From NCBI GenBank assembly GCA_041395205.1, contig JAWLAZ010000003.1, forward strand, positions 215,063 through 279,062: DNA of 64,000 bases. Reading direction: 5' to 3'. Of this stretch, positions 1-64,000 are shown one piece after another. The notes under the pieces were generated by a model, which did no database searches, had not been told where the DNA came from, and was given only the letters and a program-made list of their open reading frames with translations. Source of the DNA: a bacterium (lineage in GTDB: Bacteria > 4484-113 > JAFGCY01). Each line of letters opens with the position of its first letter. Position 1 is the stretch's first letter. The translations under genes were made by a program, and so were the position numbers.

Positions 1-142
1 ATTCAACGTGACCCGGGAGCGCATCCGCCAGATCGAGATGAAGGCCCTGAAGAAGCTCAAGCACAATACGCGCAAGAAGCAGTTCGTGGGTCTGATCGAG
101 TTCTGCGACATGTACTCCAACAGCACGAACAACATCACCTGA
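1..142 (+). CDS. RNA polymerase sigma-70 family factor, C-terminal fragment (region 4 HTH); 5' end lies outside the window
   Basis: Translation TRERIRQIEMKALKKLKH matches the conserved sigma-70 region 4.2 motif (ERIRQIEaKALrKLrH); stop at 140-142. Confidence 0.6.
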   Translation, partial: FNVTRERIRQIEMKALKKLKHNTRKKQFVGLIEFCDMYSNSTNNIT

Positions 143-209
143 TCCCTGACCTGAACCAGCCGGCCGTCCCCACGGGGGCGGCCATTTTTTTTGAGCTAGA
201 ATCAGTGCC

Positions 210-734
210 TTGAGCGGACGACCCAACCCCCGGCACAACATCACCTTCTGCGGCTTCCATGCCACCGGGAAGAGCAGCACGGCCCAGGTCGTCGCACGCC
301 GCATGCGCCGCCAGCTGGCGGACTTCCATGACGAGGTGGAGCGCCGCAGCCGCCTGAACCTCTACACGATTGCCAGGATCGGGCGCAAACCCGAGCAGGA
401 GGACGTGGAAACAAAACTGCTGGCTGACTTGTCCTACAGGCGGGAGACAGTGGTTGCGCTGGACTGCGCCTCGGACAACTACCTTGAGGCCGTCGAAAGC
501 CTGAGCGAGGTCTCCTATGTAGTGATGCTGGATCCGCCCTTCGACGTGATCTGGCAACGCCTGGAAGCGGACCGGCGCTATGCGGCACTGCTCAGCAGGC
601 ACGGGAGGACAGGACTGTACGGGATGTGGAAGCAAGCCAGCGCCAGCCGCCAGCATGCCGATCTGCTGCTCACTGATCCGCGGCTTTCGATCCTCGATGC
701 CGCCCGTCTCGTACTGCACTGCTTCTTCACATGA
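210..734 (+). CDS. P-loop NTPase, shikimate-kinase-like small kinase (function uncertain)
   Basis: Walker A-like GFHATGKSS near the N-terminus; about 174 aa, the typical size of small nucleotide or shikimate kinases; its stop overlaps the next gene's start. Confidence 0.4.
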   Translation: MSGRPNPRHNITFCGFHATGKSSTAQVVARRMRRQLADFHDEVERRSRLNLYTIARIGRKPEQEDVETKLLADLSYRRETVVALDCASDNYLEAVESLSEVSYVVMLDPPFDVIWQRLEADRRYAALLSRHGRTGLYGMWKQASASRQHADLLLTDPRLSILDAARLVLHCFFT

Positions 735-1918
735 GCATGGAACTACCCGAGAGCTTCTACAACGAAGGCCGGCGCCGTCGAAACAACATCAGCCGACTGC
801 GCAGCTGGTCAATCCTGCTGATCCTGTTCTGCATCTGGAACCTGTTCACACCCTGGGGCCTGATCCGCCGCAACCGGATCTCCGCTGAGTTCCCCAACAG
901 TGAGTTCGGGATCCAGCGCGCCTTCATCACGGAGGAGCGGGAGCTGGTGATCGAGCGCAAAGGCTACGTTGACAGAATGGGCAAGTACACCTTCGGACCA
1001 GGCGGAGAATTCGCCAAGTCCGTGGAAGCCGAACTGTTCACCGGTGTGCATGTTGACAGCAATCCCTCCATTTCCTCGACCTACCGCACGGAGGGCGTGG
1101 GCTTTGACATCAAGCCCGGATCGCTGACACTGGAGAAGATCCGCCGCTCATCCCTGCGCCTGCGCGGCCAGAAGCCCGACGGAGAGTCCACCGCCACCGG
1201 TGTGCCGCTCAACGCAGATGGCGAAGTGGATATACGCAGCCTCAAGGAAACCCGCTATCCGGAACCGCCGCTGGAGGATCTCACGATCCGCTTCCAGACC
1301 ATTGAAGCAAGAGCACTCGTGCACCTGCTGCCCGGCCACCAGTACCTGCCCTTCAAGGACGCCCACTGCTACGTTGATTCCCTGCTTGATCCGAAGTACC
1401 GGGAGGGCCGGCTGTACATCACCACTGACAACCAGCGCTACCTGCACAGCATCGGGATCGAGGCCGGCCAGGATGCGGAGCAGCAGGCCTGGCGCATCGC
1501 CACGGCAGCATTGCCAGCCGCGCTGGAACGCCGTTTCGACAGCGCCCTGCTGCATGATCCTGACAAGCCCGAACTGATTCTTCTCAATTCGGATGGTGCT
1601 GCACTGCGCTTTTCCGACAGCAGTCTGGAGCTTCTGGAACGCAGCCAGCTCGAGGGAAACTGGCAACGCGAGTATGCGTCACTGTTCCAGCCGGCCGGCT
1701 TCTACAGCCAGGACTTCGGCATCCCGCTGGACCGGGTGCAGGCCTTCCGTTTCTACCGCGTGCTCGCTGCCCTGCTGCTGGCCGGGCTGATCGTCCTCGC
1801 GCTCGGCTTCCTGCCGGGACTGACCGCAGCCGGCAGGAATGACAAGGATGATCCTGAAGCGGAAACTCCGGCTGAACCGGAGGAGCAGGAGATCAGCATC
1901 AGGGATCTGCGGCTGTAA
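731..1918 (+). CDS. hypothetical membrane protein with N- and C-terminal TM helices
   Basis: 395-aa ORF with coding-like GC3 usage; hydrophobic segments ILLILFCIWNLF and VLAALLLAGLIVLALGF; start overlaps the upstream kinase-like gene by 4 nt. Confidence 0.45.
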   Translation: MSMELPESFYNEGRRRRNNISRLRSWSILLILFCIWNLFTPWGLIRRNRISAEFPNSEFGIQRAFITEERELVIERKGYVDRMGKYTFGPGGEFAKSVEAELFTGVHVDSNPSISSTYRTEGVGFDIKPGSLTLEKIRRSSLRLRGQKPDGESTATGVPLNADGEVDIRSLKETRYPEPPLEDLTIRFQTIEARALVHLLPGHQYLPFKDAHCYVDSLLDPKYREGRLYITTDNQRYLHSIGIEAGQDAEQQAWRIATAALPAALERRFDSALLHDPDKPELILLNSDGAALRFSDSSLELLERSQLEGNWQREYASLFQPAGFYSQDFGIPLDRVQAFRFYRVLAALLLAGLIVLALGFLPGLTAAGRNDKDDPEAETPAEPEEQEISIRDLRL

Positions 1919-2597
1919 GCAGGGCCCGGCAGGGAGCGGCCTCAGCATTGTCCAGCTTGAGTGGCAGGCAGATCAGCCGGTAGAGCCCCGGCGCTGCATC
2001 CCTGAGGATGATGTGCTCCAGCAGCAGGAAGCCCGCTCCCAGCAGGATGCGGTGCACGGGGAAATCCCCTGCCCCGTCACGCTCAACTGACAGGTAATCG
2101 ATCCCCACAAGCCTGGCCTGCCGCCTCAGCAGGAACTGTGCGGCATCCACCGTCAGGCCGGGATGCCCGGCAACATAATCCCGCTCGTCATATGCGGATG
2201 CATCAGTCAGCAGCAGCACTGCAGTATCGTCCCGCTGCAGCCTCCCTCGCAGCTGCTCAGCTGAGAGGTCATGCAGGCCCCTGCAGTCCAGCACTTCCGC
2301 CAGCGGGCAGAAGGCCTCCAGCGGATAATCCCCGATGCATGCTCCTCCGGGAATGAAATGCCGCGGTGCATCCAGATGCGTACCGCAATGGCTGTGCAGC
2401 GCGATCCTGGTGAAGCTGTACTCCCCACCCCGGTCCACGTCCGGGTCGCGCAGCAACTGCAGCGGTGGATCGCCGGGATAGCCTGCACTGTCCTCGCGCA
2501 GCGTGCGGCTGATGTCGATCAGCATCCCAGAAGCATAGCAGCCCTGCTCCGGCGTTTTCCCGCAGATGCGCAACCTCAGGGCCGGCGCGGGGGTCAT
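1899..2597 (-). CDS. cyclase family protein / kynurenine formamidase-like (KynB)
   Basis: HSHCGTHLDAPRHF matches the HxGTHxDAPxH cyclase/arylformamidase signature; the true start is probably the internal Met (MLIDISRTL, about 2525), which would leave room for a divergent promoter. Confidence 0.7.
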   Translation of the reverse strand: MTPAPALRLRICGKTPEQGCYASGMLIDISRTLREDSAGYPGDPPLQLLRDPDVDRGGEYSFTRIALHSHCGTHLDAPRHFIPGGACIGDYPLEAFCPLAEVLDCRGLHDLSAEQLRGRLQRDDTAVLLLTDASAYDERDYVAGHPGLTVDAAQFLLRRQARLVGIDYLSVERDGAGDFPVHRILLGAGFLLLEHIILRDAAPGLYRLICLPLKLDNAEAAPCRALLTAADP

Positions 2598-2602
2598 AAA
2601 TT

Positions 2603-3514
2603 ATGATAGTCACGATGGTATTTTTCCTTTACAACAAGGTGCTGCTGCGCTTCATCGTTGCGCTCTGCGGCATCGGGGTGGGACTGACCGCCTGGCAGTA
2701 CCTGGCACTCTCCCAGGCCAAGCTCGGCCGCCAGGGCCTGATCGATGCCTTTGCGATCATCTGCTTCCCGATCGCAGCCTGGCTGATCATGCTCACGGCG
2801 GAGGTCGTGGACAACCACTACGTGCGGGCCTTCTCCTGCCTCTGCATGCTGCTCGGCGGCTTCGTCAGTTACGGCTGGATCTTCCGCCAGGATGGACCGA
2901 TCCTCAGGGCCCTGCCCGGAGGCCCGGCCGGAATGCAGATCATCACGCTCGGCTTCTGGCTGGCGATGCTGCTCAGTCTCGCCATGCTGACCCTGCTGGT
3001 GATCCGGCTGATCCGGGACAAGCAGAACCTCGGCCGCATTCCCGGTGCCCAGGCGCAGCTGGACCAGATCCTGGCCACGGCTCCTGCCAGTCCGGCCGGA
3101 CCCCGGACCCCCGAGAAGCTTGAACCGATCCCGATTGACACAACTCCCATCGGAAGCGCAGGCAGCACTCAACCGGCTGCGGCTGCTGAACCCGTCCAGC
3201 CCCAGCGCAGCCCCGCACCGGTCTCCAAACTGGTTGCCATCGGCGGGCTGTATCTTGGCACGGAGTATCCCCTGGGCAGCGGCGAACACGGCATCGGCCG
3301 CGCGGACGCGGAGATTCTGCTGGACAGGGACAACCAGGTTTCCCGCAACCATGCCGGAATCAGCGTTGACGAACAGGGCATGGCCACGCTCAGCGACCGC
3401 GGCAGCACCAATGGTACCTTCCTCAACAATGCGAAGATTGACAGCGCCGCCCTGGCGCCCGGTGACGTGATCCGGATCGGCACCACGCAGTTCCGTGTCG
3501 AGGGCAGCTCCTGA
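2603..3514 (+). CDS. membrane protein with C-terminal FHA domain
   Basis: Four or five N-terminal hydrophobic helices; C-terminal GR..A.I.L....VSR.HA.I....G...L.D.GSTNGTF.N FHA signature. Confidence 0.7.
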   Translation: MIVTMVFFLYNKVLLRFIVALCGIGVGLTAWQYLALSQAKLGRQGLIDAFAIICFPIAAWLIMLTAEVVDNHYVRAFSCLCMLLGGFVSYGWIFRQDGPILRALPGGPAGMQIITLGFWLAMLLSLAMLTLLVIRLIRDKQNLGRIPGAQAQLDQILATAPASPAGPRTPEKLEPIPIDTTPIGSAGSTQPAAAAEPVQPQRSPAPVSKLVAIGGLYLGTEYPLGSGEHGIGRADAEILLDRDNQVSRNHAGISVDEQGMATLSDRGSTNGTFLNNAKIDSAALAPGDVIRIGTTQFRVEGSS

Positions 3515-5352
3515 TGCGCATCCTCCAGCGCCTGCTGCCGCTGTGCCTGCTGCTGCTGTTGCCAATGGCGGCAGTGCGGGCCCAGGATCCGGCCACCCAG
3601 CAGCCCAGCCCGAAGGAAGAGAATGAAGGCGCTCCCAGTGAGCGAGGTACCCGGCGCAATGCCGACCCGCACCTGCAGTACAAGGAGAATGTCGAGCTGC
3701 GGGTCAGTCAGATCGAGCTCAGTGACTTCCCCACCGTGCGGGCCTTTGTCTCGGTTGCCGACGAAGGCGGTGTGCCCGTGCGCACCCTGCTGCCCGAGGA
3801 CTTCGTCGTCGAGGAGAACCAGCAGTCGGTGGGCGAGGTGCGCTTTGCCAACCGTGATGAACTGAACCTGCCGCTCTCCGTGATGTTCGTGGTGGACGTC
3901 AGCGGCAGCATGCTCGGTGACAACAGCCAGACCGGCCCCACTCCGCTGGACATGGAGAAGGAGGCTATCCGCGAATTCGTGGGCCAGCTTCAGCCCGATG
4001 ACCGCGTCGGCCTCGTGACCTTCTCGGATGCCGCCTATTCCACCGTGCGCATGACCTCCGACCACCAGCAGCTGCTGAAGGAACTGGACTTCCTCGCGGC
4101 CTGGGGCCAGACCACGCTCTGGGACGGACTGAAGATCGGCATCGAGGACCTCGTTGACGACGAGCAGGAGGCCCGCAAGGCCCTGATCGTGCTCTCGGAC
4201 GGCATGGACACGAACAGCCTCGAAACCCTGCAGACCGTGATGCAGATCTACGAGTCCGAGGCCATGGCCGAGAACAAGGGCTTCTCGATCTACACCCTGG
4301 CACTCGGTGAACTCGTCAACCGCTCCGCCCTGCAGCAGCTAGCCAAGAAGACCGGCGGCCTGCATTTTGACAGTCCGACTGCCGGCGATCTCGGCGAGGT
4401 CTACCAGAGCATCCTCAACCAGATCCAGAATGAGTACCTGCTGGAGTACACCTCCATCCAGGCTGCCGCCGAGGGCAAGCTGACCGACATCAACGTCAGC
4501 CTCAACAATGTGCGCAGCACGATTCCGGGACAGTACAGCTACCGCAGCCCCGGTCTGGCCCAGGCGCTTGGCCGGGCACTCGTCCCCGGCCTGATCGCCA
4601 TCGCCGTGGTGCTCGTGCTGCTGATCATCGCCACGATCTACCGCATCTCGCGGCGGGTCTGGCTTACCCTGCAGATCACGCCGCTGGAAGGCAAGGACTA
4701 CGTGATCGGCACCAGCGGGATTGACATAGGCACCAGTGAACTCTGCCAGCTGCGCGTCGCCGGTGACCCGGGCATGCTGCCGATCCACGCCAGCATCCGC
4801 GAAACCAACGACGGATATCTGCTGGAGGTCACAGACCCCGATTCACCGATCCTCTACGGCGGCGCGATGCTGGCCCGCAAGCTGCTGCGCAGCGGTGATG
4901 CCTTCATGCTCGGCACCTCCAGCTTCATCTTCACGGAGAAGGAGTATCGCGAGGGTGAAGGCCGGGTTGAGGAAGCCCGCTATTTCCGCGATGAACCGCT
5001 GGGACAGATCACCGAGCAGGACATGCTCAGCGGTGCAGTGCCCAGCGCTTCCGGCAAGCGGCCTACGGCACTTGTCGGCACTGAAGGAGCCTGCAGCGGA
5101 CAGCGCTTCGACCTGGTCGAGGGCGAGAATGCCATCGGCCGCAGCCAAGGCAGCATCGTACTCAGCCAGGAAAGCCAGGCCAGCCGCCGGCACTGCGTGA
5201 TCACACTCACGATGGATACTGCGAGCATCACTGACAGCGGCAGCACCAACGGCAGCTCCGTCAACGGCAGCCGCCTGCAGCCCGGAATGGCTCAGCAGCT
5301 GAAGAGTGGTGACACCCTGCAGATTGGCAGCAGCCGCTTTCGGTTAGAATAG
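3514..5352 (+). CDS. secreted/membrane VWA domain protein with two C-terminal FHA domains
   Basis: Signal peptide LLLLLLPMAAVRA; VWA-type MIDAS motif VVDVSGSM; TM helix LIAIAVVLVLLIIATIY; two FHA-like segments ending STNGSSVNGSRL; its ATG overlaps the stop of the upstream FHA gene. Confidence 0.7.
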   Translation: MRILQRLLPLCLLLLLPMAAVRAQDPATQQPSPKEENEGAPSERGTRRNADPHLQYKENVELRVSQIELSDFPTVRAFVSVADEGGVPVRTLLPEDFVVEENQQSVGEVRFANRDELNLPLSVMFVVDVSGSMLGDNSQTGPTPLDMEKEAIREFVGQLQPDDRVGLVTFSDAAYSTVRMTSDHQQLLKELDFLAAWGQTTLWDGLKIGIEDLVDDEQEARKALIVLSDGMDTNSLETLQTVMQIYESEAMAENKGFSIYTLALGELVNRSALQQLAKKTGGLHFDSPTAGDLGEVYQSILNQIQNEYLLEYTSIQAAAEGKLTDINVSLNNVRSTIPGQYSYRSPGLAQALGRALVPGLIAIAVVLVLLIIATIYRISRRVWLTLQITPLEGKDYVIGTSGIDIGTSELCQLRVAGDPGMLPIHASIRETNDGYLLEVTDPDSPILYGGAMLARKLLRSGDAFMLGTSSFIFTEKEYREGEGRVEEARYFRDEPLGQITEQDMLSGAVPSASGKRPTALVGTEGACSGQRFDLVEGENAIGRSQGSIVLSQESQASRRHCVITLTMDTASITDSGSTNGSSVNGSRLQPGMAQQLKSGDTLQIGSSRFRLE

Positions 5353-5356
5353 CGCC

Positions 5357-5959
5357 GTGATCGTCATCGCCAGCAGGAACGAGGGCAAGGTCCGCGAGAT
5401 CGCGGTATTGCCGGCTGCCAGCGGGCTGGAGCTGCGCCCTGTCTCCGACTTCCCCGGCTGTCCGGACATCGAGGAGAACGGCACGACCTGCGAGGAAAAT
5501 GCCGTGATCAAGGCCGTCAAGTACAGCCTCTGGCTGCGCCGCGAACACGGCATCGCCCCCGCGGTGATCAGCGAGGACAGCGGCCTGATGGTCTTCTCCC
5601 TGCTGGGCTGGCCCGGGGTGCACAGTGCGCGCATCGCCGAGACCGACGTGGAGCGCAACTGGATGGTGCTCGACCGGCTCAGCGGCCAGCGTGATCGCAG
5701 CGCACAGTTCCTCGCTCATACCGCGCTCGCCGTCAACGGCGTGCTGGTGGAGAGCTGGCGTGGCAGCGTGACCGGGGTGATCGCGGAGGAACCGCGGGGC
5801 AATCAGGGCTTCGGCTATGATCCGATCTTCATCGATCAGGCCAGCGGCCGCAGCTTCGCTGAGCTGGACCGCAGCCGCAAGAATGAACTCTCACACCGCA
5901 ACCAGGCCTGGACCCAGGCCTTTGAATACCTGCGCCAGCACAGCCTCGGACTCAGATGA
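5357..5959 (+). CDS. rdgB: non-canonical purine NTP pyrophosphatase (dITP/XTP pyrophosphatase, Ham1/RdgB family)
   Basis: IVIASRNEGKVREI N-terminus, GFGYDPIF and KNELSHR motifs; GTG start. Confidence 0.85.
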   Translation: MIVIASRNEGKVREIAVLPAASGLELRPVSDFPGCPDIEENGTTCEENAVIKAVKYSLWLRREHGIAPAVISEDSGLMVFSLLGWPGVHSARIAETDVERNWMVLDRLSGQRDRSAQFLAHTALAVNGVLVESWRGSVTGVIAEEPRGNQGFGYDPIFIDQASGRSFAELDRSRKNELSHRNQAWTQAFEYLRQHSLGLR

Positions 5960-7274
5960 GGTTGCGGGCCTTGACCTGCAGGTACTGATTGATCACGGCC
6001 CCGTTGAGCTTGTCGGCCGCCACGTTGACGATCATGCAGCCACGGCTGCGCAGCTCCTGCACGGTGCGCCGCTTCTGCTGCAGCAGCAGCTCCGCGCTGG
6101 CCTTGATGTAGGCATCATCGCTGCCTTCCGTCCGCTTGCGGGCCATCTCCTCGATCTGCGGGTCATCAAGGATCACGATGATCGGCAGGTGCGTGCGTGC
6201 CAGGCGGCTGAGATTGGCAACCGCGCGCTGGCTGGAGACGCTGTCCACCAGATCGGTGAATAGCACCACGAGCCCGCGCTTGCTGTGCCGCGAGCGCAGC
6301 ATGGCCAGCACCCGCGCATAGTCGCTTTCCACGAACTCCGGCTGCAGGTCAAACACCGCCTCGATGATTGCATCGAGCTGGCGCTGGCGCCTGGCCGGTG
6401 GCACATAGCGCCGCGTCTCACTGGAGAAGGCCATCAGGCCCACGCGGTCCTTCTGGGACAGCGCCAGGTAGGCCAGCTGCACCGCTGCATCCAGATAGCG
6501 GTCCAGCCGCGGGCGTCCACCGATCTCGGTGTGCATCAGCCGGCCGCAATCGACGAGCAGCATCAGGTCGCGGCTCTGGTCAACCTGGAACTGGTTGACA
6601 ACCGGCCGGCCGCGCCGCGCCGTGGCCTTCCAGTTGATGCCGCGGTATTCATCATCCGGCGTGTACTCACGCAGGTGGTCGAAATCCGTACCCCGCCCGA
6701 ACTTGCGGCTGTGATGCTGGCCGATGCCCCACAAGCGGCGGCGGTGCGCGAACAGGTCGCCACCGGTCAGTTCCTCGATCTGCGGATAGACCCGCACTGA
6801 CTGTCCAGGCTCGATGCGCAGCTGCGTGATCCAGAGCTGCAGTCCGGCCAGTACACGCAGGCCGATCCCGCCCAGCTCACGTTCACCGCGTTCCAGGCTG
6901 CGGATCACGAGCGGGATCTCACAGCTTTCCCCGGCCGCGGCAGTGGCCCAGCCCGTTGCCAGACTCTTGCGGAACTCCGGCAGGCTGTCCTCATGGATCC
7001 GGAAGCGCACCGGGATCCGGCTGGCATTGTGCAGCAGGTGCATCCCGCTGCGCGGTGTCTCCACGGTCACGGCCTGCGGGAAATCCCGCTCCACGCTGAG
7101 CTTGCCGCGCAGCATGCTGCGCGTCGACAGCAGGTCGAGCAGCGCGAGCATCGCCAGCAGCAGCGACAGCGCACTGGCAATCAGGAAGGCCGGTGCCCAG
7201 AGATATCCCAGCAACGCGCACAGCACCAGCACCAGGCCGGCCTGCCCCATCCGCGGCGAGGGAAAACTCAGCAC
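5952..7274 (-). CDS. DUF58 domain protein (VWA-like, MoxR-associated family)
   Basis: N-terminal double TM segment; central LREYTPDDEYRGINWKATARRGRPVVNQF..LLVDCGRLM, typical of DUF58; converges on rdgB with an 8-nt overlap. Confidence 0.65.
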   Translation of the reverse strand: MLSFPSPRMGQAGLVLVLCALLGYLWAPAFLIASALSLLLAMLALLDLLSTRSMLRGKLSVERDFPQAVTVETPRSGMHLLHNASRIPVRFRIHEDSLPEFRKSLATGWATAAAGESCEIPLVIRSLERGERELGGIGLRVLAGLQLWITQLRIEPGQSVRVYPQIEELTGGDLFAHRRRLWGIGQHHSRKFGRGTDFDHLREYTPDDEYRGINWKATARRGRPVVNQFQVDQSRDLMLLVDCGRLMHTEIGGRPRLDRYLDAAVQLAYLALSQKDRVGLMAFSSETRRYVPPARRQRQLDAIIEAVFDLQPEFVESDYARVLAMLRSRHSKRGLVVLFTDLVDSVSSQRAVANLSRLARTHLPIIVILDDPQIEEMARKRTEGSDDAYIKASAELLLQQKRRTVQELRSRGCMIVNVAADKLNGAVINQYLQVKARNLI

Positions 7275-7277
7275 GGC

Positions 7278-8480
7278 CTAGTACTCGGCGAGCAGCCTCT
7301 TGGCCACGCGGTACATCAGCTCGTTGCCGATGGCCATCGCATCCTCGTCAATGTTGAACTTCGGGTGGTGGTGCGGGTAGATGCACTCCTTCTCGGTGCT
7401 GGCGGCACCGACGAAGGCGAAGGCCCCGGGCACCTCGGCGAGGAAGTCGCTGAAGTCCTCGGCACCCATCGTCTGCTGGTCATCGGTGACGTTGGCAGCG
7501 CCGACGATGGCGATCGCCTCCTCACGCACCAGCTCCGCCACGCGGGCATCATTGACCGTTGCCACCTGCTCATGGGAGTAGTCGATGTCGGCATTGCAGC
7601 CGAGACAGTCGGCGATGCCGTTCACGACCTCATGGATCCGGCGCTTCAGCACCTGGTGCACATCGCGCTCGAAGACGCGCACGCTCATGGTCAGCTTTGC
7701 AAACGGCGGGATGATGTTGTGGGCGGTACCGGCGTGGAACTCGCTCACCGTGATCACCGCGCTCTTGAGCGGGTCGATGTTGCGCGAGACGATGCTCTGC
7801 AGCGCCGTGACGATCTGCGCCCCGCAGTAGATCGGGTCGTTGCCACCATGCGGGAAGGCCGCATGCGTGCCCTTGCCGTGGATCACGATATGCACCGTGT
7901 CCACCGCCGCCATCACCGGCCCGGCACTGATCTGGATCTGGCCCGTCGGGCAGCCGGCCCAGATGTGCTGCCCGTAGCAGACATCCACGCCCGGGCCCTT
8001 CAGGGCGTTGTCAGCGATCATCTTCTGCGCGCCGTGGTGGCCTTCCTCACCGGGCTGGTAAAGCAGCTTGATCCGCCCGCGGGAAATGCCCTCCTCCTTC
8101 AGCCGGCGGCTGACGGCGAGCTGCATCGCGGTATGGGTGTCATGCCCGCAGGCATGCATCCGCCCCACGTTCTGCGAGACGTACTCATGCGTGTTCTCCT
8201 CCGTGATCGGCAGCGCATCGATGTCCGCACGCAGCATCACGGTCGGTCCGGCCTGGCCGCTGTCAATCAGGCTGATCACACCGGTCTCGGCGCAGCGCTG
8301 CGACTCGAGCCCGTAGCTGTTCAGCTGCTGCTCGATGTACTGCGCCGTCTCATGCGTTTCCATCCCGACCTCGGGATGCTCATGCAGGTAGCGGCGGTTG
8401 CTGACGACCTCGCCGTGCAGGCTGCGGGTCACGTCGTCAAGATTGACTTCGGGAAGCAGGGGATGCTGTATTGCTGACAT
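7278..8480 (-). CDS. M20D family amidohydrolase (hippurate hydrolase / N-acyl-L-amino acid amidohydrolase type)
   Basis: HACGHDTHTAM metal-binding motif and overall M20 peptidase organisation; 400 aa. Confidence 0.8.
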   Translation of the reverse strand: MSAIQHPLLPEVNLDDVTRSLHGEVVSNRRYLHEHPEVGMETHETAQYIEQQLNSYGLESQRCAETGVISLIDSGQAGPTVMLRADIDALPITEENTHEYVSQNVGRMHACGHDTHTAMQLAVSRRLKEEGISRGRIKLLYQPGEEGHHGAQKMIADNALKGPGVDVCYGQHIWAGCPTGQIQISAGPVMAAVDTVHIVIHGKGTHAAFPHGGNDPIYCGAQIVTALQSIVSRNIDPLKSAVITVSEFHAGTAHNIIPPFAKLTMSVRVFERDVHQVLKRRIHEVVNGIADCLGCNADIDYSHEQVATVNDARVAELVREEAIAIVGAANVTDDQQTMGAEDFSDFLAEVPGAFAFVGAASTEKECIYPHHHPKFNIDEDAMAIGNELMYRVAKRLLAEY

Positions 8481-8567
8481 CCCTTGATTCTAGCGCGAAC
8501 CGTGCCAACTGTAGACGCAGCGGCAGCGCCGGGCGTACTAAACGGATGTAAGCTATAATAACGGGTC

Positions 8568-10784
8568 GTGGCAGGAGCCAGGCTGGAGATCGGTGGCAGG
8601 GACGGTCGGACCGTGGTGTTCCGCGGCAACCGCAGGTACCTGCCCGCGCGCATCCGCAGCGTGATCAACAGCCATTTCAGCAACTGGAATGCGCTGAAGG
8701 AAATCTCCGCCTGGCCGGAACTGCTGCGTGAGCTGGCCGAGGTCAATGCCCAGAAGACCTTTGAAGGCACGGACTGGGCCGCGCTCAATGCCTTCTATGA
8801 CGAGGAGATGAAGCGCTTCAGCGTCCTGATCCACGGCGCGGTGGCGGAGGGCGTTGCCAGTTTCCATGTGCACCCCGCCGTGGCGGACACCGCACCGCGT
8901 ATCCGCCAGATCCGCACGCAGTACTGCGATGCGGAGGGCAGGCTGCTGCACAACCACGACATCTGGCGCGTGGAGAAGCTGCTGCGCCGGCATGCCTCCA
9001 ATGTTCGCTTCACGCCGGACTTCGTGCCGGCCCTCAAGCACTTCGCCACGGATGCCCTGAGCATTGAACCCAGCCTGAGCTTCTTCCGCCAGATCCAGGT
9101 CTACCACACCCCGCAGTTCCTGAATGTAGAACTGCAGCGGATCCTCAGCCCGGCTATCGACCGCGTACATACCCTGCTTGATCCGACTGCCCTGCAGCAG
9201 CTGCTGGACAGCCTGGAACAGGCCGGTGCGCGCCTGCGGGTCGACCCCGGGATTGCCGAGATCGTGCAGCACTACAATGCCCTGCGCCGGGTCTGCTCCG
9301 ATCCCGGCTACGAGCAGTCCGTTGCCAATGTACTGAATGGCAAGCTGCGCGCCGAGCTCTACGGCTACCAGCGTGAAGGTGTGGGCTTCCTCGTGCACAA
9401 TCGCCGGGCTCTGCTGGCTGACGATATGGGGCTTGGCAAGACCCTGCAGGCGATGAGCGGTGCGCTGTACCTGAAGCAGCTCGGAGAGGTGCAGCGCGTA
9501 CTCGTGGTCTGTCCCTCCTCGCTCAAGTACCAGTGGCAGGCCGAGATCAGCAAGTTCACCGGCGAACGCGTGCAGGTGATCGGCGGCACAAAGCAGGAAC
9601 GCCAGGCAATCTACGATGCCGCCGGTGCCGGCGGCGGCGGCCTGCTCGGAGTGGACGACACGCCCTTCTTCAGCGTGATCAACTATGAGCTGGTGCATCG
9701 CGACATCGAGCAGCTGACCAAGCTGGCCCCGCAGCTCCTGATCCTTGATGAGGCCCAGCGCGTCAAGAACTTCCGCACCAAGACCGCCCAGGCGGTGTTC
9801 TCGATCCCCGCTGCCAACGTCTTCGTGCTGACCGGCACTCCGCTCGAGAACCAGCTGATGGAACTGTTCACGATCCTCAAGTTCGTTGACGACCGCGCCC
9901 TCGGCAAGAACCCCATCGCCTTCCGTGACCGCTATGTGCTCACCGACCAGTTCGGCAGCATCAAGGGCTACCGCCATGTCGAGGAAGTGGCCCGCAAGAT
10001 CGCCGGGATCACCCTGCGCCGCACCAAGGAAGAAGCCCTCGAGGACCTGCCGCCGCTCGTGACCAGCTACGCCCGTCTCGAGCTGACCGACGAACAGAAG
10101 GGCATCTACCGCGAACTGCGCGGCGAGGCCCGCGAGATGCTGAGCCAGGAGGCCTGGGACAGCACACATACACAGAATGCGATGGTGCTGCTGCAGCGCC
10201 TGCGCGAGGTCTGCGACAGCCCGGAACTGATCGACCCGCAGTACACCAGCAGCCAGAAGCTCAATGAGCTGGAGGCGATCCTTGAGGATGAGGTCAGCAC
10301 CCTGGACCGCCAGGTGATCATCTTCACGCAGTGGACGCGCATGGGCGAAATCATCCTGCGCCTGCTGACATCACGCGGCTACAGCTGCGGCTTCCTGCAT
10401 GGCGGGCTGAAGGCCGAGGAGCGCCAGCAGCTCGTGGAGCGCTTCCAGCGCGGCGAGGACCGGATCTTCCTCTCCACGGATGCCGGCGGCACCGGCCTCA
10501 ACCTGCAGAGCGCTTCGATGGTGATCAACTATGACCTGCCCTTCAACCCGGCCAAGCTTGATCAGCGCGTGGCCCGCGCCCACCGCCTGGGCCAGAAGCA
10601 AACTGTATTTGTAGTCAACATGATCTGCCGTAATACTGTTGAGGAAAGACTGGTCAGGATCCTCAGCGAGAAGAAGAGCCTGTTTGATGATGTATTCGGT
10701 AACATATCTGACCCGCGCAACATTTCCGGCGCGTCAATGTCCCCGCGCTCCATGCGGGAACTGCTGAGGGAGCTGGTCAGATGA
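8568..10784 (+). CDS. SNF2 family DNA-dependent ATPase/helicase with an uncharacterised N-terminal region of about 260 aa
   Basis: Helicase motifs DDMGLGKTLQA (I), ILDEAQRVKN (II), LTGTPLENQLMEL (III), and C-terminal FLSTDAGGTGLNLQ and RAHRLGQ; GTG start is uncertain. Confidence 0.85.
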   Translation: MAGARLEIGGRDGRTVVFRGNRRYLPARIRSVINSHFSNWNALKEISAWPELLRELAEVNAQKTFEGTDWAALNAFYDEEMKRFSVLIHGAVAEGVASFHVHPAVADTAPRIRQIRTQYCDAEGRLLHNHDIWRVEKLLRRHASNVRFTPDFVPALKHFATDALSIEPSLSFFRQIQVYHTPQFLNVELQRILSPAIDRVHTLLDPTALQQLLDSLEQAGARLRVDPGIAEIVQHYNALRRVCSDPGYEQSVANVLNGKLRAELYGYQREGVGFLVHNRRALLADDMGLGKTLQAMSGALYLKQLGEVQRVLVVCPSSLKYQWQAEISKFTGERVQVIGGTKQERQAIYDAAGAGGGGLLGVDDTPFFSVINYELVHRDIEQLTKLAPQLLILDEAQRVKNFRTKTAQAVFSIPAANVFVLTGTPLENQLMELFTILKFVDDRALGKNPIAFRDRYVLTDQFGSIKGYRHVEEVARKIAGITLRRTKEEALEDLPPLVTSYARLELTDEQKGIYRELRGEAREMLSQEAWDSTHTQNAMVLLQRLREVCDSPELIDPQYTSSQKLNELEAILEDEVSTLDRQVIIFTQWTRMGEIILRLLTSRGYSCGFLHGGLKAEERQQLVERFQRGEDRIFLSTDAGGTGLNLQSASMVINYDLPFNPAKLDQRVARAHRLGQKQTVFVVNMICRNTVEERLVRILSEKKSLFDDVFGNISDPRNISGASMSPRSMRELLRELVR

Positions 10785-11629
10785 TGGAGAGCAAGATGCA
10801 TTCGGCAACCGTCAGCGAACCCGTCGTGATCGAGGGCCGCGGCCTGTTCAGCGGTCTGAACTGCCGGGCGGTGATCGTCCCGCGCTATGAAGGCAGCGGT
10901 CTGACCTACTACCGCGAGGGCCAGCCCATTGAGGCCGTGGTGCAGAACTTCCATGAGCAGCCCAACTGCACGGTGCTCAGCAACGGCCGCCTGAGCCTCG
11001 CGGTCACCGAGCATATCCAGGCCGCACTCTGGGCCGCCGGGATCGACAGCGCGGAGATCCACGTGGATGGCCCGGAACTCCCGAACCACGATGGCGGAGC
11101 CGCCAGCCTGTATGACGCCATCGCTGCGGTGCCTGATGAATCACTCGGGATCCAGCGTCCGCTGCTGACAATCGGCGCCGTGCTGGAAGTCAGCGACGGC
11201 GAGAGCTACATCCGCCTTGCACCCTGCGACGAACTGCGCATCAGCTACAGCTTCGCCCATCCCGAACTCGGCGAGCAACTCTACGTCTCGGAGCTGGACC
11301 GCGGCATGGCTGTCAACGAACTGCTGCCGGCGCGGACCTTCATCACGGAGCGTGAGGCCCAGCTGGCCCGCAGTGCCGGCTTCCTGCACAATGAGCATGA
11401 GGAGGACGCCCTCGTGCTGCGCAATGGCCAGCCCAACAAGCCTCTGTTCTTCAGCAATGAATTCGCGCGCCACAAGGTGCTCGACCTGCTGGGCGATCTC
11501 TACATCCTGCCCTTTGACTGGCAGGCGGACATCACGGCGCACCTGAGCGGGCACAAGCTCAACCGCGAACTTGCCAGGCAGTTGATGGGGATGTATGAAA
11601 CGGCGCGCAGCGGCGGGCAGAGCAGCTGA
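10781..11629 (+). CDS. lpxC: UDP-3-O-acyl-N-acetylglucosamine deacetylase
   Basis: EFARHKVLDLLGDLYIL and LSGHKLNRELARQL motifs characteristic of LpxC; its ATG overlaps the SNF2 stop (ATGA). Confidence 0.85.
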   Translation: MMESKMHSATVSEPVVIEGRGLFSGLNCRAVIVPRYEGSGLTYYREGQPIEAVVQNFHEQPNCTVLSNGRLSLAVTEHIQAALWAAGIDSAEIHVDGPELPNHDGGAASLYDAIAAVPDESLGIQRPLLTIGAVLEVSDGESYIRLAPCDELRISYSFAHPELGEQLYVSELDRGMAVNELLPARTFITEREAQLARSAGFLHNEHEEDALVLRNGQPNKPLFFSNEFARHKVLDLLGDLYILPFDWQADITAHLSGHKLNRELARQLMGMYETARSGGQSS

Positions 11630-13612
11630 TCAGAAGATCCGTGTGTGGTAGAGATACCACTCCACGCTGATCAGCAGCAGCACGATGCCGATGATCCAGG
11701 GATAGAACTCCCGGTTGCGCATCACTTCCTGCACGCCGCGGATCTCCCCGAGGCTTTCCGTGCCGTTGCTGGCCAGGAACTCCTCGGCATTCTTAGTGCG
11801 GATCGTCTGCGCCGGAGCGATGTTGCTCTCATACTCATTCACGAGGCTGACCGGCAGCAAGGTCTCACTGATCAGGCCTCCGGCATCATCCAGATAATTG
11901 ATCTCATAGATCCCCGTGCGCCGTGTGTCGCTGATCGCGAAGCGCCGTGAATTGAGCGGGACCGTCTCCTCGCTGCCATCCGGCATGCGCAGGCGGTAAC
12001 TTACGGCCTCCACCGGTGCCAGCAGCTCAGCGGTCAGCCCGGCGCTGATGCCGTTGCCGGCGCTGCCCGCGCTGCCCTGGCCGAGGTAGGTGATGGTATC
12101 CATCATGAACAGCGGGAAGGCGCTGAGCACCGGGAAGTTGCTATCGTAGATGTCGAAGGCCAGGTAGACCGTGCGCTGGCCGTTGTTGTCACCTTCGACG
12201 ACCAGCGGGCCTTCACTCGTGTCAATGATGCTGCGCGCATAGGGCTTGAGCTGCACGCGGCGCTGGCTGTTGAGGTTCAGCGTGTTGAAGCGCGCGATGC
12301 GCGTGATCGGATGCGTCACGCTTTCCCCGACCACGGCCAGGTAGACCGGCGGGTCCGCCTGGTAGTCCTTCTGCACCTCCGCCCCGGCCTCCACCGGTAG
12401 CAGCGGGCTGGCCGTGCTGTTGATGAACAGGTAGCTGTCCGAGGGGTCGGCAACGAATGGCGCATCACCCTCCACCACCCAGACATCCATGTCGGTGCTG
12501 ACAGGCTGGCCGTCGTCAATGCTCTCGCCGCTGTCAGCGGTGATGATCTGCGTGAAGCTGCTGCCGTCGTACTCGAAGTAGTCAATGTCCGGCAGGCTCT
12601 GCATCAGCGCCCGGAGCAGGATGCTGTCACCCTCTGAGCAGAGCGCGACCTTGTAGCGCGGACGCTGCGGCAGCACGATCCAGGCTTCGTTGTCCTCGCG
12701 CAGGGTGTCCTCGCTGTCGATCTCGACCTTCAGCGGATCCGGGAAGTACGGCACCTGGTCAATCACGATCTCGCGGCGCTGCCCCGGACGCAGGCTGACT
12801 TCCTCGCTCACGCTGTCAACGTCATTGCGAAACAGCGTCAGCGTGAAGTCCTGCTGCGTGCCGTAGAAATTGTGTACGGCCACGAACAGTTCATAGAAGC
12901 CGCTGAGCGGATTGAGCCGCGCCCCCGCACCGACGATCGCCACGTTGTCAGCGCTGGAGCCGACCGGGAAGAAGCGGATCTGCAGGTCCGTGGTGCTGTC
13001 CGGACTGAGGTCCTCCACGGCCCCGTCGGAGAAGATCACCACCTGCAGTTCACCGTCGCGCTCCGAGAGCGATGAGCAGAAGCGCATTGCGCTGTCCAGG
13101 TCGGCCTGGCCTCCGGCATAGTCCCGGGCACGGGAGATCGCCTTCTTCAGTGTGCTCTTGTTGCCGGTGAAGCCGCTCAGCGTGATCGGGCTCTGCGGTC
13201 CGGCCACGACAACCATGCCCTCGGCACCGCGCGGGAAGCCGGTCACGGCGTCATCCGCCAGCCGCAGGGCATCAGCCAGGCGGTCCGGGCTGCCATCGCG
13301 GGCCAGCATCGATGCGCTGGCATCGATCACGAAGATCGTCTTGCCGCGCTCAACGAAGTTGTCAAACATGAAGGGCCGGGACAATGCCAGCGCCAGCAGG
13401 ATCAGCGCGATGATCTGCAGGATCATCAGCAGGTTGCGCCGCAGCTTCTGCCAGGGGGCATTGGCACGGAAGTCGGCCAGGGCCTGCTCCCAGAGCAGCG
13501 TCGAGCTGACATCAACCTTGACGCGCTTGAGCTTGAGGATATAGAGCAGGATGATTCCGCCGGCGAGCGCCCCCCAGGCCAGTGCGAGCGGATTTAGGAA
13601 GAATCTTTCCAC
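11630..13612 (-). CDS. BatA-like VWA domain protein with N-terminal double-TM domain
   Basis: N-terminus LALAWGALAGGIILLYILKLKR....LLWEQALA, then a second TM; VWA MIDAS TIFVIDASASM; long extracellular C-terminal region ending in a TM helix. Confidence 0.65.
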   Translation of the reverse strand: MERFFLNPLALAWGALAGGIILLYILKLKRVKVDVSSTLLWEQALADFRANAPWQKLRRNLLMILQIIALILLALALSRPFMFDNFVERGKTIFVIDASASMLARDGSPDRLADALRLADDAVTGFPRGAEGMVVVAGPQSPITLSGFTGNKSTLKKAISRARDYAGGQADLDSAMRFCSSLSERDGELQVVIFSDGAVEDLSPDSTTDLQIRFFPVGSSADNVAIVGAGARLNPLSGFYELFVAVHNFYGTQQDFTLTLFRNDVDSVSEEVSLRPGQRREIVIDQVPYFPDPLKVEIDSEDTLREDNEAWIVLPQRPRYKVALCSEGDSILLRALMQSLPDIDYFEYDGSSFTQIITADSGESIDDGQPVSTDMDVWVVEGDAPFVADPSDSYLFINSTASPLLPVEAGAEVQKDYQADPPVYLAVVGESVTHPITRIARFNTLNLNSQRRVQLKPYARSIIDTSEGPLVVEGDNNGQRTVYLAFDIYDSNFPVLSAFPLFMMDTITYLGQGSAGSAGNGISAGLTAELLAPVEAVSYRLRMPDGSEETVPLNSRRFAISDTRRTGIYEINYLDDAGGLISETLLPVSLVNEYESNIAPAQTIRTKNAEEFLASNGTESLGEIRGVQEVMRNREFYPWIIGIVLLLISVEWYLYHTRIF

Positions 13613-13646
13613 TGAATAGGATTATAGCGGAACAGGCCCGCAGGTT

Positions 13647-14462
13647 TCACATTGCGAGGTTTTCGAGGTCCTCGGGTGCCAGCATCCCACGCAGCTTGCC
13701 GAGCGCCTTGCGCGTCAGCCGCGAGACATTCATCTGGCTCGTGACGAGGATGTCGGCGATTTCCTTCTGCGTCTTCTGCTCGAAGAAGTAGAGCTTGATC
13801 ACCTTGCTCTCCGTCTCCGTCAGGTTGGAGAGGATGCTCTCCCAGAAGATCCCGCGCTTGGTGCTGTTCAGGTCGTGGCTTGCACTAGCCGCGCCGTCGT
13901 CGGACATGCTGAAGCTGATGTCGCTTTCGCGCTCATTGTCCTTGAAGCTCTGCGGATGGTAGGCACTGCCGAGCTCCATCGCCTCCAGCACCTGCTCCTC
14001 ACTGAAGCCGGTCTTCGTGGCGATCTCAGCGACGGTCGGCTCCTGCTCGGAGTTTGCATTGAGCTCATTCACGGTGTTGAAGACCTTGAGTGAGCGCTCC
14101 TTCAGGTCACGCGGCACGTTGAGTGCCCAGGTCTTGTCACGGAAGTAGCGCTGGATCTCCCCCTGGATCGTCTGCCAGGCATAGGTGGAAAAGCGGTAGT
14201 TGTATTCAAGGTCGAAGCGCCGCACAGCCAGCAGGAGCCCGTAGCTCCCGACCTGCACCAGGTCGTCGAACTGGTCCGGCTGGTACTTGAACTTGTGGAC
14301 GATACGGTAGACGAGGGGCTTGAACTTCTCGACGATCAGTTCTTCATTGGACTGGGTCGGATCGGCGATGTAACGCGCGAAAAGGGCACGCTCTTCCTCG
14401 CGCTCCCTTTCACGGTCTTCAGTTTCGTAAAGCTGGTTAGGCTCGTCCGTCCGTTCTGTCAT
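13647..14462 (-). CDS. RNA polymerase sigma factor, sigma-70 group 3 (SigB/SigF/WhiG-like)
   Basis: Region 2 DLVQVGSYGLLLAVRRFD..YRFSTYAWQTIQGEI and region 4 QKEIADILVTSQMNVSRLTRKAL; chosen start MTERTD is at 14462 (the ORF is open to 14528) and overlaps the upstream RsbW-like gene by 26 nt. Confidence 0.8.
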   Translation of the reverse strand: MTERTDEPNQLYETEDREREREEERALFARYIADPTQSNEELIVEKFKPLVYRIVHKFKYQPDQFDDLVQVGSYGLLLAVRRFDLEYNYRFSTYAWQTIQGEIQRYFRDKTWALNVPRDLKERSLKVFNTVNELNANSEQEPTVAEIATKTGFSEEQVLEAMELGSAYHPQSFKDNERESDISFSMSDDGAASASHDLNSTKRGIFWESILSNLTETESKVIKLYFFEQKTQKEIADILVTSQMNVSRLTRKALGKLRGMLAPEDLENLAM

Positions 14463-14865
14463 CGAAGATGAATGGCCTGTCTTCCCGGTATTTGATGTCG
14501 AAACCGATGTCGAGGTGCTCCACGCCATCGATCACGCTGGAATTATACTCGCCACCCAGGTTCTTGAGGACGGCCAGATTCGCGGCGTTGGTGACACTCT
14601 TGTGCTTGCCGCTGGGGTCGGAGATCGAAACGGAGATGTGAGACTCGTCCTGCGTCCAGCGCAGGTTGATCAGACCGGTGGCCCCGGTACATTTCTCGGC
14701 CACAGTGATGAAGGCCTCCCCGATCACGAGCTTCAGGTTCTCCAGTTCGTCCAGCGGCAGTCCCAGCCTGTTACCCAGACCGGAGACGAGCAGCCGCACC
14801 ACGGAGACGTAGTCCGCATTGGTGGGAACCTTGAGCTCAACCGAGTTATCCATTACTTTCACCAT
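14437..14865 (-). CDS. anti-sigma factor, RsbW/SpoIIAB-like HATPase-fold serine kinase
   Basis: About 142 aa; N-terminal ELKVPTNADYVSVVRLLVSGLGNRLGLPLDELENLKLVIGEAFITV resembles the N-box region of RsbW/SpoIIAB; AGGAGA RBS 6 nt before the ATG at 14865; translationally coupled to the downstream sigma factor. Confidence 0.6.
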   Translation of the reverse strand: MVKVMDNSVELKVPTNADYVSVVRLLVSGLGNRLGLPLDELENLKLVIGEAFITVAEKCTGATGLINLRWTQDESHISVSISDPSGKHKSVTNAANLAVLKNLGGEYNSSVIDGVEHLDIGFDIKYREDRPFIFDDRTDGRA

Positions 14866-14941
14866 TTGATTCTCCTGAGGAAGTCTCACTGATTCTGGAA
14901 CAAAACCCTGCGGTCCCGGTCCATCATCCTCACGCCTTAAT

Positions 14942-14967
14942 ATACCCCGGCCATATGTGGGTGAAAC
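14942..14967 (-). promoter_or_regulatory. putative SigB-type promoter upstream of the rsbW-like/sigma operon
   Basis: The minus strand reads GTTTCA-N14-GGGTAT, matching the general-stress sigma consensus GTTTAA-N12-15-GGGTAT; it lies about 77 nt upstream of the ATG. Confidence 0.4.
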
Positions 14968-15032
14968 AGGCGTATAGCCGCCAAATTCCCGTGAAACTGA
15001 CCTTATATTAAGTAAGACTTACTCGGGGAATT

Positions 15033-15980
15033 TCAGGTTCGGACCTTCATGCGCGGATCAAGAATGTCACGCAGTCCATCACCCAGCAGATTGAAGCCCA
15101 GCACGGTCAGCGCGAGCGCAAGGCCCGGGAAGATCCCCCACCAGGGCATGTCGTAGAAGTAGTTCTTCGCCGTGGACAGCATCCCGCCCCAGCTGGCATT
15201 GGGAGGCTGGATCCCCAGCCCGAGGAAGCTCAGTCCCGCCTCACTGAGGATGTTGTAGGCCACCTGCATTGTGGCCAGCACCGTCAGCGGCGCCATGCAG
15301 TTCGGGATGATGTGCAGCAGGATGATCCGGGAGTTGCTGCAACCCACGGCCCGGGCCGCCTCAATGAATTCCTTCTCCCTCAGCGAGATCACGGTCCCGC
15401 GGATCACGCGCGCGATCCCGGTCCAGCCCGTCAGCCCGAGCGCGATGAACAGCCCCCAGATGCCGGGGTCGATGCTGCCGCTGATGCTGCCGAGCACACT
15501 CTTCACCTCGTCGTTGTTGAGTGTCGCCAGGATGATGATCGCCAGCAGCACACCGGGAAAGGCGAAGAAGGTATCCGTCAGGCGCATCAGCAGGGTGTCG
15601 GTCCAGCCGCCGAAGTAGCCGGAAACCGTGCCGATCAGCAAGCCGATGAGCACATTGATCACCGTCGCCACCACGCCGACGAGCAGCGAGATCCTGGCTC
15701 CATGGAGCACGCGGCTGTAGACATCACGCCCGCTGCTGTCCGTACCCCAGATGAAGGTCCCGCTGCTGCGCTGGCCGTTGTCAGCATAGCTCGCCTGCCG
15801 TGCTTCATCGGCCGTGATTGCGCTGCCCGGCGGCAGCTTCTCCTGGCCACGGTACTGATAGGTCGGGCTGAAGGGTGAAAGCGTGCCGCAGAACAGGCCG
15901 GCCACGACCGCCACGAACACGATCACCAGGCCCACGAAGCCGGAACCATGACGAAACAGCTGGCGCAGCAGATCGCGCAT
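15033..15980 (-). CDS. ABC transporter permease (peptide/nickel family, DppC/OppC-like)
   Basis: Binding-protein-dependent transport inner membrane component; conserved EAA-loop region IEAARAVGCSNSRIILLHIIPN. Confidence 0.8.
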   Translation of the reverse strand: MRDLLRQLFRHGSGFVGLVIVFVAVVAGLFCGTLSPFSPTYQYRGQEKLPPGSAITADEARQASYADNGQRSSGTFIWGTDSSGRDVYSRVLHGARISLLVGVVATVINVLIGLLIGTVSGYFGGWTDTLLMRLTDTFFAFPGVLLAIIILATLNNDEVKSVLGSISGSIDPGIWGLFIALGLTGWTGIARVIRGTVISLREKEFIEAARAVGCSNSRIILLHIIPNCMAPLTVLATMQVAYNILSEAGLSFLGLGIQPPNASWGGMLSTAKNYFYDMPWWGIFPGLALALTVLGFNLLGDGLRDILDPRMKVRT

Positions 15981-17056
15981 CAGCCGTACCTCACCCGCGG
16001 ATCCACGAGCCCGTAGGTCAGGTCCACGATCAGATTGACGACCACGAACACCACGGCCATGATCATCACGCCGCCGAGCACCACCGGGTAGTCAAGCTGG
16101 TTGATGGCCTCCACCATGGCCCGGCCCATCCCCGGCCAGGCGAAGACGGTCTCCGTGAGAACCGCACCGGTCAGCAGCACGGCGAAGTTGTTGCCGACCA
16201 CGGTGATGATCGGGATCAGCGCATTGCGCAGGGCATGCGTAACCACCACCCGCGGATAGGCCAGGCCCTTGGCCCGCGCCTGGCGGATGTAGTCGAGCTT
16301 CATCACCTCCAGCATGCTGGAACGGGTCAGGCGCGCAATGATCGCCATCGGTACGGTTGCCAGGGTGAAGCCCGGCAGTACGTAGTACTTGATCGACATG
16401 TGCCACAGCCAGGCGATGTAGCTGCCACCCACGTCATTCCAGAGCACCTCCGGATTGCCGGAGTAACTCATGTCCGAGACCGGCAGCCAGCCCAGATGGT
16501 TGGCAAACAAAAGCTGCAGCAGCATCCCGAGCCAGAACACCGGCAGCGAGATCCCGGCTACGGCCAGGAGCATCAGGGCATAGTCCCAGAAGCTGCGGTT
16601 CCAGGCAGCGGAGATGATCCCCGCGCTGACCCCGAACACGATGGCGATGAACATCGCCACGAGCGTCAGCTGCATCGTGTTGCCGAATTTCGGCGCGAGA
16701 TACTCCGCGACGGGCAGGTTCTTCACGTAGCTGCGGCCCAGGTCGCCATGGCTGACCCGGCCGAGGAACATCCCGTACTGCACGAGGAAGGGCCGGTCCA
16801 GGCCGAGACTCACGCGCAGCTCACTGGCAATCTCCTCATCGTAGTGCTGGCCCATCAGGATCCGCACCGGGTCACCGGGTGCCGCACTGAGGATCGCGAA
16901 GCAGATGAAGGTCACGCCGATCAGCACCGGCAGGGCTGCGCCGAGGCGCTTGAGCACGTAGGCCCAGAAGGCGGAGCCTTCCCCTGCCCTGCGGCGTTTG
17001 CCTGCATCAACAGGCGCTGCCGCGGGTTCCTGCCCGCTGTTGGCGGTCTCACTCAA
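15980..17056 (-). CDS. ABC transporter permease (DppB/OppB-like)
   Basis: Six-TM permease, N-terminus FWAYVLKRLGAALPVLIGVTFICFAIL, QARAKGL EAA motif. Confidence 0.8.
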   Translation of the reverse strand: MSETANSGQEPAAAPVDAGKRRRAGEGSAFWAYVLKRLGAALPVLIGVTFICFAILSAAPGDPVRILMGQHYDEEIASELRVSLGLDRPFLVQYGMFLGRVSHGDLGRSYVKNLPVAEYLAPKFGNTMQLTLVAMFIAIVFGVSAGIISAAWNRSFWDYALMLLAVAGISLPVFWLGMLLQLLFANHLGWLPVSDMSYSGNPEVLWNDVGGSYIAWLWHMSIKYYVLPGFTLATVPMAIIARLTRSSMLEVMKLDYIRQARAKGLAYPRVVVTHALRNALIPIITVVGNNFAVLLTGAVLTETVFAWPGMGRAMVEAINQLDYPVVLGGVMIMAVVFVVVNLIVDLTYGLVDPRVRYG

Positions 17057-17059
17057 GGC

Positions 17060-18712
17060 TCAGTCCGAATATGTGACTTCCTCGATCGGGGCATTGTTGA
17101 GCTGCGGCGTACGGTCCATCTTGGTGATCGTCAGGCCCTGTACGTAGGGCTGGACCAGCGTTGAGCTGTTCTTCCAGAACAGCAGCAGCCAGGGTGCTTC
17201 GCTCAGTGCGATCTCCTCAGCCTGGCGGTAGAGGTCACTGCGCTTCAGCTGGTCCGGCTCCACCTGCGCTTCCTTGACGAGACGGTCGAACTGCGGATTG
17301 CTCCAGCGCGCGATGTTGCCGGCATCCCCGAAATTCTCGGAGTGCAGCAGCTGGTACAGCCAGTTGTCAGGATCCGGGTAGTCCCCGAGCCAGGTGTTCT
17401 GGAAGAACAGTGAATTGCCGGCATAGACCTTGTCCAGGAAGGGACCCCAGTCAGTGGTCTCGATGTTGACCGTCACGCCGATGCGCGACAGGTCCTCCTG
17501 CACGGCCTCGGCCACGAGCTTGTTCGTGGGCTGCAGGTCGATGTTCAGTGTCAGCGGCGGCAGGCCCTCACCCTTGGGGTAACCGGCCTGGGCCAGCAGC
17601 TCCTCGGCCTTCTTCGGGTCGTAGGGATAACCCGTGCTGCCGTCGTAGTGATAGAACATCCCGGCGGGCACGATAGTGTTCTGCGCCGTGACCAGCCCGG
17701 ACCAGATGTTGTCAATGATGTTCTGCTTGTCAACGGCGTAGTTCAGCGCCTGGCGCAGTGCAGCGTTGCCCTTGAAGGGTGCTGCATCGCAGTTGAAGCC
17801 GTAGGCATACATGTCCATCGCAGGCTCACCGGAGATCAGGCCGCTGAGCTTCGGGTCATCCGTGACGGTCTTGATCTTGCTCGGCGGGATGTCGCAGTGC
17901 TCGAGCGTACCGTTGCGGAAGTTCTCGAAGCGGGTGTTCTCATCGTTGATGATGCGGAAGGTCAGGGTCTCGATCTCCGGCACCTGGCCGAAGTAGGTAC
18001 GGTTGGCCTTCAGCACCACGCGCTCGTCCGGCGTCCAGGACTCGAACACGAAGGGTCCCGTGCCGACGGGATTGGCACCAAAGCCCTTCTCGTCGCGCGT
18101 GACTTCACTGCCGGGCACGACGCCGAAGGTCGTCATGCACAGCACGTTCAGGAAGGGAGCATAAGGTGCGCTGAGATTGATCTGCACGGTGCGTTCGTCA
18201 AGTTCCTGCAGGCCGGCGACGCTCTCCGCCTTGCCATTCAGGTAGTCGGCGGCACCAGTGACATAGAACATCAGGTTGGCACGCTCACTGTTGGTGCCGG
18301 GGTCGACGAGCCGTGTGTAGCTGTAGATCACATCGTCGGCATTGAGGTCCTCACCGTTGTGGAACTTCACGCCGCTGCGCAGGTGGAAGGTGTAGACCAG
18401 GCCATCGTCGGAGATCTCATAGCTCTCCGCCAGATCAGGCTCAACCGAGCCATCCGTGTCAAACTTCACCAGGCGGTTGAACAGGCGCTGGGCCACACTG
18501 TCACTGACCGTATCCGTGATGTGTGCCGGGTCAAGGCTCTTCACATCCGCCGGCAGCGGGAAGTTGTAGTTGCGGGCCCGCTTCTCGCCGTCAGTGCTGC
18601 CCGTGTTCGTGTTGCCGGTGTTACCGGTATTGCCGGTCGGCGGCTTGGGACAGCCGGCCATAGCCAGCAGTGCGATCACTGATATCAGGGTGGATAGGTT
18701 GAATCTGCGCAT
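17060..18712 (-). CDS. ABC transporter substrate-binding lipoprotein, SBP family 5 (peptide/nickel)
   Basis: Lipobox LLAMAGC followed by a TGNTGN linker; family 5 SBP fold motifs; 550 aa. Confidence 0.8.
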   Translation of the reverse strand: MRRFNLSTLISVIALLAMAGCPKPPTGNTGNTGNTNTGSTDGEKRARNYNFPLPADVKSLDPAHITDTVSDSVAQRLFNRLVKFDTDGSVEPDLAESYEISDDGLVYTFHLRSGVKFHNGEDLNADDVIYSYTRLVDPGTNSERANLMFYVTGAADYLNGKAESVAGLQELDERTVQINLSAPYAPFLNVLCMTTFGVVPGSEVTRDEKGFGANPVGTGPFVFESWTPDERVVLKANRTYFGQVPEIETLTFRIINDENTRFENFRNGTLEHCDIPPSKIKTVTDDPKLSGLISGEPAMDMYAYGFNCDAAPFKGNAALRQALNYAVDKQNIIDNIWSGLVTAQNTIVPAGMFYHYDGSTGYPYDPKKAEELLAQAGYPKGEGLPPLTLNIDLQPTNKLVAEAVQEDLSRIGVTVNIETTDWGPFLDKVYAGNSLFFQNTWLGDYPDPDNWLYQLLHSENFGDAGNIARWSNPQFDRLVKEAQVEPDQLKRSDLYRQAEEIALSEAPWLLLFWKNSSTLVQPYVQGLTITKMDRTPQLNNAPIEEVTYSD

Positions 18713-18768
18713 GGACTCCCTCCGCCAGCATTTTAGCAGGCAGGCCCGTGCTGCATACCGTACGCAGG

Positions 18769-19746
18769 CTAGAGCTGTACCTGCTGGCCCTGGCCCTGTT
18801 CGAGCGCACGCAGCTGCACCTCCCAGGCCAGCACCACTTCGGTGAGCGGCATCCCGCTGCCGTTGAAGAGCGTGATCTCATCATGGTCCGTACGTCCCGG
18901 CACATCTCCGGTGATCACCTGCCCCAGCTCACCCGTCATCCGCTCCCACTGCCATTTGTCCTCGGCAACGGCGGCGAGCAGGTTCCCGGCGCAGCTGCGG
19001 CTGTGCTCGGCGTGGTCGCAGTAGACCTTGCAGCGCTGCACGGCGAAGGTGTCGAGCTCGCGCACGCCCTCCTCGATCGCCCCCAGCGAGTTGATGTGCG
19101 TCCCCGGGCGCAGCTGCGTCCCGCGCAGCAGCCAGTCCTCGGAGCTGCCGTCAATGCTGATGATGTCCGCGTCGCTGATCGCACTGGCCATGTCCGCCGT
19201 GTGTACGGTCGGCACCCCGCTCGTCTTGCCGATCCAGTCCGCCAGCAGGCCGATCTCCTCACCGCGTTCAGCGCTCACCAGCCGGCATTCGCGCAGGTTG
19301 GCCACCCGCGCCACGCTGCGGGCCAGCTGGCGGGCATTCACCTGGTCGGCGATGATCGTATGCACGGCGGCATTGGCCGGCATCAGGAATTCGCTGGCCA
19401 GTGCGGCATTGCAGGCCCGTGCCAGCTGCGAGATCAGCGAAGCTTCGACCAGTGCGGCCAGCTGCCCGTTGCTGAAATTGTGCAGCAGGATGTAGCCCTG
19501 GGTCTGCAGCCGGCCCTGCTCATTTGTGAAGGCGTAGCTGGAATGCATCCCCACCACGGGTATGCCGGAATACGTGGCGCTCAGCCCATGCAGGCGGCGG
19601 CCGTCAACGCGCTTGCCGAGCTGGCCGGCGGAGCCGATGAAGGCCTCACCGCGCGCCGCATGCACATGTGCCTGGCGCGCCAGCTCCAGTGCGTCATCAA
19701 GGTCCAGCAGGCGCCTGACGCTCTCCCTGTCAACGAGTATGCTCAT
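18769..19746 (-). CDS. ornithine cyclodeaminase / mu-crystallin family protein
   Basis: 325-aa OCD-family architecture with a Rossmann-like central region (TIIADQ) and conserved C-terminal LFNGSGMPL segment. Confidence 0.55.
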   Translation of the reverse strand: MSILVDRESVRRLLDLDDALELARQAHVHAARGEAFIGSAGQLGKRVDGRRLHGLSATYSGIPVVGMHSSYAFTNEQGRLQTQGYILLHNFSNGQLAALVEASLISQLARACNAALASEFLMPANAAVHTIIADQVNARQLARSVARVANLRECRLVSAERGEEIGLLADWIGKTSGVPTVHTADMASAISDADIISIDGSSEDWLLRGTQLRPGTHINSLGAIEEGVRELDTFAVQRCKVYCDHAEHSRSCAGNLLAAVAEDKWQWERMTGELGQVITGDVPGRTDHDEITLFNGSGMPLTEVVLAWEVQLRALEQGQGQQVQL

Positions 19747-19918
19747 GTCCGATCACAGTCTCCTGCCTGATTATATGGGATAGCCCGCCGCGCTGATACC
19801 CGGTTGCCAGCCCGCGGCAGTGCCGGAGTTATAATCAGGCGTGGCCCGAAGCGGCCCAGGCGGAAGAGCGGGATGGAGATCCCGGGGGCAGTGCGCCCCG
19901 ATTTCGGAAGAGGCATCA

Positions 19919-22900
19919 GTGACGGACTTCGTACACCTGCATAACCACAGCGAGTACTCGCTGCTGGACGGCATCGCACGCATTGACGACATCGCCGCGC
20001 GGCTCAAGCAGCTGCAGTTCGACAGCTACGCCCTGACTGACCACGGCGTGATGTACGGCGCGATGGAGTTCTACACGAAGATGCACAAGGCCGGGATCAA
20101 GCCGATCATCGGCAATGAGGTCTACGTCGCCAGCCGCCGCCTGACGGACAAGGACCCCGACCTGGACCGCGTGCGCTTCCACTTCGTGCTGCTGGCGATG
20201 AACCAGGAAGGCTACCGCAACCTGATGCATCTCACCTCCATCGCCCATACCCACGGCTACTACTACAAGCCGCGCGTGGACGTGCAGGCCATCCGGGAGC
20301 ACAATGCGGGGCTCGTGGCCCTCACCGCCTGCCCGGCCGGCGTCGTTGCCAGCCGCTTCCACCGCGAGGGTGAGGACAAGGCGGACGCCGCCCTGCAGGA
20401 GTATCTGGAGATCTTCGGCTCCGAGCGTCTGTTCCTCGAGATCCAGAACCACGGCATCGACATCGAGGAACCCTTCCGCCAGTGGGCCGCCGACAAGTCC
20501 CGGCAGTACGGCCTGCGCCTCGTGGCCACGAATGACAACCACTACGTGCACAAGAGTGACGCCCAGCCGCATGACTGCGTGCTCTGCCTGCGTGACAAGA
20601 AGCTCCTGACCGACACCAACCGCCTGAAGTACTCGGGCCCGGACTACTACATCAAGACCCGCGAGGAAATGCAGGAGCTGTTCCCGGACAACCCGGAGGC
20701 GCTTGCCAACACACGCGCGGTTGCCGACATGTGCAACCTTGATCTGGACCTCGAGCAGGTGCACTTCCCGCGCTTCACGATTCCGCTCGATGAAATTCCG
20801 CGCCTGCGCGGCTGGCTGCTGGAGCATCCGGCGGATGCAGGCACCAGCGGCGTGGAGGACCCCGTCAGCGCTGATGAGCTGGTGGAGCTGTTCAATGCCA
20901 GCGAGACCGAGGGTGAACTGGCCAGCACCGCTGACAAGCAGAAGTGCTTCGACACCCTGCTGCGCCACGATGTCTACCAGGGCATCGTCAAGCGCTACGG
21001 CGAGATCACGCCTGAGCTGCGCGAGCGCGTGGAGTATGAGCTCTCCGTTATCATCCCGAAGGGCTTCACGACCTACTTCCTGATCTGCGCCGAATTCTGC
21101 CAGTGGGCGCGCAGCCAGGGCATCCCCGTCGGTCCCGGCCGTGGTTCGGCCGCCGGCAGTGTGGTCTCCTATGCGCTGGAGATCACCGACCTTGACCCCA
21201 TCCACTTCGGCTTCTACTTCGAGCGTTTCCTCAACCCGGAACGCATCGAGCTGCCGGATGTCGACATCGACTTCTGCATGCGCCGCCGAGATGAGGTGAT
21301 CGAGCATGTCAAGCAGAAGTACGGCGCGGACCGCACGGCGCTGATCGTGACCTACTCACGCCTCAAGGCCCGGGCCGTCGTCAAGGCCGTGGCCCGCACC
21401 AAGGGCCTCGAATACCAGTTCGTGGACCGCGTTGCCAAGGAGATCCACGGCCTGGACCCGAAGCTCGAGGAAGCCGTCGCCGCCAGTGAGGAACTGCGCA
21501 AGCTGATCCGTGAGCATGACGAGATCCGCGAACTGATTGAGGATGCCAAGGCGTTGGAGGGCATCGCCGCCCACCACAGCGTGCATGCCGCGGGTGTCGT
21601 GATCGCCCCTGATGAGCTGCCGAACTTCGTGCCGGTCCAGCCCCACAAGGATAGCGACCTGCGCGTCACGCAGTACGCGATGGACACCGTGCCCTATACG
21701 GGTCTCGTCAAGTTCGACTTCCTCGGCCTGCGCAACCTGACGATGATCGAGGACACCGTGGAATTCATCCGCGGGATCGGCGGGCGCAGCGAGTTCGACC
21801 TGCGCAGCCTCGAGGACTGTGACGGCGAGACCTACGCCATGCTGCAGCGCGGCGATGGCTACGGCGTATTCCAGTTCGAGGCCCCGCAGGTTCGCAGGAT
21901 GCTGATCGACGGGCGTCCGGAGAACGTGCTGGACCTCGCCGCGATCAACGCTGCCAACCGGCCCGGTCCGATCCAGTCCGGCAATACCGCGCGCTATCTC
22001 GAAGCCCGCAAGAAGGGCACCGAGGCCGCCTCGCTCTATCCGAGCATCGCCGAAATCCTCGACAGCACCGGTGGCGTGCTGCTCTTCCAGGAGCAGGTGC
22101 TGGAAATCGCCCGCAAGCTCGGCGGCTTCACGCTCGGGGAAGCGGACGTGCTGCGCAAGGCGATGGGCAAGAAGAAGCACGACGTGATGGAGGCCCAGAA
22201 GCTGAAGTTCGTGGCCGGAGCCCGCGAGCGCGGCGTCGACCAGAAGGAGGTCGAGGCGATCTGGGACATGATGGCGCAGTTCGCCGCCTACGGCTTCAAC
22301 AAGGCGCACAGCACCTGCTACTCCTGGATCAGCTACCAGACCGCCTACCTGAAGTGCCACTACCCCTGCTTCTTCATGACGGCGATGCTCAACAACTTCA
22401 TGGGCAACAGCGCTAAGCTCGCCGAGATCCTCGGCCAGTGCCGCAAGATGCGCCTGCCCGTGCTGCCGCCCAGTGTCAACGCCGGACGCTTCGACTTCGT
22501 GCCCACCGCCGACGGCCGGATTATCTTCGGGCTGGGCGGGATCCGCGGCATCGGTGAGAAGGTCGTACTCGAGATCGTCGAGGAGCGCCGCCAGGGTGGC
22601 GAGTTCACTTCGCTGGCCGCCTTCCATGAGCGCATGAGGGGCAAGGGTGTCAACAAGAAGGTGCTGCAGGGGCTCGTCAAGGCCGGTGCCTTCGACTGCA
22701 TCGAACCTGAGCGCATCGAGCTGCTGAAGAATCTTGACGACATCGAGAGCTTCATCCGCGGGCCGGAGAAACACGCCACGATGTCGATGTTCGAGGACGC
22801 GGCACCCCCGCCTCCCCCCGCTGACAGCGAATTCGCCAGCCGCGACATCACCCCGCAGGACATGGCCTATGCGGAGAAGGATGCCATCGGCGTGTTCCTC

Positions 22901-23845
22901 ACTCACCATCCCTATGCCGACCACGTGATCTTCCGTGACATGCGCTACATGCAGATCGAGGACCTGTTCCAGAGTGTCTCGCACAATCCCGCGCGCTGGC
23001 AGGACCAGCCGCTCAAGGGCAACGGCCTGTGCGGGATCCTCACCAATCTGCAGGTACGGACCGCCAACACCAGCGGCAAGACCTATGCCAAGGGCCGCAT
23101 CGAGGATCCGCAGCTCAGCAGCGGCGTGATCATCTGGCCCAATGCCTATGCCAGGGCCCGGGAGATCATCAAGGAGAACCAGGCCGTGGTGCTGAAGGGC
23201 AAGATCCAGATCCCGGAGGTGGCCGAGGGTGGCGAGGATGCCTGGGACGGGCTGGAGATCGTCGTCGATGAGGTTGAGCTCTATGATCCCCAGGGGGCCC
23301 GGCTCGCGGATGACGACATGAGCATCTCCCTCCCGGAAGGCAGCATCATCACCATCGATGAGCAGTTCGAGGCCTACGCCGATGAGCTGGTGATGGAGGA
23401 TGACTTCGCCGAGCCGGACGACGAACCGCAGCCGCGCAGTGAGGAACTGCGCCAGCTCGTGCAGGAGCGCAGTGGGGATGACGAGGACCCGGTCTCGCAT
23501 GCCGGGCATACCCCGCCGCAGGAAAATGGCAACGGCACGCAGCTCAGCGGAACAGAACCGGTCCGGCATGCAAATGGCAATGGTGCCAACGGCAATGGCG
23601 GCAATGCGCAGGCCGCTGATCAGCCCATCGTCTGGGAGATCGATCTCGCGCGCGTGATGCGCAGTGAACTGAGCCAGCTGGCGGATCTGCTGAGCACGAC
23701 GGATGGCGATGCTGAGCTGCGCATGCATCTGAAGGAAGTCAGCGGTGAACTGCGGCGCGTCACGGTTGACCGGCGCTTCTTCATCTCACGCGAGGAAGCC
23801 GACCGCCTGCAACAGCGCTTCCCCTTCATCAATCCCCTCGGCTAG
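19919..23845 (+). CDS. dnaE: DNA polymerase III alpha subunit
   Basis: N-terminal PHP domain FVHLHNHSEYSLLDG, polymerase core and OB fold; GGAAGAGG RBS before the GTG at 19919; about 150-180 aa low-complexity C-terminal extension (NGNGANGNGGN). Confidence 0.9.
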   Translation: MTDFVHLHNHSEYSLLDGIARIDDIAARLKQLQFDSYALTDHGVMYGAMEFYTKMHKAGIKPIIGNEVYVASRRLTDKDPDLDRVRFHFVLLAMNQEGYRNLMHLTSIAHTHGYYYKPRVDVQAIREHNAGLVALTACPAGVVASRFHREGEDKADAALQEYLEIFGSERLFLEIQNHGIDIEEPFRQWAADKSRQYGLRLVATNDNHYVHKSDAQPHDCVLCLRDKKLLTDTNRLKYSGPDYYIKTREEMQELFPDNPEALANTRAVADMCNLDLDLEQVHFPRFTIPLDEIPRLRGWLLEHPADAGTSGVEDPVSADELVELFNASETEGELASTADKQKCFDTLLRHDVYQGIVKRYGEITPELRERVEYELSVIIPKGFTTYFLICAEFCQWARSQGIPVGPGRGSAAGSVVSYALEITDLDPIHFGFYFERFLNPERIELPDVDIDFCMRRRDEVIEHVKQKYGADRTALIVTYSRLKARAVVKAVARTKGLEYQFVDRVAKEIHGLDPKLEEAVAASEELRKLIREHDEIRELIEDAKALEGIAAHHSVHAAGVVIAPDELPNFVPVQPHKDSDLRVTQYAMDTVPYTGLVKFDFLGLRNLTMIEDTVEFIRGIGGRSEFDLRSLEDCDGETYAMLQRGDGYGVFQFEAPQVRRMLIDGRPENVLDLAAINAANRPGPIQSGNTARYLEARKKGTEAASLYPSIAEILDSTGGVLLFQEQVLEIARKLGGFTLGEADVLRKAMGKKKHDVMEAQKLKFVAGARERGVDQKEVEAIWDMMAQFAAYGFNKAHSTCYSWISYQTAYLKCHYPCFFMTAMLNNFMGNSAKLAEILGQCRKMRLPVLPPSVNAGRFDFVPTADGRIIFGLGGIRGIGEKVVLEIVEERRQGGEFTSLAAFHERMRGKGVNKKVLQGLVKAGAFDCIEPERIELLKNLDDIESFIRGPEKHATMSMFEDAAPPPPPADSEFASRDITPQDMAYAEKDAIGVFLTHHPYADHVIFRDMRYMQIEDLFQSVSHNPARWQDQPLKGNGLCGILTNLQVRTANTSGKTYAKGRIEDPQLSSGVIIWPNAYARAREIIKENQAVVLKGKIQIPEVAEGGEDAWDGLEIVVDEVELYDPQGARLADDDMSISLPEGSIITIDEQFEAYADELVMEDDFAEPDDEPQPRSEELRQLVQERSGDDEDPVSHAGHTPPQENGNGTQLSGTEPVRHANGNGANGNGGNAQAADQPIVWEIDLARVMRSELSQLADLLSTTDGDAELRMHLKEVSGELRRVTVDRRFFISREEADRLQQRFPFINPLG

Positions 23846-23855
23846 AATCTCAGCC

Positions 23856-24205
<350 letters not shown>

Positions 24206-24296
24206 GATTTCCTCTTCCCTCTCACCCTAGGGCTCGAGGGTCTCGCGCTGCGGCTGGCAAAGCCAGCCGGGTCGCGCTGTATGGAAAGGGCTCGCG

Positions 24297-24411
24297 GGTC
24301 TGCAATACAGCTCAAGGCTAAGCCTATCGCTGATTGCGCGTACCTATCTTCCGCCTCGTGCAAGCACTCGCCGGTCTGCAATACAGCTCAAGGTAAAGCC
24401 TCTCGCTGATT
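24297..24411. repeat. pair of 39-bp direct repeats (GGTCTGCAATACAGCTCAAGG[C/T]AAAGCCT[A/C]TCGCTGATT) spaced 76 bp apart
   Basis: Seen directly: copies at 24297-24335 and 24373-24411 differ at 2 positions. Confidence 0.7.
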
Positions 24412-24454
24412 ACTCAGAGGCCGGTTCCGTCTCAAAAATCAAGGGATGCCGGAG

Positions 24455-24713
24455 GTGCGACACTTGCTGTCGCACAATTCTGATTGCCTGCAATCGAATC
24501 TGAAACCGGAAAACTGAATAGCCGAGAGTCACCGCTTCCACTAAGAACTAACCACTTCTTCCACTGGCTTGTGCAACACTTGCTGTCGCACACTACTGAC
24601 CACTGACCACTGACCACTGACCACTGACCACTGACCACTGACCACTGACCACTGACCACTGACCACTGACCACTGACCACTGACCACTGTCTTGTGCGAC
24701 ACAGGTGTCGCAC
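24455..24713. repeat. three GC-rich palindromes (GTGCGACAC..GTGTCGCAC family)
   Basis: Palindromes at 24455-24475, 24571-24591 and 24694-24713 have 8-9 bp arms and 2-5 nt spacers and could form stable hairpins. Confidence 0.75.
24589..24690. repeat. (CCACTGA)x13 heptanucleotide microsatellite
   Basis: Thirteen perfect CTGACCA/CCACTGA units run from 24596 to 24686, bracketed by the second and third palindromes. Confidence 0.75.
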
Positions 24714-24718
24714 CACCG

Positions 24719-25420
24719 TCAGCCCCGTCCATCCCCCGTTTCCACCAGCTCACCGCGGTTCACGCGGCCCCGCAGCAGGCGCTTGCAGGTGATCGTGCGC
24801 GGGTCGCCCTCGCGTCCGGCGGCGATGATCGGGCTCTCGATGGTCCCTCCGGCGTGGATCGCCTCACCGGCGCTGACCTCCACCCCGGCGCGGATGTCCT
24901 CGCGTGCCAGGATGCTGCCCGCCGCCTTCAGGCAGCGTCCGCAGCCGATCCGGCCCGAGGCGAACACGGAGCCGCCCGCCTCCACGCTGTCCCCGCAGTG
25001 GATGCTGTGCCCGCATTCAATGGTCTTCTCACAGGTGAGGATGCTGGCAACGTAGATCGCGCCACCGGCATTCAGCTCCCCGGCCACGCGCAGGATCGTT
25101 CCCGCGCCGATGCGCAGGTCACCGTCGAGCCGCATGCTGCCGAGCACGCTGATCTCGCCGAGTTCGGGACTGATCTCGATGTCGCCGCGCCAGTTGTCAA
25201 GCTTGGCCCAGCCCGTGTAGTGGCTGTGGAAGTCGCGGCGGCCGAGGCGCAGCACCGGCTTCTCCGGCTGGGCGGCTGGCGCTGCCGGCTCCGCCTGCTG
25301 GGCATTTCTGTGTGCCTGCTGGAACTGGCGGATGAAGGCGCTTTCATCCGGCCTGCGGTGGTTGACGATGAGGGCGAACACCACGACCCCGATCACTAGC
25401 CCTGCCATCACAAAAAGCAT
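24719..25420 (-). CDS. membrane-anchored bactofilin-like beta-helical repeat protein
   Basis: N-terminal TM helix LFVMAGLVIGVVVFALIV; the C-terminal region has a G.(I/V).(I/V).G periodicity (GDIEISPELGEISVLGSMRLDGDLRIGAGTILRVAGELNAGGAIYVAS...) typical of bactofilin/DUF583. Confidence 0.5.
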   Translation of the reverse strand: MLFVMAGLVIGVVVFALIVNHRRPDESAFIRQFQQAHRNAQQAEPAAPAAQPEKPVLRLGRRDFHSHYTGWAKLDNWRGDIEISPELGEISVLGSMRLDGDLRIGAGTILRVAGELNAGGAIYVASILTCEKTIECGHSIHCGDSVEAGGSVFASGRIGCGRCLKAAGSILAREDIRAGVEVSAGEAIHAGGTIESPIIAAGREGDPRTITCKRLLRGRVNRGELVETGDGRG

Positions 25421-25503
25421 TAATCCGCTCCGCTGCCTTACTGCACTGAGTGTAACCCGCTGGATTCGGGAAACGGTTCATAAAACCCCGGCCAAGCCGG
25501 ATT

Positions 25504-25911
25504 TCATTCACCCATCGGCGGAGGCGGGATCGCCCGCTCATTCTGCGGAATCTCGATCCCCAGCGCCTCCCGGCATTTGTCCCGGTAGAACGCCGCGTCC
25601 TTGCGTTCATCCTGATAGACAGCCCTTTCAGACTCGCTCTTCGCCAGGAATGTTTCGAAGGCCTCGATCGCATCCTCATAGCGCTGCAGCTTGAACAGCG
25701 TCAGCGCGCGGCCATAGGCGGCCATCACGCTCTCCGGCTCAGCCACCAGCGCGGCGTCGAAGTCCGTCAGGGCATTGGCGTAGTCACCCTCGTCATAGGC
25801 GCGGAGCCCGCGCTGGTAACTGTCACGCCCCGCCGAGGGGCAACCCGTTGCCACGAGCATCAGCCCGAGGCAGAACAGTGCAAGGCAAAGCATGCCGATC
25901 CTGAATCTCAT
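25504..25911 (-). CDS. TPR-repeat lipoprotein
   Basis: Lipobox LVATGC; TPR-like YQRGLRAYDEGDYANALTDFDAALVAEPES and ALTLFKLQRYEDAIEAFETFL. Confidence 0.6.
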   Translation of the reverse strand: MRFRIGMLCLALFCLGLMLVATGCPSAGRDSYQRGLRAYDEGDYANALTDFDAALVAEPESVMAAYGRALTLFKLQRYEDAIEAFETFLAKSESERAVYQDERKDAAFYRDKCREALGIEIPQNERAIPPPPMGE

Positions 25912-26915
25912 CGGATCTCCTCCCAGTCCCGGCGCGCGCTGGCACTCAGCTCCCGCGTGATCCGGATATCTTCCTGCATCGTCCGGCGCAGCTCCTCCGC
26001 CGTGGCGAAGTCCTGCCAGTCACGGATCAGGCTGTGGAAATCCAGCCGCAGCACCTCATCATAGATGTCGCCATCGAAGTCGAGGATATGGCTCTCCACG
26101 ATCATCGCATCCTCAGGCAGACCCGCGTAGGCCTGGTCCGCCGTGCCGCTGTCCACCACGCTGCTGCGCGCCCGCGCCAGGTCCATCACCACCACCGCCG
26201 CCGGCAGGTACTTGCCCTGCACCAGCGCACTGCCTGCATAGATCCCCTCGCGTGGTGCCAGCTTGTCAGCCGGCAGCACCTGGTTGGCAGTCGGGATCTC
26301 CAGCTGCTCGCGCCCCAGCCCGCGGCCGCGCACGATCCGGCTCAGCACGAAGTAGGGATGGCCCAGCAGCTCCGCGGATTCCCGCATCCGGCCCTCTCCC
26401 ACGTACTGCCTGAGCAGGCTGCTCTTGACTGTATGCTCTCCCGGGCTGTAGGCCGGCACGATCCGGCAGTCAATCCCGACAGTGCGGCACAACTCACTCA
26501 GTCCCGCTTCGCCACTCACCAGATCGCAGCCGATGCTCGTGTCATATCCAAAGACCGCCGCGCTCAGTTCCGCGAAATGCGCGAGCCCCTTCAGGAACAG
26601 CGCAGCACTCTGGCTGCAGACCGACTCGTCATAGCGCAGCATCAGCACTGCATCCACGCCGGTGCGGCCCAGCGCATAGAGCTTCTCCTCCGGGGTCATC
26701 AGGAACTTCCAGTTTCCACCGGGATCGTGATACTGCCTTGGTGAATTGCTGAAGGTGATCAGCAGCGACTTGGCCTGCCGGACCGCCGCCTCCTCGCGCA
26801 GGGCGGCGATCAGGGTCTGGTGTCCGCGGTGCACTCCGTCGAAGAAGCCCACGCTGATTGCCAGCGGAGCGCCGGCCCACTGCCCCAGTTCGCTGTAGCT
26901 GCGCAGGACCTGCAT
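25908..26915 (-). CDS. ribF: bifunctional riboflavin kinase / FMN adenylyltransferase
   Basis: GFFDGVHRGHQTLI nucleotidyltransferase motif and C-terminal riboflavin kinase domain; overlaps the TPR gene start by 4 nt. Confidence 0.85.
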   Translation of the reverse strand: MQVLRSYSELGQWAGAPLAISVGFFDGVHRGHQTLIAALREEAAVRQAKSLLITFSNSPRQYHDPGGNWKFLMTPEEKLYALGRTGVDAVLMLRYDESVCSQSAALFLKGLAHFAELSAAVFGYDTSIGCDLVSGEAGLSELCRTVGIDCRIVPAYSPGEHTVKSSLLRQYVGEGRMRESAELLGHPYFVLSRIVRGRGLGREQLEIPTANQVLPADKLAPREGIYAGSALVQGKYLPAAVVVMDLARARSSVVDSGTADQAYAGLPEDAMIVESHILDFDGDIYDEVLRLDFHSLIRDWQDFATAEELRRTMQEDIRITRELSASARRDWEEIR

Positions 26916-26917
26916 GA

Positions 26918-27412
26918 TCAGCCGCGGCGGCCGCTGCGCTCCAGCTCACGCTTGACGTCGCGTTCCTTGATGCTCGCGCGCTTGTCATACTGGCGCTTGC
27001 CCCGCGCCAGGCCGATCAGCAGCTTGACGCGGCCGTTGACAAAATAGGCCTTGAGCGGCACGATCGTCAGGCCCTTCTCGATCTTGGAGCGCTGCAGCTT
27101 GCGCAGCTCCTGGCGGTGCAGCAGCAGCTTGCGCGGGCGCACGGCCACATATGTGCGGTGCGTGGAGTTCTTCTCGTAGGGCGGGATGTTGCTCCCCAGC
27201 AGGAACAGCTCACCCTCGCGGAAATCGCAGTAGCTGTCGCGCAGCGTGAAGCCTCCGGTCCGGATGGACTTGGCCTCACTGCCCTCCAGCACGATCCCGG
27301 CCTCGATTTCCTCCACGATCTCGTAGTCGTGATAGGCCTTGCGGTTGCTGATCTGTGGGGTATCCCCGGATTTCTTCACGCCCGGATTATAACTGACCGC
27401 AATCCCCGTCAA
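26918..27412 (-). CDS. smpB: SsrA-binding protein
   Basis: NRKAYHDYEIVEEIEAGIVLEGSEAKSIR and C-terminal GKRQYDKRASIKERD align with SmpB. Confidence 0.85.
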   Translation of the reverse strand: MTGIAVSYNPGVKKSGDTPQISNRKAYHDYEIVEEIEAGIVLEGSEAKSIRTGGFTLRDSYCDFREGELFLLGSNIPPYEKNSTHRTYVAVRPRKLLLHRQELRKLQRSKIEKGLTIVPLKAYFVNGRVKLLIGLARGKRQYDKRASIKERDVKRELERSGRRG

Positions 27413-27493
27413 CGCTGTGTGGAACCTGCGGGCCTGATGTTAAAATACGCGCCAACAAGCCCCCCGGGAATCCTCCCGGCCGGCTTACCGAGG

Positions 27494-28834
27494 AGAGGAA
27501 CAATGGCCGAGACCTGGACACGGGATTCAATCCTGAAGTTCGTGCATGACAACAAGGTGGAGTGCATCTGGCACTGGTTCGTCGATCTCGACGGCCACCT
27601 CAAGGGATTCGCGATCACTCCCTCCGAGCTGGAGCGCAGCCTGGAAGCCGGCATGCACTTCGACGGATCGAGCATCAGCGGATTCAACGCGATCGAGGAG
27701 AGTGATCTCACGGCGCGTCCGGACCTGTCGACCTTTGCCGTACTGCCGGCGGCCGCCGGCCAGCCCAGCAGCGTCCGCTTCTTCTGCGACATCGAGAAGC
27801 CGGATGGAACTCCCTACGACCGTGACCCGCGCAGCATCCTGCGCAACGTTGTCAGGAAAGCCTCCGACATGGGCTTCGACAGCTTCATGGGTCCCGAGCT
27901 CGAATTCTTCCTCTTCAAGTCAAACAAGAGCCCCGAACCGCTGGACTACGGCGGTTACTTCACCGGCCCGCCGGTGGACGGTGGTGTCGCCATCCGTACC
28001 GACATCATCAAGCAGTTGCAGGATCTCGGCATCACCGTTGAATACCAGCACCATGAGGTGGCGGAGAGCCAGCACGAGATTGACCTGCGCTATGACCGCA
28101 CCATGGCCATCGCCGACCACGCCGTGACCTACAAGTACATCGTCAAATCCGTCGCGGCCCAGCACGGCGCCTATGCCACCTTCATGCCGAAGCCGATCTT
28201 CGGCAGCAATGGCAGCGGCATGCACGTCCACCAGTCGCTCTGGAAGGACGGCAAGAATGCCATGGCTGACAGCAGTGATCCGACCTTCCTCAGCAAGACC
28301 GCCAAGCAGTACATCGCCGGCATCCTCAAGTATGCCCAGGAGTGCTGCCTGTTCTACGCTCCGACCGTCAACAGCTACAAGCGCCTCGTGCCCGGCTATG
28401 AGGCCCCGACCTACATCGCCTGGTCCAACCGCAACCGCAGTGCGATGGTGCGTGTCCCGGCCTTCGCCTTCGGCAGTGAGAACAGCGTGCGCTGCGAGCT
28501 GCGCTGCGCCGACACCTCCGCCAACCCATACCTGGCCTTCGCCTGCATGCTGGGCAGCGGCCTGAAGGGCATCGAGGAGGGTCTGGAGCTGGAGCCCGCC
28601 CAGGTTGACAACCTCTACCACATCTCCGAGATGGAGCGTGAGAAGCGCGGCATCAAGAGCCTGCCCGCCAACCTGCATGAGGCCCTGCACCACACCAAGC
28701 GCTCCGAATTCGTGCGTGAGCTGCTCGGCGACAGCCTCGTTGACAACTATCTCGCGGTCAAGTACAAGGAATTCGACAGCTACCGCCTGGCTGTTACACA
28801 GTGGGAGCTGGACCGCTACTTCGGCGTGCTGTAG
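27494..28834 (+). CDS. glnA: glutamine synthetase type I
   Basis: KPIFGSNGSGMHVHQSLW matches the GS ATP-binding signature; 446 aa from the ATG at 27494, preceded by AGGAGAGG; the ORF is open further upstream. Confidence 0.9.
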   Translation, partial: RGTMAETWTRDSILKFVHDNKVECIWHWFVDLDGHLKGFAITPSELERSLEAGMHFDGSSISGFNAIEESDLTARPDLSTFAVLPAAAGQPSSVRFFCDIEKPDGTPYDRDPRSILRNVVRKASDMGFDSFMGPELEFFLFKSNKSPEPLDYGGYFTGPPVDGGVAIRTDIIKQLQDLGITVEYQHHEVAESQHEIDLRYDRTMAIADHAVTYKYIVKSVAAQHGAYATFMPKPIFGSNGSGMHVHQSLWKDGKNAMADSSDPTFLSKTAKQYIAGILKYAQECCLFYAPTVNSYKRLVPGYEAPTYIAWSNRNRSAMVRVPAFAFGSENSVRCELRCADTSANPYLAFACMLGSGLKGIEEGLELEPAQVDNLYHISEMEREKRGIKSLPANLHEALHHTKRSEFVRELLGDSLVDNYLAVKYKEFDSYRLAVTQWELDRYFGVL

Positions 28835-28897
28835 GCTGCCAGAGTTTCATCCCCGCAAGTTGAGAATCCCGGTCCCAGCGGCCGGGATTCCTGCTTT

Positions 28898-29575
28898 CTA
28901 GCGCTCATGCGGCTGCATCAGCAGCCACTGCTGGGCCCGGGCCAGGCCCTCGATGGAATCCAGCGCGGCCGGCAGCAGGGAACCGTCCGTCCCGGCGATC
29001 ACCACCGCCTCGCCTTCCACCAGTACAGCCCCGAAGCTGCTGCGCCCGAAGGTCCGCCCCACCACTTCCCGTAGCCGCGCCGCCTGGGCATCTGCATCCA
29101 GATCCGCGGGCACCAGCGGCACGCTGGCATTGCGGCCCGCGCTGAAGATCTGCAGGCTGACATTGTGCAGCGGCAGCTCGCGCCCGGCCAGGGCAAAGGA
29201 CATCGCACCCCAGCCCATGGTCTGCACGCAGCAGCGCCATTCCGGGCGGACCGCCAGCATCTCGCGCAGCCAGCGGTTCATGCGGTTCGGCCGTCGGCCG
29301 GCCCTTGCCATCGAGGCCTCACCCTCTCCCGGGAAGAGCACAAGGTCCTCTTCCTTCAGCTCCCACTTCATCAGCTCGCCGGCATTCTCCGGGCTGACGA
29401 GGAAGCCGCGCTCATCGCGCAGGGCCACGGCGCCGCCGCTGCGGTCGAGGTAACCGCTGGCATGCAGCGCCGGGATCAGTTGCAGCATCTTCTTCATCTG
29501 GTCAGGCACGGGCAGATTATACGCCGGGACCGCCCTTCCCGCCCGGCCTATAATTGAGCCCTGGGAGAGGAGCAC
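28898..29575 (-). CDS. class II aldolase/adducin family protein (putative)
   Basis: About 225 aa, with GGAVALRDERGFLVSP..DLVLFPGEGEAS resembling the aldolase II N-terminal fold; weak call, start uncertain. Confidence 0.4.
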   Translation of the reverse strand: MLLSQGSIIGRAGRAVPAYNLPVPDQMKKMLQLIPALHASGYLDRSGGAVALRDERGFLVSPENAGELMKWELKEEDLVLFPGEGEASMARAGRRPNRMNRWLREMLAVRPEWRCCVQTMGWGAMSFALAGRELPLHNVSLQIFSAGRNASVPLVPADLDADAQAARLREVVGRTFGRSSFGAVLVEGEAVVIAGTDGSLLPAALDSIEGLARAQQWLLMQPHER

Positions 29576-29577
29576 AC

Positions 29578-30564
29578 ATGAGGATTCTTGTCACCGGCGG
29601 CATGGGCTTCATCGGCAGCAACCTGGTGCTGCGCCTGCTGGAGCGCGAGCCCGCTGCGCAGATCGTCAACCTGGACAAGCTGACCTACGCCGGCAACCCG
29701 CAGAACCTGCGCTCGCTTTCCGCTGAACCGCGCCACCGATTCGTGCAGGGTGACATCGCCGACCGCACCCTGGTGGCCGGACTGTTTGCCAGCGGCGGCT
29801 TTGACTACGTGCTCAATCTCGCTGCCGAGTCGATGGTGGACCGCAGCATCGAGGACAGCGAGGTCTTCGTGCGCAGCAATGTGACCGGCACCCAGGTCCT
29901 GCTCGACCAGCTCCGCGCCCACCCCGGGACGCGCATGGTGCAGGTCAGCACTGATGAGGTCTATGGCAGTCTCGGGCCGGACGGCGAGTTCAGTGAGGAT
30001 TCCCCGCTTGCTCCCAACAATCCCTACAGTGCCACCAAGACCGCGGCCGACCTGCTCTGCCGCGCCTATCACAACACCTACGGCGTGCAGGTCTGTGTCA
30101 CGCGCTGCAGCAACAACTATGGCCCGCGCCAGTTCCCCGAGAAGCTGATCCCGAAGTTCATCGCCTGGGCCCTGGAGGACCGCCGCCTGCCGGTCTTCGG
30201 CGACGGACTGCACGTGCGCGACTGGCTGTATGTGGATGACCACTGTGACGCCATCAGCGCCGTCATGACAAAAGGCCAGCCGGGCCGCGTCTATAACATC
30301 GGAGGCGGCACTGAGTTGCCGAACCTGACGCTCGTGAAGCTGCTGCTGGAGCGCCTCGGCAAGCCCGAGAGCCTGATCGAGTTCGTGCCGGACCGTCCGG
30401 GACATGACCGGCGCTATGCCGTCAACCATGAACGGATCGCGCTTGAGCTCGGCTGGAATCCGCAGGTGCGCTTCGAGGACGGCATCCGCAGGACGATCGA
30501 CTGGTACCTGGACAACCAGGCCTGGCTGGCGGCGATTGCCGATGGCAGCTACCAGTCCGTCTGA
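29578..30564 (+). CDS. rfbB: dTDP-glucose 4,6-dehydratase
   Basis: MRILVTGGMGFIGSNLV Rossmann N-terminus, YSATK catalytic motif, NNYGPRQFPEKLIP; TATAAT and GGGAGAGGAG lie upstream. Confidence 0.85.
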   Translation: MRILVTGGMGFIGSNLVLRLLEREPAAQIVNLDKLTYAGNPQNLRSLSAEPRHRFVQGDIADRTLVAGLFASGGFDYVLNLAAESMVDRSIEDSEVFVRSNVTGTQVLLDQLRAHPGTRMVQVSTDEVYGSLGPDGEFSEDSPLAPNNPYSATKTAADLLCRAYHNTYGVQVCVTRCSNNYGPRQFPEKLIPKFIAWALEDRRLPVFGDGLHVRDWLYVDDHCDAISAVMTKGQPGRVYNIGGGTELPNLTLVKLLLERLGKPESLIEFVPDRPGHDRRYAVNHERIALELGWNPQVRFEDGIRRTIDWYLDNQAWLAAIADGSYQSV

Positions 30565-30639
30565 GCTGCAGGCCCTCCGGTTTGCTGTTAATATAGCTCG
30601 CCCTGCCGGGGGAAGGCAGGCCGGTATTACAGGAAGTAC

Positions 30640-33081
30640 TTGAACATGCATCATCCAATCCGCTCGCTGTCCTTGCTTTCCGCCATCGCAATGCTGCTGG
30701 TGCTCTGTGGCTGCCCGCCTGCCTCTGACGGTGATGGCAAGGGCACACAGACCGGAGGAAGCGGCGGCACCGGCACCGTTCCCAACGCGGGAGCCGGTGC
30801 TGATGGCCAGCCGGACATGTCCGCCCTCTACAATGGCGATAACCTGAACTATGAGCGTGTGAACGTTGGCCTCAAGGGTCAGGCTCTCGACATCATCGTT
30901 CCGGATGCACCGCTGACCGGCGCGAAATCCGCCAGCACATTCTTCTTCGGGGATTCCCAGGAACCGACCGGGATCTACATGCGCGACCTGCTGAAGGGCA
31001 CGCGCAGCCAGCTGACAAGCGTGAAGATGATGGACAAGGGCAGCCTCAACTGCAGCAACGACGGCAGTTTCCTGGCGTATGCGCGACTGCGGGAAATCGG
31101 CAACGTGATTGACAATCCGGAGTTCAACTATCCGCCGAACGTGGCGGAGCTCTACCGCCTGGAAACGGCAAGCGGCGAGGAAACCAAGCTCTTCGACTTC
31201 GGTGGGGACTTCGCCAGCTACCGCAATGACTCGCTCTTCCCCTTCATCAGTGAGGACGGCGAACGCATCGTCTGCCTGTCATATGACATCAACCGCCTGC
31301 TGCTGCAGACCCAGTGCATAGAGTGGCAGAAGCTCTACGACCAGGTCATCGAGCGGCGCGGCACCGTCACTGAAGAGGAGCGTGCCGAGGACGACGAGAA
31401 CATGCGGATCTTCCTGCGCATGGATCACGTTGCACCGGAACTGCGCAAGGTGGGCTTTGAGGCCACTGCAGAAGTGGCGATTGACGATGTGGCCCTGCGC
31501 GCAGTGCAGGATGTCTTCGAGAACAACAAGTATCCGATCATGGCCCTGCTGATCTGGGAGAATGGCCAGGCCCGCTCCCAGGTCCTGACTCCGGTTCCCG
31601 GCCAGGAACGCTCCCTGCACTTCATCCTTGCCGTCAGTGGCGACCGGATCCTGATGGGAGCCAATGAGCCGGGAGCTGACCCCACCGAAGCACAGCAGAT
31701 CTACAGCGTGGATCTCTCCACTGGCCAGCTCTCGGTATTCGGCAGCTACCAGGGTGCGCCGAGCCTGATCGAGTTCGATGGCAGCGGCCGGAACCTCGTG
31801 GTCGCCTACAACCCCTTCGACCGCCAGAACAAGCGCATCGACACCGAGACACACGTACGCATCATGCCAGTCGATGGTTCAGACCCGGTGGATCACAACC
31901 TTGGCGCTGACTACTTCGGCTACCTCGATCTCAGCAGCGATGCCAGCATGCTGGTCGGCCAGAACCGCGATGACCTGTGGCTTTACCGTGTGGATGTCGC
32001 CAGCGGCCAGGCCACCAAGCTCAGCGAGCACTTCATTGACCTCGACGGGCTGTATCTCGATGGCCCGGGCCAGCATGCCGTATACATCGAAAACGGCATT
32101 TCCTTCGTAACTCCCGTGCTCGCGGATCCGCAGTCCAGTCCGGACTGGGTGGCCGAGTCCTATTTCAGCAATTACCGTGAAAAGGTGCTGGACTTCCTGG
32201 AAACTGCCGGCTTCGAGATCCGCGATGACATCGTCCTGCGCTTTGAGGAACGCACAGGCATGGGTGTGAGTGAAACCAGTATTGAGCTGTCCTATGAGCG
32301 CAATCCGCAGGATACCGTACTGTTCCGCTATGACAACAATGAAGGCTCCTTCCGGTCCATGTGGGCACCGAATCCAGGCACCCTGAAGCTGCGCGAGGAT
32401 CTGCGCAGAAGTGACATGGACTACTACGAATGCGAGGAACAGGTGCAGGCCCTGCTTGACCGCCTTGGCTGGCAGAACCCGGACACCCGTGAGTCCTGGT
32501 ACCCGGGAGCAGCGCCGCTTTACGACGGCAAGAGCGACAGCTACATCGTCACGGTCCGGGACGGTTACTGGTACGATCCTGCGGAGCAGAAGCACTGGGT
32601 CTACAACAGTGAGGCGACCGTCCGCCTGGTTGCCGGCAGTGGTGATATCGCGGAGATTAATTACCAGGCCTTTGAGCAGCTCCACGACCAGCCGATCCGG
32701 GAGGACATCGCGGATGCGGAATTCAACATGCGCAATTACCGTAACGAACCGCTGCCAGAAGGTGCGGTGGAATTCGACTTCGAGAACACACGCCTTTTGA
32801 TCACGGAGAAGAAACCGGATGTCCTTTCCCCCGGTGACTACCAGAGCCAGGTTGAGGATCGGATCGTGTATGAGATCAATGCCTATCTGGATGGTGAACT
32901 GGTGCTGGGCAGCCTTGTTGATGCAGAGACCTTCGAAATGCTGGGACGCCTGTACTATGCACCGCTGGGCATGAACAACCCGAACCAGCCCCTCCCCAAC
33001 AGAGTCGGCGGCGCGGCGAGCGATCCCGGGGCAAGCCCGGATGCGGGCATGGCTCCGGATGCCGGGGGTGTGGGTCCCTGA
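30640..33081 (+). CDS. large hypothetical lipoprotein (813 aa), possibly beta-propeller-like
   Basis: Lipobox LVLCGC, G/T-rich linker, no recognisable catalytic motifs; coding-like codon usage throughout. Confidence 0.5.
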   Translation: MNMHHPIRSLSLLSAIAMLLVLCGCPPASDGDGKGTQTGGSGGTGTVPNAGAGADGQPDMSALYNGDNLNYERVNVGLKGQALDIIVPDAPLTGAKSASTFFFGDSQEPTGIYMRDLLKGTRSQLTSVKMMDKGSLNCSNDGSFLAYARLREIGNVIDNPEFNYPPNVAELYRLETASGEETKLFDFGGDFASYRNDSLFPFISEDGERIVCLSYDINRLLLQTQCIEWQKLYDQVIERRGTVTEEERAEDDENMRIFLRMDHVAPELRKVGFEATAEVAIDDVALRAVQDVFENNKYPIMALLIWENGQARSQVLTPVPGQERSLHFILAVSGDRILMGANEPGADPTEAQQIYSVDLSTGQLSVFGSYQGAPSLIEFDGSGRNLVVAYNPFDRQNKRIDTETHVRIMPVDGSDPVDHNLGADYFGYLDLSSDASMLVGQNRDDLWLYRVDVASGQATKLSEHFIDLDGLYLDGPGQHAVYIENGISFVTPVLADPQSSPDWVAESYFSNYREKVLDFLETAGFEIRDDIVLRFEERTGMGVSETSIELSYERNPQDTVLFRYDNNEGSFRSMWAPNPGTLKLREDLRRSDMDYYECEEQVQALLDRLGWQNPDTRESWYPGAAPLYDGKSDSYIVTVRDGYWYDPAEQKHWVYNSEATVRLVAGSGDIAEINYQAFEQLHDQPIREDIADAEFNMRNYRNEPLPEGAVEFDFENTRLLITEKKPDVLSPGDYQSQVEDRIVYEINAYLDGELVLGSLVDAETFEMLGRLYYAPLGMNNPNQPLPNRVGGAASDPGASPDAGMAPDAGGVGP

Positions 33082-34010
33082 TGCTGAAGGTACTGGTAAC
33101 AAATGACGACGGAGTCTGGGCCCCGGGCATCATTGCCATCGCCTCGCGCCTGGCACAGCATGCCGAGGTCGTGGTGGTTGCCCCGGAGAAACCGAATTCC
33201 GCCCGCAGCCACTGCATCACCCTGCACAAGCCGCTGCGCCTGAATCGCATGCCCCCCTATGGCCTGGCCCCCGGTGCCGGCAGCCTTGATGTCTATGCCT
33301 GCAGCGGCACACCCGTTGACTGCATCGTGCTCGGTGTCGACCACGTCTGCGCTGATGAGAAGCCGGATCTGGTGATCAGCGGCATCAACGACGGCTACAA
33401 CGTGGCGGAGGACCTGATCTACAGCGGCACGGTCGGCGGCGCAGTGGAAGGTGCGATCAACCGCATTCCGGCCTTCTCCATCAGCCAGGGCAGCTTCCCC
33501 GGCGTGGACTTCGAGGCCAGTGCTGCACTGGTGGACCTTGCCATTTCCGCGATCGTGTACGGCAGCAGCTACAGCTGGCACGGCACGCAGCGCGATGAGC
33601 TGCAGGAGCGCTCCGGCGAGACCCTGCCAGGCATGCTGGATTTCGCGGCACTCGACCACGATGGCAACGCGGATTGCTACCCGCAGCCGGGCGAGTGGTG
33701 GCCGGAGGGACTTGGCAACCGTCCTTGCATCAATCTCAACCTGCCCCGCATACCGGCGGAGTCCATCCGTGGGCTGTGCTGGGCAGTCGCCGGGCAGCGT
33801 GACTACATGGATGTCGTGCAGCGCCGTGAGGACCCCTTCGGACGCGAGTACTTCTGGATCGCTGGAGAACGCGTGCTGATGGAGGAGCAGCCCGGGACGG
33901 ACACCTGGGCCCTGTCGCGCGGACTGATGTCCGCCACGCCGATGCTCTATGACCAGACCGCGCATGCCGATCTGGAGCTGCTGCGCAGCCTGCGCGCGAA
34001 CCACGGCTGA
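33081..34010 (+). CDS. surE: 5'/3'-nucleotidase SurE
   Basis: MLKVLVTNDDGVWAPGI N-terminus with the DDG metal site, GINDGYN, YSGTVGGAVEG. Confidence 0.85.
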   Translation: MLKVLVTNDDGVWAPGIIAIASRLAQHAEVVVVAPEKPNSARSHCITLHKPLRLNRMPPYGLAPGAGSLDVYACSGTPVDCIVLGVDHVCADEKPDLVISGINDGYNVAEDLIYSGTVGGAVEGAINRIPAFSISQGSFPGVDFEASAALVDLAISAIVYGSSYSWHGTQRDELQERSGETLPGMLDFAALDHDGNADCYPQPGEWWPEGLGNRPCINLNLPRIPAESIRGLCWAVAGQRDYMDVVQRREDPFGREYFWIAGERVLMEEQPGTDTWALSRGLMSATPMLYDQTAHADLELLRSLRANHG

Positions 34011-34033
34011 GAACACGAGTCATAATTAGCGCT

Positions 34034-35026
34034 ATGGATGACTCAACCAGGATCCTCGAAAGCGGTACGCAGGACTATCCGCTCGATGCGGGCATCGCCT
34101 CCGGCACGGAAAGCTGCCCGCACTGTTCCACAAGCATTGGCAGCGGTCTGATGTTCTGCCCGAGCTGCGGTTATCAGCGCGGTACCTGGGCAGCAGCGGC
34201 GTCCGCCCCGTCCGGCACAGCCACAGCGGGTTCGCTGGCCAGCGAGCGCGGCCCGGCACTGTTTGAGCTGGTCGAGGAGTCCGGCAGCAGTCATGCCCTG
34301 CCTGAAGGTGTCAGTGTGCTCGGGCGCGGCGAGGTGGAAATCAGCATCGCGGACGGCTACCTGAGCCGCCGCCATGCCAGCTTCACGGCTGCTCCCGGCA
34401 GGCTGTCCGTCAGCGATCTGGGCAGTGCCAACGGCAGCTTCATCGGCGACCTGCGCCTCGAGCGTGACGTGGAGCATGAACTGCAGGATGGCCAGAGCCT
34501 GCGGCTTGGCAACACCAGCTTCACTGTGCGCAGCCTGGATTTCGAACCCGCAGCGCAAGCATCTGAAACCCTGATCAATCCCGTACAGGCTGACTATTCC
34601 GATGTTGACAGCAGTACAGCTGAAGCCGATACATCCCTGGATGTTGACACCTCTGATGCCGTCCAGGCCGGCCGCGAACTGAGCGGCTGGTGCATTGCCA
34701 ATGACCAGAGCGGCAACCTCGCCATTCCGCTCGGCGAAACCACGCTCGGGCGCAGCGCCTCCCGTGCCGACCTGCAGATCAGCGGAGACGGCTATGTCAG
34801 CGGCCTGCACGGCCTGCTGGCAGCCAGCTCAGAGGGTCTGACTTACTCCGATCTGGGCAGCACCAACGGTTCGAAGGTCAATGGCGAGCCGGTCGCTGCC
34901 AACGACGAGGTCAGCCTGATGAATGGCGACCGCCTGCAGCTCGGTCAGACGGAATTCCTCGTGAGCTACTCCGGCCCGGAGGGCGGGATCGAGGGCAACC
35001 CGGACGAACCCGGCGTGATGGCCTGA
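34034..35026 (+). CDS. zinc-ribbon protein with two FHA domains
   Basis: CPHCS..CPSCGY zinc ribbon at the N-terminus; two FHA signatures (LGRG..LSRRHASF..SDLGSANGSF and LGRS...VSGLHGLL..SDLGSTNGSKVNG). Confidence 0.7.
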   Translation: MDDSTRILESGTQDYPLDAGIASGTESCPHCSTSIGSGLMFCPSCGYQRGTWAAAASAPSGTATAGSLASERGPALFELVEESGSSHALPEGVSVLGRGEVEISIADGYLSRRHASFTAAPGRLSVSDLGSANGSFIGDLRLERDVEHELQDGQSLRLGNTSFTVRSLDFEPAAQASETLINPVQADYSDVDSSTAEADTSLDVDTSDAVQAGRELSGWCIANDQSGNLAIPLGETTLGRSASRADLQISGDGYVSGLHGLLAASSEGLTYSDLGSTNGSKVNGEPVAANDEVSLMNGDRLQLGQTEFLVSYSGPEGGIEGNPDEPGVMA

Positions 35027-35085
35027 GCCAGCCGTCCAGACCCACCTCTACAGAAGACGCTTGATCTACAAAAGCGTGCGGCCTG

Positions 35086-36039
35086 TTACTGGCGCGCGGC
35101 CCTGATCTGCTTCGCCAGCTCCGGCAGGACCTCGAACATGTCGCCGACGATCCCGTAGTCCGCCACCTTGAAGATGGGCGCGCTCTCCGTGTTGTTGATC
35201 GCCACGATCACCTTGCTGGTCTGCATGCCCGCCAGGTGCTGGATCGCACCGCTGATCCCGGCGGCGATGTAGAGCTGCGGATTGACGACCTTGCCGGTCT
35301 GGCCGACCTGGTAGCTGTGGTCAATCCAGCCCGCATCGACGATCGCCCGGGAGGCACCCATCGCGGCCCCGACCTCATTCGCGAAATCGCGGATCACGCT
35401 GTAGCCCTCGGCATTGCCGATGCCGCGCCCACCGCTGACAATGATGTCAGCATCCTTCAGGTCGATGTAGCCCGCTTCCTTCGGCTCCAGCGAGGTGCAG
35501 CGTGCCTTGCACTCCGTCCCGCTGCCGAGCTGTTCCACGCTGGCACTGCCACCTGCTGCGGCTACTGCATCGAAGTTACGTGGCCGCAGGCTCAGGACCT
35601 TCAGCCCGGAGGTGTTGAACTTCACGTGGCTGATCACCTTGCCGGCGTAGAGCGGCTTCCTGGCAACGATCTCAGAGCCGCTGCCCTCGAGGCCGATCAC
35701 GTCATTGATCCAGGCAGCGTCCAGCCTGGCAGCCAGCCGCGCTCCGAGGTCCCGCCCGAAGGCGGTCTGCATCAGGATCACGAACTCGTAGCCCCCGCTG
35801 GCGACCGTCTCACTCACGGCTGCGGCGAAGCCGTCAGCGGAATGCTCGCAGCCACAGTCCACGGCCAGCACCCGGCCCGGCCCGTAGGCGCCGAGCTGCT
35901 GGGCGGCATCAGCCGCACCCGGTCCGAACACCGCGGCGTCGAAATCTCCGCCGATCTGAGCGGCCGCGCTGGCAAGCTCTCCGGCGGAGCTCCGCAGCTG
36001 GCCTCTGAACTGTTCCGCAATAATCAGGATCCTTCCCAT
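35086..36039 (-). CDS. etfA: electron transfer flavoprotein alpha subunit
   Basis: MGRILIIAEQ N-terminus; C-terminal FAD-binding SGAIQHLAGMQTSKVIVAINNTESAPIFKVADYGIVGD. Confidence 0.85.
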   Translation of the reverse strand: MGRILIIAEQFRGQLRSSAGELASAAAQIGGDFDAAVFGPGAADAAQQLGAYGPGRVLAVDCGCEHSADGFAAAVSETVASGGYEFVILMQTAFGRDLGARLAARLDAAWINDVIGLEGSGSEIVARKPLYAGKVISHVKFNTSGLKVLSLRPRNFDAVAAAGGSASVEQLGSGTECKARCTSLEPKEAGYIDLKDADIIVSGGRGIGNAEGYSVIRDFANEVGAAMGASRAIVDAGWIDHSYQVGQTGKVVNPQLYIAAGISGAIQHLAGMQTSKVIVAINNTESAPIFKVADYGIVGDMFEVLPELAKQIRAARQ

Positions 36040-36051
36040 TTCCCTTCCCTC

Positions 36052-36834
36052 CTAGATCACCTTGGCTTCGTTGCGCAGGGCGTCAACAAGTGCGGCCACC
36101 TTGGCCTGTACGCTGTCACCTTCAATGATGCGGCCCGGCTGCTTCTGCGGCGGCAGTTCGCCACCAACGAAGCTGATCTTCGCCGCACCGGCACCGACCA
36201 CGCTGGCATCCAGCCCGAGATCGGCGATGCTCTTCTCGGCAACCGGCTTCTTCTTGGCGGCCATGATGCCCTTCAGCGAGGCATAGCGCGGCTCATTGAT
36301 GCCCTTGTCCGTCGTGAACACCGCGGGCAGGCTGCCTTCAAATGTCATGCGGCCGTTGTCACCGTCAGCAGTGGCCCTGAAGGAGCTGCCGCTGATCTCG
36401 AGCGCCGTGATCAGGCCGACATGGCCCCAGCCCAGAAGCTCGGCCAACGCGATGCCCGTCATGCCCCAGTCGCAGTCCACGCCCTGGCGGCCCGCCAGCA
36501 CCATGTCCGCGCCCAGCGGCTCGATTGCCGCCCTGAGCAGCTTCGCGAGCTGGATCGGGTCACTGCCGCTCAGCGCCGGGTCCTTGATCAGCACCGCATC
36601 CTCGGCACCGAGCGCCAGCACATTCGTCAGGTTCTTCCTGCTGTTGTCATCGCCGATCATCACGGCGGTCACGGAGCCACCGAGCTTCTCGGCCTGCTTG
36701 ATCGCTTCCTCAACCGCATATTCGTCATAGGGGTTGATGATCATCTTCACGCCGCTCAAATCCGGCTGGCCGTCCTTGAGCGTGATTCTCGCCTCGGTAT
36801 CCGGCACTTCCTTCACGATTACGACTATCTTCAT
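36052..36834 (-). CDS. etfB: electron transfer flavoprotein beta subunit
   Basis: MKIVVIVKEVPDTEARI N-terminus, typical of EtfB; start taken at the internal Met of the longer ORF. Confidence 0.85.
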   Translation of the reverse strand: MKIVVIVKEVPDTEARITLKDGQPDLSGVKMIINPYDEYAVEEAIKQAEKLGGSVTAVMIGDDNSRKNLTNVLALGAEDAVLIKDPALSGSDPIQLAKLLRAAIEPLGADMVLAGRQGVDCDWGMTGIALAELLGWGHVGLITALEISGSSFRATADGDNGRMTFEGSLPAVFTTDKGINEPRYASLKGIMAAKKKPVAEKSIADLGLDASVVGAGAAKISFVGGELPPQKQPGRIIEGDSVQAKVAALVDALRNEAKVI

Positions 36835-37005
36835 TGTCTGCACCTCGGATGGCTTCCCGGCAAACGTGGCCGGGGCCTGCCTGTGTTCGGGTCCGGTCCG
36901 CACCGGCTGTGCGGGATTCGGATTTTAGCATGTGAACCGAGTCTGAATTCACGAATCAGCACTGGCGGCAGGCGGGCTCAGGCAGCGGCGCTGTGCTTAA
37001 ATAGT

Positions 37006-39732
37006 GCCGTGCCGGCCGTGCTCCTGCTCCACTTCGAATCCCGCTTCAGTGCGAGCGGCAAGGCCGTGCTCATAACCGAGGAAAGCCGCTCCGAGTGGCC
37101 CGTGCGCCGTCGTGAGGATGCCTTCAGCAAGATCCCGGCCGGCCAGCGTCCGCTTGTGATCATAAGCGGGCTCGGTCCCGATGACTACCAGCTGGACCTG
37201 CTGCTGGCCGCCAGCCCGCAGGGCCTGGGCTACAGCTACATGGAGGACCTTGCCTACCTGCTGGGCCTGCCCCTGCCGGAGGACATCCGGGAACTGGCAA
37301 CGGCCTGGCAGTACGTGGAGAAGGCCATCGGGGAACTCGCCGATGACCTGCTGGCCCAGCTCGTGGAGCTTGTAGCCGAGTACTCCGAGGAAGCCCGCTT
37401 CGGGATCTTCCGCCATGAACAGCTGCGCCGCCATGATGCGCTCAGCATGCCGCGCGCCGGCAACGTTGAGATGGACCCCTGGTATCCGAAGAAGCAGGCC
37501 GCCGCCAGCCGTGAGCGTGGCAATGTCCCGCCGGACCTGCTGGCCCAGCTCTACAGCGCCCGCGAGAACATGTCCCGGGCCTTCCGCCAGTACGAGGAGC
37601 GTCCGCAGCAGCAGGAGATGAGTGAGGCCGTGGCCGCCGCACTGGAGAGTGGCCGCAGCCTGGTCGTGGAAGCCGGGACCGGTGTCGGCAAGTCGCTCGG
37701 CTATCTCCTGCCCCTGGCCCTGCACAGTGCGCGCACCGGTGAACTCTGCCTCGTGAGCACGAACACCATCAACCTGCAGCAGCAGATCGTGGAACAGGAC
37801 GTGCCACGCCTGCAGCAGATTCTCGGAGAGCTGCAGGTCAACATCAGCCTGCTGAAGGGCCGCGAGCACTACCTCTGCCTCAAGCGCCTGCAGGACACCT
37901 GGCTCTCCAACAACAGCGGGGCCCGCCAGCGCCGTGAGCACGCCCTGCCCAGCGGTGGCAACGGCCTGCTGTTCCTGCTGCACCTGATCATCGCCGGGCA
38001 CCGGGATGCCAACGGCGACATGGACCAGCGCCGCGCACCCGATGCCCTGCGCCTCACGGAGCGCATCCGCATCGAACGCAGCGTGGACTGCGGCTTCCGC
38101 ACCTGCCTCGGCGAGCGCTGCAACTACAAGGGCAGCTGCCACTACTTCAGCGCGCGCAACCGGGCCCAGGCCAGCCATATCGTGATCACCAACCATGCCC
38201 TGGTGTTTGCACTGTTCAATCCGGCGGATGACAATGCCGACAACATCGTGGCCAGTGCCAGCGCAATAGTCTTCGATGAGGCCCACAACCTCGAGGGCGC
38301 AATCACCAGCCAGTACACCGCCGAGGTCGGCAACATCCTGCCCGTGGATCTCGGCAACCGCCTGCTCGAGGTGCTGCAGAATGAGTCCCTGCGCCGCCGG
38401 CTGGAGCTGCCTGCAGAGTCAGTTGGTGAGGGCTCGCGCGACCTGCTGCTGCGCATCCAGCGCCAGGCCCTGCAGGTCCCGGGCTGGATCAAGGCCGGCG
38501 TCAGCGTCGTGGAACAGGTCAACCTGCTGCTCAGCCAGGCCAGCCAGAAGGGGCATCTGGACAGCGATGAAAATACGCAGCTCACCCCGGCCACGGCCAC
38601 GCCGAACCAGGCGCGGGTCATGGAACTGCTGGAACAGCTGGCCAAGCGCCTGCTGCCCGTGATCGACCGCTACCAGCGGCTCAGTGCTGATCTGAACCTG
38701 CTCTTCGCCAATGAGGACGGCGATCTCTACATCAACGATGAAGGCCTGCAGATGGACCTGCAGGACCTGCGTGTCAGTGTGGATGAATGCCGGCTGGCGC
38801 TCGAACACTGGCAGCCCGCCAATCCGGAATCAATCGCCTGGTTCAATTCAGATCTTTCCACGGCAGATCCGCGCTGGGAATACAAGACCGCCCCGCTGGA
38901 TGTCGGTGAAAGCTTCCAGTCACTGCGCAAGGCCAAGCAGGGCATCATCCTCTGCAGTGCCACCCTGACTGTCGCGGACAGCTTTGACTACCTGCGCCGT
39001 TCACTGGGCTTTGATGAGCAGTCAATTGAACAGACCGATTGGTTGAAACTGAATAGCCCCTTTGATTACGCCAGCCAGGCCCTGCTGGCCATCGCCACCA
39101 ACATGAAGCGTCCGACCGGCGATACCCGTGAGGCCTATCTGCTGCAGCTCGAGGAAGTGATCCTCGGGGTGACGGACATGATCGCGGGCGGAACGCTCGT
39201 GCTCTTCAACAGCTACCGGGATCTGAACCAGATCGCGGAGAAGCTCAGCGGAGCGATTGATGATTCCCGCCTGCTGGTGCAGGGCCGCAGTGGCTCACGC
39301 ACGCAGATCGCCGATACCTTCCGGGATGGAGGCAGCCATGTGCTGCTCGCCACCCGCTCATTCTGGGAAGGCTTCGACGTGGCCGGTGATGCCCTGAGTT
39401 GCGTGGTGCTGGCCAAGCTGCCCTTCGCCAACTTCAAGGACCCGATCCACGCCGGCCGCCAGCGGCACATCGAGAGCCAGGGTGGCGACAGCTTCCGGCA
39501 GTACAGCCTGCCGCTGGCCGCCATGCAGTTCAAGCAGGGCTTCGGGCGTCTGATCCGCACCGGCTCCGACCGTGGCGTGGTCTTCCTGCTGGACAGCCGC
39601 GCGGCCTCATCCAACTACGGCTCTGTCTTCATCAGCAGCCTGCCCGGCCCGCGTCTGACCACCGGCTCCTACCAGGCCTGCCTGGAGGAGGCCCGGCGCT
39701 TCATGGAGGACAGCCAGCATGCCGACGGGTGA
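37006..39732 (+). CDS. DinG/Rad3-family ATP-dependent DNA helicase with an N-terminal extension of about 150 aa
   Basis: Walker A AGTGVGKS, DEAH box VFDEAHNLE, an Fe-S cluster-like Cys region (CLKRL...CGFRTCLGERCNYKGSCHY) and C-terminal helicase motifs; coding-type GC3 starts near 37006; the start is uncertain (alternatives 37240 and 37471). Confidence 0.75.
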   Translation, partial: AVPAVLLLHFESRFSASGKAVLITEESRSEWPVRRREDAFSKIPAGQRPLVIISGLGPDDYQLDLLLAASPQGLGYSYMEDLAYLLGLPLPEDIRELATAWQYVEKAIGELADDLLAQLVELVAEYSEEARFGIFRHEQLRRHDALSMPRAGNVEMDPWYPKKQAAASRERGNVPPDLLAQLYSARENMSRAFRQYEERPQQQEMSEAVAAALESGRSLVVEAGTGVGKSLGYLLPLALHSARTGELCLVSTNTINLQQQIVEQDVPRLQQILGELQVNISLLKGREHYLCLKRLQDTWLSNNSGARQRREHALPSGGNGLLFLLHLIIAGHRDANGDMDQRRAPDALRLTERIRIERSVDCGFRTCLGERCNYKGSCHYFSARNRAQASHIVITNHALVFALFNPADDNADNIVASASAIVFDEAHNLEGAITSQYTAEVGNILPVDLGNRLLEVLQNESLRRRLELPAESVGEGSRDLLLRIQRQALQVPGWIKAGVSVVEQVNLLLSQASQKGHLDSDENTQLTPATATPNQARVMELLEQLAKRLLPVIDRYQRLSADLNLLFANEDGDLYINDEGLQMDLQDLRVSVDECRLALEHWQPANPESIAWFNSDLSTADPRWEYKTAPLDVGESFQSLRKAKQGIILCSATLTVADSFDYLRRSLGFDEQSIEQTDWLKLNSPFDYASQALLAIATNMKRPTGDTREAYLLQLEEVILGVTDMIAGGTLVLFNSYRDLNQIAEKLSGAIDDSRLLVQGRSGSRTQIADTFRDGGSHVLLATRSFWEGFDVAGDALSCVVLAKLPFANFKDPIHAGRQRHIESQGGDSFRQYSLPLAAMQFKQGFGRLIRTGSDRGVVFLLDSRAASSNYGSVFISSLPGPRLTTGSYQACLEEARRFMEDSQHADG

Positions 39733-40618
39733 TCTCCTGCTCATCGGTGCCGGTCCCGTGGGCTGCCTGCTGGCTTCCGCCCTGGCCAGCCGGGGACAGG
39801 CCTGCGACTGGTACATCCGCAACCCGCAGCTCCGGATACAGCTGCATGGCCTGCGCCTGCGCTTCCCGGACTCGGAGATTCAGCCGGATCTGTCTTCCGT
39901 GAACTTTCCTGAGCAGCTTGATACGCAAAAATATAACGCTGTTATAACCTGTGTGAAAAGTCAGCAGACTGAACCGCTGCTGAGCAGCCTGGACATGCCT
40001 GCGGATACGCGGATCCTGGCCGTGGCCAATGGCCTGATCAGCGGCAGCTTCCAGCTCGGCCTGCTCTACGGCGGTGCCTACCTTGATGACGAAGTGCTGC
40101 ACACCCGCCATAGCAACCTGCTGCAGATCGGCACACTCGGTGCTGCCGCTGAACACAGCGACTGGTTTGCCGAGCTGCTCCGCTGCGACTGGCTGTTCTG
40201 TGAAGGCGTCCCCGACATGGAGATCCGCCAGTGGCACAAGCTCTGCCTGAACTGCGTGCTCAACCCGCTCACGGCCCTGCTGGATGTCCCGAACGGCAGC
40301 ATGCTGGCCTCCCTCGACTCCCCGCTCGTAAGCGGACTGATCAGGGAGCTGCAGCTCGTGGCCAGTCAGCATCTCGGTTCCCGCTGGAACTACTCTGCAG
40401 AGAACATCCGCGAAGGTGTACGCCTGCTGATCGAGGCCACCATCGCCAATTCCAGCAGCATGCGAGAGGATCTGCGCCGGGGCCGCGAACCGGAGATTGC
40501 CAACATGAACGCGGCCATCGTGCGTCTGGGCGATCAGCACGGCATCCCCTGCCCGCTTCATGCAGCTGTCACGGAAATGATCAATTCCGTCAGCGAAGTT
40601 TCCGCTGAGGAACACTGA
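39719..40618 (+). CDS. 2-dehydropantoate 2-reductase (ketopantoate reductase family)
   Basis: N-terminal LLIGAGPVGCLLASAL Rossmann motif plus ApbA/PanE-like middle and C-terminal domains. Confidence 0.6.
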   Translation: MPTGDLLLIGAGPVGCLLASALASRGQACDWYIRNPQLRIQLHGLRLRFPDSEIQPDLSSVNFPEQLDTQKYNAVITCVKSQQTEPLLSSLDMPADTRILAVANGLISGSFQLGLLYGGAYLDDEVLHTRHSNLLQIGTLGAAAEHSDWFAELLRCDWLFCEGVPDMEIRQWHKLCLNCVLNPLTALLDVPNGSMLASLDSPLVSGLIRELQLVASQHLGSRWNYSAENIREGVRLLIEATIANSSSMREDLRRGREPEIANMNAAIVRLGDQHGIPCPLHAAVTEMINSVSEVSAEEH

Positions 40619-40647
40619 TCAGCCGGCTGATCTGCTAGCATCAAGGC

Positions 40648-41055
40648 ATGCGCTGCCAATCCATATTAGTTAGCTTCGTCCTGAGCCTGAGCCTGCTGTC
40701 CTGTACTCGCGATGAAACCGATGGCGAACGGATCGTGAAAACGGAGACCATTCCGCTGCAGGAGAATGCTCCGCTGCGTGATGAGGGAGAGCAAGTCGGG
40801 GATCTCACAGCGGAGTCCATTCAGACTGAAGCGGGTGAGCGCATCATCGGCGGGATCCCCACCATGATTCCACCCGGCACCACACACTGGCCCAACGGCA
40901 ATCCCCTGCCGCCCGAGGTGCTCGAGATCATCCGCAAGCTGGAAGCCGGCGAGCCGATCAGCTCCGATGACGAAACCACCTTCCGGGCCATTGATGCCAA
41001 ATGGCGCAACTGGGATGAAATCGAGGCCACCGGGAAAAGCCAGTCTGATTCCTGA
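40648..41055 (+). CDS. small hypothetical lipoprotein
   Basis: Lipobox LSLLSC; it shares the motif IPPG(T/L)THWP(N/S)G...WR.WD..EA.G with the adjacent large protein; GC content is somewhat below the window average. Confidence 0.5.
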   Translation: MRCQSILVSFVLSLSLLSCTRDETDGERIVKTETIPLQENAPLRDEGEQVGDLTAESIQTEAGERIIGGIPTMIPPGTTHWPNGNPLPPEVLEIIRKLEAGEPISSDDETTFRAIDAKWRNWDEIEATGKSQSDS

Positions 41056-41212
41056 GTTCCGGCCTGATTTAACCCGTTCCCCGCGCCGCCCACTGTCCAA
41101 TCAGGCTGCTGCTTGATACTATATTGTGTCGCCGCTGAACAGCCCGGGCTGGCAGGGCGTCATGTCATCTGTGTACTCAGGGACAACTTCTTTTCAGGTG
41201 GAAGGCTAAACA

Positions 41213-43765
41213 GTGAAGATTCTCAGACTCATGGCTGTGTCGGTGATGTGCTCCGCCGCTGTGTTCGGCGCGTGTACCAGCAGCAACTCCCCGACCACGA
41301 ACAACATCCAGACCAACTCGCAGTACGACTCGCAGTACAGAGACCAGACCCGCTCCGCCAACCAGCAGAACCGGACAGCGGAGGAAGCGGCGGAGATGGG
41401 CGACCCCCCGATCACGCTGATGGTCGTGGCGATGGAAACCGGCGATGTCTTCCCGGGCGAGGATTACTTCATCTATGTCGTGGATGACAACCCCGATGGC
41501 CGTGACCTCGAGTATGAGTGGGGCGTGGTCAATGGCGACATCTGGCCCGTGGCGGAGGCCGACCGCGGCCGGCTGCGCACGATTGTCGAGACCGAGTACA
41601 ACACCGCGCAGCCTGAAATCGCTGCCCCGACCACGCAGGACCCCGCCGCCGGAGCCTTCGGTGATACAGTCGCCGGCACCGGTGATGCCGTGGCCCCTCC
41701 GGGGGCCCAGGCCCCGGGTGCTGGAGGCCAGCCCGCTGCAGGCGCCAGCGCCACCCAGCAGCCAGCGGCAGGTGGCAGCGGCACGCAGCAGCCGGCTGCC
41801 AATGGCAATACGCAGCCTGCCCAGAACACGAATGCGGACACCCAGAATACGGACAGCACCAGCGGCAACCAGGACCTGTTCAACAACACCACGGGCGGCA
41901 GCAGCCAGCAGCCTGCCCATAACACGGATACCTCGCAGCGTGGAGATGATTCCGGCAAGCCCCAGGTGGATGGTCCGTACTCACCCTATCTGGTTTCAAA
42001 GCTGACCGAGGAATACCCCTATGGCACGGAAGGCAAGAGCACCATCATTCCTCCAGGCCTGACCCACTGGCCCAGTGGCGTGCAGTTTGATGCTTCCTTC
42101 ATGGAGATCCAGAACAAGCGCAAGAACAATGAAACACTCACTGCCGATGACCTGATCACGCTCGGCTCATTTGACGACAAGATGCGCAGGTGGGATGCCC
42201 TGGATGCCGAAGGCAGAGCCCAGGGTGACCGGGGCAGCATTGATGACGGCTACATCATGCGCCGCATGGTGGTTGCCGGCCAGGCCGTGATTGACGATGA
42301 AGGCCGCCGCATGGACAACGAGGTGGCTGGCAACGTGGTGGACAAGTCCATCGAGAACGCCACCGCCATGCTGGAGGAACAGCTCGGCACGGAGTATGAG
42401 GATGTCGAGGTCGTGGAGGCCCCGCAGCGCGAATATGACAGCCGGGGCCTGCGCTATGAGTACCAGGACTGGCAGGATGAGAGCACTGAGCCACGCCGGC
42501 GTGGTCTGGGTGGATACGGCGCTGAGTACAGCGATGATGACCCGGCGGATGCCGAGGACAGCTTTGAGCGCTACAGCCTGATCACCGATGATCCCTACAT
42601 TGAGTGGACTCCGCGCACTCCCGGCCGCGTCAACATCTGGGTGCGCGCCATGTACCACGATGAATACGTCACCGAGGCCCGCAACCTGGAGGTCGAGGTC
42701 CGCCTGCGCGACCCCGAAGTCGAGATGGTCAAGGACTTCCCGGACGTCGTGCGTGAGGATGAGTCCGTGTATGTCCGCATCGACGGCAGCAACCTGCCGG
42801 ACTTCGACAAGGGCCTGTTCACCCTGAGCTTTGACAACACCAAGCTCAGCTTCCGCGAGGCCGAACTCGGTGAGTTCTTTGACGACTACTCCGATGCCAG
42901 CATCTACTTCGCCCAGCCCAACAAGGACGAAGGCAAGGTCCTGATCGCCCTGGACAGCAACACCGTGCTCACGGAACCCTCCGGTGACGGTGCGCTGGTC
43001 TACGTGAAGTTCAAGGCCAAGGAGGATCTGGAGACCGCGGACGAGACCCAGCTCTCGATGGTGATGGACACCAGCGCGCGCTACATCCTCGACAAGGACG
43101 GCACCAACGTCCTGCCCCTGCCGCTCAACCTCCCGCCCTGGCGCACGCAGCTCGTGATGCCTCCGGAGCTGCCGAACTACGAGCGTGAGAACACCCCTGG
43201 CACCCAGGCCGGCACCGTCCCGACCGGCAACCGCACGCCTCCGGGTGCCCAGGCTCCGGGCACGCAGACCCCTGCCACATCCGGCACCGGCAGCACAACC
43301 CAGGTCCCGCTTTCCGGTGGCAATGCCTTCACCCAGGACAGCGGCTTCCTCTCCAACGGTGGACGCAGCGGGACAGTGCCAGTGAATAACGGCAGTAACA
43401 CCGGCAACAACACGAATACCGGCAACAACACCAATACCGGCAACAACACGAATACCGGCGACAACACCAATACGGGTAACAACACGAATACCGGCAACAC
43501 GGGCGGCGGTCCGATTTCCGCCAAGCAGAGCAGTGATTCCGATGAGGATGATCCGGCTGCGGCTGATGCCAAGGAAGGTTCAGAGGATCCGGCAGCCGCT
43601 GGCAGTGGGAAGACTGAGGATCCTGAAGCGGGATCTGAGGAGCCTGCAGCCGACGATCCCGCAGGAGCTGAGCCTGCTGCGGACGAACCGGCCAAGGATG
43701 AACCGGCCAAGGACGAGCCCAGGAAGGATGAACCGAAGAAGGATGAACCGAAGAAGGACGAGTGA
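41213..43765 (+). CDS. large secreted low-complexity surface protein (850 aa)
   Basis: GGTGGAAGG RBS before the GTG; signal/lipobox AAVFGAC; Q/A/G/T-rich linkers; a central copy of the IIPPGLTHWPSG motif; (TGNNTN)n and (KDEPK)n C-terminal repeats. Confidence 0.6.
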   Translation: MKILRLMAVSVMCSAAVFGACTSSNSPTTNNIQTNSQYDSQYRDQTRSANQQNRTAEEAAEMGDPPITLMVVAMETGDVFPGEDYFIYVVDDNPDGRDLEYEWGVVNGDIWPVAEADRGRLRTIVETEYNTAQPEIAAPTTQDPAAGAFGDTVAGTGDAVAPPGAQAPGAGGQPAAGASATQQPAAGGSGTQQPAANGNTQPAQNTNADTQNTDSTSGNQDLFNNTTGGSSQQPAHNTDTSQRGDDSGKPQVDGPYSPYLVSKLTEEYPYGTEGKSTIIPPGLTHWPSGVQFDASFMEIQNKRKNNETLTADDLITLGSFDDKMRRWDALDAEGRAQGDRGSIDDGYIMRRMVVAGQAVIDDEGRRMDNEVAGNVVDKSIENATAMLEEQLGTEYEDVEVVEAPQREYDSRGLRYEYQDWQDESTEPRRRGLGGYGAEYSDDDPADAEDSFERYSLITDDPYIEWTPRTPGRVNIWVRAMYHDEYVTEARNLEVEVRLRDPEVEMVKDFPDVVREDESVYVRIDGSNLPDFDKGLFTLSFDNTKLSFREAELGEFFDDYSDASIYFAQPNKDEGKVLIALDSNTVLTEPSGDGALVYVKFKAKEDLETADETQLSMVMDTSARYILDKDGTNVLPLPLNLPPWRTQLVMPPELPNYERENTPGTQAGTVPTGNRTPPGAQAPGTQTPATSGTGSTTQVPLSGGNAFTQDSGFLSNGGRSGTVPVNNGSNTGNNTNTGNNTNTGNNTNTGDNTNTGNNTNTGNTGGGPISAKQSSDSDEDDPAAADAKEGSEDPAAAGSGKTEDPEAGSEEPAADDPAGAEPAADEPAKDEPAKDEPRKDEPKKDEPKKDE
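43399..43500 (+). repeat. 18-bp in-frame tandem repeat (ACCGGCAACAACACGAAT, about 5.5 copies) inside the large surface protein gene
   Basis: Seen directly; it encodes (TGNNTN)n; a second 15-bp repeat (AAGGATGAACCGAAG, encoding KDEPK) lies at about 43690-43762. Confidence 0.7.
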
Positions 43766-43785
43766 TCCTTCCATCCAGCAGAAAA

Positions 43786-43822
43786 ACGAAAAGCCCGCTG
43801 CATGCAGCGGGCTTTTTTGTTG
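43786..43822. terminator. bidirectional rho-independent terminator
   Basis: GAAAAGCCCGCTGCATGCAGCGGGCTTTTTTGTT has a 9-bp GC stem flanked by an A-run and a T-run, and sits between convergent genes. Confidence 0.7.
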
Positions 43823-43839
43823 CCAATCCGTCGCCTGAG

Positions 43840-45924
43840 CTAGTGCGCTTCGGCCTTCTGGCTGGCCTGGTGGGCCTTGATGATCTCACCCTGGACATTG
43901 CTCGGGACCTGCTCATAGCTGGCGAACTCCATCTCGAAGCTGCCCTGCCCCTGCGTCATTGAGCGCAGCGTGTTGATGTACTGGTACATCTCCGCCAGCG
44001 GCACCTGGGCCTTGATCTCCTTGATGTTGCCAACCTGGTCCATTCCGCCCACGCGGCCGCGGCGGGTGTTGAGGTCCGCCATCACGTCGCCGGTGTACTC
44101 ATCGGGCGTCTGGACCGTCACGTTGTAGATCGGCTCCAGCAGGATCGGCCGGGCCTGCTCAAAGGCTGAGCGGAAGCCCATCTGCGCCGCCATCTTGAAG
44201 GACAGCTCGTCGGAATCCACACTGTGGCTGCTGCCATCGAACACGGCGGCCTTGATGTCGATCACCTTGCTGCCGCTCAGCGGACCGTTGACCATCGCTT
44301 CCACGATGCCCTTTTCGATCGCCGGGATGAAGCGGCCCGGCACCACGCCGCCCACCACCTCATCATTGAACTCAAATCCCGCGCCGCGTTCCTTCGCCTC
44401 GAGGCGGATGTGGCAGTCGCCGTACTTGCCGCGGCCGCCGGACTGCTTCTTGTACTTGCCCTGCGCGCTGGCATTGCCGGTGATCGTCTCGCGGTAGCGG
44501 ATGCGCGGCTTCTCCCACTTGATGTCAACGCTCGTGCGCTTCCTGACCTGTGCACGCGCCACGTCCAGGTGCAGCGGACCCATGCCGTAGAGCACCTGCT
44601 CCTTGGTCTCCTCATCCTGCACGAGGCGCAGCGTGGGATCCGCCGCGGTCAGCACGTGCAGGGCGCTGATCACTTTCTCCAGGTCATTGTGGTCGTCAAC
44701 CTCGACCTTCTCGTAGGCCACCGGACGGCGGTATTCGATGTCATCGAGGATGAAGGGCTGGTCCTTGGAGCAGATGGTGTTGCCCATCTTCGTGTGCTTG
44801 AGTTTCATCGTGGCCACGATGTCCCCGGCACTGACCTCATTCACATCCTTGCGCTCCTTGCCGCGCATCAGGATCAGGTTGCCGATCTTCTCCTGCTCAT
44901 CCGTGCTGGAATTGAGTACGGTGTCGCTGTTCTTGAGCTTGCCGCTCCAGATCCGCATCCAGAACACGTCGCCGACCTGGCCCTCGCTCGTGACCTTGAA
45001 CACGCGCGCCGTGAGCGGTGCGTCGTCACTGGGCGGACGCGACTCCTCGCTGCCGTCGGGCTTGCGCCCGTGCAGCTTCTCGTGGAAGCCGGGATGCGGC
45101 ATGCTGTGGATGATGATCTCCAGCAGGTTGCGGATCCCCACGGTCTCCTTGCCGCTGCCGCCCACCGCGGGGCAGAACTTGCCGTGCAGGATCCCGTCCA
45201 TCATCGCCTTCTCGAGCTCGGCCTCGCCGATCGTCTCGTCATCCATGTAGCGCATCATCAGCTCATCGTCGAGCTCCACGATGCTTTCCACGAGGTCCGC
45301 CCGTGCGGCCTCCATCGCTTCCCTGTAATCCTCGGGGACTTCCTTCTCGACGATCTTGTCGCCTTCCTTCACGTATGCCTTTCTGAGCAGCACATTGATC
45401 ACGCCCCTGAGGTCGTGGTGCTCCCCGATCGTGATGCACAGTGGTGCCACCGTCTTGCCGAACTCGGCCCGGCAGCTGCCGATGGCGTTGTCCCAGTCCG
45501 CGTTCTCCTTGTCGAGCCCGCTGATGAAGATCAGGCGCGGCAGGTGCAGCTTCTCGCAGGTCTGCCAGAAGATGCGGGTCTGCGGCTCGACGCCCATCGA
45601 ACCGTTGACAACGATGATCGCGCTGTCAACGACGTTGAGGGCGGAGGTCGACTCGCCGAGGAAGTCGCGGTAGCCCGGGCAGTCGATCAGGGTGAAATGG
45701 TGGTCCTCGAAATCGAAGGGCAGCACTGCGCTGGTAATTGAGTATTTCCGCTTTATCTCTTCCGGATCGTGGTCACTGACGGTATTCCCGTCCTCGATCG
45801 TCCCCATCCTGTTTATCGCCCCGGCGACATAGAGGATCGCCTCGCTCAGTACCGTTTTCCCGGCACCGCCGTGTCCGATGATTGCTACGTTGCGCTTCTT
45901 GTCTATCGCTACGCCCATAGCCAA
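43840..45924 (-). CDS. elongation factor G family translational GTPase (EF-G paralog)
   Basis: G domain AIIGHGGAGKT, DCPGYRDF, the five-domain EF-G architecture and about 694 aa; the divergent G1 motif suggests EF-G2-like rather than canonical FusA. Confidence 0.75.
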   Translation of the reverse strand: MAMGVAIDKKRNVAIIGHGGAGKTVLSEAILYVAGAINRMGTIEDGNTVSDHDPEEIKRKYSITSAVLPFDFEDHHFTLIDCPGYRDFLGESTSALNVVDSAIIVVNGSMGVEPQTRIFWQTCEKLHLPRLIFISGLDKENADWDNAIGSCRAEFGKTVAPLCITIGEHHDLRGVINVLLRKAYVKEGDKIVEKEVPEDYREAMEAARADLVESIVELDDELMMRYMDDETIGEAELEKAMMDGILHGKFCPAVGGSGKETVGIRNLLEIIIHSMPHPGFHEKLHGRKPDGSEESRPPSDDAPLTARVFKVTSEGQVGDVFWMRIWSGKLKNSDTVLNSSTDEQEKIGNLILMRGKERKDVNEVSAGDIVATMKLKHTKMGNTICSKDQPFILDDIEYRRPVAYEKVEVDDHNDLEKVISALHVLTAADPTLRLVQDEETKEQVLYGMGPLHLDVARAQVRKRTSVDIKWEKPRIRYRETITGNASAQGKYKKQSGGRGKYGDCHIRLEAKERGAGFEFNDEVVGGVVPGRFIPAIEKGIVEAMVNGPLSGSKVIDIKAAVFDGSSHSVDSDELSFKMAAQMGFRSAFEQARPILLEPIYNVTVQTPDEYTGDVMADLNTRRGRVGGMDQVGNIKEIKAQVPLAEMYQYINTLRSMTQGQGSFEMEFASYEQVPSNVQGEIIKAHQASQKAEAH

Positions 45925-46067
45925 TTACCTCCAGCAAGCTGTGGATTTCCGGCTGTCTTCTCCTGCCCCGCCGGAGCTTCGAGTTTAGCAGGATTGGCCC
46001 GCCGCGGTAAGCGCTTCGGCACATGCATCTGAAGTTTTCGCGGGATTTGCGCAATTGAGCGCGGGTC

Positions 46068-46862
46068 TCAGCCGCAGTTCCGCCGGATTCCGGCAACAAG
46101 CGCCGGCAGGGCCAGTGCGGAGGGCTCCTGTAGAACATAATCCGCCGCTGCCGTCAACTCCGTGCGCTCCGGATTGATCTCCACGAGCGTGGCGCCATGC
46201 TCGCGCGCCACGAAGGGCAGCGCCGCCGCCGGATAGACCAGGCTGCTCGTACCGATGCTCAGTGCGAGATCCGCCGTCATCGCACACCGGAAGGCGTGGT
46301 TGAGCACAGCCTCATCCAGCATCTCACCGAACCAGACCACGTTCGGGCGCAGCGTGCTGCCATCGGCATGCCGGGGCGGATGTTCACTGAGCGGGCAGTC
46401 CATCAGGCGAAAGGCCTCCGAGAACTCGCTGCCCAGCGGCCGTACTTCCCAGATGTTGCCATGCAGCTCAATCAGTTCCTCGGTCCCCGCGATGCGGTGC
46501 AGGTCGTCAATGTTCTGCGTTGCCAGATCCAGGCGTCCGCCCAGTTCCCTGAGCTGTCCCTGCCATTCAGTGAGCGCATGATGCCCGGGGTTGGGCTGGC
46601 AACGGCTCATGGTCTGGCGGCGCTCGTCATACCACTTCCAGACATTGGCGGGGTCCTTCCTGAAGCCATCAATGCTCGCCAGCATCACCGGGTCATACTT
46701 CGCCCACAGCCCAGTCTGTGCATCACGGAAGGTCGGGATCCCGGATTCCGCACTGACTCCGGCCCCGGTGAATACGAACACGCGGCGGGCCTTTGCGGCG
46801 ACCGGCACCAGCTGCTCCAGCACTGCCAGGCTCTCCGCACTCAGTTGCCCATCCTGCGCCAC
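46068..46862 (-). CDS. cobB: NAD-dependent protein deacylase (Sir2 family)
   Basis: FTGAGVSAESGIPTFRDAQTGLW Rossmann/NAD motif, and the Sir2 catalytic H present in QNIDDLHRIAG. Confidence 0.8.
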   Translation of the reverse strand: MAQDGQLSAESLAVLEQLVPVAAKARRVFVFTGAGVSAESGIPTFRDAQTGLWAKYDPVMLASIDGFRKDPANVWKWYDERRQTMSRCQPNPGHHALTEWQGQLRELGGRLDLATQNIDDLHRIAGTEELIELHGNIWEVRPLGSEFSEAFRLMDCPLSEHPPRHADGSTLRPNVVWFGEMLDEAVLNHAFRCAMTADLALSIGTSSLVYPAAALPFVAREHGATLVEINPERTELTAAADYVLQEPSALALPALVAGIRRNCG

Positions 46863-46865
46863 GCT

Positions 46866-47780
46866 CTACCCCTTGCGGCGCGGAATCAGCTCATACTCAC
46901 GCAGGGTCGCTTCAAGGGCACTGCGCTTCCGGTCATCCATCTTCGTCATCGGCAGGCGGAAGTTGTCATCGACCACACCCATCATCGAAAGCGCCGTCTT
47001 GATCGGGATCGGGTTCGTGGTGGTATACAGCGAATTGTTCAGCTCAAGGAAATGCAGGTGGATGTCCAGTGCCTCACGCACATCGCCGGCGAGGTAGGCG
47101 GTGATCATCTCCTTGATCTCCTTGCCGATCAGGTGCCCGTAGACCGTCACCACGCCGCAGCCGCCGCAGGCCACGATCGGCAGAATCAGCGCGTCATCAC
47201 CGGCGTAGATGTGGAAGTCCGATAGAGTCTGGCTGCGCAGCAGGCTGACTCCGGCGAGATCCCCCGTGGCATCCTTCACGGCGCAGACATTGCTGGTCGC
47301 CGCCAGCTCCACGATCACCTCATGCTCGACGCGCAGCCCGGTGCGCCCCGGGATGTTGTAGAGCAGGATCGGCAGGTCGGAGGCATCGGAGATCGCGCTG
47401 AAGTGCGCCAGCTGGCCGTCGGCATTGGGCTTGTTGTAGTAGGGGCCGACCACCATCAGGCCGTCGGCACCGGCCCTGGCCGCGGCCTTGGCGAACTTCA
47501 CGCTGTCCGCGGTGTCATTGCTGCCGACGTTCATCAGCACCTTGAAGCCCTTCTTCGCGCGGCTCTTGTAGAACTCGAACAGCTTGAGCTTCTCCGCCTG
47601 GCTGAGCGTCGGCCCCTCGCCGGTCGTACCGGCCACGACGATGCCGTCGTTCTGGGCCTGCACATGCTTGAACAGTTTCTCGGCAGCCGCGTAGTCCACC
47701 TTGCCGCTCTTCGTGAAGGGCGTTACGATCGCCGTCACGACCTGGCCGAATATCGCCTCACTGCGCTTCTTGACTGCCAT
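46866..47780 (-). CDS. dapA: 4-hydroxy-tetrahydrodipicolinate synthase
   Basis: AIVTPFTKSGKVDYAAAEKL..VVAGTTGEGPTLS; start set at MAVKK (47780), leaving 4 nt to the asd stop; the ORF is open to 47813. Confidence 0.85.
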   Translation of the reverse strand: MAVKKRSEAIFGQVVTAIVTPFTKSGKVDYAAAEKLFKHVQAQNDGIVVAGTTGEGPTLSQAEKLKLFEFYKSRAKKGFKVLMNVGSNDTADSVKFAKAAARAGADGLMVVGPYYNKPNADGQLAHFSAISDASDLPILLYNIPGRTGLRVEHEVIVELAATSNVCAVKDATGDLAGVSLLRSQTLSDFHIYAGDDALILPIVACGGCGVVTVYGHLIGKEIKEMITAYLAGDVREALDIHLHFLELNNSLYTTTNPIPIKTALSMMGVVDDNFRLPMTKMDDRKRSALEATLREYELIPRRKG

Positions 47781-47784
47781 GCTG

Positions 47785-48795
47785 CTAACCTGCCTTTGCT
47801 TCGAGATTTCCATGATGGGCGCGCAGCAGGGCCAGCAGCCGCCAGCCGTTCAGTGCGGCACCCAGATTCAGATTGTCACCACTGAGGAAGAAGGACCAGC
47901 CGTTGCCAATGCCCTCCTCGGCCCGCAGCCTTCCGGCCTCAACCATGTCATGGCGAGAGGCGGAAAGCGGCCCCGGCAGGCCCTCGTCGCGCAGCAGCAC
48001 ATGGCTGTCGCGGCTCCAGGCCTCGCGGATCGCCTCCGCGCTGACGGCATCCGCAAACTCCAGGCTGACCGCCATGCTGTGTCCCACGCTGACCGGCACG
48101 CGCACCGCATGCGGCACGATTGCCAGCTCCGGCATTGCGAGGATCTTCCTCGTTTCCAGCAGCAGCTTGCGCTCCTCACTGCAGCGCAGTTCAGCGTCCA
48201 GCCCGCCGATACCCGGAATCACATTGTTGGCAATCGCCGTCTCCGGCGCGTCCGAGCGTCCCGATTGCGGGTCAAGCGCATACTGCCGCAGTTCACCTTC
48301 CAGTCTGGCAACGCCATCCCGTCCGGCTCCGCTCATGCTCTGGTAGGTCGCCACCCAGATCCGCCTGATCCCGAACTGCGTGAGGGCCTTGATCCCGTGC
48401 ACGAGGATGATCGTGCTGCAGTTGGGGTTGGCAACGAGCTGAGTTTCAGCCGTGACCGCTGTGTCATTCGCGCCGCCCACCACCAGCGGGACCGCGGGGT
48501 CCATCCGGTAGGCATTGCTCTTGTCCACCACACGGCAGCCGGCCTTGAGCGCCTGCGGGACGAATTCCCGCGAGAGTTCATCGCCGACGCAGAACAGGGC
48601 GTAGTCACAGTCGGCGAAGTCGAACTGCGCGAGGTCGCGCACCGTGAGTTCCATGCCATCCAGTTCGAGATTGCTGCCGGCACTGCGCGCGCTGGCAATG
48701 GGAATCACCTCCGTGATCCCGGATGGCCGGGCCGCGATGATCCGCAGGTACTCCGCCCCCACCAGTCCGCTTGCACCGATGATCGCCAGTCTCAT
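47785..48795 (-). CDS. asd: aspartate-semialdehyde dehydrogenase
   Basis: MRLAIIGASGLVGAEYLRII N-terminus, active-site NPNCSTIIL, about 337 aa; the longer 460-aa ORF upstream is out-of-context GC-rich read-through. Confidence 0.85.
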   Translation of the reverse strand: MRLAIIGASGLVGAEYLRIIAARPSGITEVIPIASARSAGSNLELDGMELTVRDLAQFDFADCDYALFCVGDELSREFVPQALKAGCRVVDKSNAYRMDPAVPLVVGGANDTAVTAETQLVANPNCSTIILVHGIKALTQFGIRRIWVATYQSMSGAGRDGVARLEGELRQYALDPQSGRSDAPETAIANNVIPGIGGLDAELRCSEERKLLLETRKILAMPELAIVPHAVRVPVSVGHSMAVSLEFADAVSAEAIREAWSRDSHVLLRDEGLPGPLSASRHDMVEAGRLRAEEGIGNGWSFFLSGDNLNLGAALNGWRLLALLRAHHGNLEAKAG

Positions 48796-48796
48796 C

Positions 48797-49546
48797 CTAG
48801 AGCTCCATGATCCTGTCCATGCCCACCACCAGTCCCTCGACACGGTGGATGTTGCGCACGCACCAGGCGATGCCGGGCATGAAGCAGCTGCGGTCGATGC
48901 TGCGGTGCTCCACCGCCAGCGATTCACCATGCAGCGAGAACAGCACCTGCTGCTCAGCGAGGTAGCCGGCCCCGCGCACGCTGTGGATCGCCACCATATC
49001 CTGATTGCCACCGAGCACACCCTTGAGCTGCTCCGTGTAGTCCTCAGCCGTGGAGGACTTCGCCGACCCGGGCTGGCCTGCCAGCACCTCGGCGATCCCG
49101 GCCGCGGTGTAGCGTGCCGTGCCGGAGGGCGCATCCGCCTTGCGGTCGTGATGCCGTTCAGTGACAACCGGAGCCTGCATGTAGCGTGCCGCCTGGCGCG
49201 CGAAGAGGATCATCAGATTGGCACCGATCGAGAAGTTCGGCACGATCAGCACGGGGCTGCCGCGCTCGGCGCTGATCGCCTGCATCTGTTCCACCGTCTC
49301 GAGTGTGTAGCCCGTGGCCCCGATCACGTACGGCAGCCCGGCGTTGACAACCGCCGTGCCATGGGCATCAACGCCCTCGCCGGTGCTCAGGTCCACCACG
49401 CAGTCCACGCCGCTCTGCAGCAGGCGCTCGCTGGAATCAGCACTGCCGAGTTCCACCGTACAGCGGATGTCGTCCGTGGTTGTTATGTATTCGCGCAGAG
49501 CCCGGCCCATGCGGCCTTCGCTGCCGATTATTGCTATGCTGTGCAT
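48797..49546 (-). CDS. dapB: 4-hydroxy-tetrahydrodipicolinate reductase
   Basis: MHSIAIIGSEGRMGRAL N-terminus and DapB C-terminal domain; its stop is 1 nt from the asd start. Confidence 0.85.
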   Translation of the reverse strand: MHSIAIIGSEGRMGRALREYITTTDDIRCTVELGSADSSERLLQSGVDCVVDLSTGEGVDAHGTAVVNAGLPYVIGATGYTLETVEQMQAISAERGSPVLIVPNFSIGANLMILFARQAARYMQAPVVTERHHDRKADAPSGTARYTAAGIAEVLAGQPGSAKSSTAEDYTEQLKGVLGGNQDMVAIHSVRGAGYLAEQQVLFSLHGESLAVEHRSIDRSCFMPGIAWCVRNIHRVEGLVVGMDRIMEL

Positions 49547-49569
49547 TCACTGAGCCTCGCCTGGGCCTA

Positions 49570-50277
49570 TTATCGCGCCTGCTCGCCGTACCAGCGCAGT
49601 TTGTCCGCCGGGTCCGGCCGCATATCCGCCGGCAGCAGTTCCTCGATGCGCTGCATCATGCGCGCGGTCTCACGCTGCACGACTTCCTTCGGGACGCGCT
49701 CGCGGTCGCCATCATAGTCGATCCGGTAGGGCTCACCGTAGCGGATCGTGATCTTCGCCGGGCGGAAGGCCTTGCTGCCCTTGCCCAGCGCATTCTGCGA
49801 GCCGATGATCGCGGACGGCAGGATCGTGGCGTCACTGCGGATCGCCATCAGCACGGCACCGCTCTTGCCCTCCATCAGCACACCGTCCTGGCTGCGCGTG
49901 CCCTCCGGGAAGATGAACACCACCTGCTGGTCCCTGAGGTACTGCACCGCATCCAGCAGGGCCTGCTTGCCCTGGCCGCGGTTGACCATGATGCTGCCGA
50001 TGCTCTTCATGTAGATCCGCAGAATGCCAATCTTGAACAGTTCGGCCTTCGGCATGTGGTAACCACAGCGCCCGGGAATGAAGGAGCCTGTCAGAGGCGG
50101 GTCGAGGTGGCTGATGTGGTTGCTGACAACCAGCAGCGCTCCCCTGCGCGGCACACGCTCGGGATGCTCGAGGCTCACGCGGAACATGAGTCTGGCCACG
50201 AGCCAGGTCGCCAGGCGCGTGATGTCGTAGATGATCCTGCCCCAGAAGGACATCTTCAGCTTGTTGCTGACGTACAA
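49570..50277 (-). CDS. plsC: 1-acyl-sn-glycerol-3-phosphate acyltransferase
   Basis: NHISHLDP (HX4D) and FPEGTRS acyltransferase motifs. Confidence 0.8.
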   Translation of the reverse strand: MYVSNKLKMSFWGRIIYDITRLATWLVARLMFRVSLEHPERVPRRGALLVVSNHISHLDPPLTGSFIPGRCGYHMPKAELFKIGILRIYMKSIGSIMVNRGQGKQALLDAVQYLRDQQVVFIFPEGTRSQDGVLMEGKSGAVLMAIRSDATILPSAIIGSQNALGKGSKAFRPAKITIRYGEPYRIDYDGDRERVPKEVVQRETARMMQRIEELLPADMRPDPADKLRWYGEQAR

Positions 50278-50279
50278 GC

Positions 50280-50690
50280 TCAGCTCCCCTTGACGATGCG
50301 GTAGCTGTCCTCGTCGAAGTGCTGCGTGGAGAATTCCATGATGTGCGTCTCGTCATCGAGTCCGGTGAAACGGTGCACCATCCCCGGCTTGAGCAGGATG
50401 CAGTCGCCTTCCCGCATCTCGAAGACCTCCTGGATCACCGGCGGCTCCATCTGCGCATGCTCGAGGTCGCACATCTCCATCTGCAGCCGGCCCTTCGTGA
50501 TGTAGAAGGTCTCGGTCTTGAGCTTGTGGTAGTGCAGCGAACAGTTCTTGCCCTTGTGCAGCACCAGCAGTTTCCCGCAGTACATTTCATCATTGTGGAG
50601 CCAGCGCTCCTCGCCCCAGCCCTTGGGAACGATCTTCACGTCCTCGTCCAGGCGGATCGGCAGGCTGTAATTCTGCGGAATGCTGTCCAT
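50280..50690 (-). CDS. cupin domain protein
   Basis: 136 aa; SLHYHKLKTETFYITKG with an H.H...E pattern, then a second His motif GMVHRF; two-motif cupin fold. Confidence 0.55.
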   Translation of the reverse strand: MDSIPQNYSLPIRLDEDVKIVPKGWGEERWLHNDEMYCGKLLVLHKGKNCSLHYHKLKTETFYITKGRLQMEMCDLEHAQMEPPVIQEVFEMREGDCILLKPGMVHRFTGLDDETHIMEFSTQHFDEDSYRIVKGS

Positions 50691-50808
50691 GGCTTTCTCC
50701 TATGACGAAAATGCCCACCGCAGAGGTGGGCGGGAAGCTTTGCTTTGCCTACAAGTGTCTGCCTCCAGTACTAATTATAAGCCAATTGCCGCGCGGGGCA
50801 AGGCCGGA

Positions 50809-52560
50809 TCAGCCGCGGATCTCGATCGTCTTCGATTCGCTCTGCGGGATCGGGAAGAACTTGGAGAGCATCACCTGGTTGCGGCCGGAATGCTTGGCCG
50901 TGTACAGCGCATGGTCGGCATTGTCGACGAACAGCGCGCTGATCTCCTCGACATTCTTGAGGAAGGCATCACCTTCACCCGTGCTGCGCGAACCGCGCGA
51001 AACCTCGGGCTTGAGGTTCGTATCCGCCGTGGTGGCCAGGCCCACGCTGACCGTCACCTGCTTGAAGGCGTCGCGCTGCAGGCTGATCGGGAACTGGTGC
51101 GCCTCGACCTTGCGCCTGAGCTGCTCGGCGATGCGCGGGGCGATCTCCGGCGGGGTGCCCTTCAGCACCACGGCGAATTCCTCGCCGCCCCAGCGGCCCA
51201 CGAGGTCCGTGCCACGGAAGAAGGTCTTCAGGATCTGCGCCAGCTCCTGGATCACGAGGTTGCCCACCAGATGTCCATAGGTGTCGTTGATGCTCTTGAA
51301 GTGGTCGATGTCCATGTAGATCAGCCCGAGCGGGATGTCCTTGCAGTAGGCATCATTGAGCATCGGGATGAACTTCTCCATGAAGCCGCCGTGGTTGTTG
51401 AGCTGCGTCAGGTTGTCAGTATGGCTCTCGGTCTTGACCGTGGTGTAGTTCAGGCTGTTGGAGACCGCAATCGAGATCAGCGGTGCAATGCTCTGCAGGA
51501 AGGCGAAGGCGTCAGCGTCGAAGCTCTTCACGTGATGGCTGTCCAGGCAGAGCACGCCGAGCGCCTCCTGGCGGAACATCAGCGGCATGCAGGCCAGGGA
51601 GCGGATCTTCTTGCCGCGCTGGTTGAAGCTCTCCCAGCGCTTGTCCTCAAGCACGTCGTCAATCAGCACGCCCTCGCGGTTGCTGTAGCTCCAGCCGACC
51701 ACGCCCTGGTCCAGCTTCACGCTGCGGGCCACGCCGGTCGCGGCCTCATCGCCGCTCTCCACCTTGAGCTCCAGGCGCTGCTCCTCCTGGTTGTAGATGT
51801 AGATGCTGAACTTGTCGAAATCGAAGCGGTTACGCAGCGCTTCCACGATCTTGCCGAACAGCTCCTCCCAGTCCAGTACGGAGATGATGTTCTCGAGGAT
51901 CTGCAACAGGGTCTGGACCTCGCGGTTGCGCTCCACCAGCGACTCCACGGAAAGGTCCGCATTGATCGCCTGCATGCTCAGGTCGCTGACCAGCTCCTCG
52001 CTGACCTGGTAGATCTCGTCGATGTTGCGCTTGATCTTGCGCACCAGCAGCGTCGCCGTGGCAATTGCACCGAGACCGATCAGGGTATAGGCTCCAGCCT
52101 CCACATTCGTGCTGAACAGTCCGAGCTCCGGATTGGCACGCGCCAGCATGATACTGAACAGGTACAGCATCACGGAGACTGCGGTCAGCAGCGACCCCGT
52201 GCCGCGCGGCAGTACGAAGTTGTAGAAGCTGTTGATCACCACGAGTGCGATCAGGTAGATCAGGATCATCATCGGCTGCGACATGAAGAGGTAGGTCGCG
52301 GTGATGATGTCGATTGCGAGGCTCATCAGGAACAGCCGCTCATTGTTGTCCGGCGTCGGCTCGGTGAAGCGGAACAGTGCCAGGTTCAGGACCGCCATCA
52401 GCCCGAGGCTCGCCCAGAACAGGAAGGGGCTGCCATAGCTGCTGGAATCCTTGAAATGCAGCATCCAGATGAAGATGTAGCTGGATGTGAAGCCGATCAG
52501 TTTCGCAGCCACGAGATATGGCCAGAAGCGCGACGGGAGGTAGTAGACCTTCTGATTCAA
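50809..52560 (-). CDS. membrane sensor diguanylate cyclase (N-terminal multi-TM domain, GAF-like, GGDEF)
   Basis: Six or seven N-terminal hydrophobic helices; C-terminal GGDEF domain with RWGGEEFAVVL active site and an RxxD I-site-like motif. Confidence 0.8.
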   Translation of the reverse strand: MNQKVYYLPSRFWPYLVAAKLIGFTSSYIFIWMLHFKDSSSYGSPFLFWASLGLMAVLNLALFRFTEPTPDNNERLFLMSLAIDIITATYLFMSQPMMILIYLIALVVINSFYNFVLPRGTGSLLTAVSVMLYLFSIMLARANPELGLFSTNVEAGAYTLIGLGAIATATLLVRKIKRNIDEIYQVSEELVSDLSMQAINADLSVESLVERNREVQTLLQILENIISVLDWEELFGKIVEALRNRFDFDKFSIYIYNQEEQRLELKVESGDEAATGVARSVKLDQGVVGWSYSNREGVLIDDVLEDKRWESFNQRGKKIRSLACMPLMFRQEALGVLCLDSHHVKSFDADAFAFLQSIAPLISIAVSNSLNYTTVKTESHTDNLTQLNNHGGFMEKFIPMLNDAYCKDIPLGLIYMDIDHFKSINDTYGHLVGNLVIQELAQILKTFFRGTDLVGRWGGEEFAVVLKGTPPEIAPRIAEQLRRKVEAHQFPISLQRDAFKQVTVSVGLATTADTNLKPEVSRGSRSTGEGDAFLKNVEEISALFVDNADHALYTAKHSGRNQVMLSKFFPIPQSESKTIEIRG

Positions 52561-52606
52561 CCTGTACCGATTATATCAGGACGGGAGCCGCGCTGAGATG
52601 CGCTCC

Positions 52607-54019
52607 CTACTTGAGCATCCGTGAGATCTGGCTGATCGCCTGCTCGATGTAGGGATCCTCCACGATCTCGGCCGTGATCTTGCTTGCACCGTGGGAGACG
52701 GTGCTGTGGTCACGGTTGCCGAGCTCGGAGCCGATCTGGCTGAGTGTGAGGTTCGTGAACTCACGGGCGAAGTACATCGCGATCATCCGCGCCAGGGCCA
52801 CGCGCTTGGAGCGGTTGGAGCTGAGCAGCAGGCTGTCGCTGATGTTGAAGTACTCGCAGACGGCATTGATGATCTGCCGCATGCTGACCTCGCGGCGGAT
52901 CCCGCTCGTATCAAGGATGTCGGCCAGCACGCGTGCCGCGAACTCGATAGTCGGCGGGCTGCTGGAGAAGTCGCTGAAGGCCAGCAGGCGCGTCAGTGCT
53001 CCCTCCAGCTCACGGATGTTGCTGGTCACGCGGTCGGCGATGAAGTAGCAGACCTCATCCGGCAGGTTGACCTTCTCCTGGCGGGCCTTCTGGCGCAGGA
53101 TGGCAACGCGGGTCTCGAGGCTCGGGTCGGCGATGTCGGCTACGAGCCCCATCCCGAAGCGGCTGATCAGGCGCTCCTCCATGCCCTTGAGCGTACGCGG
53201 CGGGCGGTCGGAGCTGATGATGATCTGCTTGCCGGCCTCCACGAGCTCCATGAAGGTGTGGAAGAACTCGCTCTGGGTCTCGGCCTTGCCGCTCAGGAAC
53301 TGGATGTCGTCAATCAGCAGCACGTCGGCCTGGCGGTAGCGGCGGTGGAACTCGGACATGCGCTGGCCTGTGCGCACGTGCTCGATGAAGTCGTTCGTGA
53401 ACTTCTCGCTCGTGACGTAGACCACGCTGTCAGCGCGGCGGCTGTTCCAGACCTCGTGCCCGATGGCGTGCATCAGGTGCGTCTTGCCCAGCCCGACCCC
53501 GCCGTAGAGGAACATCGGGTTGTAGCTCTTGCCGGGACGCTGGGCCACCTGCCAGCAGGCGTTGTAGCAGAACTGGTTGTTGGCACCGACCACGAACTCA
53601 TTGAAGGTGTAGTGCGGGTTGAGCAGCGGCTTGTTCGCCTGCGGGCGCGATGCGGCCTCTTCCTGTTCCATGCCGCCGGGCATGAGGTCCAGCCCGTTGT
53701 CCTGCTGCTGCATACCGCTGAAGGACGGGCCGGCATCACTGCTGCCGAGCTTGCCGGAGACGACCTCCAGGCTGGCGCGGCGGCCGGTGATCAACTCAGT
53801 GAGTTCAATGATGATCTCGCCGAACTGTTCCAGCACCCACTTGCGGTTCATGTCGTTGGCAGCGGAGATGACGAGCACGTCGTCCTCATAGGAAACGGCC
53901 GCAAGGGGCCGGATCAGCAGTTCATACTTCGGGCGGTTCGTTTGTTCGCAGAGTTGCTGTTTGATGATCTCGAGAAGATCTGTTGCACTGTGGGTCTGCA
54001 TACAATTAGCGGCAGGCAA
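52607..54019 (-). CDS. dnaA: chromosomal replication initiator protein
   Basis: AAA+ Walker A LFLYGGVGLGKTHLMHAIG, sensor motifs, and C-terminal DNA-binding domain ending ..TVSHGASKITAEI.. Confidence 0.9.
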   Translation of the reverse strand: MPAANCMQTHSATDLLEIIKQQLCEQTNRPKYELLIRPLAAVSYEDDVLVISAANDMNRKWVLEQFGEIIIELTELITGRRASLEVVSGKLGSSDAGPSFSGMQQQDNGLDLMPGGMEQEEAASRPQANKPLLNPHYTFNEFVVGANNQFCYNACWQVAQRPGKSYNPMFLYGGVGLGKTHLMHAIGHEVWNSRRADSVVYVTSEKFTNDFIEHVRTGQRMSEFHRRYRQADVLLIDDIQFLSGKAETQSEFFHTFMELVEAGKQIIISSDRPPRTLKGMEERLISRFGMGLVADIADPSLETRVAILRQKARQEKVNLPDEVCYFIADRVTSNIRELEGALTRLLAFSDFSSSPPTIEFAARVLADILDTSGIRREVSMRQIINAVCEYFNISDSLLLSSNRSKRVALARMIAMYFAREFTNLTLSQIGSELGNRDHSTVSHGASKITAEIVEDPYIEQAISQISRMLK

Positions 54020-54541
54020 TGACCCACCGACGCTCCGCCTCCTCGTAGTATTCCTCGTGATACTCCGTGAACAGGATGCTGAAAGTTGTCAACACCCTTC
54101 CAAATCAACCCGTCCACGTGTCGCTTATCCCCATTGTGAAACCCTGGAACTTGCATAAGTTGATAACCTCAGCAAGGAGATCATCAGGCAATCCAGATTC
54201 TGTCAACGGGGATGCCCCTGATGCACCATCTCACGGCGCATCCTGCCTTCAAGAGGATCTAGGATATCAGACGCATAGGGCGCTGGCAAGAGCAAATTGA
54301 CCGCCCCGGCAAAAAATCCCTGATAATTTTCAGCCCAATCCTCATGCGGCTCCCACACGGTTTTCACATCCCTGATTCACGGCTGGCAGTCACATTGATA
54401 TGGTTGTTCAAACCGGAACATTGAGCTGCGGTTAAATGTCATTTTCAATGTCTCGCAGGCTGATTGAATCGCTGAATGAAGTGGCGCGAGCCGGACTGAT
54501 GTAATACAATTCTGCTACCTGCCCGCGGAGGAAGACTGAAA
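54020..54541. promoter_or_regulatory. putative oriC / dnaA promoter region
   Basis: 522-bp non-coding tract immediately upstream of dnaA, noticeably AT-richer than the flanks; DnaA-box-like 9-mers TTATCCCCA (54124), TTGTCAACA (54085), TTGATAACC (54162) and TTTTCACAT (54361); AT-rich stretches GGCAAAAAATCCCTGATAATTTTCAG. Confidence 0.4.
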
Positions 54542-55330
54542 ATGAGCAACGCATCCGGAGTTATCGCCCGCCGTGACCTCAAACCCGAGGAGCTTGCGGC
54601 CAAGGAGCGCCTCGAGGAGAAGGGTAACGAGGCCCTGGACAACGATGACTACAAGCTGGCGCTGGAGTGCTTCCACAAGATCACGATCCTCGACGGCGCT
54701 GACCCCAACGGCTGGAACATGCTCGGGGTCTGCTTCTCCAACCTTGAATTCGCGAAGGAGGCCTGGCGCTCCTACATGCTGGCCCTGGCCGCGGATCCCG
54801 AGAACCTCGATGCGCTCTGGTATGCCTCTGAGTTCCTGTCCAGCATGGAGGATTTCGAACTGGCGCGGCTGATGCTCAGCCGCTACATCGAGCTCGAGAG
54901 CGATGAGGAGCGCCTGGAGGAAGCCCGCGAGGAGCTCGATGAGGTCAACCGCCAGCTCGGAGACCGCCGCAGCGGCACGAAGACCATCAATACCACCGAC
55001 GATGAACTGGACGAGATGGAGATGCCGCACGGAGAGGATGGTGACGAGGAGGAGGAGCTGCCCGAGGGCTTCGCCGTCGATGAGGATGATGAGGCGGACT
55101 ACTCCATGGATTTCAGCGTCGCCGAGGATGACTTCGAGGACGAGGCTGAAGAAAGCTTTGACGATGACGATAACACTGGCATGTCAGACGAGGAGGAAGA
55201 GACCTTCGTGGCCAGTGTGACCCTGCAGCTCACGGGCGTGGCGCTCAGCTGCCGCAACTGCGGCACCGCTCTGCCCGCTGATGCACCCTACTGCTTCAGC
55301 TGCAAGTCGATCTGCTTCTACGAGGACTGA
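54542..55330 (+). CDS. TPR-repeat protein with acidic region and C-terminal zinc ribbon
   Basis: TPR-like repeats (GNEALDNDDYKLALECFHKIT...), a D/E-rich tract, and CRNCGTALPADAPYCFSCKS at the C-terminus. Confidence 0.6.
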   Translation: MSNASGVIARRDLKPEELAAKERLEEKGNEALDNDDYKLALECFHKITILDGADPNGWNMLGVCFSNLEFAKEAWRSYMLALAADPENLDALWYASEFLSSMEDFELARLMLSRYIELESDEERLEEAREELDEVNRQLGDRRSGTKTINTTDDELDEMEMPHGEDGDEEEELPEGFAVDEDDEADYSMDFSVAEDDFEDEAEESFDDDDNTGMSDEEEETFVASVTLQLTGVALSCRNCGTALPADAPYCFSCKSICFYED

Positions 55331-55340
55331 ACATGCCCCG

Positions 55341-56033
55341 ATGCGGTTTAGCCCCACAGCCGTCCTCTGCCTGCTGCTCCTCCTGCCGCTGACCTGCGGC
55401 TGTGACAGGCTCGGCAGCCTGACTGACAACCGCGGCATCGACGTGGCCGACCAGCTCGGCCGCCTGCAGCTGGCCGTGCTGGAAGACAGCGGCGTCTCCT
55501 CCGAGGAAGCGGCGCAGGCCAGCACGGATGAGCATGCCGCCGACGCCCATGCCTCTGATTCACACGCGACTGACTCCGAAGCCGGTGGCCAGGCCCTGCG
55601 CATCGCCGTTGTCAGCGTGGTGGACCAGTCCCTGTTCGCCGCTGCCAGCGCCGAGGAGGGGGCTGATCCCGCGGAAGGTGCCGCTGCCGCCGCCGAGGCC
55701 GCGCTGCGCCGCGAACGGCAGGTGCGCCAGGCGATCAACGCCCGGCTGGTTGGCAACAGCCTGATCAGCGTGGTCCAGCCCGCGGCGGAACAGCTCGAGC
55801 TGGCCCGCGCGGAGGTTATCGGGATTGACAGCGCTGCACTCAGCCAGGCCACCGTCATGGCGCTCGGCGAGGCCATGCATGTGGACTACGTCGTCAGCGT
55901 GCTGATCGACCGTGAGGGCCAGGACGTTGACATCGTGGCCCAGCACACCGCGGACGGTGCGATCGTCTTCCAGGAGACCCGGGACTGGAGCACGCGCCTG
56001 CGCGTGGCCGAGGCACCGGCCGCCGCCGAGTGA
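55341..56033 (+). CDS. hypothetical lipoprotein
   Basis: Start taken at MRFSPTAVLCLLLLLPLTCGC (lipobox); A/E-rich mature region. Confidence 0.5.
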   Translation: MRFSPTAVLCLLLLLPLTCGCDRLGSLTDNRGIDVADQLGRLQLAVLEDSGVSSEEAAQASTDEHAADAHASDSHATDSEAGGQALRIAVVSVVDQSLFAAASAEEGADPAEGAAAAAEAALRRERQVRQAINARLVGNSLISVVQPAAEQLELARAEVIGIDSAALSQATVMALGEAMHVDYVVSVLIDREGQDVDIVAQHTADGAIVFQETRDWSTRLRVAEAPAAAE

Positions 56034-56486
56034 TCAGCTGCGCTGCGCCGTGTCGACGATGATCGTCACCGGGCCCTCGTTGACGAGTTCCACTTCCATC
56101 ATCGCTCCGAACTCCCCGCTGGCGACGTTCAGCCCATGCTCCTCCGCCAGCATCCGCTTGAAGTCCTCCACCATTTCCGCCGCGCGCTGAGGTTCCATTG
56201 CCCCCGAGAAGGACGGCCGGTTGCCTGAGGCTGTCGGCGCTGCCAGCGTGAACTGTGAGACCACGAGTACGCTGCCTCCCACACTGCTGACATCGAGGTT
56301 CATCTTCCCGTCGGCATCCGTGAAGATCCGCATCCCGGCGATCTTGCGCGCGGTGAAGCCCAGCTCCGCTGCGGTGTCATCCTTCATCACGCCCAGCAGC
56401 ACCACGAGGCCGCGACCGATCTCCCCCGTGATCCGGCCGGCCACGCTCACCCGCGCCCGGCTGACGCGCTGCACGACGGCTCTCAC
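56034..56486 (-). CDS. dtd: D-aminoacyl-tRNA deacylase
   Basis: MRAVVQRVSRARVSV..GLVVLLGV N-terminus and C-terminal SQFTL GP motif region. Confidence 0.85.
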   Translation of the reverse strand: MRAVVQRVSRARVSVAGRITGEIGRGLVVLLGVMKDDTAAELGFTARKIAGMRIFTDADGKMNLDVSSVGGSVLVVSQFTLAAPTASGNRPSFSGAMEPQRAAEMVEDFKRMLAEEHGLNVASGEFGAMMEVELVNEGPVTIIVDTAQRS

Positions 56487-58789
56487 GCGCCCTTCTCCCC
56501 TTCCCCGCCCGGATCCTCGGGCAGGGCGCGCTCCACGCCGTAGACATCCTCGATCTTGAGGATCACCTCCATCACCTGCTTCAGCTCATGCATGTCCGCC
56601 ACCTCGACGATCAGGTCGAAATTGGCCATCTCATCCGTGGCAACGGCGGAGGGCGAGGAGCTGAATTCCGCGCCGCCGAGGTTGATGCGGTTCTCACTGA
56701 GGAAGCGCAGCACCTCGAACAGCAGGCCGACACGGTTCAGTGAATGCACGCGGATCCGTGCCGGATAGCGCTTCTCCTCGGTCTGCTGGGACCATTCCAC
56801 CTCGACGAGTGAGCCCTCGCGCAGGTCAACCTGCAGGCGCGGGCAGTCCAGGCGGTGTACGTAGACCAGCCGGTCGGCACGGTTGTGCACGCCATAGAGC
56901 TTGTCCCCCGGCACGGGAGTGCAGCAGGAGCGGATCTCGGCGCGGCTGCGCATCAGCTGCCCGCCCGCCAGCTGCAGGCCCAGCTCGTAGCCCACACCGC
57001 TGAGCAGGCTGATCTTGCGGGGCAGGCCCTCGGCATCACTCTGGCGGCTCTTCTGCGGACCCTGCTCCACGCGCAGCTTGTGGATCTTCTTCAGCTCGGA
57101 GATGATCGTGCTCGTCTCGAGTTCGCCGATCGCGATCTTCGAGTACATCTCATCGATGCTGCGCACCTTCATCGTCTTCAGGAGCATTGCCAGCTTGTCA
57201 TTCGCCATCAGGTTCAGCGGATAGAGGCCCTGCCCGGTGATCAGCTGGCGCAGCAGGGTGCGGCCGGCGCTGATCCGCTCATCGCGGCCGGCGGCCTTGA
57301 AGTACTTGCGGATCTTCAGCATGCTCTTCGGCGAGCGCACCATCATCATGAATTCGGGACGCGGCGCCGCATTCTCCTCGCGGGCCTTGATCACCTCCAC
57401 CACGTCCCCGTTGCGCAGTTCATAGTTGAGCGGCACGTGGTTGCCATTGACCTTTGCACCGCGGATGCTGTGGCCCAGGTTCGTGTGGATGTAGTAGGCG
57501 AAGTCCACGGGGGTCGCACCGGCCGGCAGGTTGACAACCTCACCGCGCGGTGAGAGCACCAGCACCTGGTCGCCATGCAGCGACTCACGCGTCCGGGCCA
57601 CGAACTCCTCGGAATTGACATCGTCCTCGGAGAGCTCGCGGATGAACTCCAGCCAGCTTTCATCCTTGACGATGCGCGCCAGCTGCGGCTTCTCCTTGTA
57701 GCTCCAGTGCGCCGCGATCCCCTGGCGGGCCTCGTAGTCCATCGACTCCGTGCGGATCTGGCATTCCACCCAGCTGCCGCCCGGGCCGATCACCGTGGTG
57801 TGCAGGGTCTGGTAGCCGTTCTCCTTGGGGCTGGCCACGAAGTCGCGGAAGCGCTCGAAGATCGGCTTCCAGCGGCCATGCACGAGCCCCATCACCCGGT
57901 AGCAGTCCAGCTCCTGGCCCTCGATCACGATCCGGATCGCCAGCAGGTCATAGATCCCGTCGATGCCCACGCCCTGGATCTCCATCTTCTGGTGGATGCT
58001 CCAGAGGTGCTTGGAGCGGCCGTAGATGCTGGCAACCCTGATCTCATTGCGTTCCAGCAGGCCGCGCGTGGTGCTGATCATCTCCTGCAGCTTCTGTTCA
58101 TGCTCATGGAAGTAGGTGCTGACCTGCTTCTTGAGCGTGGCGTACTCCTCCGGGAAGAGGAACTGGAACACCAGATCCTCCAGTTCGCTCGTGACCGTTC
58201 CCAGTCCCAGCCGCCTCGCGATCGGGATGTAGAACTCCAGGGTCTCGCGGCTGATGCGGACGCGCTTGTGGTCCGGCATCGAGCCCAGCGTCTTCATGTT
58301 GTGCAGGCGGTCGGCGATCTTGATCACGATCACGCGGTAGTCGTTGGTCATCGCCACGAACAGCTTCTGCAGGTTGCGCGCCTGGTCCGAGGCCTTGTTG
58401 CGGCCGGTGAAGCGCGCGAAGAAGTCGATCTTCTTGATCTTCGTCAGGCTGTCCACCATGTTGGCAACGTCATTGCCGAACAGCTGGCGGATCTGGTTCA
58501 GCCGGACGCTGGTGTCCTCCACCACGTCATGCAGGATCGCGGCGATGATCGAGTCGGCGTCCATCTCGAGATCCATGCAGATCTCTGCGACTTCCAGGGG
58601 GTGCAGGATGTAGGGGCTGCCGTCCTTGCGCAGCTGGCCGTCATGCGCGCTCAGAGCCAGTTCGTAGGCATTGCGCAGCCGGTCGGCATCGAAGCGCGGC
58701 ATGCGCGAGCGCAGCCTGTTGCTGATGTCGTTGAACAGGCTGTCCGCCTCGTAGTAATCCGTGCCGCTGCTAACTGACCTGGCTGCCAT
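56483..58789 (-). CDS. rel: bifunctional (p)ppGpp synthetase/hydrolase, RelA/SpoT family
   Basis: HD hydrolase domain (AAILHDVVEDT), synthetase domain, and C-terminal TGS and ACT regions; 768 aa. Confidence 0.9.
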   Translation of the reverse strand: MAARSVSSGTDYYEADSLFNDISNRLRSRMPRFDADRLRNAYELALSAHDGQLRKDGSPYILHPLEVAEICMDLEMDADSIIAAILHDVVEDTSVRLNQIRQLFGNDVANMVDSLTKIKKIDFFARFTGRNKASDQARNLQKLFVAMTNDYRVIVIKIADRLHNMKTLGSMPDHKRVRISRETLEFYIPIARRLGLGTVTSELEDLVFQFLFPEEYATLKKQVSTYFHEHEQKLQEMISTTRGLLERNEIRVASIYGRSKHLWSIHQKMEIQGVGIDGIYDLLAIRIVIEGQELDCYRVMGLVHGRWKPIFERFRDFVASPKENGYQTLHTTVIGPGGSWVECQIRTESMDYEARQGIAAHWSYKEKPQLARIVKDESWLEFIRELSEDDVNSEEFVARTRESLHGDQVLVLSPRGEVVNLPAGATPVDFAYYIHTNLGHSIRGAKVNGNHVPLNYELRNGDVVEVIKAREENAAPRPEFMMMVRSPKSMLKIRKYFKAAGRDERISAGRTLLRQLITGQGLYPLNLMANDKLAMLLKTMKVRSIDEMYSKIAIGELETSTIISELKKIHKLRVEQGPQKSRQSDAEGLPRKISLLSGVGYELGLQLAGGQLMRSRAEIRSCCTPVPGDKLYGVHNRADRLVYVHRLDCPRLQVDLREGSLVEVEWSQQTEEKRYPARIRVHSLNRVGLLFEVLRFLSENRINLGGAEFSSSPSAVATDEMANFDLIVEVADMHELKQVMEVILKIEDVYGVERALPEDPGGEGEKGA

Positions 58790-60455
58790 TTTCGGTGATC
58801 AATCCGATTAACCTTAACATAATGGAGCGCTGGTTGTTCCAGTTGTCCGGTTCAAGTTCGATTACCGCCTGCAGGCTCGTGCCGGGCTGCAGCCGGGGCT
58901 GCAGGTGGCTCATGTTGAAGGCCGCCACGCGCACCTGGCGCTGCCCGTCGGTGAGTACGAGGTTCAGATGCGAGCGTTCCCGGCCCAAGTAGCTGCAGCG
59001 TCCGACATGCACCCCGCTCAGCCGGCAGCGCGGCGCCGGCAGCACCGTGTCAAACGGCGCCAGCAGCCACAGTTCATCCTCCAGCACGGCGCTCATCTCA
59101 CTGATCCGCAGCTCCGGCAGCAGGCTCCAGTCCTCATGCGGGGATACCTCCGCCTGCTCAGCTGCAGCGGACTCCGCCTGGATTCTGGCAACACTGTCCG
59201 CCCAGGCGCTGCGGAAAGCCTCCAGCGCATCACGCCGCAGCTTCACGCCTGCCGCGGCGGCATGCCCGCCGAAGGACTCGAGTTCCGCAGTGCAGCCGGC
59301 CAGGCTGTCAACGAGGCTCAGCCCGCCATGGCTGCGAGCGCTGCCGGTGAGCAGGTCGCTGTCCTGCGGGGACTGGCTCAGCACGATCGCCGGGCGGCGG
59401 AACTGCTCCGCGATCCGGGCGGCCACGATCCCCAGCACGCCGATATGCCAGTCCGGGTCACTCAGCACGAGCGCCGGTGCTTCATCGAAGCCCAGGGCCT
59501 GGCGCGCGGCCTGGCGGTAGTTGTCGTCAGTCACTTCCTTGCGCTCACGGTTGAGCAGGTCCAGCTGCAGGGCCTGGCGGCGCGCTTCCTCACGGTCGGG
59601 GCTGGCCAGCAGGTCACAGATCAGCTTCGCGCTGCGCATCCGCCCCGCGGCATTCATGCGTGGAATCACCTGGAAGGCCAGCTGGCGCGCTGTGAAGATG
59701 TCGATGCCGTGCAGCTGGCTGATCTTCAGCAGCTCCTGCGCACCGAGATTGCCCGTGCCCGGCAGCAGGCGCAGGGCCTGGTGCACGAGATACCAGTTCT
59801 CCGGGACCAGTGGCACGATGTCCGCCAGCGTTGCCAGGCCGGCCAGCTCCAGCTCATCCCCGGCCAGTGCCGCCGGATCCTCCTCGAGCAGAATGATCGC
59901 CAGCAGCACGAGCCCGGCCGTGCACAGCGGCGGCAGCGTCTCCAGCAGATGCGGGTTGAAGACGGTACAGTCCGGCAGGCTGTCCTTCGGGGTATGGTGA
60001 TCGATCACCAGCACCTCCAGCCCCGCAGCCCGCGCTTCGGCGATCTCCGCCAGGTTGGCGGTGCCGCAGTCCAGCGCGATCAGGGCCCGGTAGCCCTGCT
60101 CCACCGACTGTGCGATCACGCCGCTGTCGAGGCCATAGCCGTGCCTGAAGCGTGAGGGCAGGAAGATGTTGCCACTCGCGCCGCAGCCGCGCATCCAGCG
60201 AAACAGCAGGAAGGCCGCAGTGCTGCCATCCACGTCGTAGTCGCCGAACAGCAGCACCGGGATGCGTTCGGCAATCATGCGCCGGATGAAGGCTGCGGTC
60301 TGCTGCCAGGCCTCACTTGCCGCAATCGCATCCAGGGTCGCGGCGTCAATGAACTCCGCGCGCTCCAGATGGCTCCGGCGCAGTTCGAGCTGGGGGCTGT
60401 CGGCGAACAGCCGCCGCGTGAGCGTGCTCAGCGGGGCCAGAGCGCCGTCAGGCAT
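58770..60455 (-). CDS. recJ: single-stranded-DNA-specific exonuclease RecJ
   Basis: DHH motifs LLFGDYDVDGSTAAFLL and DHH-associated DHHA1 region; start chosen at MPDGAL (60455), 1 nt after the secF stop; the ORF is open to 60512. Confidence 0.8.
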   Translation of the reverse strand: MPDGALAPLSTLTRRLFADSPQLELRRSHLERAEFIDAATLDAIAASEAWQQTAAFIRRMIAERIPVLLFGDYDVDGSTAAFLLFRWMRGCGASGNIFLPSRFRHGYGLDSGVIAQSVEQGYRALIALDCGTANLAEIAEARAAGLEVLVIDHHTPKDSLPDCTVFNPHLLETLPPLCTAGLVLLAIILLEEDPAALAGDELELAGLATLADIVPLVPENWYLVHQALRLLPGTGNLGAQELLKISQLHGIDIFTARQLAFQVIPRMNAAGRMRSAKLICDLLASPDREEARRQALQLDLLNRERKEVTDDNYRQAARQALGFDEAPALVLSDPDWHIGVLGIVAARIAEQFRRPAIVLSQSPQDSDLLTGSARSHGGLSLVDSLAGCTAELESFGGHAAAAGVKLRRDALEAFRSAWADSVARIQAESAAAEQAEVSPHEDWSLLPELRISEMSAVLEDELWLLAPFDTVLPAPRCRLSGVHVGRCSYLGRERSHLNLVLTDGQRQVRVAAFNMSHLQPRLQPGTSLQAVIELEPDNWNNQRSIMLRLIGLITENGSQVS

Positions 60456-60456
60456 C

Positions 60457-61581
60457 CTACTTTCTCCGCTTCTGGGTACGGCGCTTTCCGCTGCGGCGCT
60501 CCATCGCGTCATCGATCTGGCGGCTCACCGTGCTGGTGGCCTCCTCGTCATCCGGGACCTCCAGCGCGTTGACAACCGGAGCATCCATGATCTTGTCGCT
60601 CTCGATGTCGGCACCGGTGGTCTGGCCCTTGCTCAGCCAGAGCATGGTCGGGGCCGCGATGAAGATCGAGCTGTAGGCGCCCGAGATCATGCCCACGCAC
60701 ATCGCCAGCAGGAAGGGCCGGATATTCTCGCCGCCGAGGAAGATCAGGGCGACGATCATCACGATAGTTGTCAGCGAGGTGTTGATCGAACGCATCAGGG
60801 TCTGGTTCAGGGACAGGTCGCAGAGGTACTTCAGCGGATGCCTGTCGCCAAAATGCCTGGCGTTCTCACGGATGCGGTCGAAGATGATGATCGTGTCGTT
60901 GATCGAGTAGCCGATGATCGTCAGTACCACGGCGATGAAGCTGTCAGCGACCTCGATGCGGGTCATGGCCGCGAAGCCGAGCGTGATCGCCACGTCATGC
61001 AGCAGCGCGATGATCGCTGCCACGCTGTACTGCCAGCGCCCGAAGCGCAGCAGGATGTACAGCATGATCAGGAAGGAACCGAAGATCAGCGCGTAGATAG
61101 TGTTGCGGATCAGCTCGGCACCGATCGTGCCGGAGACATGAGCCTGCTCGAGCGTCATCGGGTTGGTGGCGGAATCGTAGCCACCATAGGCGTCGCCGAT
61201 CTTTTCCTTCAGGTCGCGCAGATTCTCCACGCGGTTGTTGGAGAGCTCGGCGTCCGTGGCACCCTCGGCCTTGACAACCAGCTTGATGGCAACCGTGGTC
61301 GGATCGTTGGCATAGACCTGCACGATCGGCTCACTGCTGGAGTATTCCTCCACGATGGCCTTGATCGCCTGGCCGTCGATCTCGATCGGCTCGGTGGTCT
61401 TCAGCAGCAGGTGCTCACCGCCGGTGTAGTGGATGCTCAGGTTGAACCAGGCGCCGGTGCGGCTGTGGTTCACGAACATCCCGATGAAGCCTGCGAGGAT
61501 CACGAGCACACTGATCGCGATCCAGAGCGGGGCCCGGTCTATGTAACGGAAAAGCTTCTCGTTTGTCGTCGTATCCTTCAT
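60457..61581 (-). CDS. secF: protein translocase subunit SecF
   Basis: SecF TM topology and conserved segments AIIALLHDVAITLG and IIFDRIREN; basic C-terminal tail. Confidence 0.8.
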   Translation of the reverse strand: MKDTTTNEKLFRYIDRAPLWIAISVLVILAGFIGMFVNHSRTGAWFNLSIHYTGGEHLLLKTTEPIEIDGQAIKAIVEEYSSSEPIVQVYANDPTTVAIKLVVKAEGATDAELSNNRVENLRDLKEKIGDAYGGYDSATNPMTLEQAHVSGTIGAELIRNTIYALIFGSFLIMLYILLRFGRWQYSVAAIIALLHDVAITLGFAAMTRIEVADSFIAVVLTIIGYSINDTIIIFDRIRENARHFGDRHPLKYLCDLSLNQTLMRSINTSLTTIVMIVALIFLGGENIRPFLLAMCVGMISGAYSSIFIAAPTMLWLSKGQTTGADIESDKIMDAPVVNALEVPDDEEATSTVSRQIDDAMERRSGKRRTQKRRK

Positions 61582-61590
61582 TGATGCACC

Positions 61591-62865
61591 CTACCCGTAC
61601 AGCTTCTCATTGCGTACCGAGCTGGAAAGCGCTTCGAGCATGGTACGGGTCACGAACACTGCCGAGAACAGGGAGAAGATGATTCCCAGCGCCAGTGTGA
61701 TTGCAAAGCCCTTCACGGGGCCGCTGCCGAACATGAACAGCACGACCGCACCGATGAAGGTGGTGGAGTTTCCGTCGATGATCGCCACCCAGGCCCGGGC
61801 GAAGGAGGCCTCGATCGCGGCGCGCAGGGTCTTGCCCCAGCGCAGCTCCTCCTTCAGGCGTTCGAAGATGATCACGTTGCCGTCGATCGCCATGCCTATC
61901 GAGAGGATGAAGGCGGCGATGCCCGGCAGGGTCATCGTCGCATCCAGCAGGCTGAAGTAGCCCAGCACCAGCACGACATAGATCGCCAGCGCGATGCTCG
62001 CCACCACGCCGGGCAGGCGGTAGAACACGATCACGAGCGCCAGCACGATCAGGAAGCCCAGCAGGCCGGCCCGGTAGCTCTTGTCAATGCTCTCCTGGCC
62101 GAGCGTCGGACCCACGACTGAGGAACTGAGGATCTCCAGCGGAATCGGCAGGGCACCGGCATTGAGCTGGGTAGCCAGCTTCTGGGCGTCCTCAGGAGTG
62201 AACTCACCGGTGATCTCACCACGGCCGCCCCAGATCGGGCTGTTGATCGAGGGACTCGTGATCACCGAACCATCCAGCAGTACCGTCAGGTACTGGCCGA
62301 CATGATTGGTGGTGAACTTGCCGAAGACTTCGGCGGCATCGGGATTGAGCTCGAAATTGATGGAGGGCTTGTTCATCTGGTCGAAGCCCACATAGGCCTT
62401 GGCCAGGTCCGCGCCGTCCATGATCTGCTCATACTTGGCGAACTCGTCCAGGCGCTCCTTGCTGCCGTCCTTGTTGAACTTCGTGCCTCGCGGCATGCTC
62501 TGGTTGCCGGTGTTCACGAATTCGAGGTAGGCGGTCTCACCGATCACGGAGATCACGCTGTCGGGATCATCCTCGCCGGGGACCTGCAGCAGCAGACGGT
62601 CGCCGCCCACGCTCGTCAGATAGATTTCCTTCTGACCCTGGGGATCGACGCGGTTGCGCACGACTTCCTTGACGCGGGTGATGTCCTCGGGCAGCGGCTC
62701 ACTGCCGTCCTCGGGCACGGCGCGCAGCAGGACCTCGACGCCACCACGCAGGTCAAGACCCTCCGTGACGATCGGCTCACCCTTCTGCAGCCGGTAGATT
62801 GGATTGATCACGCCCACGGCAAGTACTGCGAGGATGATCAACCAGTTGGTGACTTGGCGGCTCAT
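61591..62865 (-). CDS. secD: protein translocase subunit SecD
   Basis: N-terminal TM, periplasmic domain with LDLRGG, and a C-terminal 6-TM block with VLVLGYFSLL and IDGNVIIFER. Confidence 0.8.
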   Translation of the reverse strand: MSRQVTNWLIILAVLAVGVINPIYRLQKGEPIVTEGLDLRGGVEVLLRAVPEDGSEPLPEDITRVKEVVRNRVDPQGQKEIYLTSVGGDRLLLQVPGEDDPDSVISVIGETAYLEFVNTGNQSMPRGTKFNKDGSKERLDEFAKYEQIMDGADLAKAYVGFDQMNKPSINFELNPDAAEVFGKFTTNHVGQYLTVLLDGSVITSPSINSPIWGGRGEITGEFTPEDAQKLATQLNAGALPIPLEILSSSVVGPTLGQESIDKSYRAGLLGFLIVLALVIVFYRLPGVVASIALAIYVVLVLGYFSLLDATMTLPGIAAFILSIGMAIDGNVIIFERLKEELRWGKTLRAAIEASFARAWVAIIDGNSTTFIGAVVLFMFGSGPVKGFAITLALGIIFSLFSAVFVTRTMLEALSSSVRNEKLYG

Positions 62866-62996
62866 TATTATTAGCTCCTAGGCCGGAAAAACGAACGGTA
62901 ATTTTAGCACTCCCATGTAAAGGGAGCAATAATCCGCAGTCAAAACCCGCAGGCTTGTAAAGCTGTGCAAGCACACGGCCGTCTCAGTTGCGGAAC

Positions 62997-64000
<1,004 letters not shown>

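Follow-up and report, generated by a model that had tools for sequence, protein, structure and literature searches.

What do two adjacent genes do together when one encodes a membrane protein with an FHA domain and the other a VWA protein that also carries FHA domains? The preliminary description of this locus had taken the two, here called ORF1 and ORF2, for a translationally coupled pair that looks like a transmembrane signalling or scaffold module. We analysed them within the window, which is the whole 64-kb stretch of DNA, part of a chromosome from an uncultured bacterium of the candidate phylum UBP7. The pair is real and conserved and is built from familiar parts, and similar clusters occur elsewhere. 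Judged from sequence, ORF1-ORF2 appears to be a variant of the known vWA/FHA signalling modules, with a predicted function.

The features of the first gene are the following.

2603-3514, + strand: ORF1 (303 aa), tetraspan membrane protein ending in a canonical FHA domain
2636-3025, + strand: four-helix transmembrane bundle, residues ~12-141
3035-3217, + strand: disordered Pro/Ala-rich linker, residues ~145-205
3218-3511, + strand: canonical FHA domain, residues ~206-303

ORF1 is coding-like (GC3 = 0.82). Its translation probably begins with the ATG at 2615, which makes a protein of 299 aa: the orthologues open with MV(F/Y)L(L/F)YNK and the NCBI product has the same length. Four hydrophobic helices are seen in the hydropathy profile, and AlphaFold2 (AF2) models residues 12-141 as a helical bundle with pLDDT >90. 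Invariant motifs of the bundle are YNKxLLR at the N-terminus, AEVxDxHYxR between helices 2 and 3 and WxFxxDGP between helices 3 and 4. This membrane domain is represented by 15 cluster representatives among 1.84 billion proteins. In the linker, where residues 160-198 have pLDDT <50, there is a short motif L-x-x-I-P-x-D-x-x-P with L173, I176, P177 and P182 conserved. The Pfam FHA model matches residues 231-293 with an E-value of 7e-16 (PF00498, 58.9 bits, cut-off 20.7) and the pThr-contacting residues G232/R233, S247/H250 and N270/G271 are invariant in 20-21 orthologues. ORF1 had been described as a multi-TM protein with a cytoplasmic FHA domain, which these results bear out.

The second gene has a more complex order: signal peptide, Pro/Gln-rich tail, beta-sandwich, VWA with its MIDAS, beta-hairpins, transmembrane helix, degenerate FHA, linker and canonical FHA.

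3514-5352, + strand: ORF2 (612 aa)
3514-3582, + strand: signal peptide, residues ~1-23 (MRILQRLLPLCLLLLLPMAAVRA, followed by QD), from hydropathy and family alignment
3730-4515, + strand: periplasmic module of beta-sandwich and VWA, residues 73-334 (TIGR03436, acidobact_VWFA)
4555-4647, + strand: transmembrane helix with conserved flanks, residues ~348-378
4657-4938, + strand: membrane-proximal degenerate FHA-fold domain, residues ~382-475
5068-5349, + strand: C-terminal canonical FHA domain, residues ~519-612

ORF2 is also coding-like (GC3 = 0.84). Its N-terminus has a signal-peptide-like h-region and then a family-conserved small-x-small site before Gln (AxA followed by Q). TIGR03436 matches residues 73-334 with 92.4 bits, above the NCBIfam cut-off of 81.25, and within this stretch residues 123-296 are matched by VWA_2 (Pfam: PF13519) at 5e-20 and VWA (Pfam: PF00092) at 1e-17. 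The MIDAS residues D128-x-S130-x-S132, T200 and D229 do not vary among 21 members of the family, and such a complete MIDAS implies that a protein or envelope ligand would be bound in a divalent-cation-dependent manner. Hydropathy, family alignment and AF2 agree on a single transmembrane helix at residues ~355-378, around which R344, P346, G347, L348, L352, R354, G359, L370, T374 and R380 are invariant. The C-terminal FHA is matched by Pfam over residues 541-605 at 1.8e-18 (PF00498, 67.2 bits, cut-off 20.7), and G542/R543, S557/R558/H560 and S577/N579/G580 are invariant in 20-21 orthologues. Pfam thus supports the FHA and VWA assignments, and together with hydropathy, family alignment and AF2 it agrees with the topology first proposed, with a signal peptide, a periplasmic VWA, one membrane crossing and cytoplasmic FHA domains.

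The claim of two FHA domains in ORF2 holds in full for the C-terminal one, while the membrane-proximal one is degenerate: Pfam finds a single FHA in ORF2, with no match in residues 382-475 at E<=0.01, and profile comparisons and AF2 support the fold of the other. Compared with the two canonical FHA profiles, residues 382-475 give an hhalign probability of 86-92% and E-values of 5e-6 to 7e-7. When the family profile was searched against the PDB, the top 18 matches were all FHA domains, with the best at 2.9e-4; a search with the single sequence gave EssC as best match, which was not significant (E 0.58). In the AF2 model (pLDDT 75-87) the region folds as a beta-sandwich. Its sequence is highly conserved (W383, T385, E392, G393, I405, G406, E409, D418, H425 and A426) and of the pThr-contacting residues (GR, the Ser of Ser-x-x-His, NG) it lacks all, with just His425 of the motif retained. 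Where the Arg is expected the residue varies (T/R/A/S/N), Leu or Gln stands in for the Ser, and 'DPxSPI' takes the place of 'STNG'. From these residues, the domain is unlikely to bind pThr and would rather have a structural or partner-docking role. A flexible linker of about 35 residues separates it from the canonical FHA. The motifs 'IPxDx[ST]P' of ORF1 and '[IL][TS]E' of ORF2 were considered as FHA ligands, and they are unconvincing as pThr sites since they are mostly Ser or not invariant.

The two genes meet in a stop/start junction, which had been described as an ATGA overlap.

3512-3516, + strand: TGATG junction of ORF1 and ORF2, 1-nt overlap
5357-5959, + strand: rdgB/Ham1-family NTP pyrophosphatase gene (Ham1p_like, 8.6e-47)

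The TGA of ORF1 (3512-3514) and the ATG of ORF2 (3514-3516) have one base in common, so that the overlap is 1 nt rather than 4 nt. The tight coupling itself is upheld, as relatives have similar junctions: L001 also overlaps by 1 nt, L004 overlaps by 4 nt, and in L003 the genes are 11 nt apart. A GAGGG lies 9 nt upstream of the ORF2 ATG and is a possible Shine-Dalgarno sequence. The rdgB gene starts 4 nt downstream of ORF2 and is probably in the same transcription unit; a promoter and terminator scan of 2300-6200 stayed at chance level. As the third gene of the cluster rdgB is conserved, and any functional tie to ORF1-ORF2 is putative.

Each of the 10 distinct UBP7 contigs that extend far enough upstream has the order ORF1-ORF2-rdgB, with 47-96% identity in ORF2, and rdgB lies downstream of the ORF2 homologue in 11 of 11 UBP7 contigs. 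The pairing is therefore kept in every related UBP7 contig with enough flank that was examined. At least 15 further pairs of ORF1-family and ORF2-family matches are on contigs of identical size, some of them only 2.5-5 kb. Both families have an equally narrow distribution of ~44-48 proteins. With the full-length ORF2 as query we found 44 homologues that cover the cytoplasmic region too, and we treat as a technical null that a word-indexed search with the cytoplasmic half alone (4531-5349), whose translation was confirmed, had no match. For the TIGR03436 region of ORF2, named after secreted acidobacterial VWFA-related proteins, most genome matches are Acidobacteriota proteins, and most of these align over ORF2 residues ~60-350, with the transmembrane and FHA part outside the alignment.

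Going by sequence, the pairing probably extends to an ORF1 relative of 31% identity whose flanks differ and which is followed after a 1-nt gap by a protein with signal peptide, Pro-rich stretch and 'IELxxFPxV..VSV' that resembles the ORF2 N-terminus. For L092 the evidence of pairing is a short N-terminal fragment (E 5e-4). The distant ORF1 relative P0193 has no ORF2-like gene after it and an unrelated upstream neighbour, but its contig of 2.3 kb is too short for this to be informative. ORF2 relatives at 36-38% identity (L005, L015, L016) have no ORF1 neighbour, which indicates that ORF2-type proteins can function without ORF1.

With moderate confidence we propose that ORF1 and ORF2 form a lineage-specific membrane phosphothreonine-reader scaffold, in which a periplasmic MIDAS ligand site is tied to Ser/Thr-kinase signalling encoded elsewhere. 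The proposal starts from the observed domain composition, conserved site residues, predicted topology, conserved adjacency and co-distribution of the two. ORF1 and ORF2, probably co-transcribed with rdgB, would be two inner-membrane proteins that jointly build the scaffold as a putative hetero-complex. After cleavage of the signal peptide, ORF2 would expose its TIGR03436-type beta-sandwich/VWA in the periplasm, where the MIDAS may bind a protein or envelope ligand, dependent on a divalent cation. It would cross the membrane once and present at the cytoplasmic face the degenerate FHA, the ~35-residue linker and the canonical FHA. The tetraspan bundle of ORF1 would carry a second canonical FHA on its disordered ~60-residue tether. 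Both canonical FHAs could then dock, in a pThr-dependent manner, on epitopes made by a Hanks-type Ser/Thr kinase encoded elsewhere or on its substrates. Phosphoproteins would in this way be concentrated at the membrane site of VWA engagement or, with the signal running in the opposite direction, VWA engagement would be coupled to phospho-dependent assembly. We infer this direction, and the kinase and the ligand, as parts of the proposal.

If this is true, the pair would be a compact, genetically linked example of how bacteria tie an extracytoplasmic MIDAS domain of adhesion type to phosphothreonine signalling in the cytoplasm with no resident kinase domain. The example would come from a phylum without cultured members and almost without functional annotation; our literature search on UBP7 yielded no account of its functions. 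Two domains are newly defined by the pair, a membrane domain of very narrow distribution, which is the ORF1 tetraspan bundle carrying AEVxDxHYxR, and a degenerate but conserved FHA stalk. Most of the practical benefit lies in annotation, where entries labelled 'VWA domain-containing' and 'FHA domain-containing' can now be presented together as a conserved pair. The pair opens or closes no long-standing question.

In a domain search of all likely genes across the whole window, which covers 64 kb of the 617-kb contig, neither Pkinase nor PP2C nor SpoIIE turned up, and a motif screen was equally negative. There is also no kinase or phosphatase in the conserved UBP7 synteny around the pair, and both absences count against the proposal. 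It had been said that no Ser/Thr kinase or PP2C is encoded near the FHA genes, which is correct for the entire 64 kb; that this is an oddity does not follow, because the genes of FHA proteins and those of their kinases often lie apart. The Ser/Thr-signalling reading gains support from distant VWA-TM-FHA relatives in clusters with PP2C or Hanks-type kinases. In one cluster (L086) all three architectures of the window recur, namely SP-VWA-TM-FHA (there with an additional Big_7), multi-TM-FHA and CxxC-FHA, next to a membrane PP2C and an SP-X-TM-FHA protein, although its multi-TM-FHA protein is not homologous to ORF1 in the transmembrane domain. Another, Acidobacteria-type cluster (L036) encodes VWA, ZnR-FHA, Pkinase-ZnR-FHA and FHA-GAF-SpoIIE proteins. 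Published vWA/STPK/FHA/PP2C operons, DRA0331-DRA0334 of Deinococcus radiodurans (bioRxiv 10.64898/2026.01.23.701218) and ArnA/ArnB (PMC6509490, PMC12852372), point the same way. The window resembles such clusters in the TIGR03436-like VWA, the FHA readers and the Zn-ribbon-FHA proteins, whereas the UBP7 pair clusters with neither kinase nor PP2C, has rdgB as third gene and has an extra degenerate FHA in ORF2. A transmembrane signalling or scaffold module, as first suggested, is with the help of these distant clusters the most reasonable reading of the pair, of which the architecture is observed and the role predicted.

The threonine-phosphorylation pathway of the P. aeruginosa T6SS consists of PpkA with a periplasmic VWA, Fha1 and PppA. 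Like ORF2, PpkA has a periplasmic VWA, one membrane crossing and a cytoplasmic pThr-signalling domain, with an FHA protein as reader, but the cytoplasmic part of ORF2 is FHA-FHA rather than a kinase. Membership in this pathway was rejected, as the TagH/Fha model TIGR03354 gives 22-57 bits (46.5 included) against a cut-off of 120 and the window has no T6SS genes. The T6SS Fha/TssL proteins have been described (PMC3953482). Membership in the mycobacterial FhaB/FipA family was rejected as well (NF049868, 62.2, 52.7 and 75.5 bits, cut-off 125): FhaB/FipA (Rv0019c) has an N-terminal FHA and a single transmembrane helix, whereas ORF1 has four helices and a C-terminal FHA, and the pknA/B-pstP-rodA-pbpA neighbourhood of FhaB/FhaA (Rv0020c) is absent around ORF1.

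FHA folds that act independently of phosphorylation are known from YscD/MxiG of the T3SS, EssC of the T7SS and GltG of Myxococcus. ORF1 and ORF2 might accordingly be structural parts of an envelope-spanning machine of secretion, pilus or gliding type, with the FHAs as phospho-independent ring or assembly modules, which we regard as unlikely. The YscD cytoplasmic domain model (Pfam: PF16697) is above cut-off on all canonical FHAs, but it matches only where PF00498 also matches. YscD, MxiG and EssC have degenerate FHAs, as does ORF2 in its membrane-proximal domain, for which EssC is the non-significant best single-sequence match; still, the invariant pThr-binding residues in two of the three FHA domains of the pair argue for phospho-dependent binding. 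Weak domain-level matches to GltG and TagH are set against equivalog models for TagH, GltG and FhaB that stay far below cut-off. In L088 a VWA-TM-FHA gene adjoins gp25, baseplate and VgrG-like genes, while the window and the conserved UBP7 flanks have no secretion, pilus or motility genes. Finally, the domain order of ORF2 is the reverse of that in YscD. For the same reason we rejected membership in the T3SS YscD/EscD family, in which an N-terminal FHA precedes the transmembrane helix and ring domains, as opposed to ectodomain-TM-FHA in ORF2; no T3SS genes are in the window. The ORF2 ectodomain, too, differs from those of YscD/EscD/MxiG and EssC, and the pair has canonical FHAs in addition.

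The adjacency of ORF1 and ORF2 could in part be general synteny conservation within one phylum, as UBP7 synteny extends over the entire block SKI-hyp395-cyclase-ORF1-ORF2-rdgB(-DUF58-M20-SNF2-LpxC). That it is inherited synteny and nothing else, with independent roles for the two proteins and ORF2 possibly acting with the neighbouring DUF58 and BatA-like genes in a Bat/MoxR-type system, seems improbable to us. The ORF2 relatives without ORF1 would fit, and no more than 8 kb separates the pair from DUF58 and BatA-like VWA genes. Against this, the two genes still overlap or nearly overlap where the flanks differ (DUF58 and M20 are lost from L003, L010 and L011), L091 and L092 have different neighbours, and the two families are equally narrow in distribution. 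ORF2 was rejected as BatA or BatB, whose model cut-offs it misses by a wide margin (45.5 vs 380 and 20.8 vs 350), and the N-terminal double-TM domain of BatA (Pfam: PF07584), found in the neighbouring gene at 11630-13612, has no match in ORF2. The window yielded no MoxR ATPase gene.

A more specific reading, which we hold to be very unlikely, is a UBP7-peculiar integrin-like bidirectional receptor. FHA docking would change how tightly the periplasmic MIDAS binds an envelope or extracellular ligand, and ligand binding would signal back. The docking of pThr on the two tethered FHAs would be relayed by the ORF1 bundle and by the ORF2 transmembrane helix with its degenerate-FHA stalk, which would make the ORF1 four-helix domain a previously undescribed membrane partner domain dedicated to coupling.

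A third FHA gene of the window lies 29 kb from the pair, between surE and etf genes.

34034-35026, + strand: ORF3, soluble protein of ArnA/FraH-like architecture, zinc ribbon plus two canonical FHA domains

As had been described, ORF3 has a zinc ribbon (CPHC-x11-CPSC) and two FHA domains; both are canonical with the pThr-contacting residues (PF00498, 88.9 bits over two stretches, cut-off 20.7), and there is no transmembrane helix. None of ORF1, ORF2 and ORF3 matched a defence system in PADLOC, so a defence role is unsupported. In the ArnA/ArnB module of Sulfolobus, a Zn-finger-FHA protein is combined with a beta-sandwich-vWA-helical domain protein (PMC6509490, PMC12852372). By analogy, the FHA of ORF1 or ORF3 would bind a phosphorylated ORF2 segment and switch a regulatory complex that controls, for example, surface-appendage expression, a reading that has little chance of being right. 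Membership in the ArnA/ArnB module was rejected. ArnA and ArnB are both cytosolic, with the FHA binding ArnB at its phospho-acceptor helical domain and the Zn finger contacting the beta-sandwich, whereas the VWA of ORF2 is between signal peptide and transmembrane helix, on the opposite side of the membrane from FHAs of the same polypeptide, the C-terminal helical domain of ArnB is replaced by TM-FHA-FHA, and the UBP7 pair is bacterial without arn kinases nearby. ORF3 may nevertheless be part of the same signalling network as ORF1-ORF2, and Zn-ribbon-FHA genes adjoin VWA-FHA genes in L036, L086 and L088.

The gene pair comprises ORF1, which encodes a tetraspan membrane protein with an FHA domain, and ORF2 directly downstream, which encodes a signal-peptide-bearing VWA protein with FHA domains. 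It is followed by rdgB.

2603-3514, + strand: ORF1, 303 aa
3514-5352, + strand: ORF2, 612 aa
5357-5959, + strand: Ham1/RdgB gene (rdgB, NTP pyrophosphatase), beginning 4 nt past ORF2

The preliminary description gave ORF1 and ORF2 an ATGA stop/start overlap. The junction reads TGATG, in which the last base of the ORF1 TGA is the first base of the ORF2 ATG, so the overlap is 1 nt only. A GAGGG lies 9 nt 5' of the ORF2 ATG. The true ORF1 start is probably the second in-frame ATG at 2615, because the orthologues open with MV(F/Y)L(L/F)YNK and NCBI lists the identical product at 299 aa. GC3 is 0.82 for ORF1 and 0.84 for ORF2, typical for genes of the window. The rdgB gene is convergent with an opposite-strand DUF58 gene. 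On the other side lies the divergent cyclase gene (1899-2615 region), whose start codon, in its longest reading, is separated by only 5 nt from the ATG of ORF1 at 2603. With deeper cyclase homologues, alignment begins only at residue ~21-25, and Met25 (~2525) is therefore the probable start, which would leave ~80-90 bp of intergenic sequence for divergent promoters.

Pfam searches bore out the proposed FHA and VWA assignments, with an FHA domain at residues 231-293 of ORF1 (7e-16), and a VWA domain at residues 123-296 (5e-20 and 1e-17) and a C-terminal FHA domain at residues 541-605 (1.8e-18) of ORF2. Residues 73-334 of ORF2 also pass NCBIfam TIGR03436 ('VWFA-related Acidobacterial domain') with 92.4 bits against a cut-off of 81.25. 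In the 21-member ORF2 family alignment the MIDAS residues D128, S130, S132, T200 and D229 are invariant, and so are the phosphothreonine (pThr) contacts G542/R543, S557/H560 and N579/G580 of the C-terminal FHA. The pThr-contacting residues of the ORF1 FHA are invariant in 20 orthologues.

The signal peptide and single TM helix described for ORF2 were both recovered: its N-terminus has an h-region followed by a small-x-small|Gln site kept across the family, which predicts a cleavable signal peptide, and one strong TM helix lies at ~355-378, followed by YRISRR. Together they predict a periplasmic VWA and two cytoplasmic FHA-fold domains. The AlphaFold2 (AF2) model of ORF2 (mean pLDDT 80) has the following order:

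residues 17-49: disordered Pro/Gln-rich N-terminal tail
residues 60-101: beta-sandwich
residues 121-305: VWA
after the VWA: two beta-hairpins
residues 348-378: long helix
after the long helix: FHA-like domain
residues 485-513: disordered linker
C-terminal: canonical FHA

ORF2 had been described with two FHA domains. The C-terminal one is canonical; the membrane-proximal one (~382-475) holds as an FHA fold but has no Pfam match and has lost pThr residues. The fold assignment comes from three sources: hhalign matches the family profile of this stretch, without a shift in register, to each of the two canonical FHA profiles (86-92% probability, E ~1e-6), its top 18 matches among PDB sequences are all FHA domains (DgcB 2.9e-4, FhaA 5e-4, then EmbR, Dun1 and GarA), and AF2 predicts a beta-sandwich. 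The pThr-contacting Arg, Ser and Asn are gone, with His425 alone kept, and the stretch is among the most conserved of the protein in the family alignment. It is probably a degenerate, phospho-independent FHA 'stalk', starting a few residues past the TM helix.

The AF2 model of ORF1 (mean pLDDT 83) consists of a four-helix membrane bundle at 12-141 (pLDDT >90), a disordered linker at ~145-205 and the FHA. The helix number is even and the most basic flank follows helix 4, which predicts that the N-terminus, the C-terminus and the FHA are all cytoplasmic. Searching 1.84 billion representatives with the membrane-domain profile found only 15 proteins, of ~280-320 aa, which share YNKxLLR, AEVxDxHYxR and a C-terminal FHA. 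In two distant ORF1-family proteins, P0196 and P0199, the linker between bundle and FHA holds CP(Y/F)CGE...C-x-C, an inserted zinc-ribbon-like element missing from the ORF1 of the window.

The closest genomes are metagenome-assembled genomes (MAGs) labelled UBP7, namely HKST-UBA03 at 96% identity and CP060262.1 (HK-STAS-UBP7_A-1), a complete 4.1-Mb chromosome, at 80%. Full-length relatives number ~44 for ORF2 and ~48 for ORF1, all in MAGs or metagenomes. The pairing proved to be conserved: an ORF1 orthologue lies immediately 5' of the ORF2 homologue in 10 of 10 distinct UBP7 contigs with upstream flank, spanning ORF2 identities of 47-96%, and the Ham1 gene lies immediately 3' in 11 of 11 UBP7 contigs. 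At the junction, the genes of the pair overlap by as much as 4 nt or stand as much as 11 nt apart, and rdgB overlaps the ORF2 homologue by 4 nt in locus L004. At least 15 further matches to the two families fall on longest contigs of identical size, including 2.5-5 kb, which indicates that the genes are neighbours there too. P0196 (31% identity to ORF1) has different flanking genes; after a 1-nt gap follows a gene whose product has at its N-terminus a signal peptide, then Pro-rich sequence, then IGQIELKEFPKVGLYVSVL, which matches the start of the ORF2 beta-sandwich. The contig is truncated, and the match suggests a pairing of the same type. At the ORF2 relatives of 36-38% identity (L005, L015 and L016) the ORF1 and Ham1 neighbours are both absent.

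Housekeeping genes surround the pair: shikimate-kinase-like, cyclase, rdgB, DUF58, M20 peptidase, SNF2 helicase, lpxC, a BatA-like VWA and a sigma factor. rdgB shows no obvious functional tie to the FHA and VWA proteins. The shikimate-kinase-like gene (210-734, +) ends in an ATGA overlap with the start of a gene (731-1918, +) for a 395-aa protein with a C-terminal TM helix and no Pfam or NCBIfam match; the two remain together in UBP7 loci down to ~26% identity. Within 8 kb, ORF2 has two other genes of VWA type nearby, DUF58+VWA_2 (5952-7274, -) and BatA-N+VWA_2 (11630-13612, -, 660 aa); the window yielded no gene for a MoxR-type ATPase.

Ser/Thr kinase and PP2C genes had been reported absent near the FHA loci. 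Pfam searches on all likely genes and a motif screen extend this to the entire 64-kb window, with no Hanks kinase, PP2C or SpoIIE domain found. The sole protein-kinase-like gene of the window (14437-14889, -) encodes an RsbW-like HATPase_c_2 anti-sigma kinase, a Ser kinase of the partner-switching type; a gene of the sigma-70 family (13647-14528, -) overlaps it.

The third FHA gene, ORF3 (34034-35026), was likewise upheld as a zinc-ribbon protein with two FHAs: Pfam recognises two stretches as FHA (3e-25) and gives a weak match to a zinc ribbon, and the sequence has CPHC-x11-CPSC and canonical residues in both FHAs. Its neighbours are surE and etfAB. Directly 5' of surE and ORF3 lies an 813-aa ORF (30640-33081, +) that is coding-like in composition and matches nothing in Pfam or NCBIfam. 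Further along, a gene for an 850-aa protein (41213-43765, +) has a weak cohesin domain as its only match (6.8e-6). dnaA (52607-54019, -) adjoins a GAF-GGDEF diguanylate cyclase gene (50809-52560, -), so the window is probably close to the chromosomal replication origin; cumulative GC skew has no turning point inside it.

The best-supported reading, to which we give an even chance, is that ORF1 and ORF2 form a lineage-specific inner-membrane scaffold that reads pThr marks. The analysis establishes which domains the two proteins have, which residues are conserved, their predicted topology and that the pairing is kept. In ORF2, one TM helix and the degenerate FHA stalk would join a periplasmic MIDAS-VWA to a canonical FHA on a tether, and the partner of ORF2 would be the ORF1 tetraspan protein with a second tethered canonical FHA. 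Both canonical FHAs would read marks written by a kinase encoded elsewhere. We infer the hetero-complex, its phospho-dependence, the ligand and the direction of signalling. A phospho-independent structural part of an envelope machine, like YscD, EssC or GltG, is unlikely, given the absence of genes for such a machine and the invariance of the pThr residues. We hold it equally improbable that the adjacency is mere synteny, or reflects membership of a Bat/DUF58 system. Least probable is a switch of the ArnAB kind, with an FHA bound to a segment of the VWA protein that has been phosphorylated. Topology excludes the ArnA-ZnF/ArnB contact; a version via the cytoplasmic linker could be accommodated.

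The domains, the theme of vWA and FHA in Ser/Thr signalling and fused VWA-TM-FHA proteins of other phyla are already known. Published cases of the same kind are ArnA/ArnB of Sulfolobus (PMC6509490, PMC12852372) and the vWA-STPK-FHA-PP2C operon of Deinococcus (bioRxiv 10.64898/2026.01.23.701218). What sets the pair apart is that the membrane domain of ORF1 has a very narrow distribution, that the degenerate FHA stalk is conserved, and that an uncultured phylum keeps the order ORF1-ORF2-rdgB fixed with no kinase or phosphatase gene nearby. The pair is of use to annotators and a sensible candidate for multimer modelling, but would not surprise a specialist.

More distant relatives tie the VWA-TM-FHA design to Ser/Thr phospho-signalling. 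Consecutive genes of locus L086 (P0045, 29% identity; 2559-9286) encode SP-VWA-Big_7-TM-FHA, a membrane PP2C, a multi-TM protein that ends in an FHA, CxxC-FHA and lastly SP-ectodomain-TM-FHA. The architectures of ORF2, ORF1 and ORF3 thus all recur there, together with a phosphatase. In its TM part, the multi-TM protein is an analogue of ORF1, not a homologue. The Acidobacteria-type locus L036 (1840-13917) has VIT-VWA, OmpA, TIGR03436-like VWA, Zn-ribbon-FHA, Pkinase-Zn-ribbon-FHA, RDD, Zn-ribbon-TPR and FHA-GAF-SpoIIE genes. In L088 (557-2867), SP-VWA-TM-FHA and CxxC-FHA genes lie beside contractile-injection baseplate and VgrG-like genes. These three clusters may represent a recurrent and little described VWA/FHA membrane signalling gene set.

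What the first reader, a model, noticed from the sequence alone, without database searches (positions are those of the whole stretch)
40648..43765. Shared uncharacterised motif between a small lipoprotein and an adjacent 850-aa repeat-rich surface protein
The 135-aa lipoprotein contains IIGGIPTMIPPGTTHWPNGNPLPPEVLEIIRKLEAGEPISSDDETTFRAIDAKWRNWDEIEATG. The large neighbour contains a clearly related segment, TIIPPGLTHWPSGVQFDASFMEIQNKRKNNETLTADDLITLGSFDDKMRRWDALDAEGRAQG. The conserved core is PPG.THWP.G ... W(R/N)WD..EA.G. This suggests a duplicated domain of unknown function in two tandem secreted proteins. The large gene also carries in-frame 18-bp and 15-bp tandem DNA repeats encoding (TGNNTN)n and (KDEPK)n. 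These could vary in length. The small gene has slightly lower GC than its surroundings.
Basis: seen in the sequence. Interest (0 to 1): 0.5.

Follow-up and report, generated by a model that had tools for sequence, protein, structure and literature searches.

The report
Duplicated orphan module in two lipoproteins
Two neighbouring lipoprotein genes of an uncultured bacterium (candidate phylum UBP7) share a real, folded module of about 70 residues that matches no known family; it is confined to this one locus in one small clade, so it is a sound but modest finding with no demonstrated function.

Summary
The 135-aa lipoprotein and the 850-aa neighbour share a 66-residue ungapped match (41% identity, E 2e-15). 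Its score is about 20 sd above shuffles, so composition does not explain it.

The shared segment is a folded module: a beta-hairpin, a Pro/Trp loop and three helices (AF2 pLDDT 86). It has no Pfam, NCBIfam or PDB relative.

An exhaustive HMM search of 1.84 billion representative proteins found only 7 real clusters. Every one I could place lies in the same syntenic slot (DinG helicase, PanE, small gene(s), large gene, convergent EF-G) in one subclade of candidate phylum UBP7.

Deeper-branching relatives keep the large lipoprotein at that slot. They have no small gene and only the central helix-turn-helix of the module. So the small gene is an old partial duplicate of one module of the large gene. 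It is under purifying selection (dN/dS 0.26) and was duplicated again in two genomes.

The large protein is beads on a string, with a cohesin-like module supported by Pfam and Foldseek.

In this window the large gene's copy of the module sits in a recombinant cassette (dS 1.7 against 0.2-0.4 in the flanks). The in-frame repeats are real and differ between relatives. The low GC of the small gene is unremarkable.

Function is inferred only: a tethered binding module.

The parts
40648..41055 (+). Small lipoprotein gene (135 aa). Signal peptide ends in lipobox LLSC, with Cys19 at 40702-40704. An acidic, polar linker covers aa 20-63.
   Evidence: ORF. An identical protein is on record as hypothetical (P0001). 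Orthologues occupy the same slot in L001, L002, L003 (two copies), L004, L009, L018/L019 and L020 (two copies). dN/dS against L002 is 0.096/0.367.
40837..41052 (+). Shared module, copy 1 (small protein aa 64-135)
   Evidence: BLASTP. Local HMM hit at E 9e-37. AF2 pLDDT 86, pTM 0.70, with strands 2-4 and 7-9 and helices 26-36, 43-57 and 59-70.
41056..41212 (.). 157-bp spacer between the two genes. It holds only a weak terminator-like hairpin at 41100-41117.
   Evidence: The number of terminator-like sites in the region is not above the shuffle expectation (4 found, 2.7 expected).
41213..43765 (+). Large lipoprotein gene (850 aa, GTG start). The motif ACTSS, with Cys21, is invariant in 14 orthologues.
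   Evidence: It lies in the syntenic slot between panE and convergent EF-G in all 11 or more lineages examined.
41396..41617 (+). N-terminal folded beta/alpha module (aa 62-135), conserved in all orthologues
   Evidence: AF2 pLDDT 80-88. Many invariant columns in A2. No Pfam hit.
41618..42001 (+). Disordered P/A/G/Q-rich linker (aa 136-263), including 30-bp tandem repeats at 41729-41807
   Evidence: pLDDT below 50. TRF.
42008..42232 (+). Shared module, copy 2 (large protein aa about 266-340)
   Evidence: BLASTP. HMM hit at E 2e-30. pLDDT 79-88 within the full-length model, with the same secondary-structure pattern as copy 1.
41906..42247 (+). Divergent recombinant cassette (aa about 232-345) relative to the closest relative, L002
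   Evidence: No blastn match at 41905-42218, while the flanks are 93% and 86% identical. Only 3-16 of 30 aa are identical, against 28-30 of 30 in the flanks. dS is 1.69 against 0.19-0.38. The nearest sampled allele is L018, at 56%.
42536..42712 (+). Small beta-sandwich module (aa 442-500)
   Evidence: AF2 pLDDT 73-88, all-beta. Highly conserved.
42725..43072 (+). Cohesin-like module (aa about 505-620; Pfam match 531-620)
   Evidence: PF00963 at 26.8 bits, above the cut-off of 24.1, E 6.8e-6. 11 of 14 orthologues match. The top 43 Foldseek PDB hits are all cohesins, best 4uyq_A at E 6.7e-4, TMt 0.49.
43400..43499 (+). 18-bp in-frame tandem repeat x 5.6, encoding (TGNNTN)n within the disordered tail
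   Evidence: Unit and copy number differ between orthologues.
43681..43758 (+). 15-bp in-frame tandem repeat x 4.3-4.7, encoding (KDEPx)n at the extreme C-terminus
   Evidence: P0003 has one unit fewer. The terminal EPKKDE is shared by P0003, P0004 and P0006.
43789..43816 (.). Perfect 12-bp-stem hairpin between the large gene and convergent EF-G; a likely bidirectional terminator
   Evidence: It also appears as an inverted self-match in blastn.

Best explanation
SHOWN. The two genes encode lipobox-bearing proteins that share one autonomous module of about 70 residues: a beta-hairpin, an IPxGxTxWPxG loop and three helices with a GExLTxDE turn.

The module belongs to a tiny, previously undescribed family. 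That family exists only at this locus, in one subclade of candidate phylum UBP7.

The large protein is ancestral. Deeper relatives have it at the same position with only the central helix-turn-helix and no small gene. The small gene arose once, by partial duplication of the module region, and gained its own signal peptide and lipobox. It has been kept under purifying selection and was duplicated again in one sublineage.

The large protein is a string of four folded modules joined by long disordered linkers and ending in a disordered, repeat-bearing tail. The modules are an N-terminal beta/alpha module, the shared module, a small beta-sandwich and a cohesin-like module.

INFERRED (mechanism). 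The shared module is a protein- or ligand-binding head held on a flexible tether from the membrane. The small lipoprotein is a short-tether, stand-alone copy that engages the same partner as the large protein's copy. It could act as co-receptor, membrane-proximal anchor or competitor.

The large protein's copy appears to be exposed to diversifying pressure, because it sits in a cassette exchanged by recombination between lineages while remaining under purifying selection.

The partner is unknown.
For: - Similarity is significant and not compositional.
- The module folds on its own: pLDDT 86, pTM 0.70 alone, and pLDDT 79-88 inside the full-length model, flanked by segments with pLDDT below 50.
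- The family is tiny. Ten proteins reach E<=1e-3 among 1.84 billion representatives and 7 are real: 6 small proteins and 1 large-protein cluster.
- All copies I could place sit at one locus.
- Five deeper lineages (L005, L006, L014, L015, L016/17) have panE directly followed by the large gene. They have no small gene and at most a weak match to HMM positions 24-55.
- In the domain tree, small copies and large copies form separate groups. The A/B small paralogues of L003 and L020 pair across genomes.
- Purifying selection acts on the small gene (dN/dS 0.26) and on the cassette (0.45/1.69).
- The cassette is a recombinant mosaic.
- The cohesin-like module is supported by Pfam and Foldseek.
Against: - No function, partner, expression or localisation is shown.
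- The co-occurrence of small gene and full module traces to a single clade, so it is one evolutionary event and not independent evidence of functional coupling.
- When the large gene's cassette was replaced (about 50% identity to L002's), neither the small protein (93% identical in the module) nor the cohesin module (aa 501-660: dN 0.008, 96% nt identity) changed. So there is no co-evolution signal for a specific interaction between them.
- Surface exposure is inferred only. The proteins could be periplasmic.
- AF2 used shallow alignments (8 and 14 sequences).
Confidence: 0.6

Rival explanations
1. The shared module is a non-canonical, dockerin-like ligand of the cohesin-like module in the large protein. 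The small lipoprotein would dock onto the large protein, and large proteins could self-associate in trans through module-cohesin contacts.
For: A cohesin-like module is present in the same protein. The shared module is about the size of a dockerin, is largely helical and is tethered by flexible linkers. No dockerin-type Ca-binding loop is encoded anywhere in the 64-kb window. Cohesins normally act by binding a small helical partner (PMC3821032).
Confidence: 0.12
2. The small ORF is a decaying by-product of a partial duplication with no function of its own. Only the large protein matters.
For: It is short, has no family annotation, is restricted to one clade and has slightly lower GC.
Against: The ORF, with its lipobox Cys, is intact in the nine sampled contigs (eight or so genomes) across substantial divergence, with module identity down to about 45-55%. 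dN/dS is 0.26. A second tandem paralogue is retained in both L003 and L020.
Confidence: 0.05
3. The similarity is chance or low complexity, or it is an artefact (gene conversion or chimeric MAG assembly).
For: Both proteins contain low-complexity stretches, and the source is a metagenome-assembled genome.
Against: E 2e-15 with composition adjustment. The score is about 20 sd above shuffles. The pair is present in independent assemblies, including a closed 4.1-Mb chromosome. Only 56% nt identity and a longest identical run of 10 nt argue against recent conversion or duplication artefacts.
Confidence: 0.01

Closest known systems
Non-cellulosomal cohesin-bearing proteins (Pfam PF00963). Survey by Peer et al. 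2009, FEMS Microbiol Lett 291:1, cited in PMC3821032; what that survey reports is recalled from my own knowledge.
   Same: The large protein has a single cohesin-like beta-sandwich recognised by both sequence and predicted structure. It sits in a modular, linker-rich, membrane-anchored protein of a non-cellulolytic lineage.
   Different: No dockerin partner has been identified and there is no carbohydrate-active context. The anchor is an N-terminal lipobox rather than SLH or sortase. The match is marginal in score (26.8 bits) and the model confidence in this region is moderate (pLDDT 54-78).
Dockerin modules (Pfam PF00404)
   Same: The shared module is comparable in size (about 65-70 aa), mostly helical and tethered by linkers. 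It occurs in proteins that accompany a cohesin.
   Different: The shared module lacks the duplicated Ca-binding F-hand loops that define dockerins. It has an N-terminal beta-hairpin and a Pro/Trp loop instead. There is no sequence or fold match.
Lineage-specific orphan domains shared between a large envelope protein and a small adjacent paralogue made by partial gene duplication. This is a general, common pattern (own knowledge).
   Same: One module was copied into a stand-alone gene next to its parent. Both are kept under purifying selection, and there has been further tandem duplication.
   Different: Here the family is exceptionally narrow (7 clusters in 1.84 billion representatives). It is tied to one syntenic slot between housekeeping genes in an uncultured candidate phylum.
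Variable, recombining segments of bacterial envelope proteins (mosaic alleles of adhesins or phage receptors; own knowledge)
   Same: A sharply bounded cassette has several-fold higher dS than its flanks. In-frame tandem repeats differ between relatives.
   Different: No host, phage or immune context is known. Only one exchange event was detected, among a handful of sampled genomes.

Membership tests
Cohesin (PF00963), for large protein aa ~505-620 | Sequence match above Pfam's gathering score | tested here: met
   26.8 bits against a cut-off of 24.1, E 6.8e-6. 11 of 14 orthologues match at E<0.01.
Cohesin (PF00963), for large protein aa ~505-620 | Cohesin-type beta-sandwich (jelly-roll) fold | tested here: met
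   In a Foldseek search of the AF2 model against PDB, ranks 1-43 are all cohesin modules. The best is 4uyq_A at E 6.7e-4, TMt 0.49, rmsd 2.8 over 97 columns. Model pLDDT here is only 54-78.
Cohesin (PF00963), for large protein aa ~505-620 | Binds a dockerin partner (Ca-dependent heterocomplex; PMC3821032) | not testable with these tools
   No complex prediction or whole-genome dockerin scan was available.
Dockerin (PF00404), for the shared module | Two tandem F-hand Ca-binding loop-helix repeats, detectable by the Pfam model | tested here: not met
   No Pfam hit at E<=1 for the small protein. The only hits for the large protein are Cohesin and a spurious one. A regex for the Ca loop finds nothing in the six-frame window. 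The loop residues are basic or Pro-rich.
Dockerin (PF00404), for the shared module | Dockerin fold | tested here: not met
Bacterial lipoproteins (SPase II substrates) | N-terminal hydrophobic signal ending in a lipobox with an invariant Cys | tested here: met
   Small protein...SLSLLSC19, with a Cys preceded by a hydrophobic stretch in all orthologues. Large protein: ACTSS with Cys21 invariant in 14 sequences. This is pattern inspection only. No dedicated predictor was run, and lipidation is not shown.
LTXXQ / CpxP-Spy periplasmic family (PF07813) | LTXXQ motifs and a Pfam match | tested here: not met
   The turn motif is GExLTxDE, with spacing LTxxxQ/E in deeper orthologues. No Pfam hit at E<=1.
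New module family (this report) | A profile match over about 70 residues that includes both the IPxGxTxWPxG loop and the C-terminal RxW..G helix | tested here: met
   Both window copies match the 11-sequence HMM end to end, at E 9e-37 and 2e-30. Seven clusters match in 1.84 billion representatives.

The most novel reading that the evidence does not exclude
The shared module is a new, calcium-loop-free class of cohesin ligand. The small lipoprotein and the large cohesin-bearing lipoprotein would then form a self-assembling envelope scaffold unique to candidate phylum UBP7, with the recombining cassette tuning its specificity.
Probability: 0.1. Interest if true: 0.6.

Novelty: new variant of a known kind. 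Interest (0 to 1): 0.3.

Why it matters
It documents an undescribed folded module and a phylum-wide conserved, cohesin-bearing lipoprotein in UBP7, an uncultured candidate phylum whose envelope biology I found no account of (one literature search).

The local history is unusually clean: an ancestral helix-turn-helix, then an elaborated module, then a partial duplication into a stand-alone lipoprotein, then a second tandem duplication. A recombinant cassette lies on top of that. Together these make a small worked example of how envelope proteins gain new parts.

Practically, the module could be deposited as a new domain family.

Without a partner or phenotype, its importance stays local.

Tried and rejected
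- Word-indexed searches with the small protein and with the 11-sequence module alignment returned almost nothing: 2 hits and 1 hit. The exhaustive HMM search was needed.
I rebuilt the alignment as A4.
- The weak hits P0021-P0023 match only the central helix-GExLTxDE-helix, repeatedly, in unrelated repeat proteins. I rejected them as family members.
- A PDB sequence search with the large-protein profile found nothing meaningful.
- NCBIfam gave no hit for either protein.
- The AFDB50 fold library was unavailable.
- The gene-conversion idea (large copy homogenised with small copy) is rejected: 56% nt identity and 45% at third positions.
- The idea that L002, rather than the window, is the recombinant is rejected. 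The L002-L001 cassette dS (0.46) equals its flanks, while the window's cassette is the outlier against both.
- Low GC as a sign of horizontal origin of the small gene is rejected (10th percentile only).
- No sigma-70-like promoter was found, and terminator-like sites are not enriched in the region.
- The literature search on UBP7 gave only survey papers.
Full report
OBSERVATION

Both ORFs are present at the stated coordinates: 40648-41055 (135 aa) and 41213-43765 (850 aa, GTG start). BLASTP aligns small residues 69-134 with large residues 274-339 without gaps, at 41% identity and E 2e-15 with composition adjustment.

An ungapped BLOSUM62 score of 148 compares with a mean of 1.0, sd 7.1 and maximum 30. 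Those figures come from 2000 shuffles of the small segment scanned along the entire large protein. At the DNA level the two segments are 56% identical, 45% at third codon positions, and the longest identical run is 10 nt. This is an old duplication, not recent conversion or an assembly artefact.

TRF confirms the 18-bp array (43400-43499, 5.6 copies) and the 15-bp array (43681-43758, 4.3-4.7 copies). It adds a 30-bp array at 41729-41807.

The small gene's GC (0.591) is at the 10th percentile of equal-sized windows (mean 0.633, sd 0.031), which is not noteworthy.

WHAT THE TWO PROTEINS ARE

Neither protein matches NCBIfam. The small one matches no Pfam family at E<=1. The large one matches Cohesin (PF00963, residues 531-620, 26.8 bits against a cut-off of 24.1), and 11 of 14 orthologues do so too.

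A full-length AF2 model with 14 sequences shows four folded parts:
- 62-135, beta/alpha, pLDDT 80-88
- 264-340, the shared module, pLDDT 79-88
- 442-500, all-beta, pLDDT 73-88
- 505-620, all-beta, pLDDT 54-78

These are separated by segments with pLDDT below 50 (136-263, 337-441) and followed by a 190-residue low-confidence tail that carries the repeats.

A Foldseek search of this model against PDB returns cohesin modules at ranks 1-43. The best is 4uyq_A at E 6.7e-4, TMt 0.49.

Both proteins start with a hydrophobic signal ending in a Cys: LLSC19 in the small one and GAC21 in the large one. ACTSS is invariant in all 14 large orthologues. Every small orthologue has an equivalent Cys. Lipoprotein status is therefore well supported by sequence pattern, but lipidation is not demonstrated. 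Whether the proteins face the periplasm or the outside is unknown.

THE SHARED MODULE

Modelled alone from an 8-sequence alignment, it gives pLDDT 86 and pTM 0.70. The model has a beta-hairpin (2-9), a Pro/Trp-rich loop (IPxGxTxWPxG), then helices 26-36, 43-57 and 59-70 with a GExLTxDE turn between the first two.

Across 11 copies the invariant residues are P12, P19, K34, E39, D44, D53, R57 and G66.

HOW WIDE THE FAMILY IS

An exhaustive HMMER search of 1.84 billion representative proteins with the module profile found 10 proteins at E<=1e-3. Seven are real: six small proteins of 100-140 aa and one cluster of large proteins. The other three match only the central helix-turn-helix, repeatedly, in unrelated repeat proteins.

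In the 64-kb window there are exactly two copies.

The source organisms are MAGs labelled UBP7, in some records as 'Planctomycetales bacterium'. They include a closed 4.1-Mb chromosome, CP060262.1.

GENOMIC CONTEXT AND HISTORY

In every lineage examined the large gene lies in the same slot: DinG-type helicase, PanE/ApbA, then the large gene, then a convergent EF-G paralogue.

In the window and in L001/L008, L002/L007, L004/L010, L009 and L018/L019, one small gene sits between panE and the large gene. In L003 and L020 there are two. In all of these the large protein carries the full module.

In five deeper lineages (L005, L006, L014, L015, L016/17) panE is followed directly by the large gene. 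There is no small gene, and the large protein keeps only a helix-GExLTxDE-helix at the homologous position. The best HMM hit there is E 0.001-0.002, to positions 24-55.

In the domain tree the small copies group together and the large copies group apart from them. The A and B small paralogues of L003 and L020 pair across genomes.

The simplest history has four steps:
1. The ancestral large lipoprotein had a helical hairpin at this position.
2. One subclade elaborated it into the full module.
3. The module region was copied once into a new upstream gene with its own lipoprotein signal.
4. That gene was duplicated again in one sublineage.

The small gene is under purifying selection, with dN/dS 0.096/0.367 against L002.

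The perfect co-occurrence of small gene and full module is one phylogenetic event. It is therefore not independent evidence of functional coupling.

A MOSAIC INSIDE THE LARGE GENE

The window and L002 are 93% identical in DNA from 35217 to 41905 and 86% identical from 42218 to 43835. There is no blastn match for the 313 bp between them.

In protein terms, residues about 232-345 share 3-16 of 30 residues per sliding window, against 28-30 of 30 in the flanks.

| Comparison | Cassette dS | Flank dS |
|---|---|---|
| Window vs L002 | 1.69 (dN 0.45) | 0.19-0.38 |
| L002 vs L001 | 0.46 | 0.5-0.6 |

The window is the outlier against both relatives. So the window's lineage carries an imported, divergent allele of exactly the segment that contains the shared module. 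The nearest sampled allele is L018, at 56%. The cassette is still under purifying selection (dN/dS about 0.26).

Neither the small protein (93% identical in the module) nor the cohesin module (dN 0.008) changed with it.

HOW IT MOST LIKELY WORKS (INFERENCE)

Both proteins are membrane-tethered, and the module sits on flexible linkers. Its fold is small and helical, with conserved charged positions. I read it as a binding head.

On this reading the small lipoprotein is a short-tether copy that engages the same partner as the large protein's copy. It could act as co-receptor, anchor or competitor.

The cassette exchange and the variable in-frame repeats fit an exposed, selection-prone region. 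I put about 0.6 on the whole statement. Most of that rests on the shown parts; the binding-head mechanism alone deserves perhaps 0.3.

The most interesting rival is that the module is a non-canonical ligand of the protein's own cohesin-like module. I give it about 0.1, for four reasons:
- The module lacks the Ca-binding F-hand repeats that define dockerins (PMC3821032 for the definition).
- It has no fold match to dockerins.
- The cohesin is conserved in lineages that lack the full module.
- There is no co-evolution signal.

COMPARISON AND NOVELTY

The large protein is a new member of the loosely defined set of non-cellulosomal cohesin-bearing proteins. That survey is Peer et al. 2009, cited in PMC3821032; its content is from my own knowledge.

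The shared module is not in Pfam, NCBIfam or PDB, and it is restricted to one locus in one clade of an uncultured phylum. It is a new domain family, but of an ordinary kind: a lineage-specific module spread by local partial duplication. I rate it a new variant of a known kind, with interest 0.3.

LIMITS

- No expression, localisation, lipidation or interaction data exist.
- The AF2 alignments were shallow.
- The rest of the genome could not be scanned for dockerins or further module copies.
- The AFDB fold library was unavailable.

Noticed in passing
window 41906-42247: The segment of the large gene that encodes the shared module is a recombinant cassette. It has no DNA match to the closest relative, whose flanks are 86-93% identical. 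dS is 1.69 against 0.19-0.38 in the flanks. The window lineage is the outlier against both L002 and L001.
   Followed up: yes
L003 3299-4086; L020 4474-5303: Two relatives carry two tandem small lipoprotein genes, an A type and a B type. The A and B copies pair across the two genomes, so a second duplication predates their split. In the A type the conserved Trp of the WPxG loop is replaced (ADPGG / TDPGG).
   Followed up: partly
window 23856-24209 (+): Complete bacterial class A RNase P RNA (Rfam RF00010, 225.9 bits). No tRNA genes occur anywhere in the 64-kb window.
   Followed up: no
window 35236-39732 (+): The 1498-aa ORF listed here is over-extended by the high GC content. Relatives call a 904-922-aa DinG-type helicase (DEAD_2 plus Helicase_C_2) ending at the same place, with ETF alpha/beta genes on the opposite strand upstream. 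The panE start (39719) overlaps the helicase stop by 14 nt.
   Followed up: partly
window 43789-43816: A perfect 12-bp-stem GC-rich hairpin flanked by A and T runs lies between the convergent large gene and the EF-G paralogue. It looks like a bidirectional terminator and is conserved in L001 and L002.
   Followed up: partly
window 43840-45924 (-): The convergent neighbour is an EF-G paralogue of 694 aa. Its best NCBIfam match is the PRK12740.1-5 subfamily (834 bits), and it scores below the cut-off of the canonical EF-G equivalog TIGR00484 (634.6 against 659.4). It keeps its position next to the large lipoprotein gene in every UBP7 lineage examined.
   Followed up: no
window 43747-43765 and orthologues P0003, P0004, P0006: The extreme C-terminus, EPKKDE, is identical in several orthologues even though the preceding 190-residue tail is highly variable. 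It might be a short functional or sorting motif. It matches no signal I know of.
   Followed up: no
P0022 (345 aa): An unrelated secreted protein is built of repeated 'KxxAGETLTADEQAQLD' helix-turn-helix units. These resemble the central turn of the module and the ancestral hairpin of deeper large-protein orthologues. The motif may be a common simple helical-hairpin building block.
   Followed up: no
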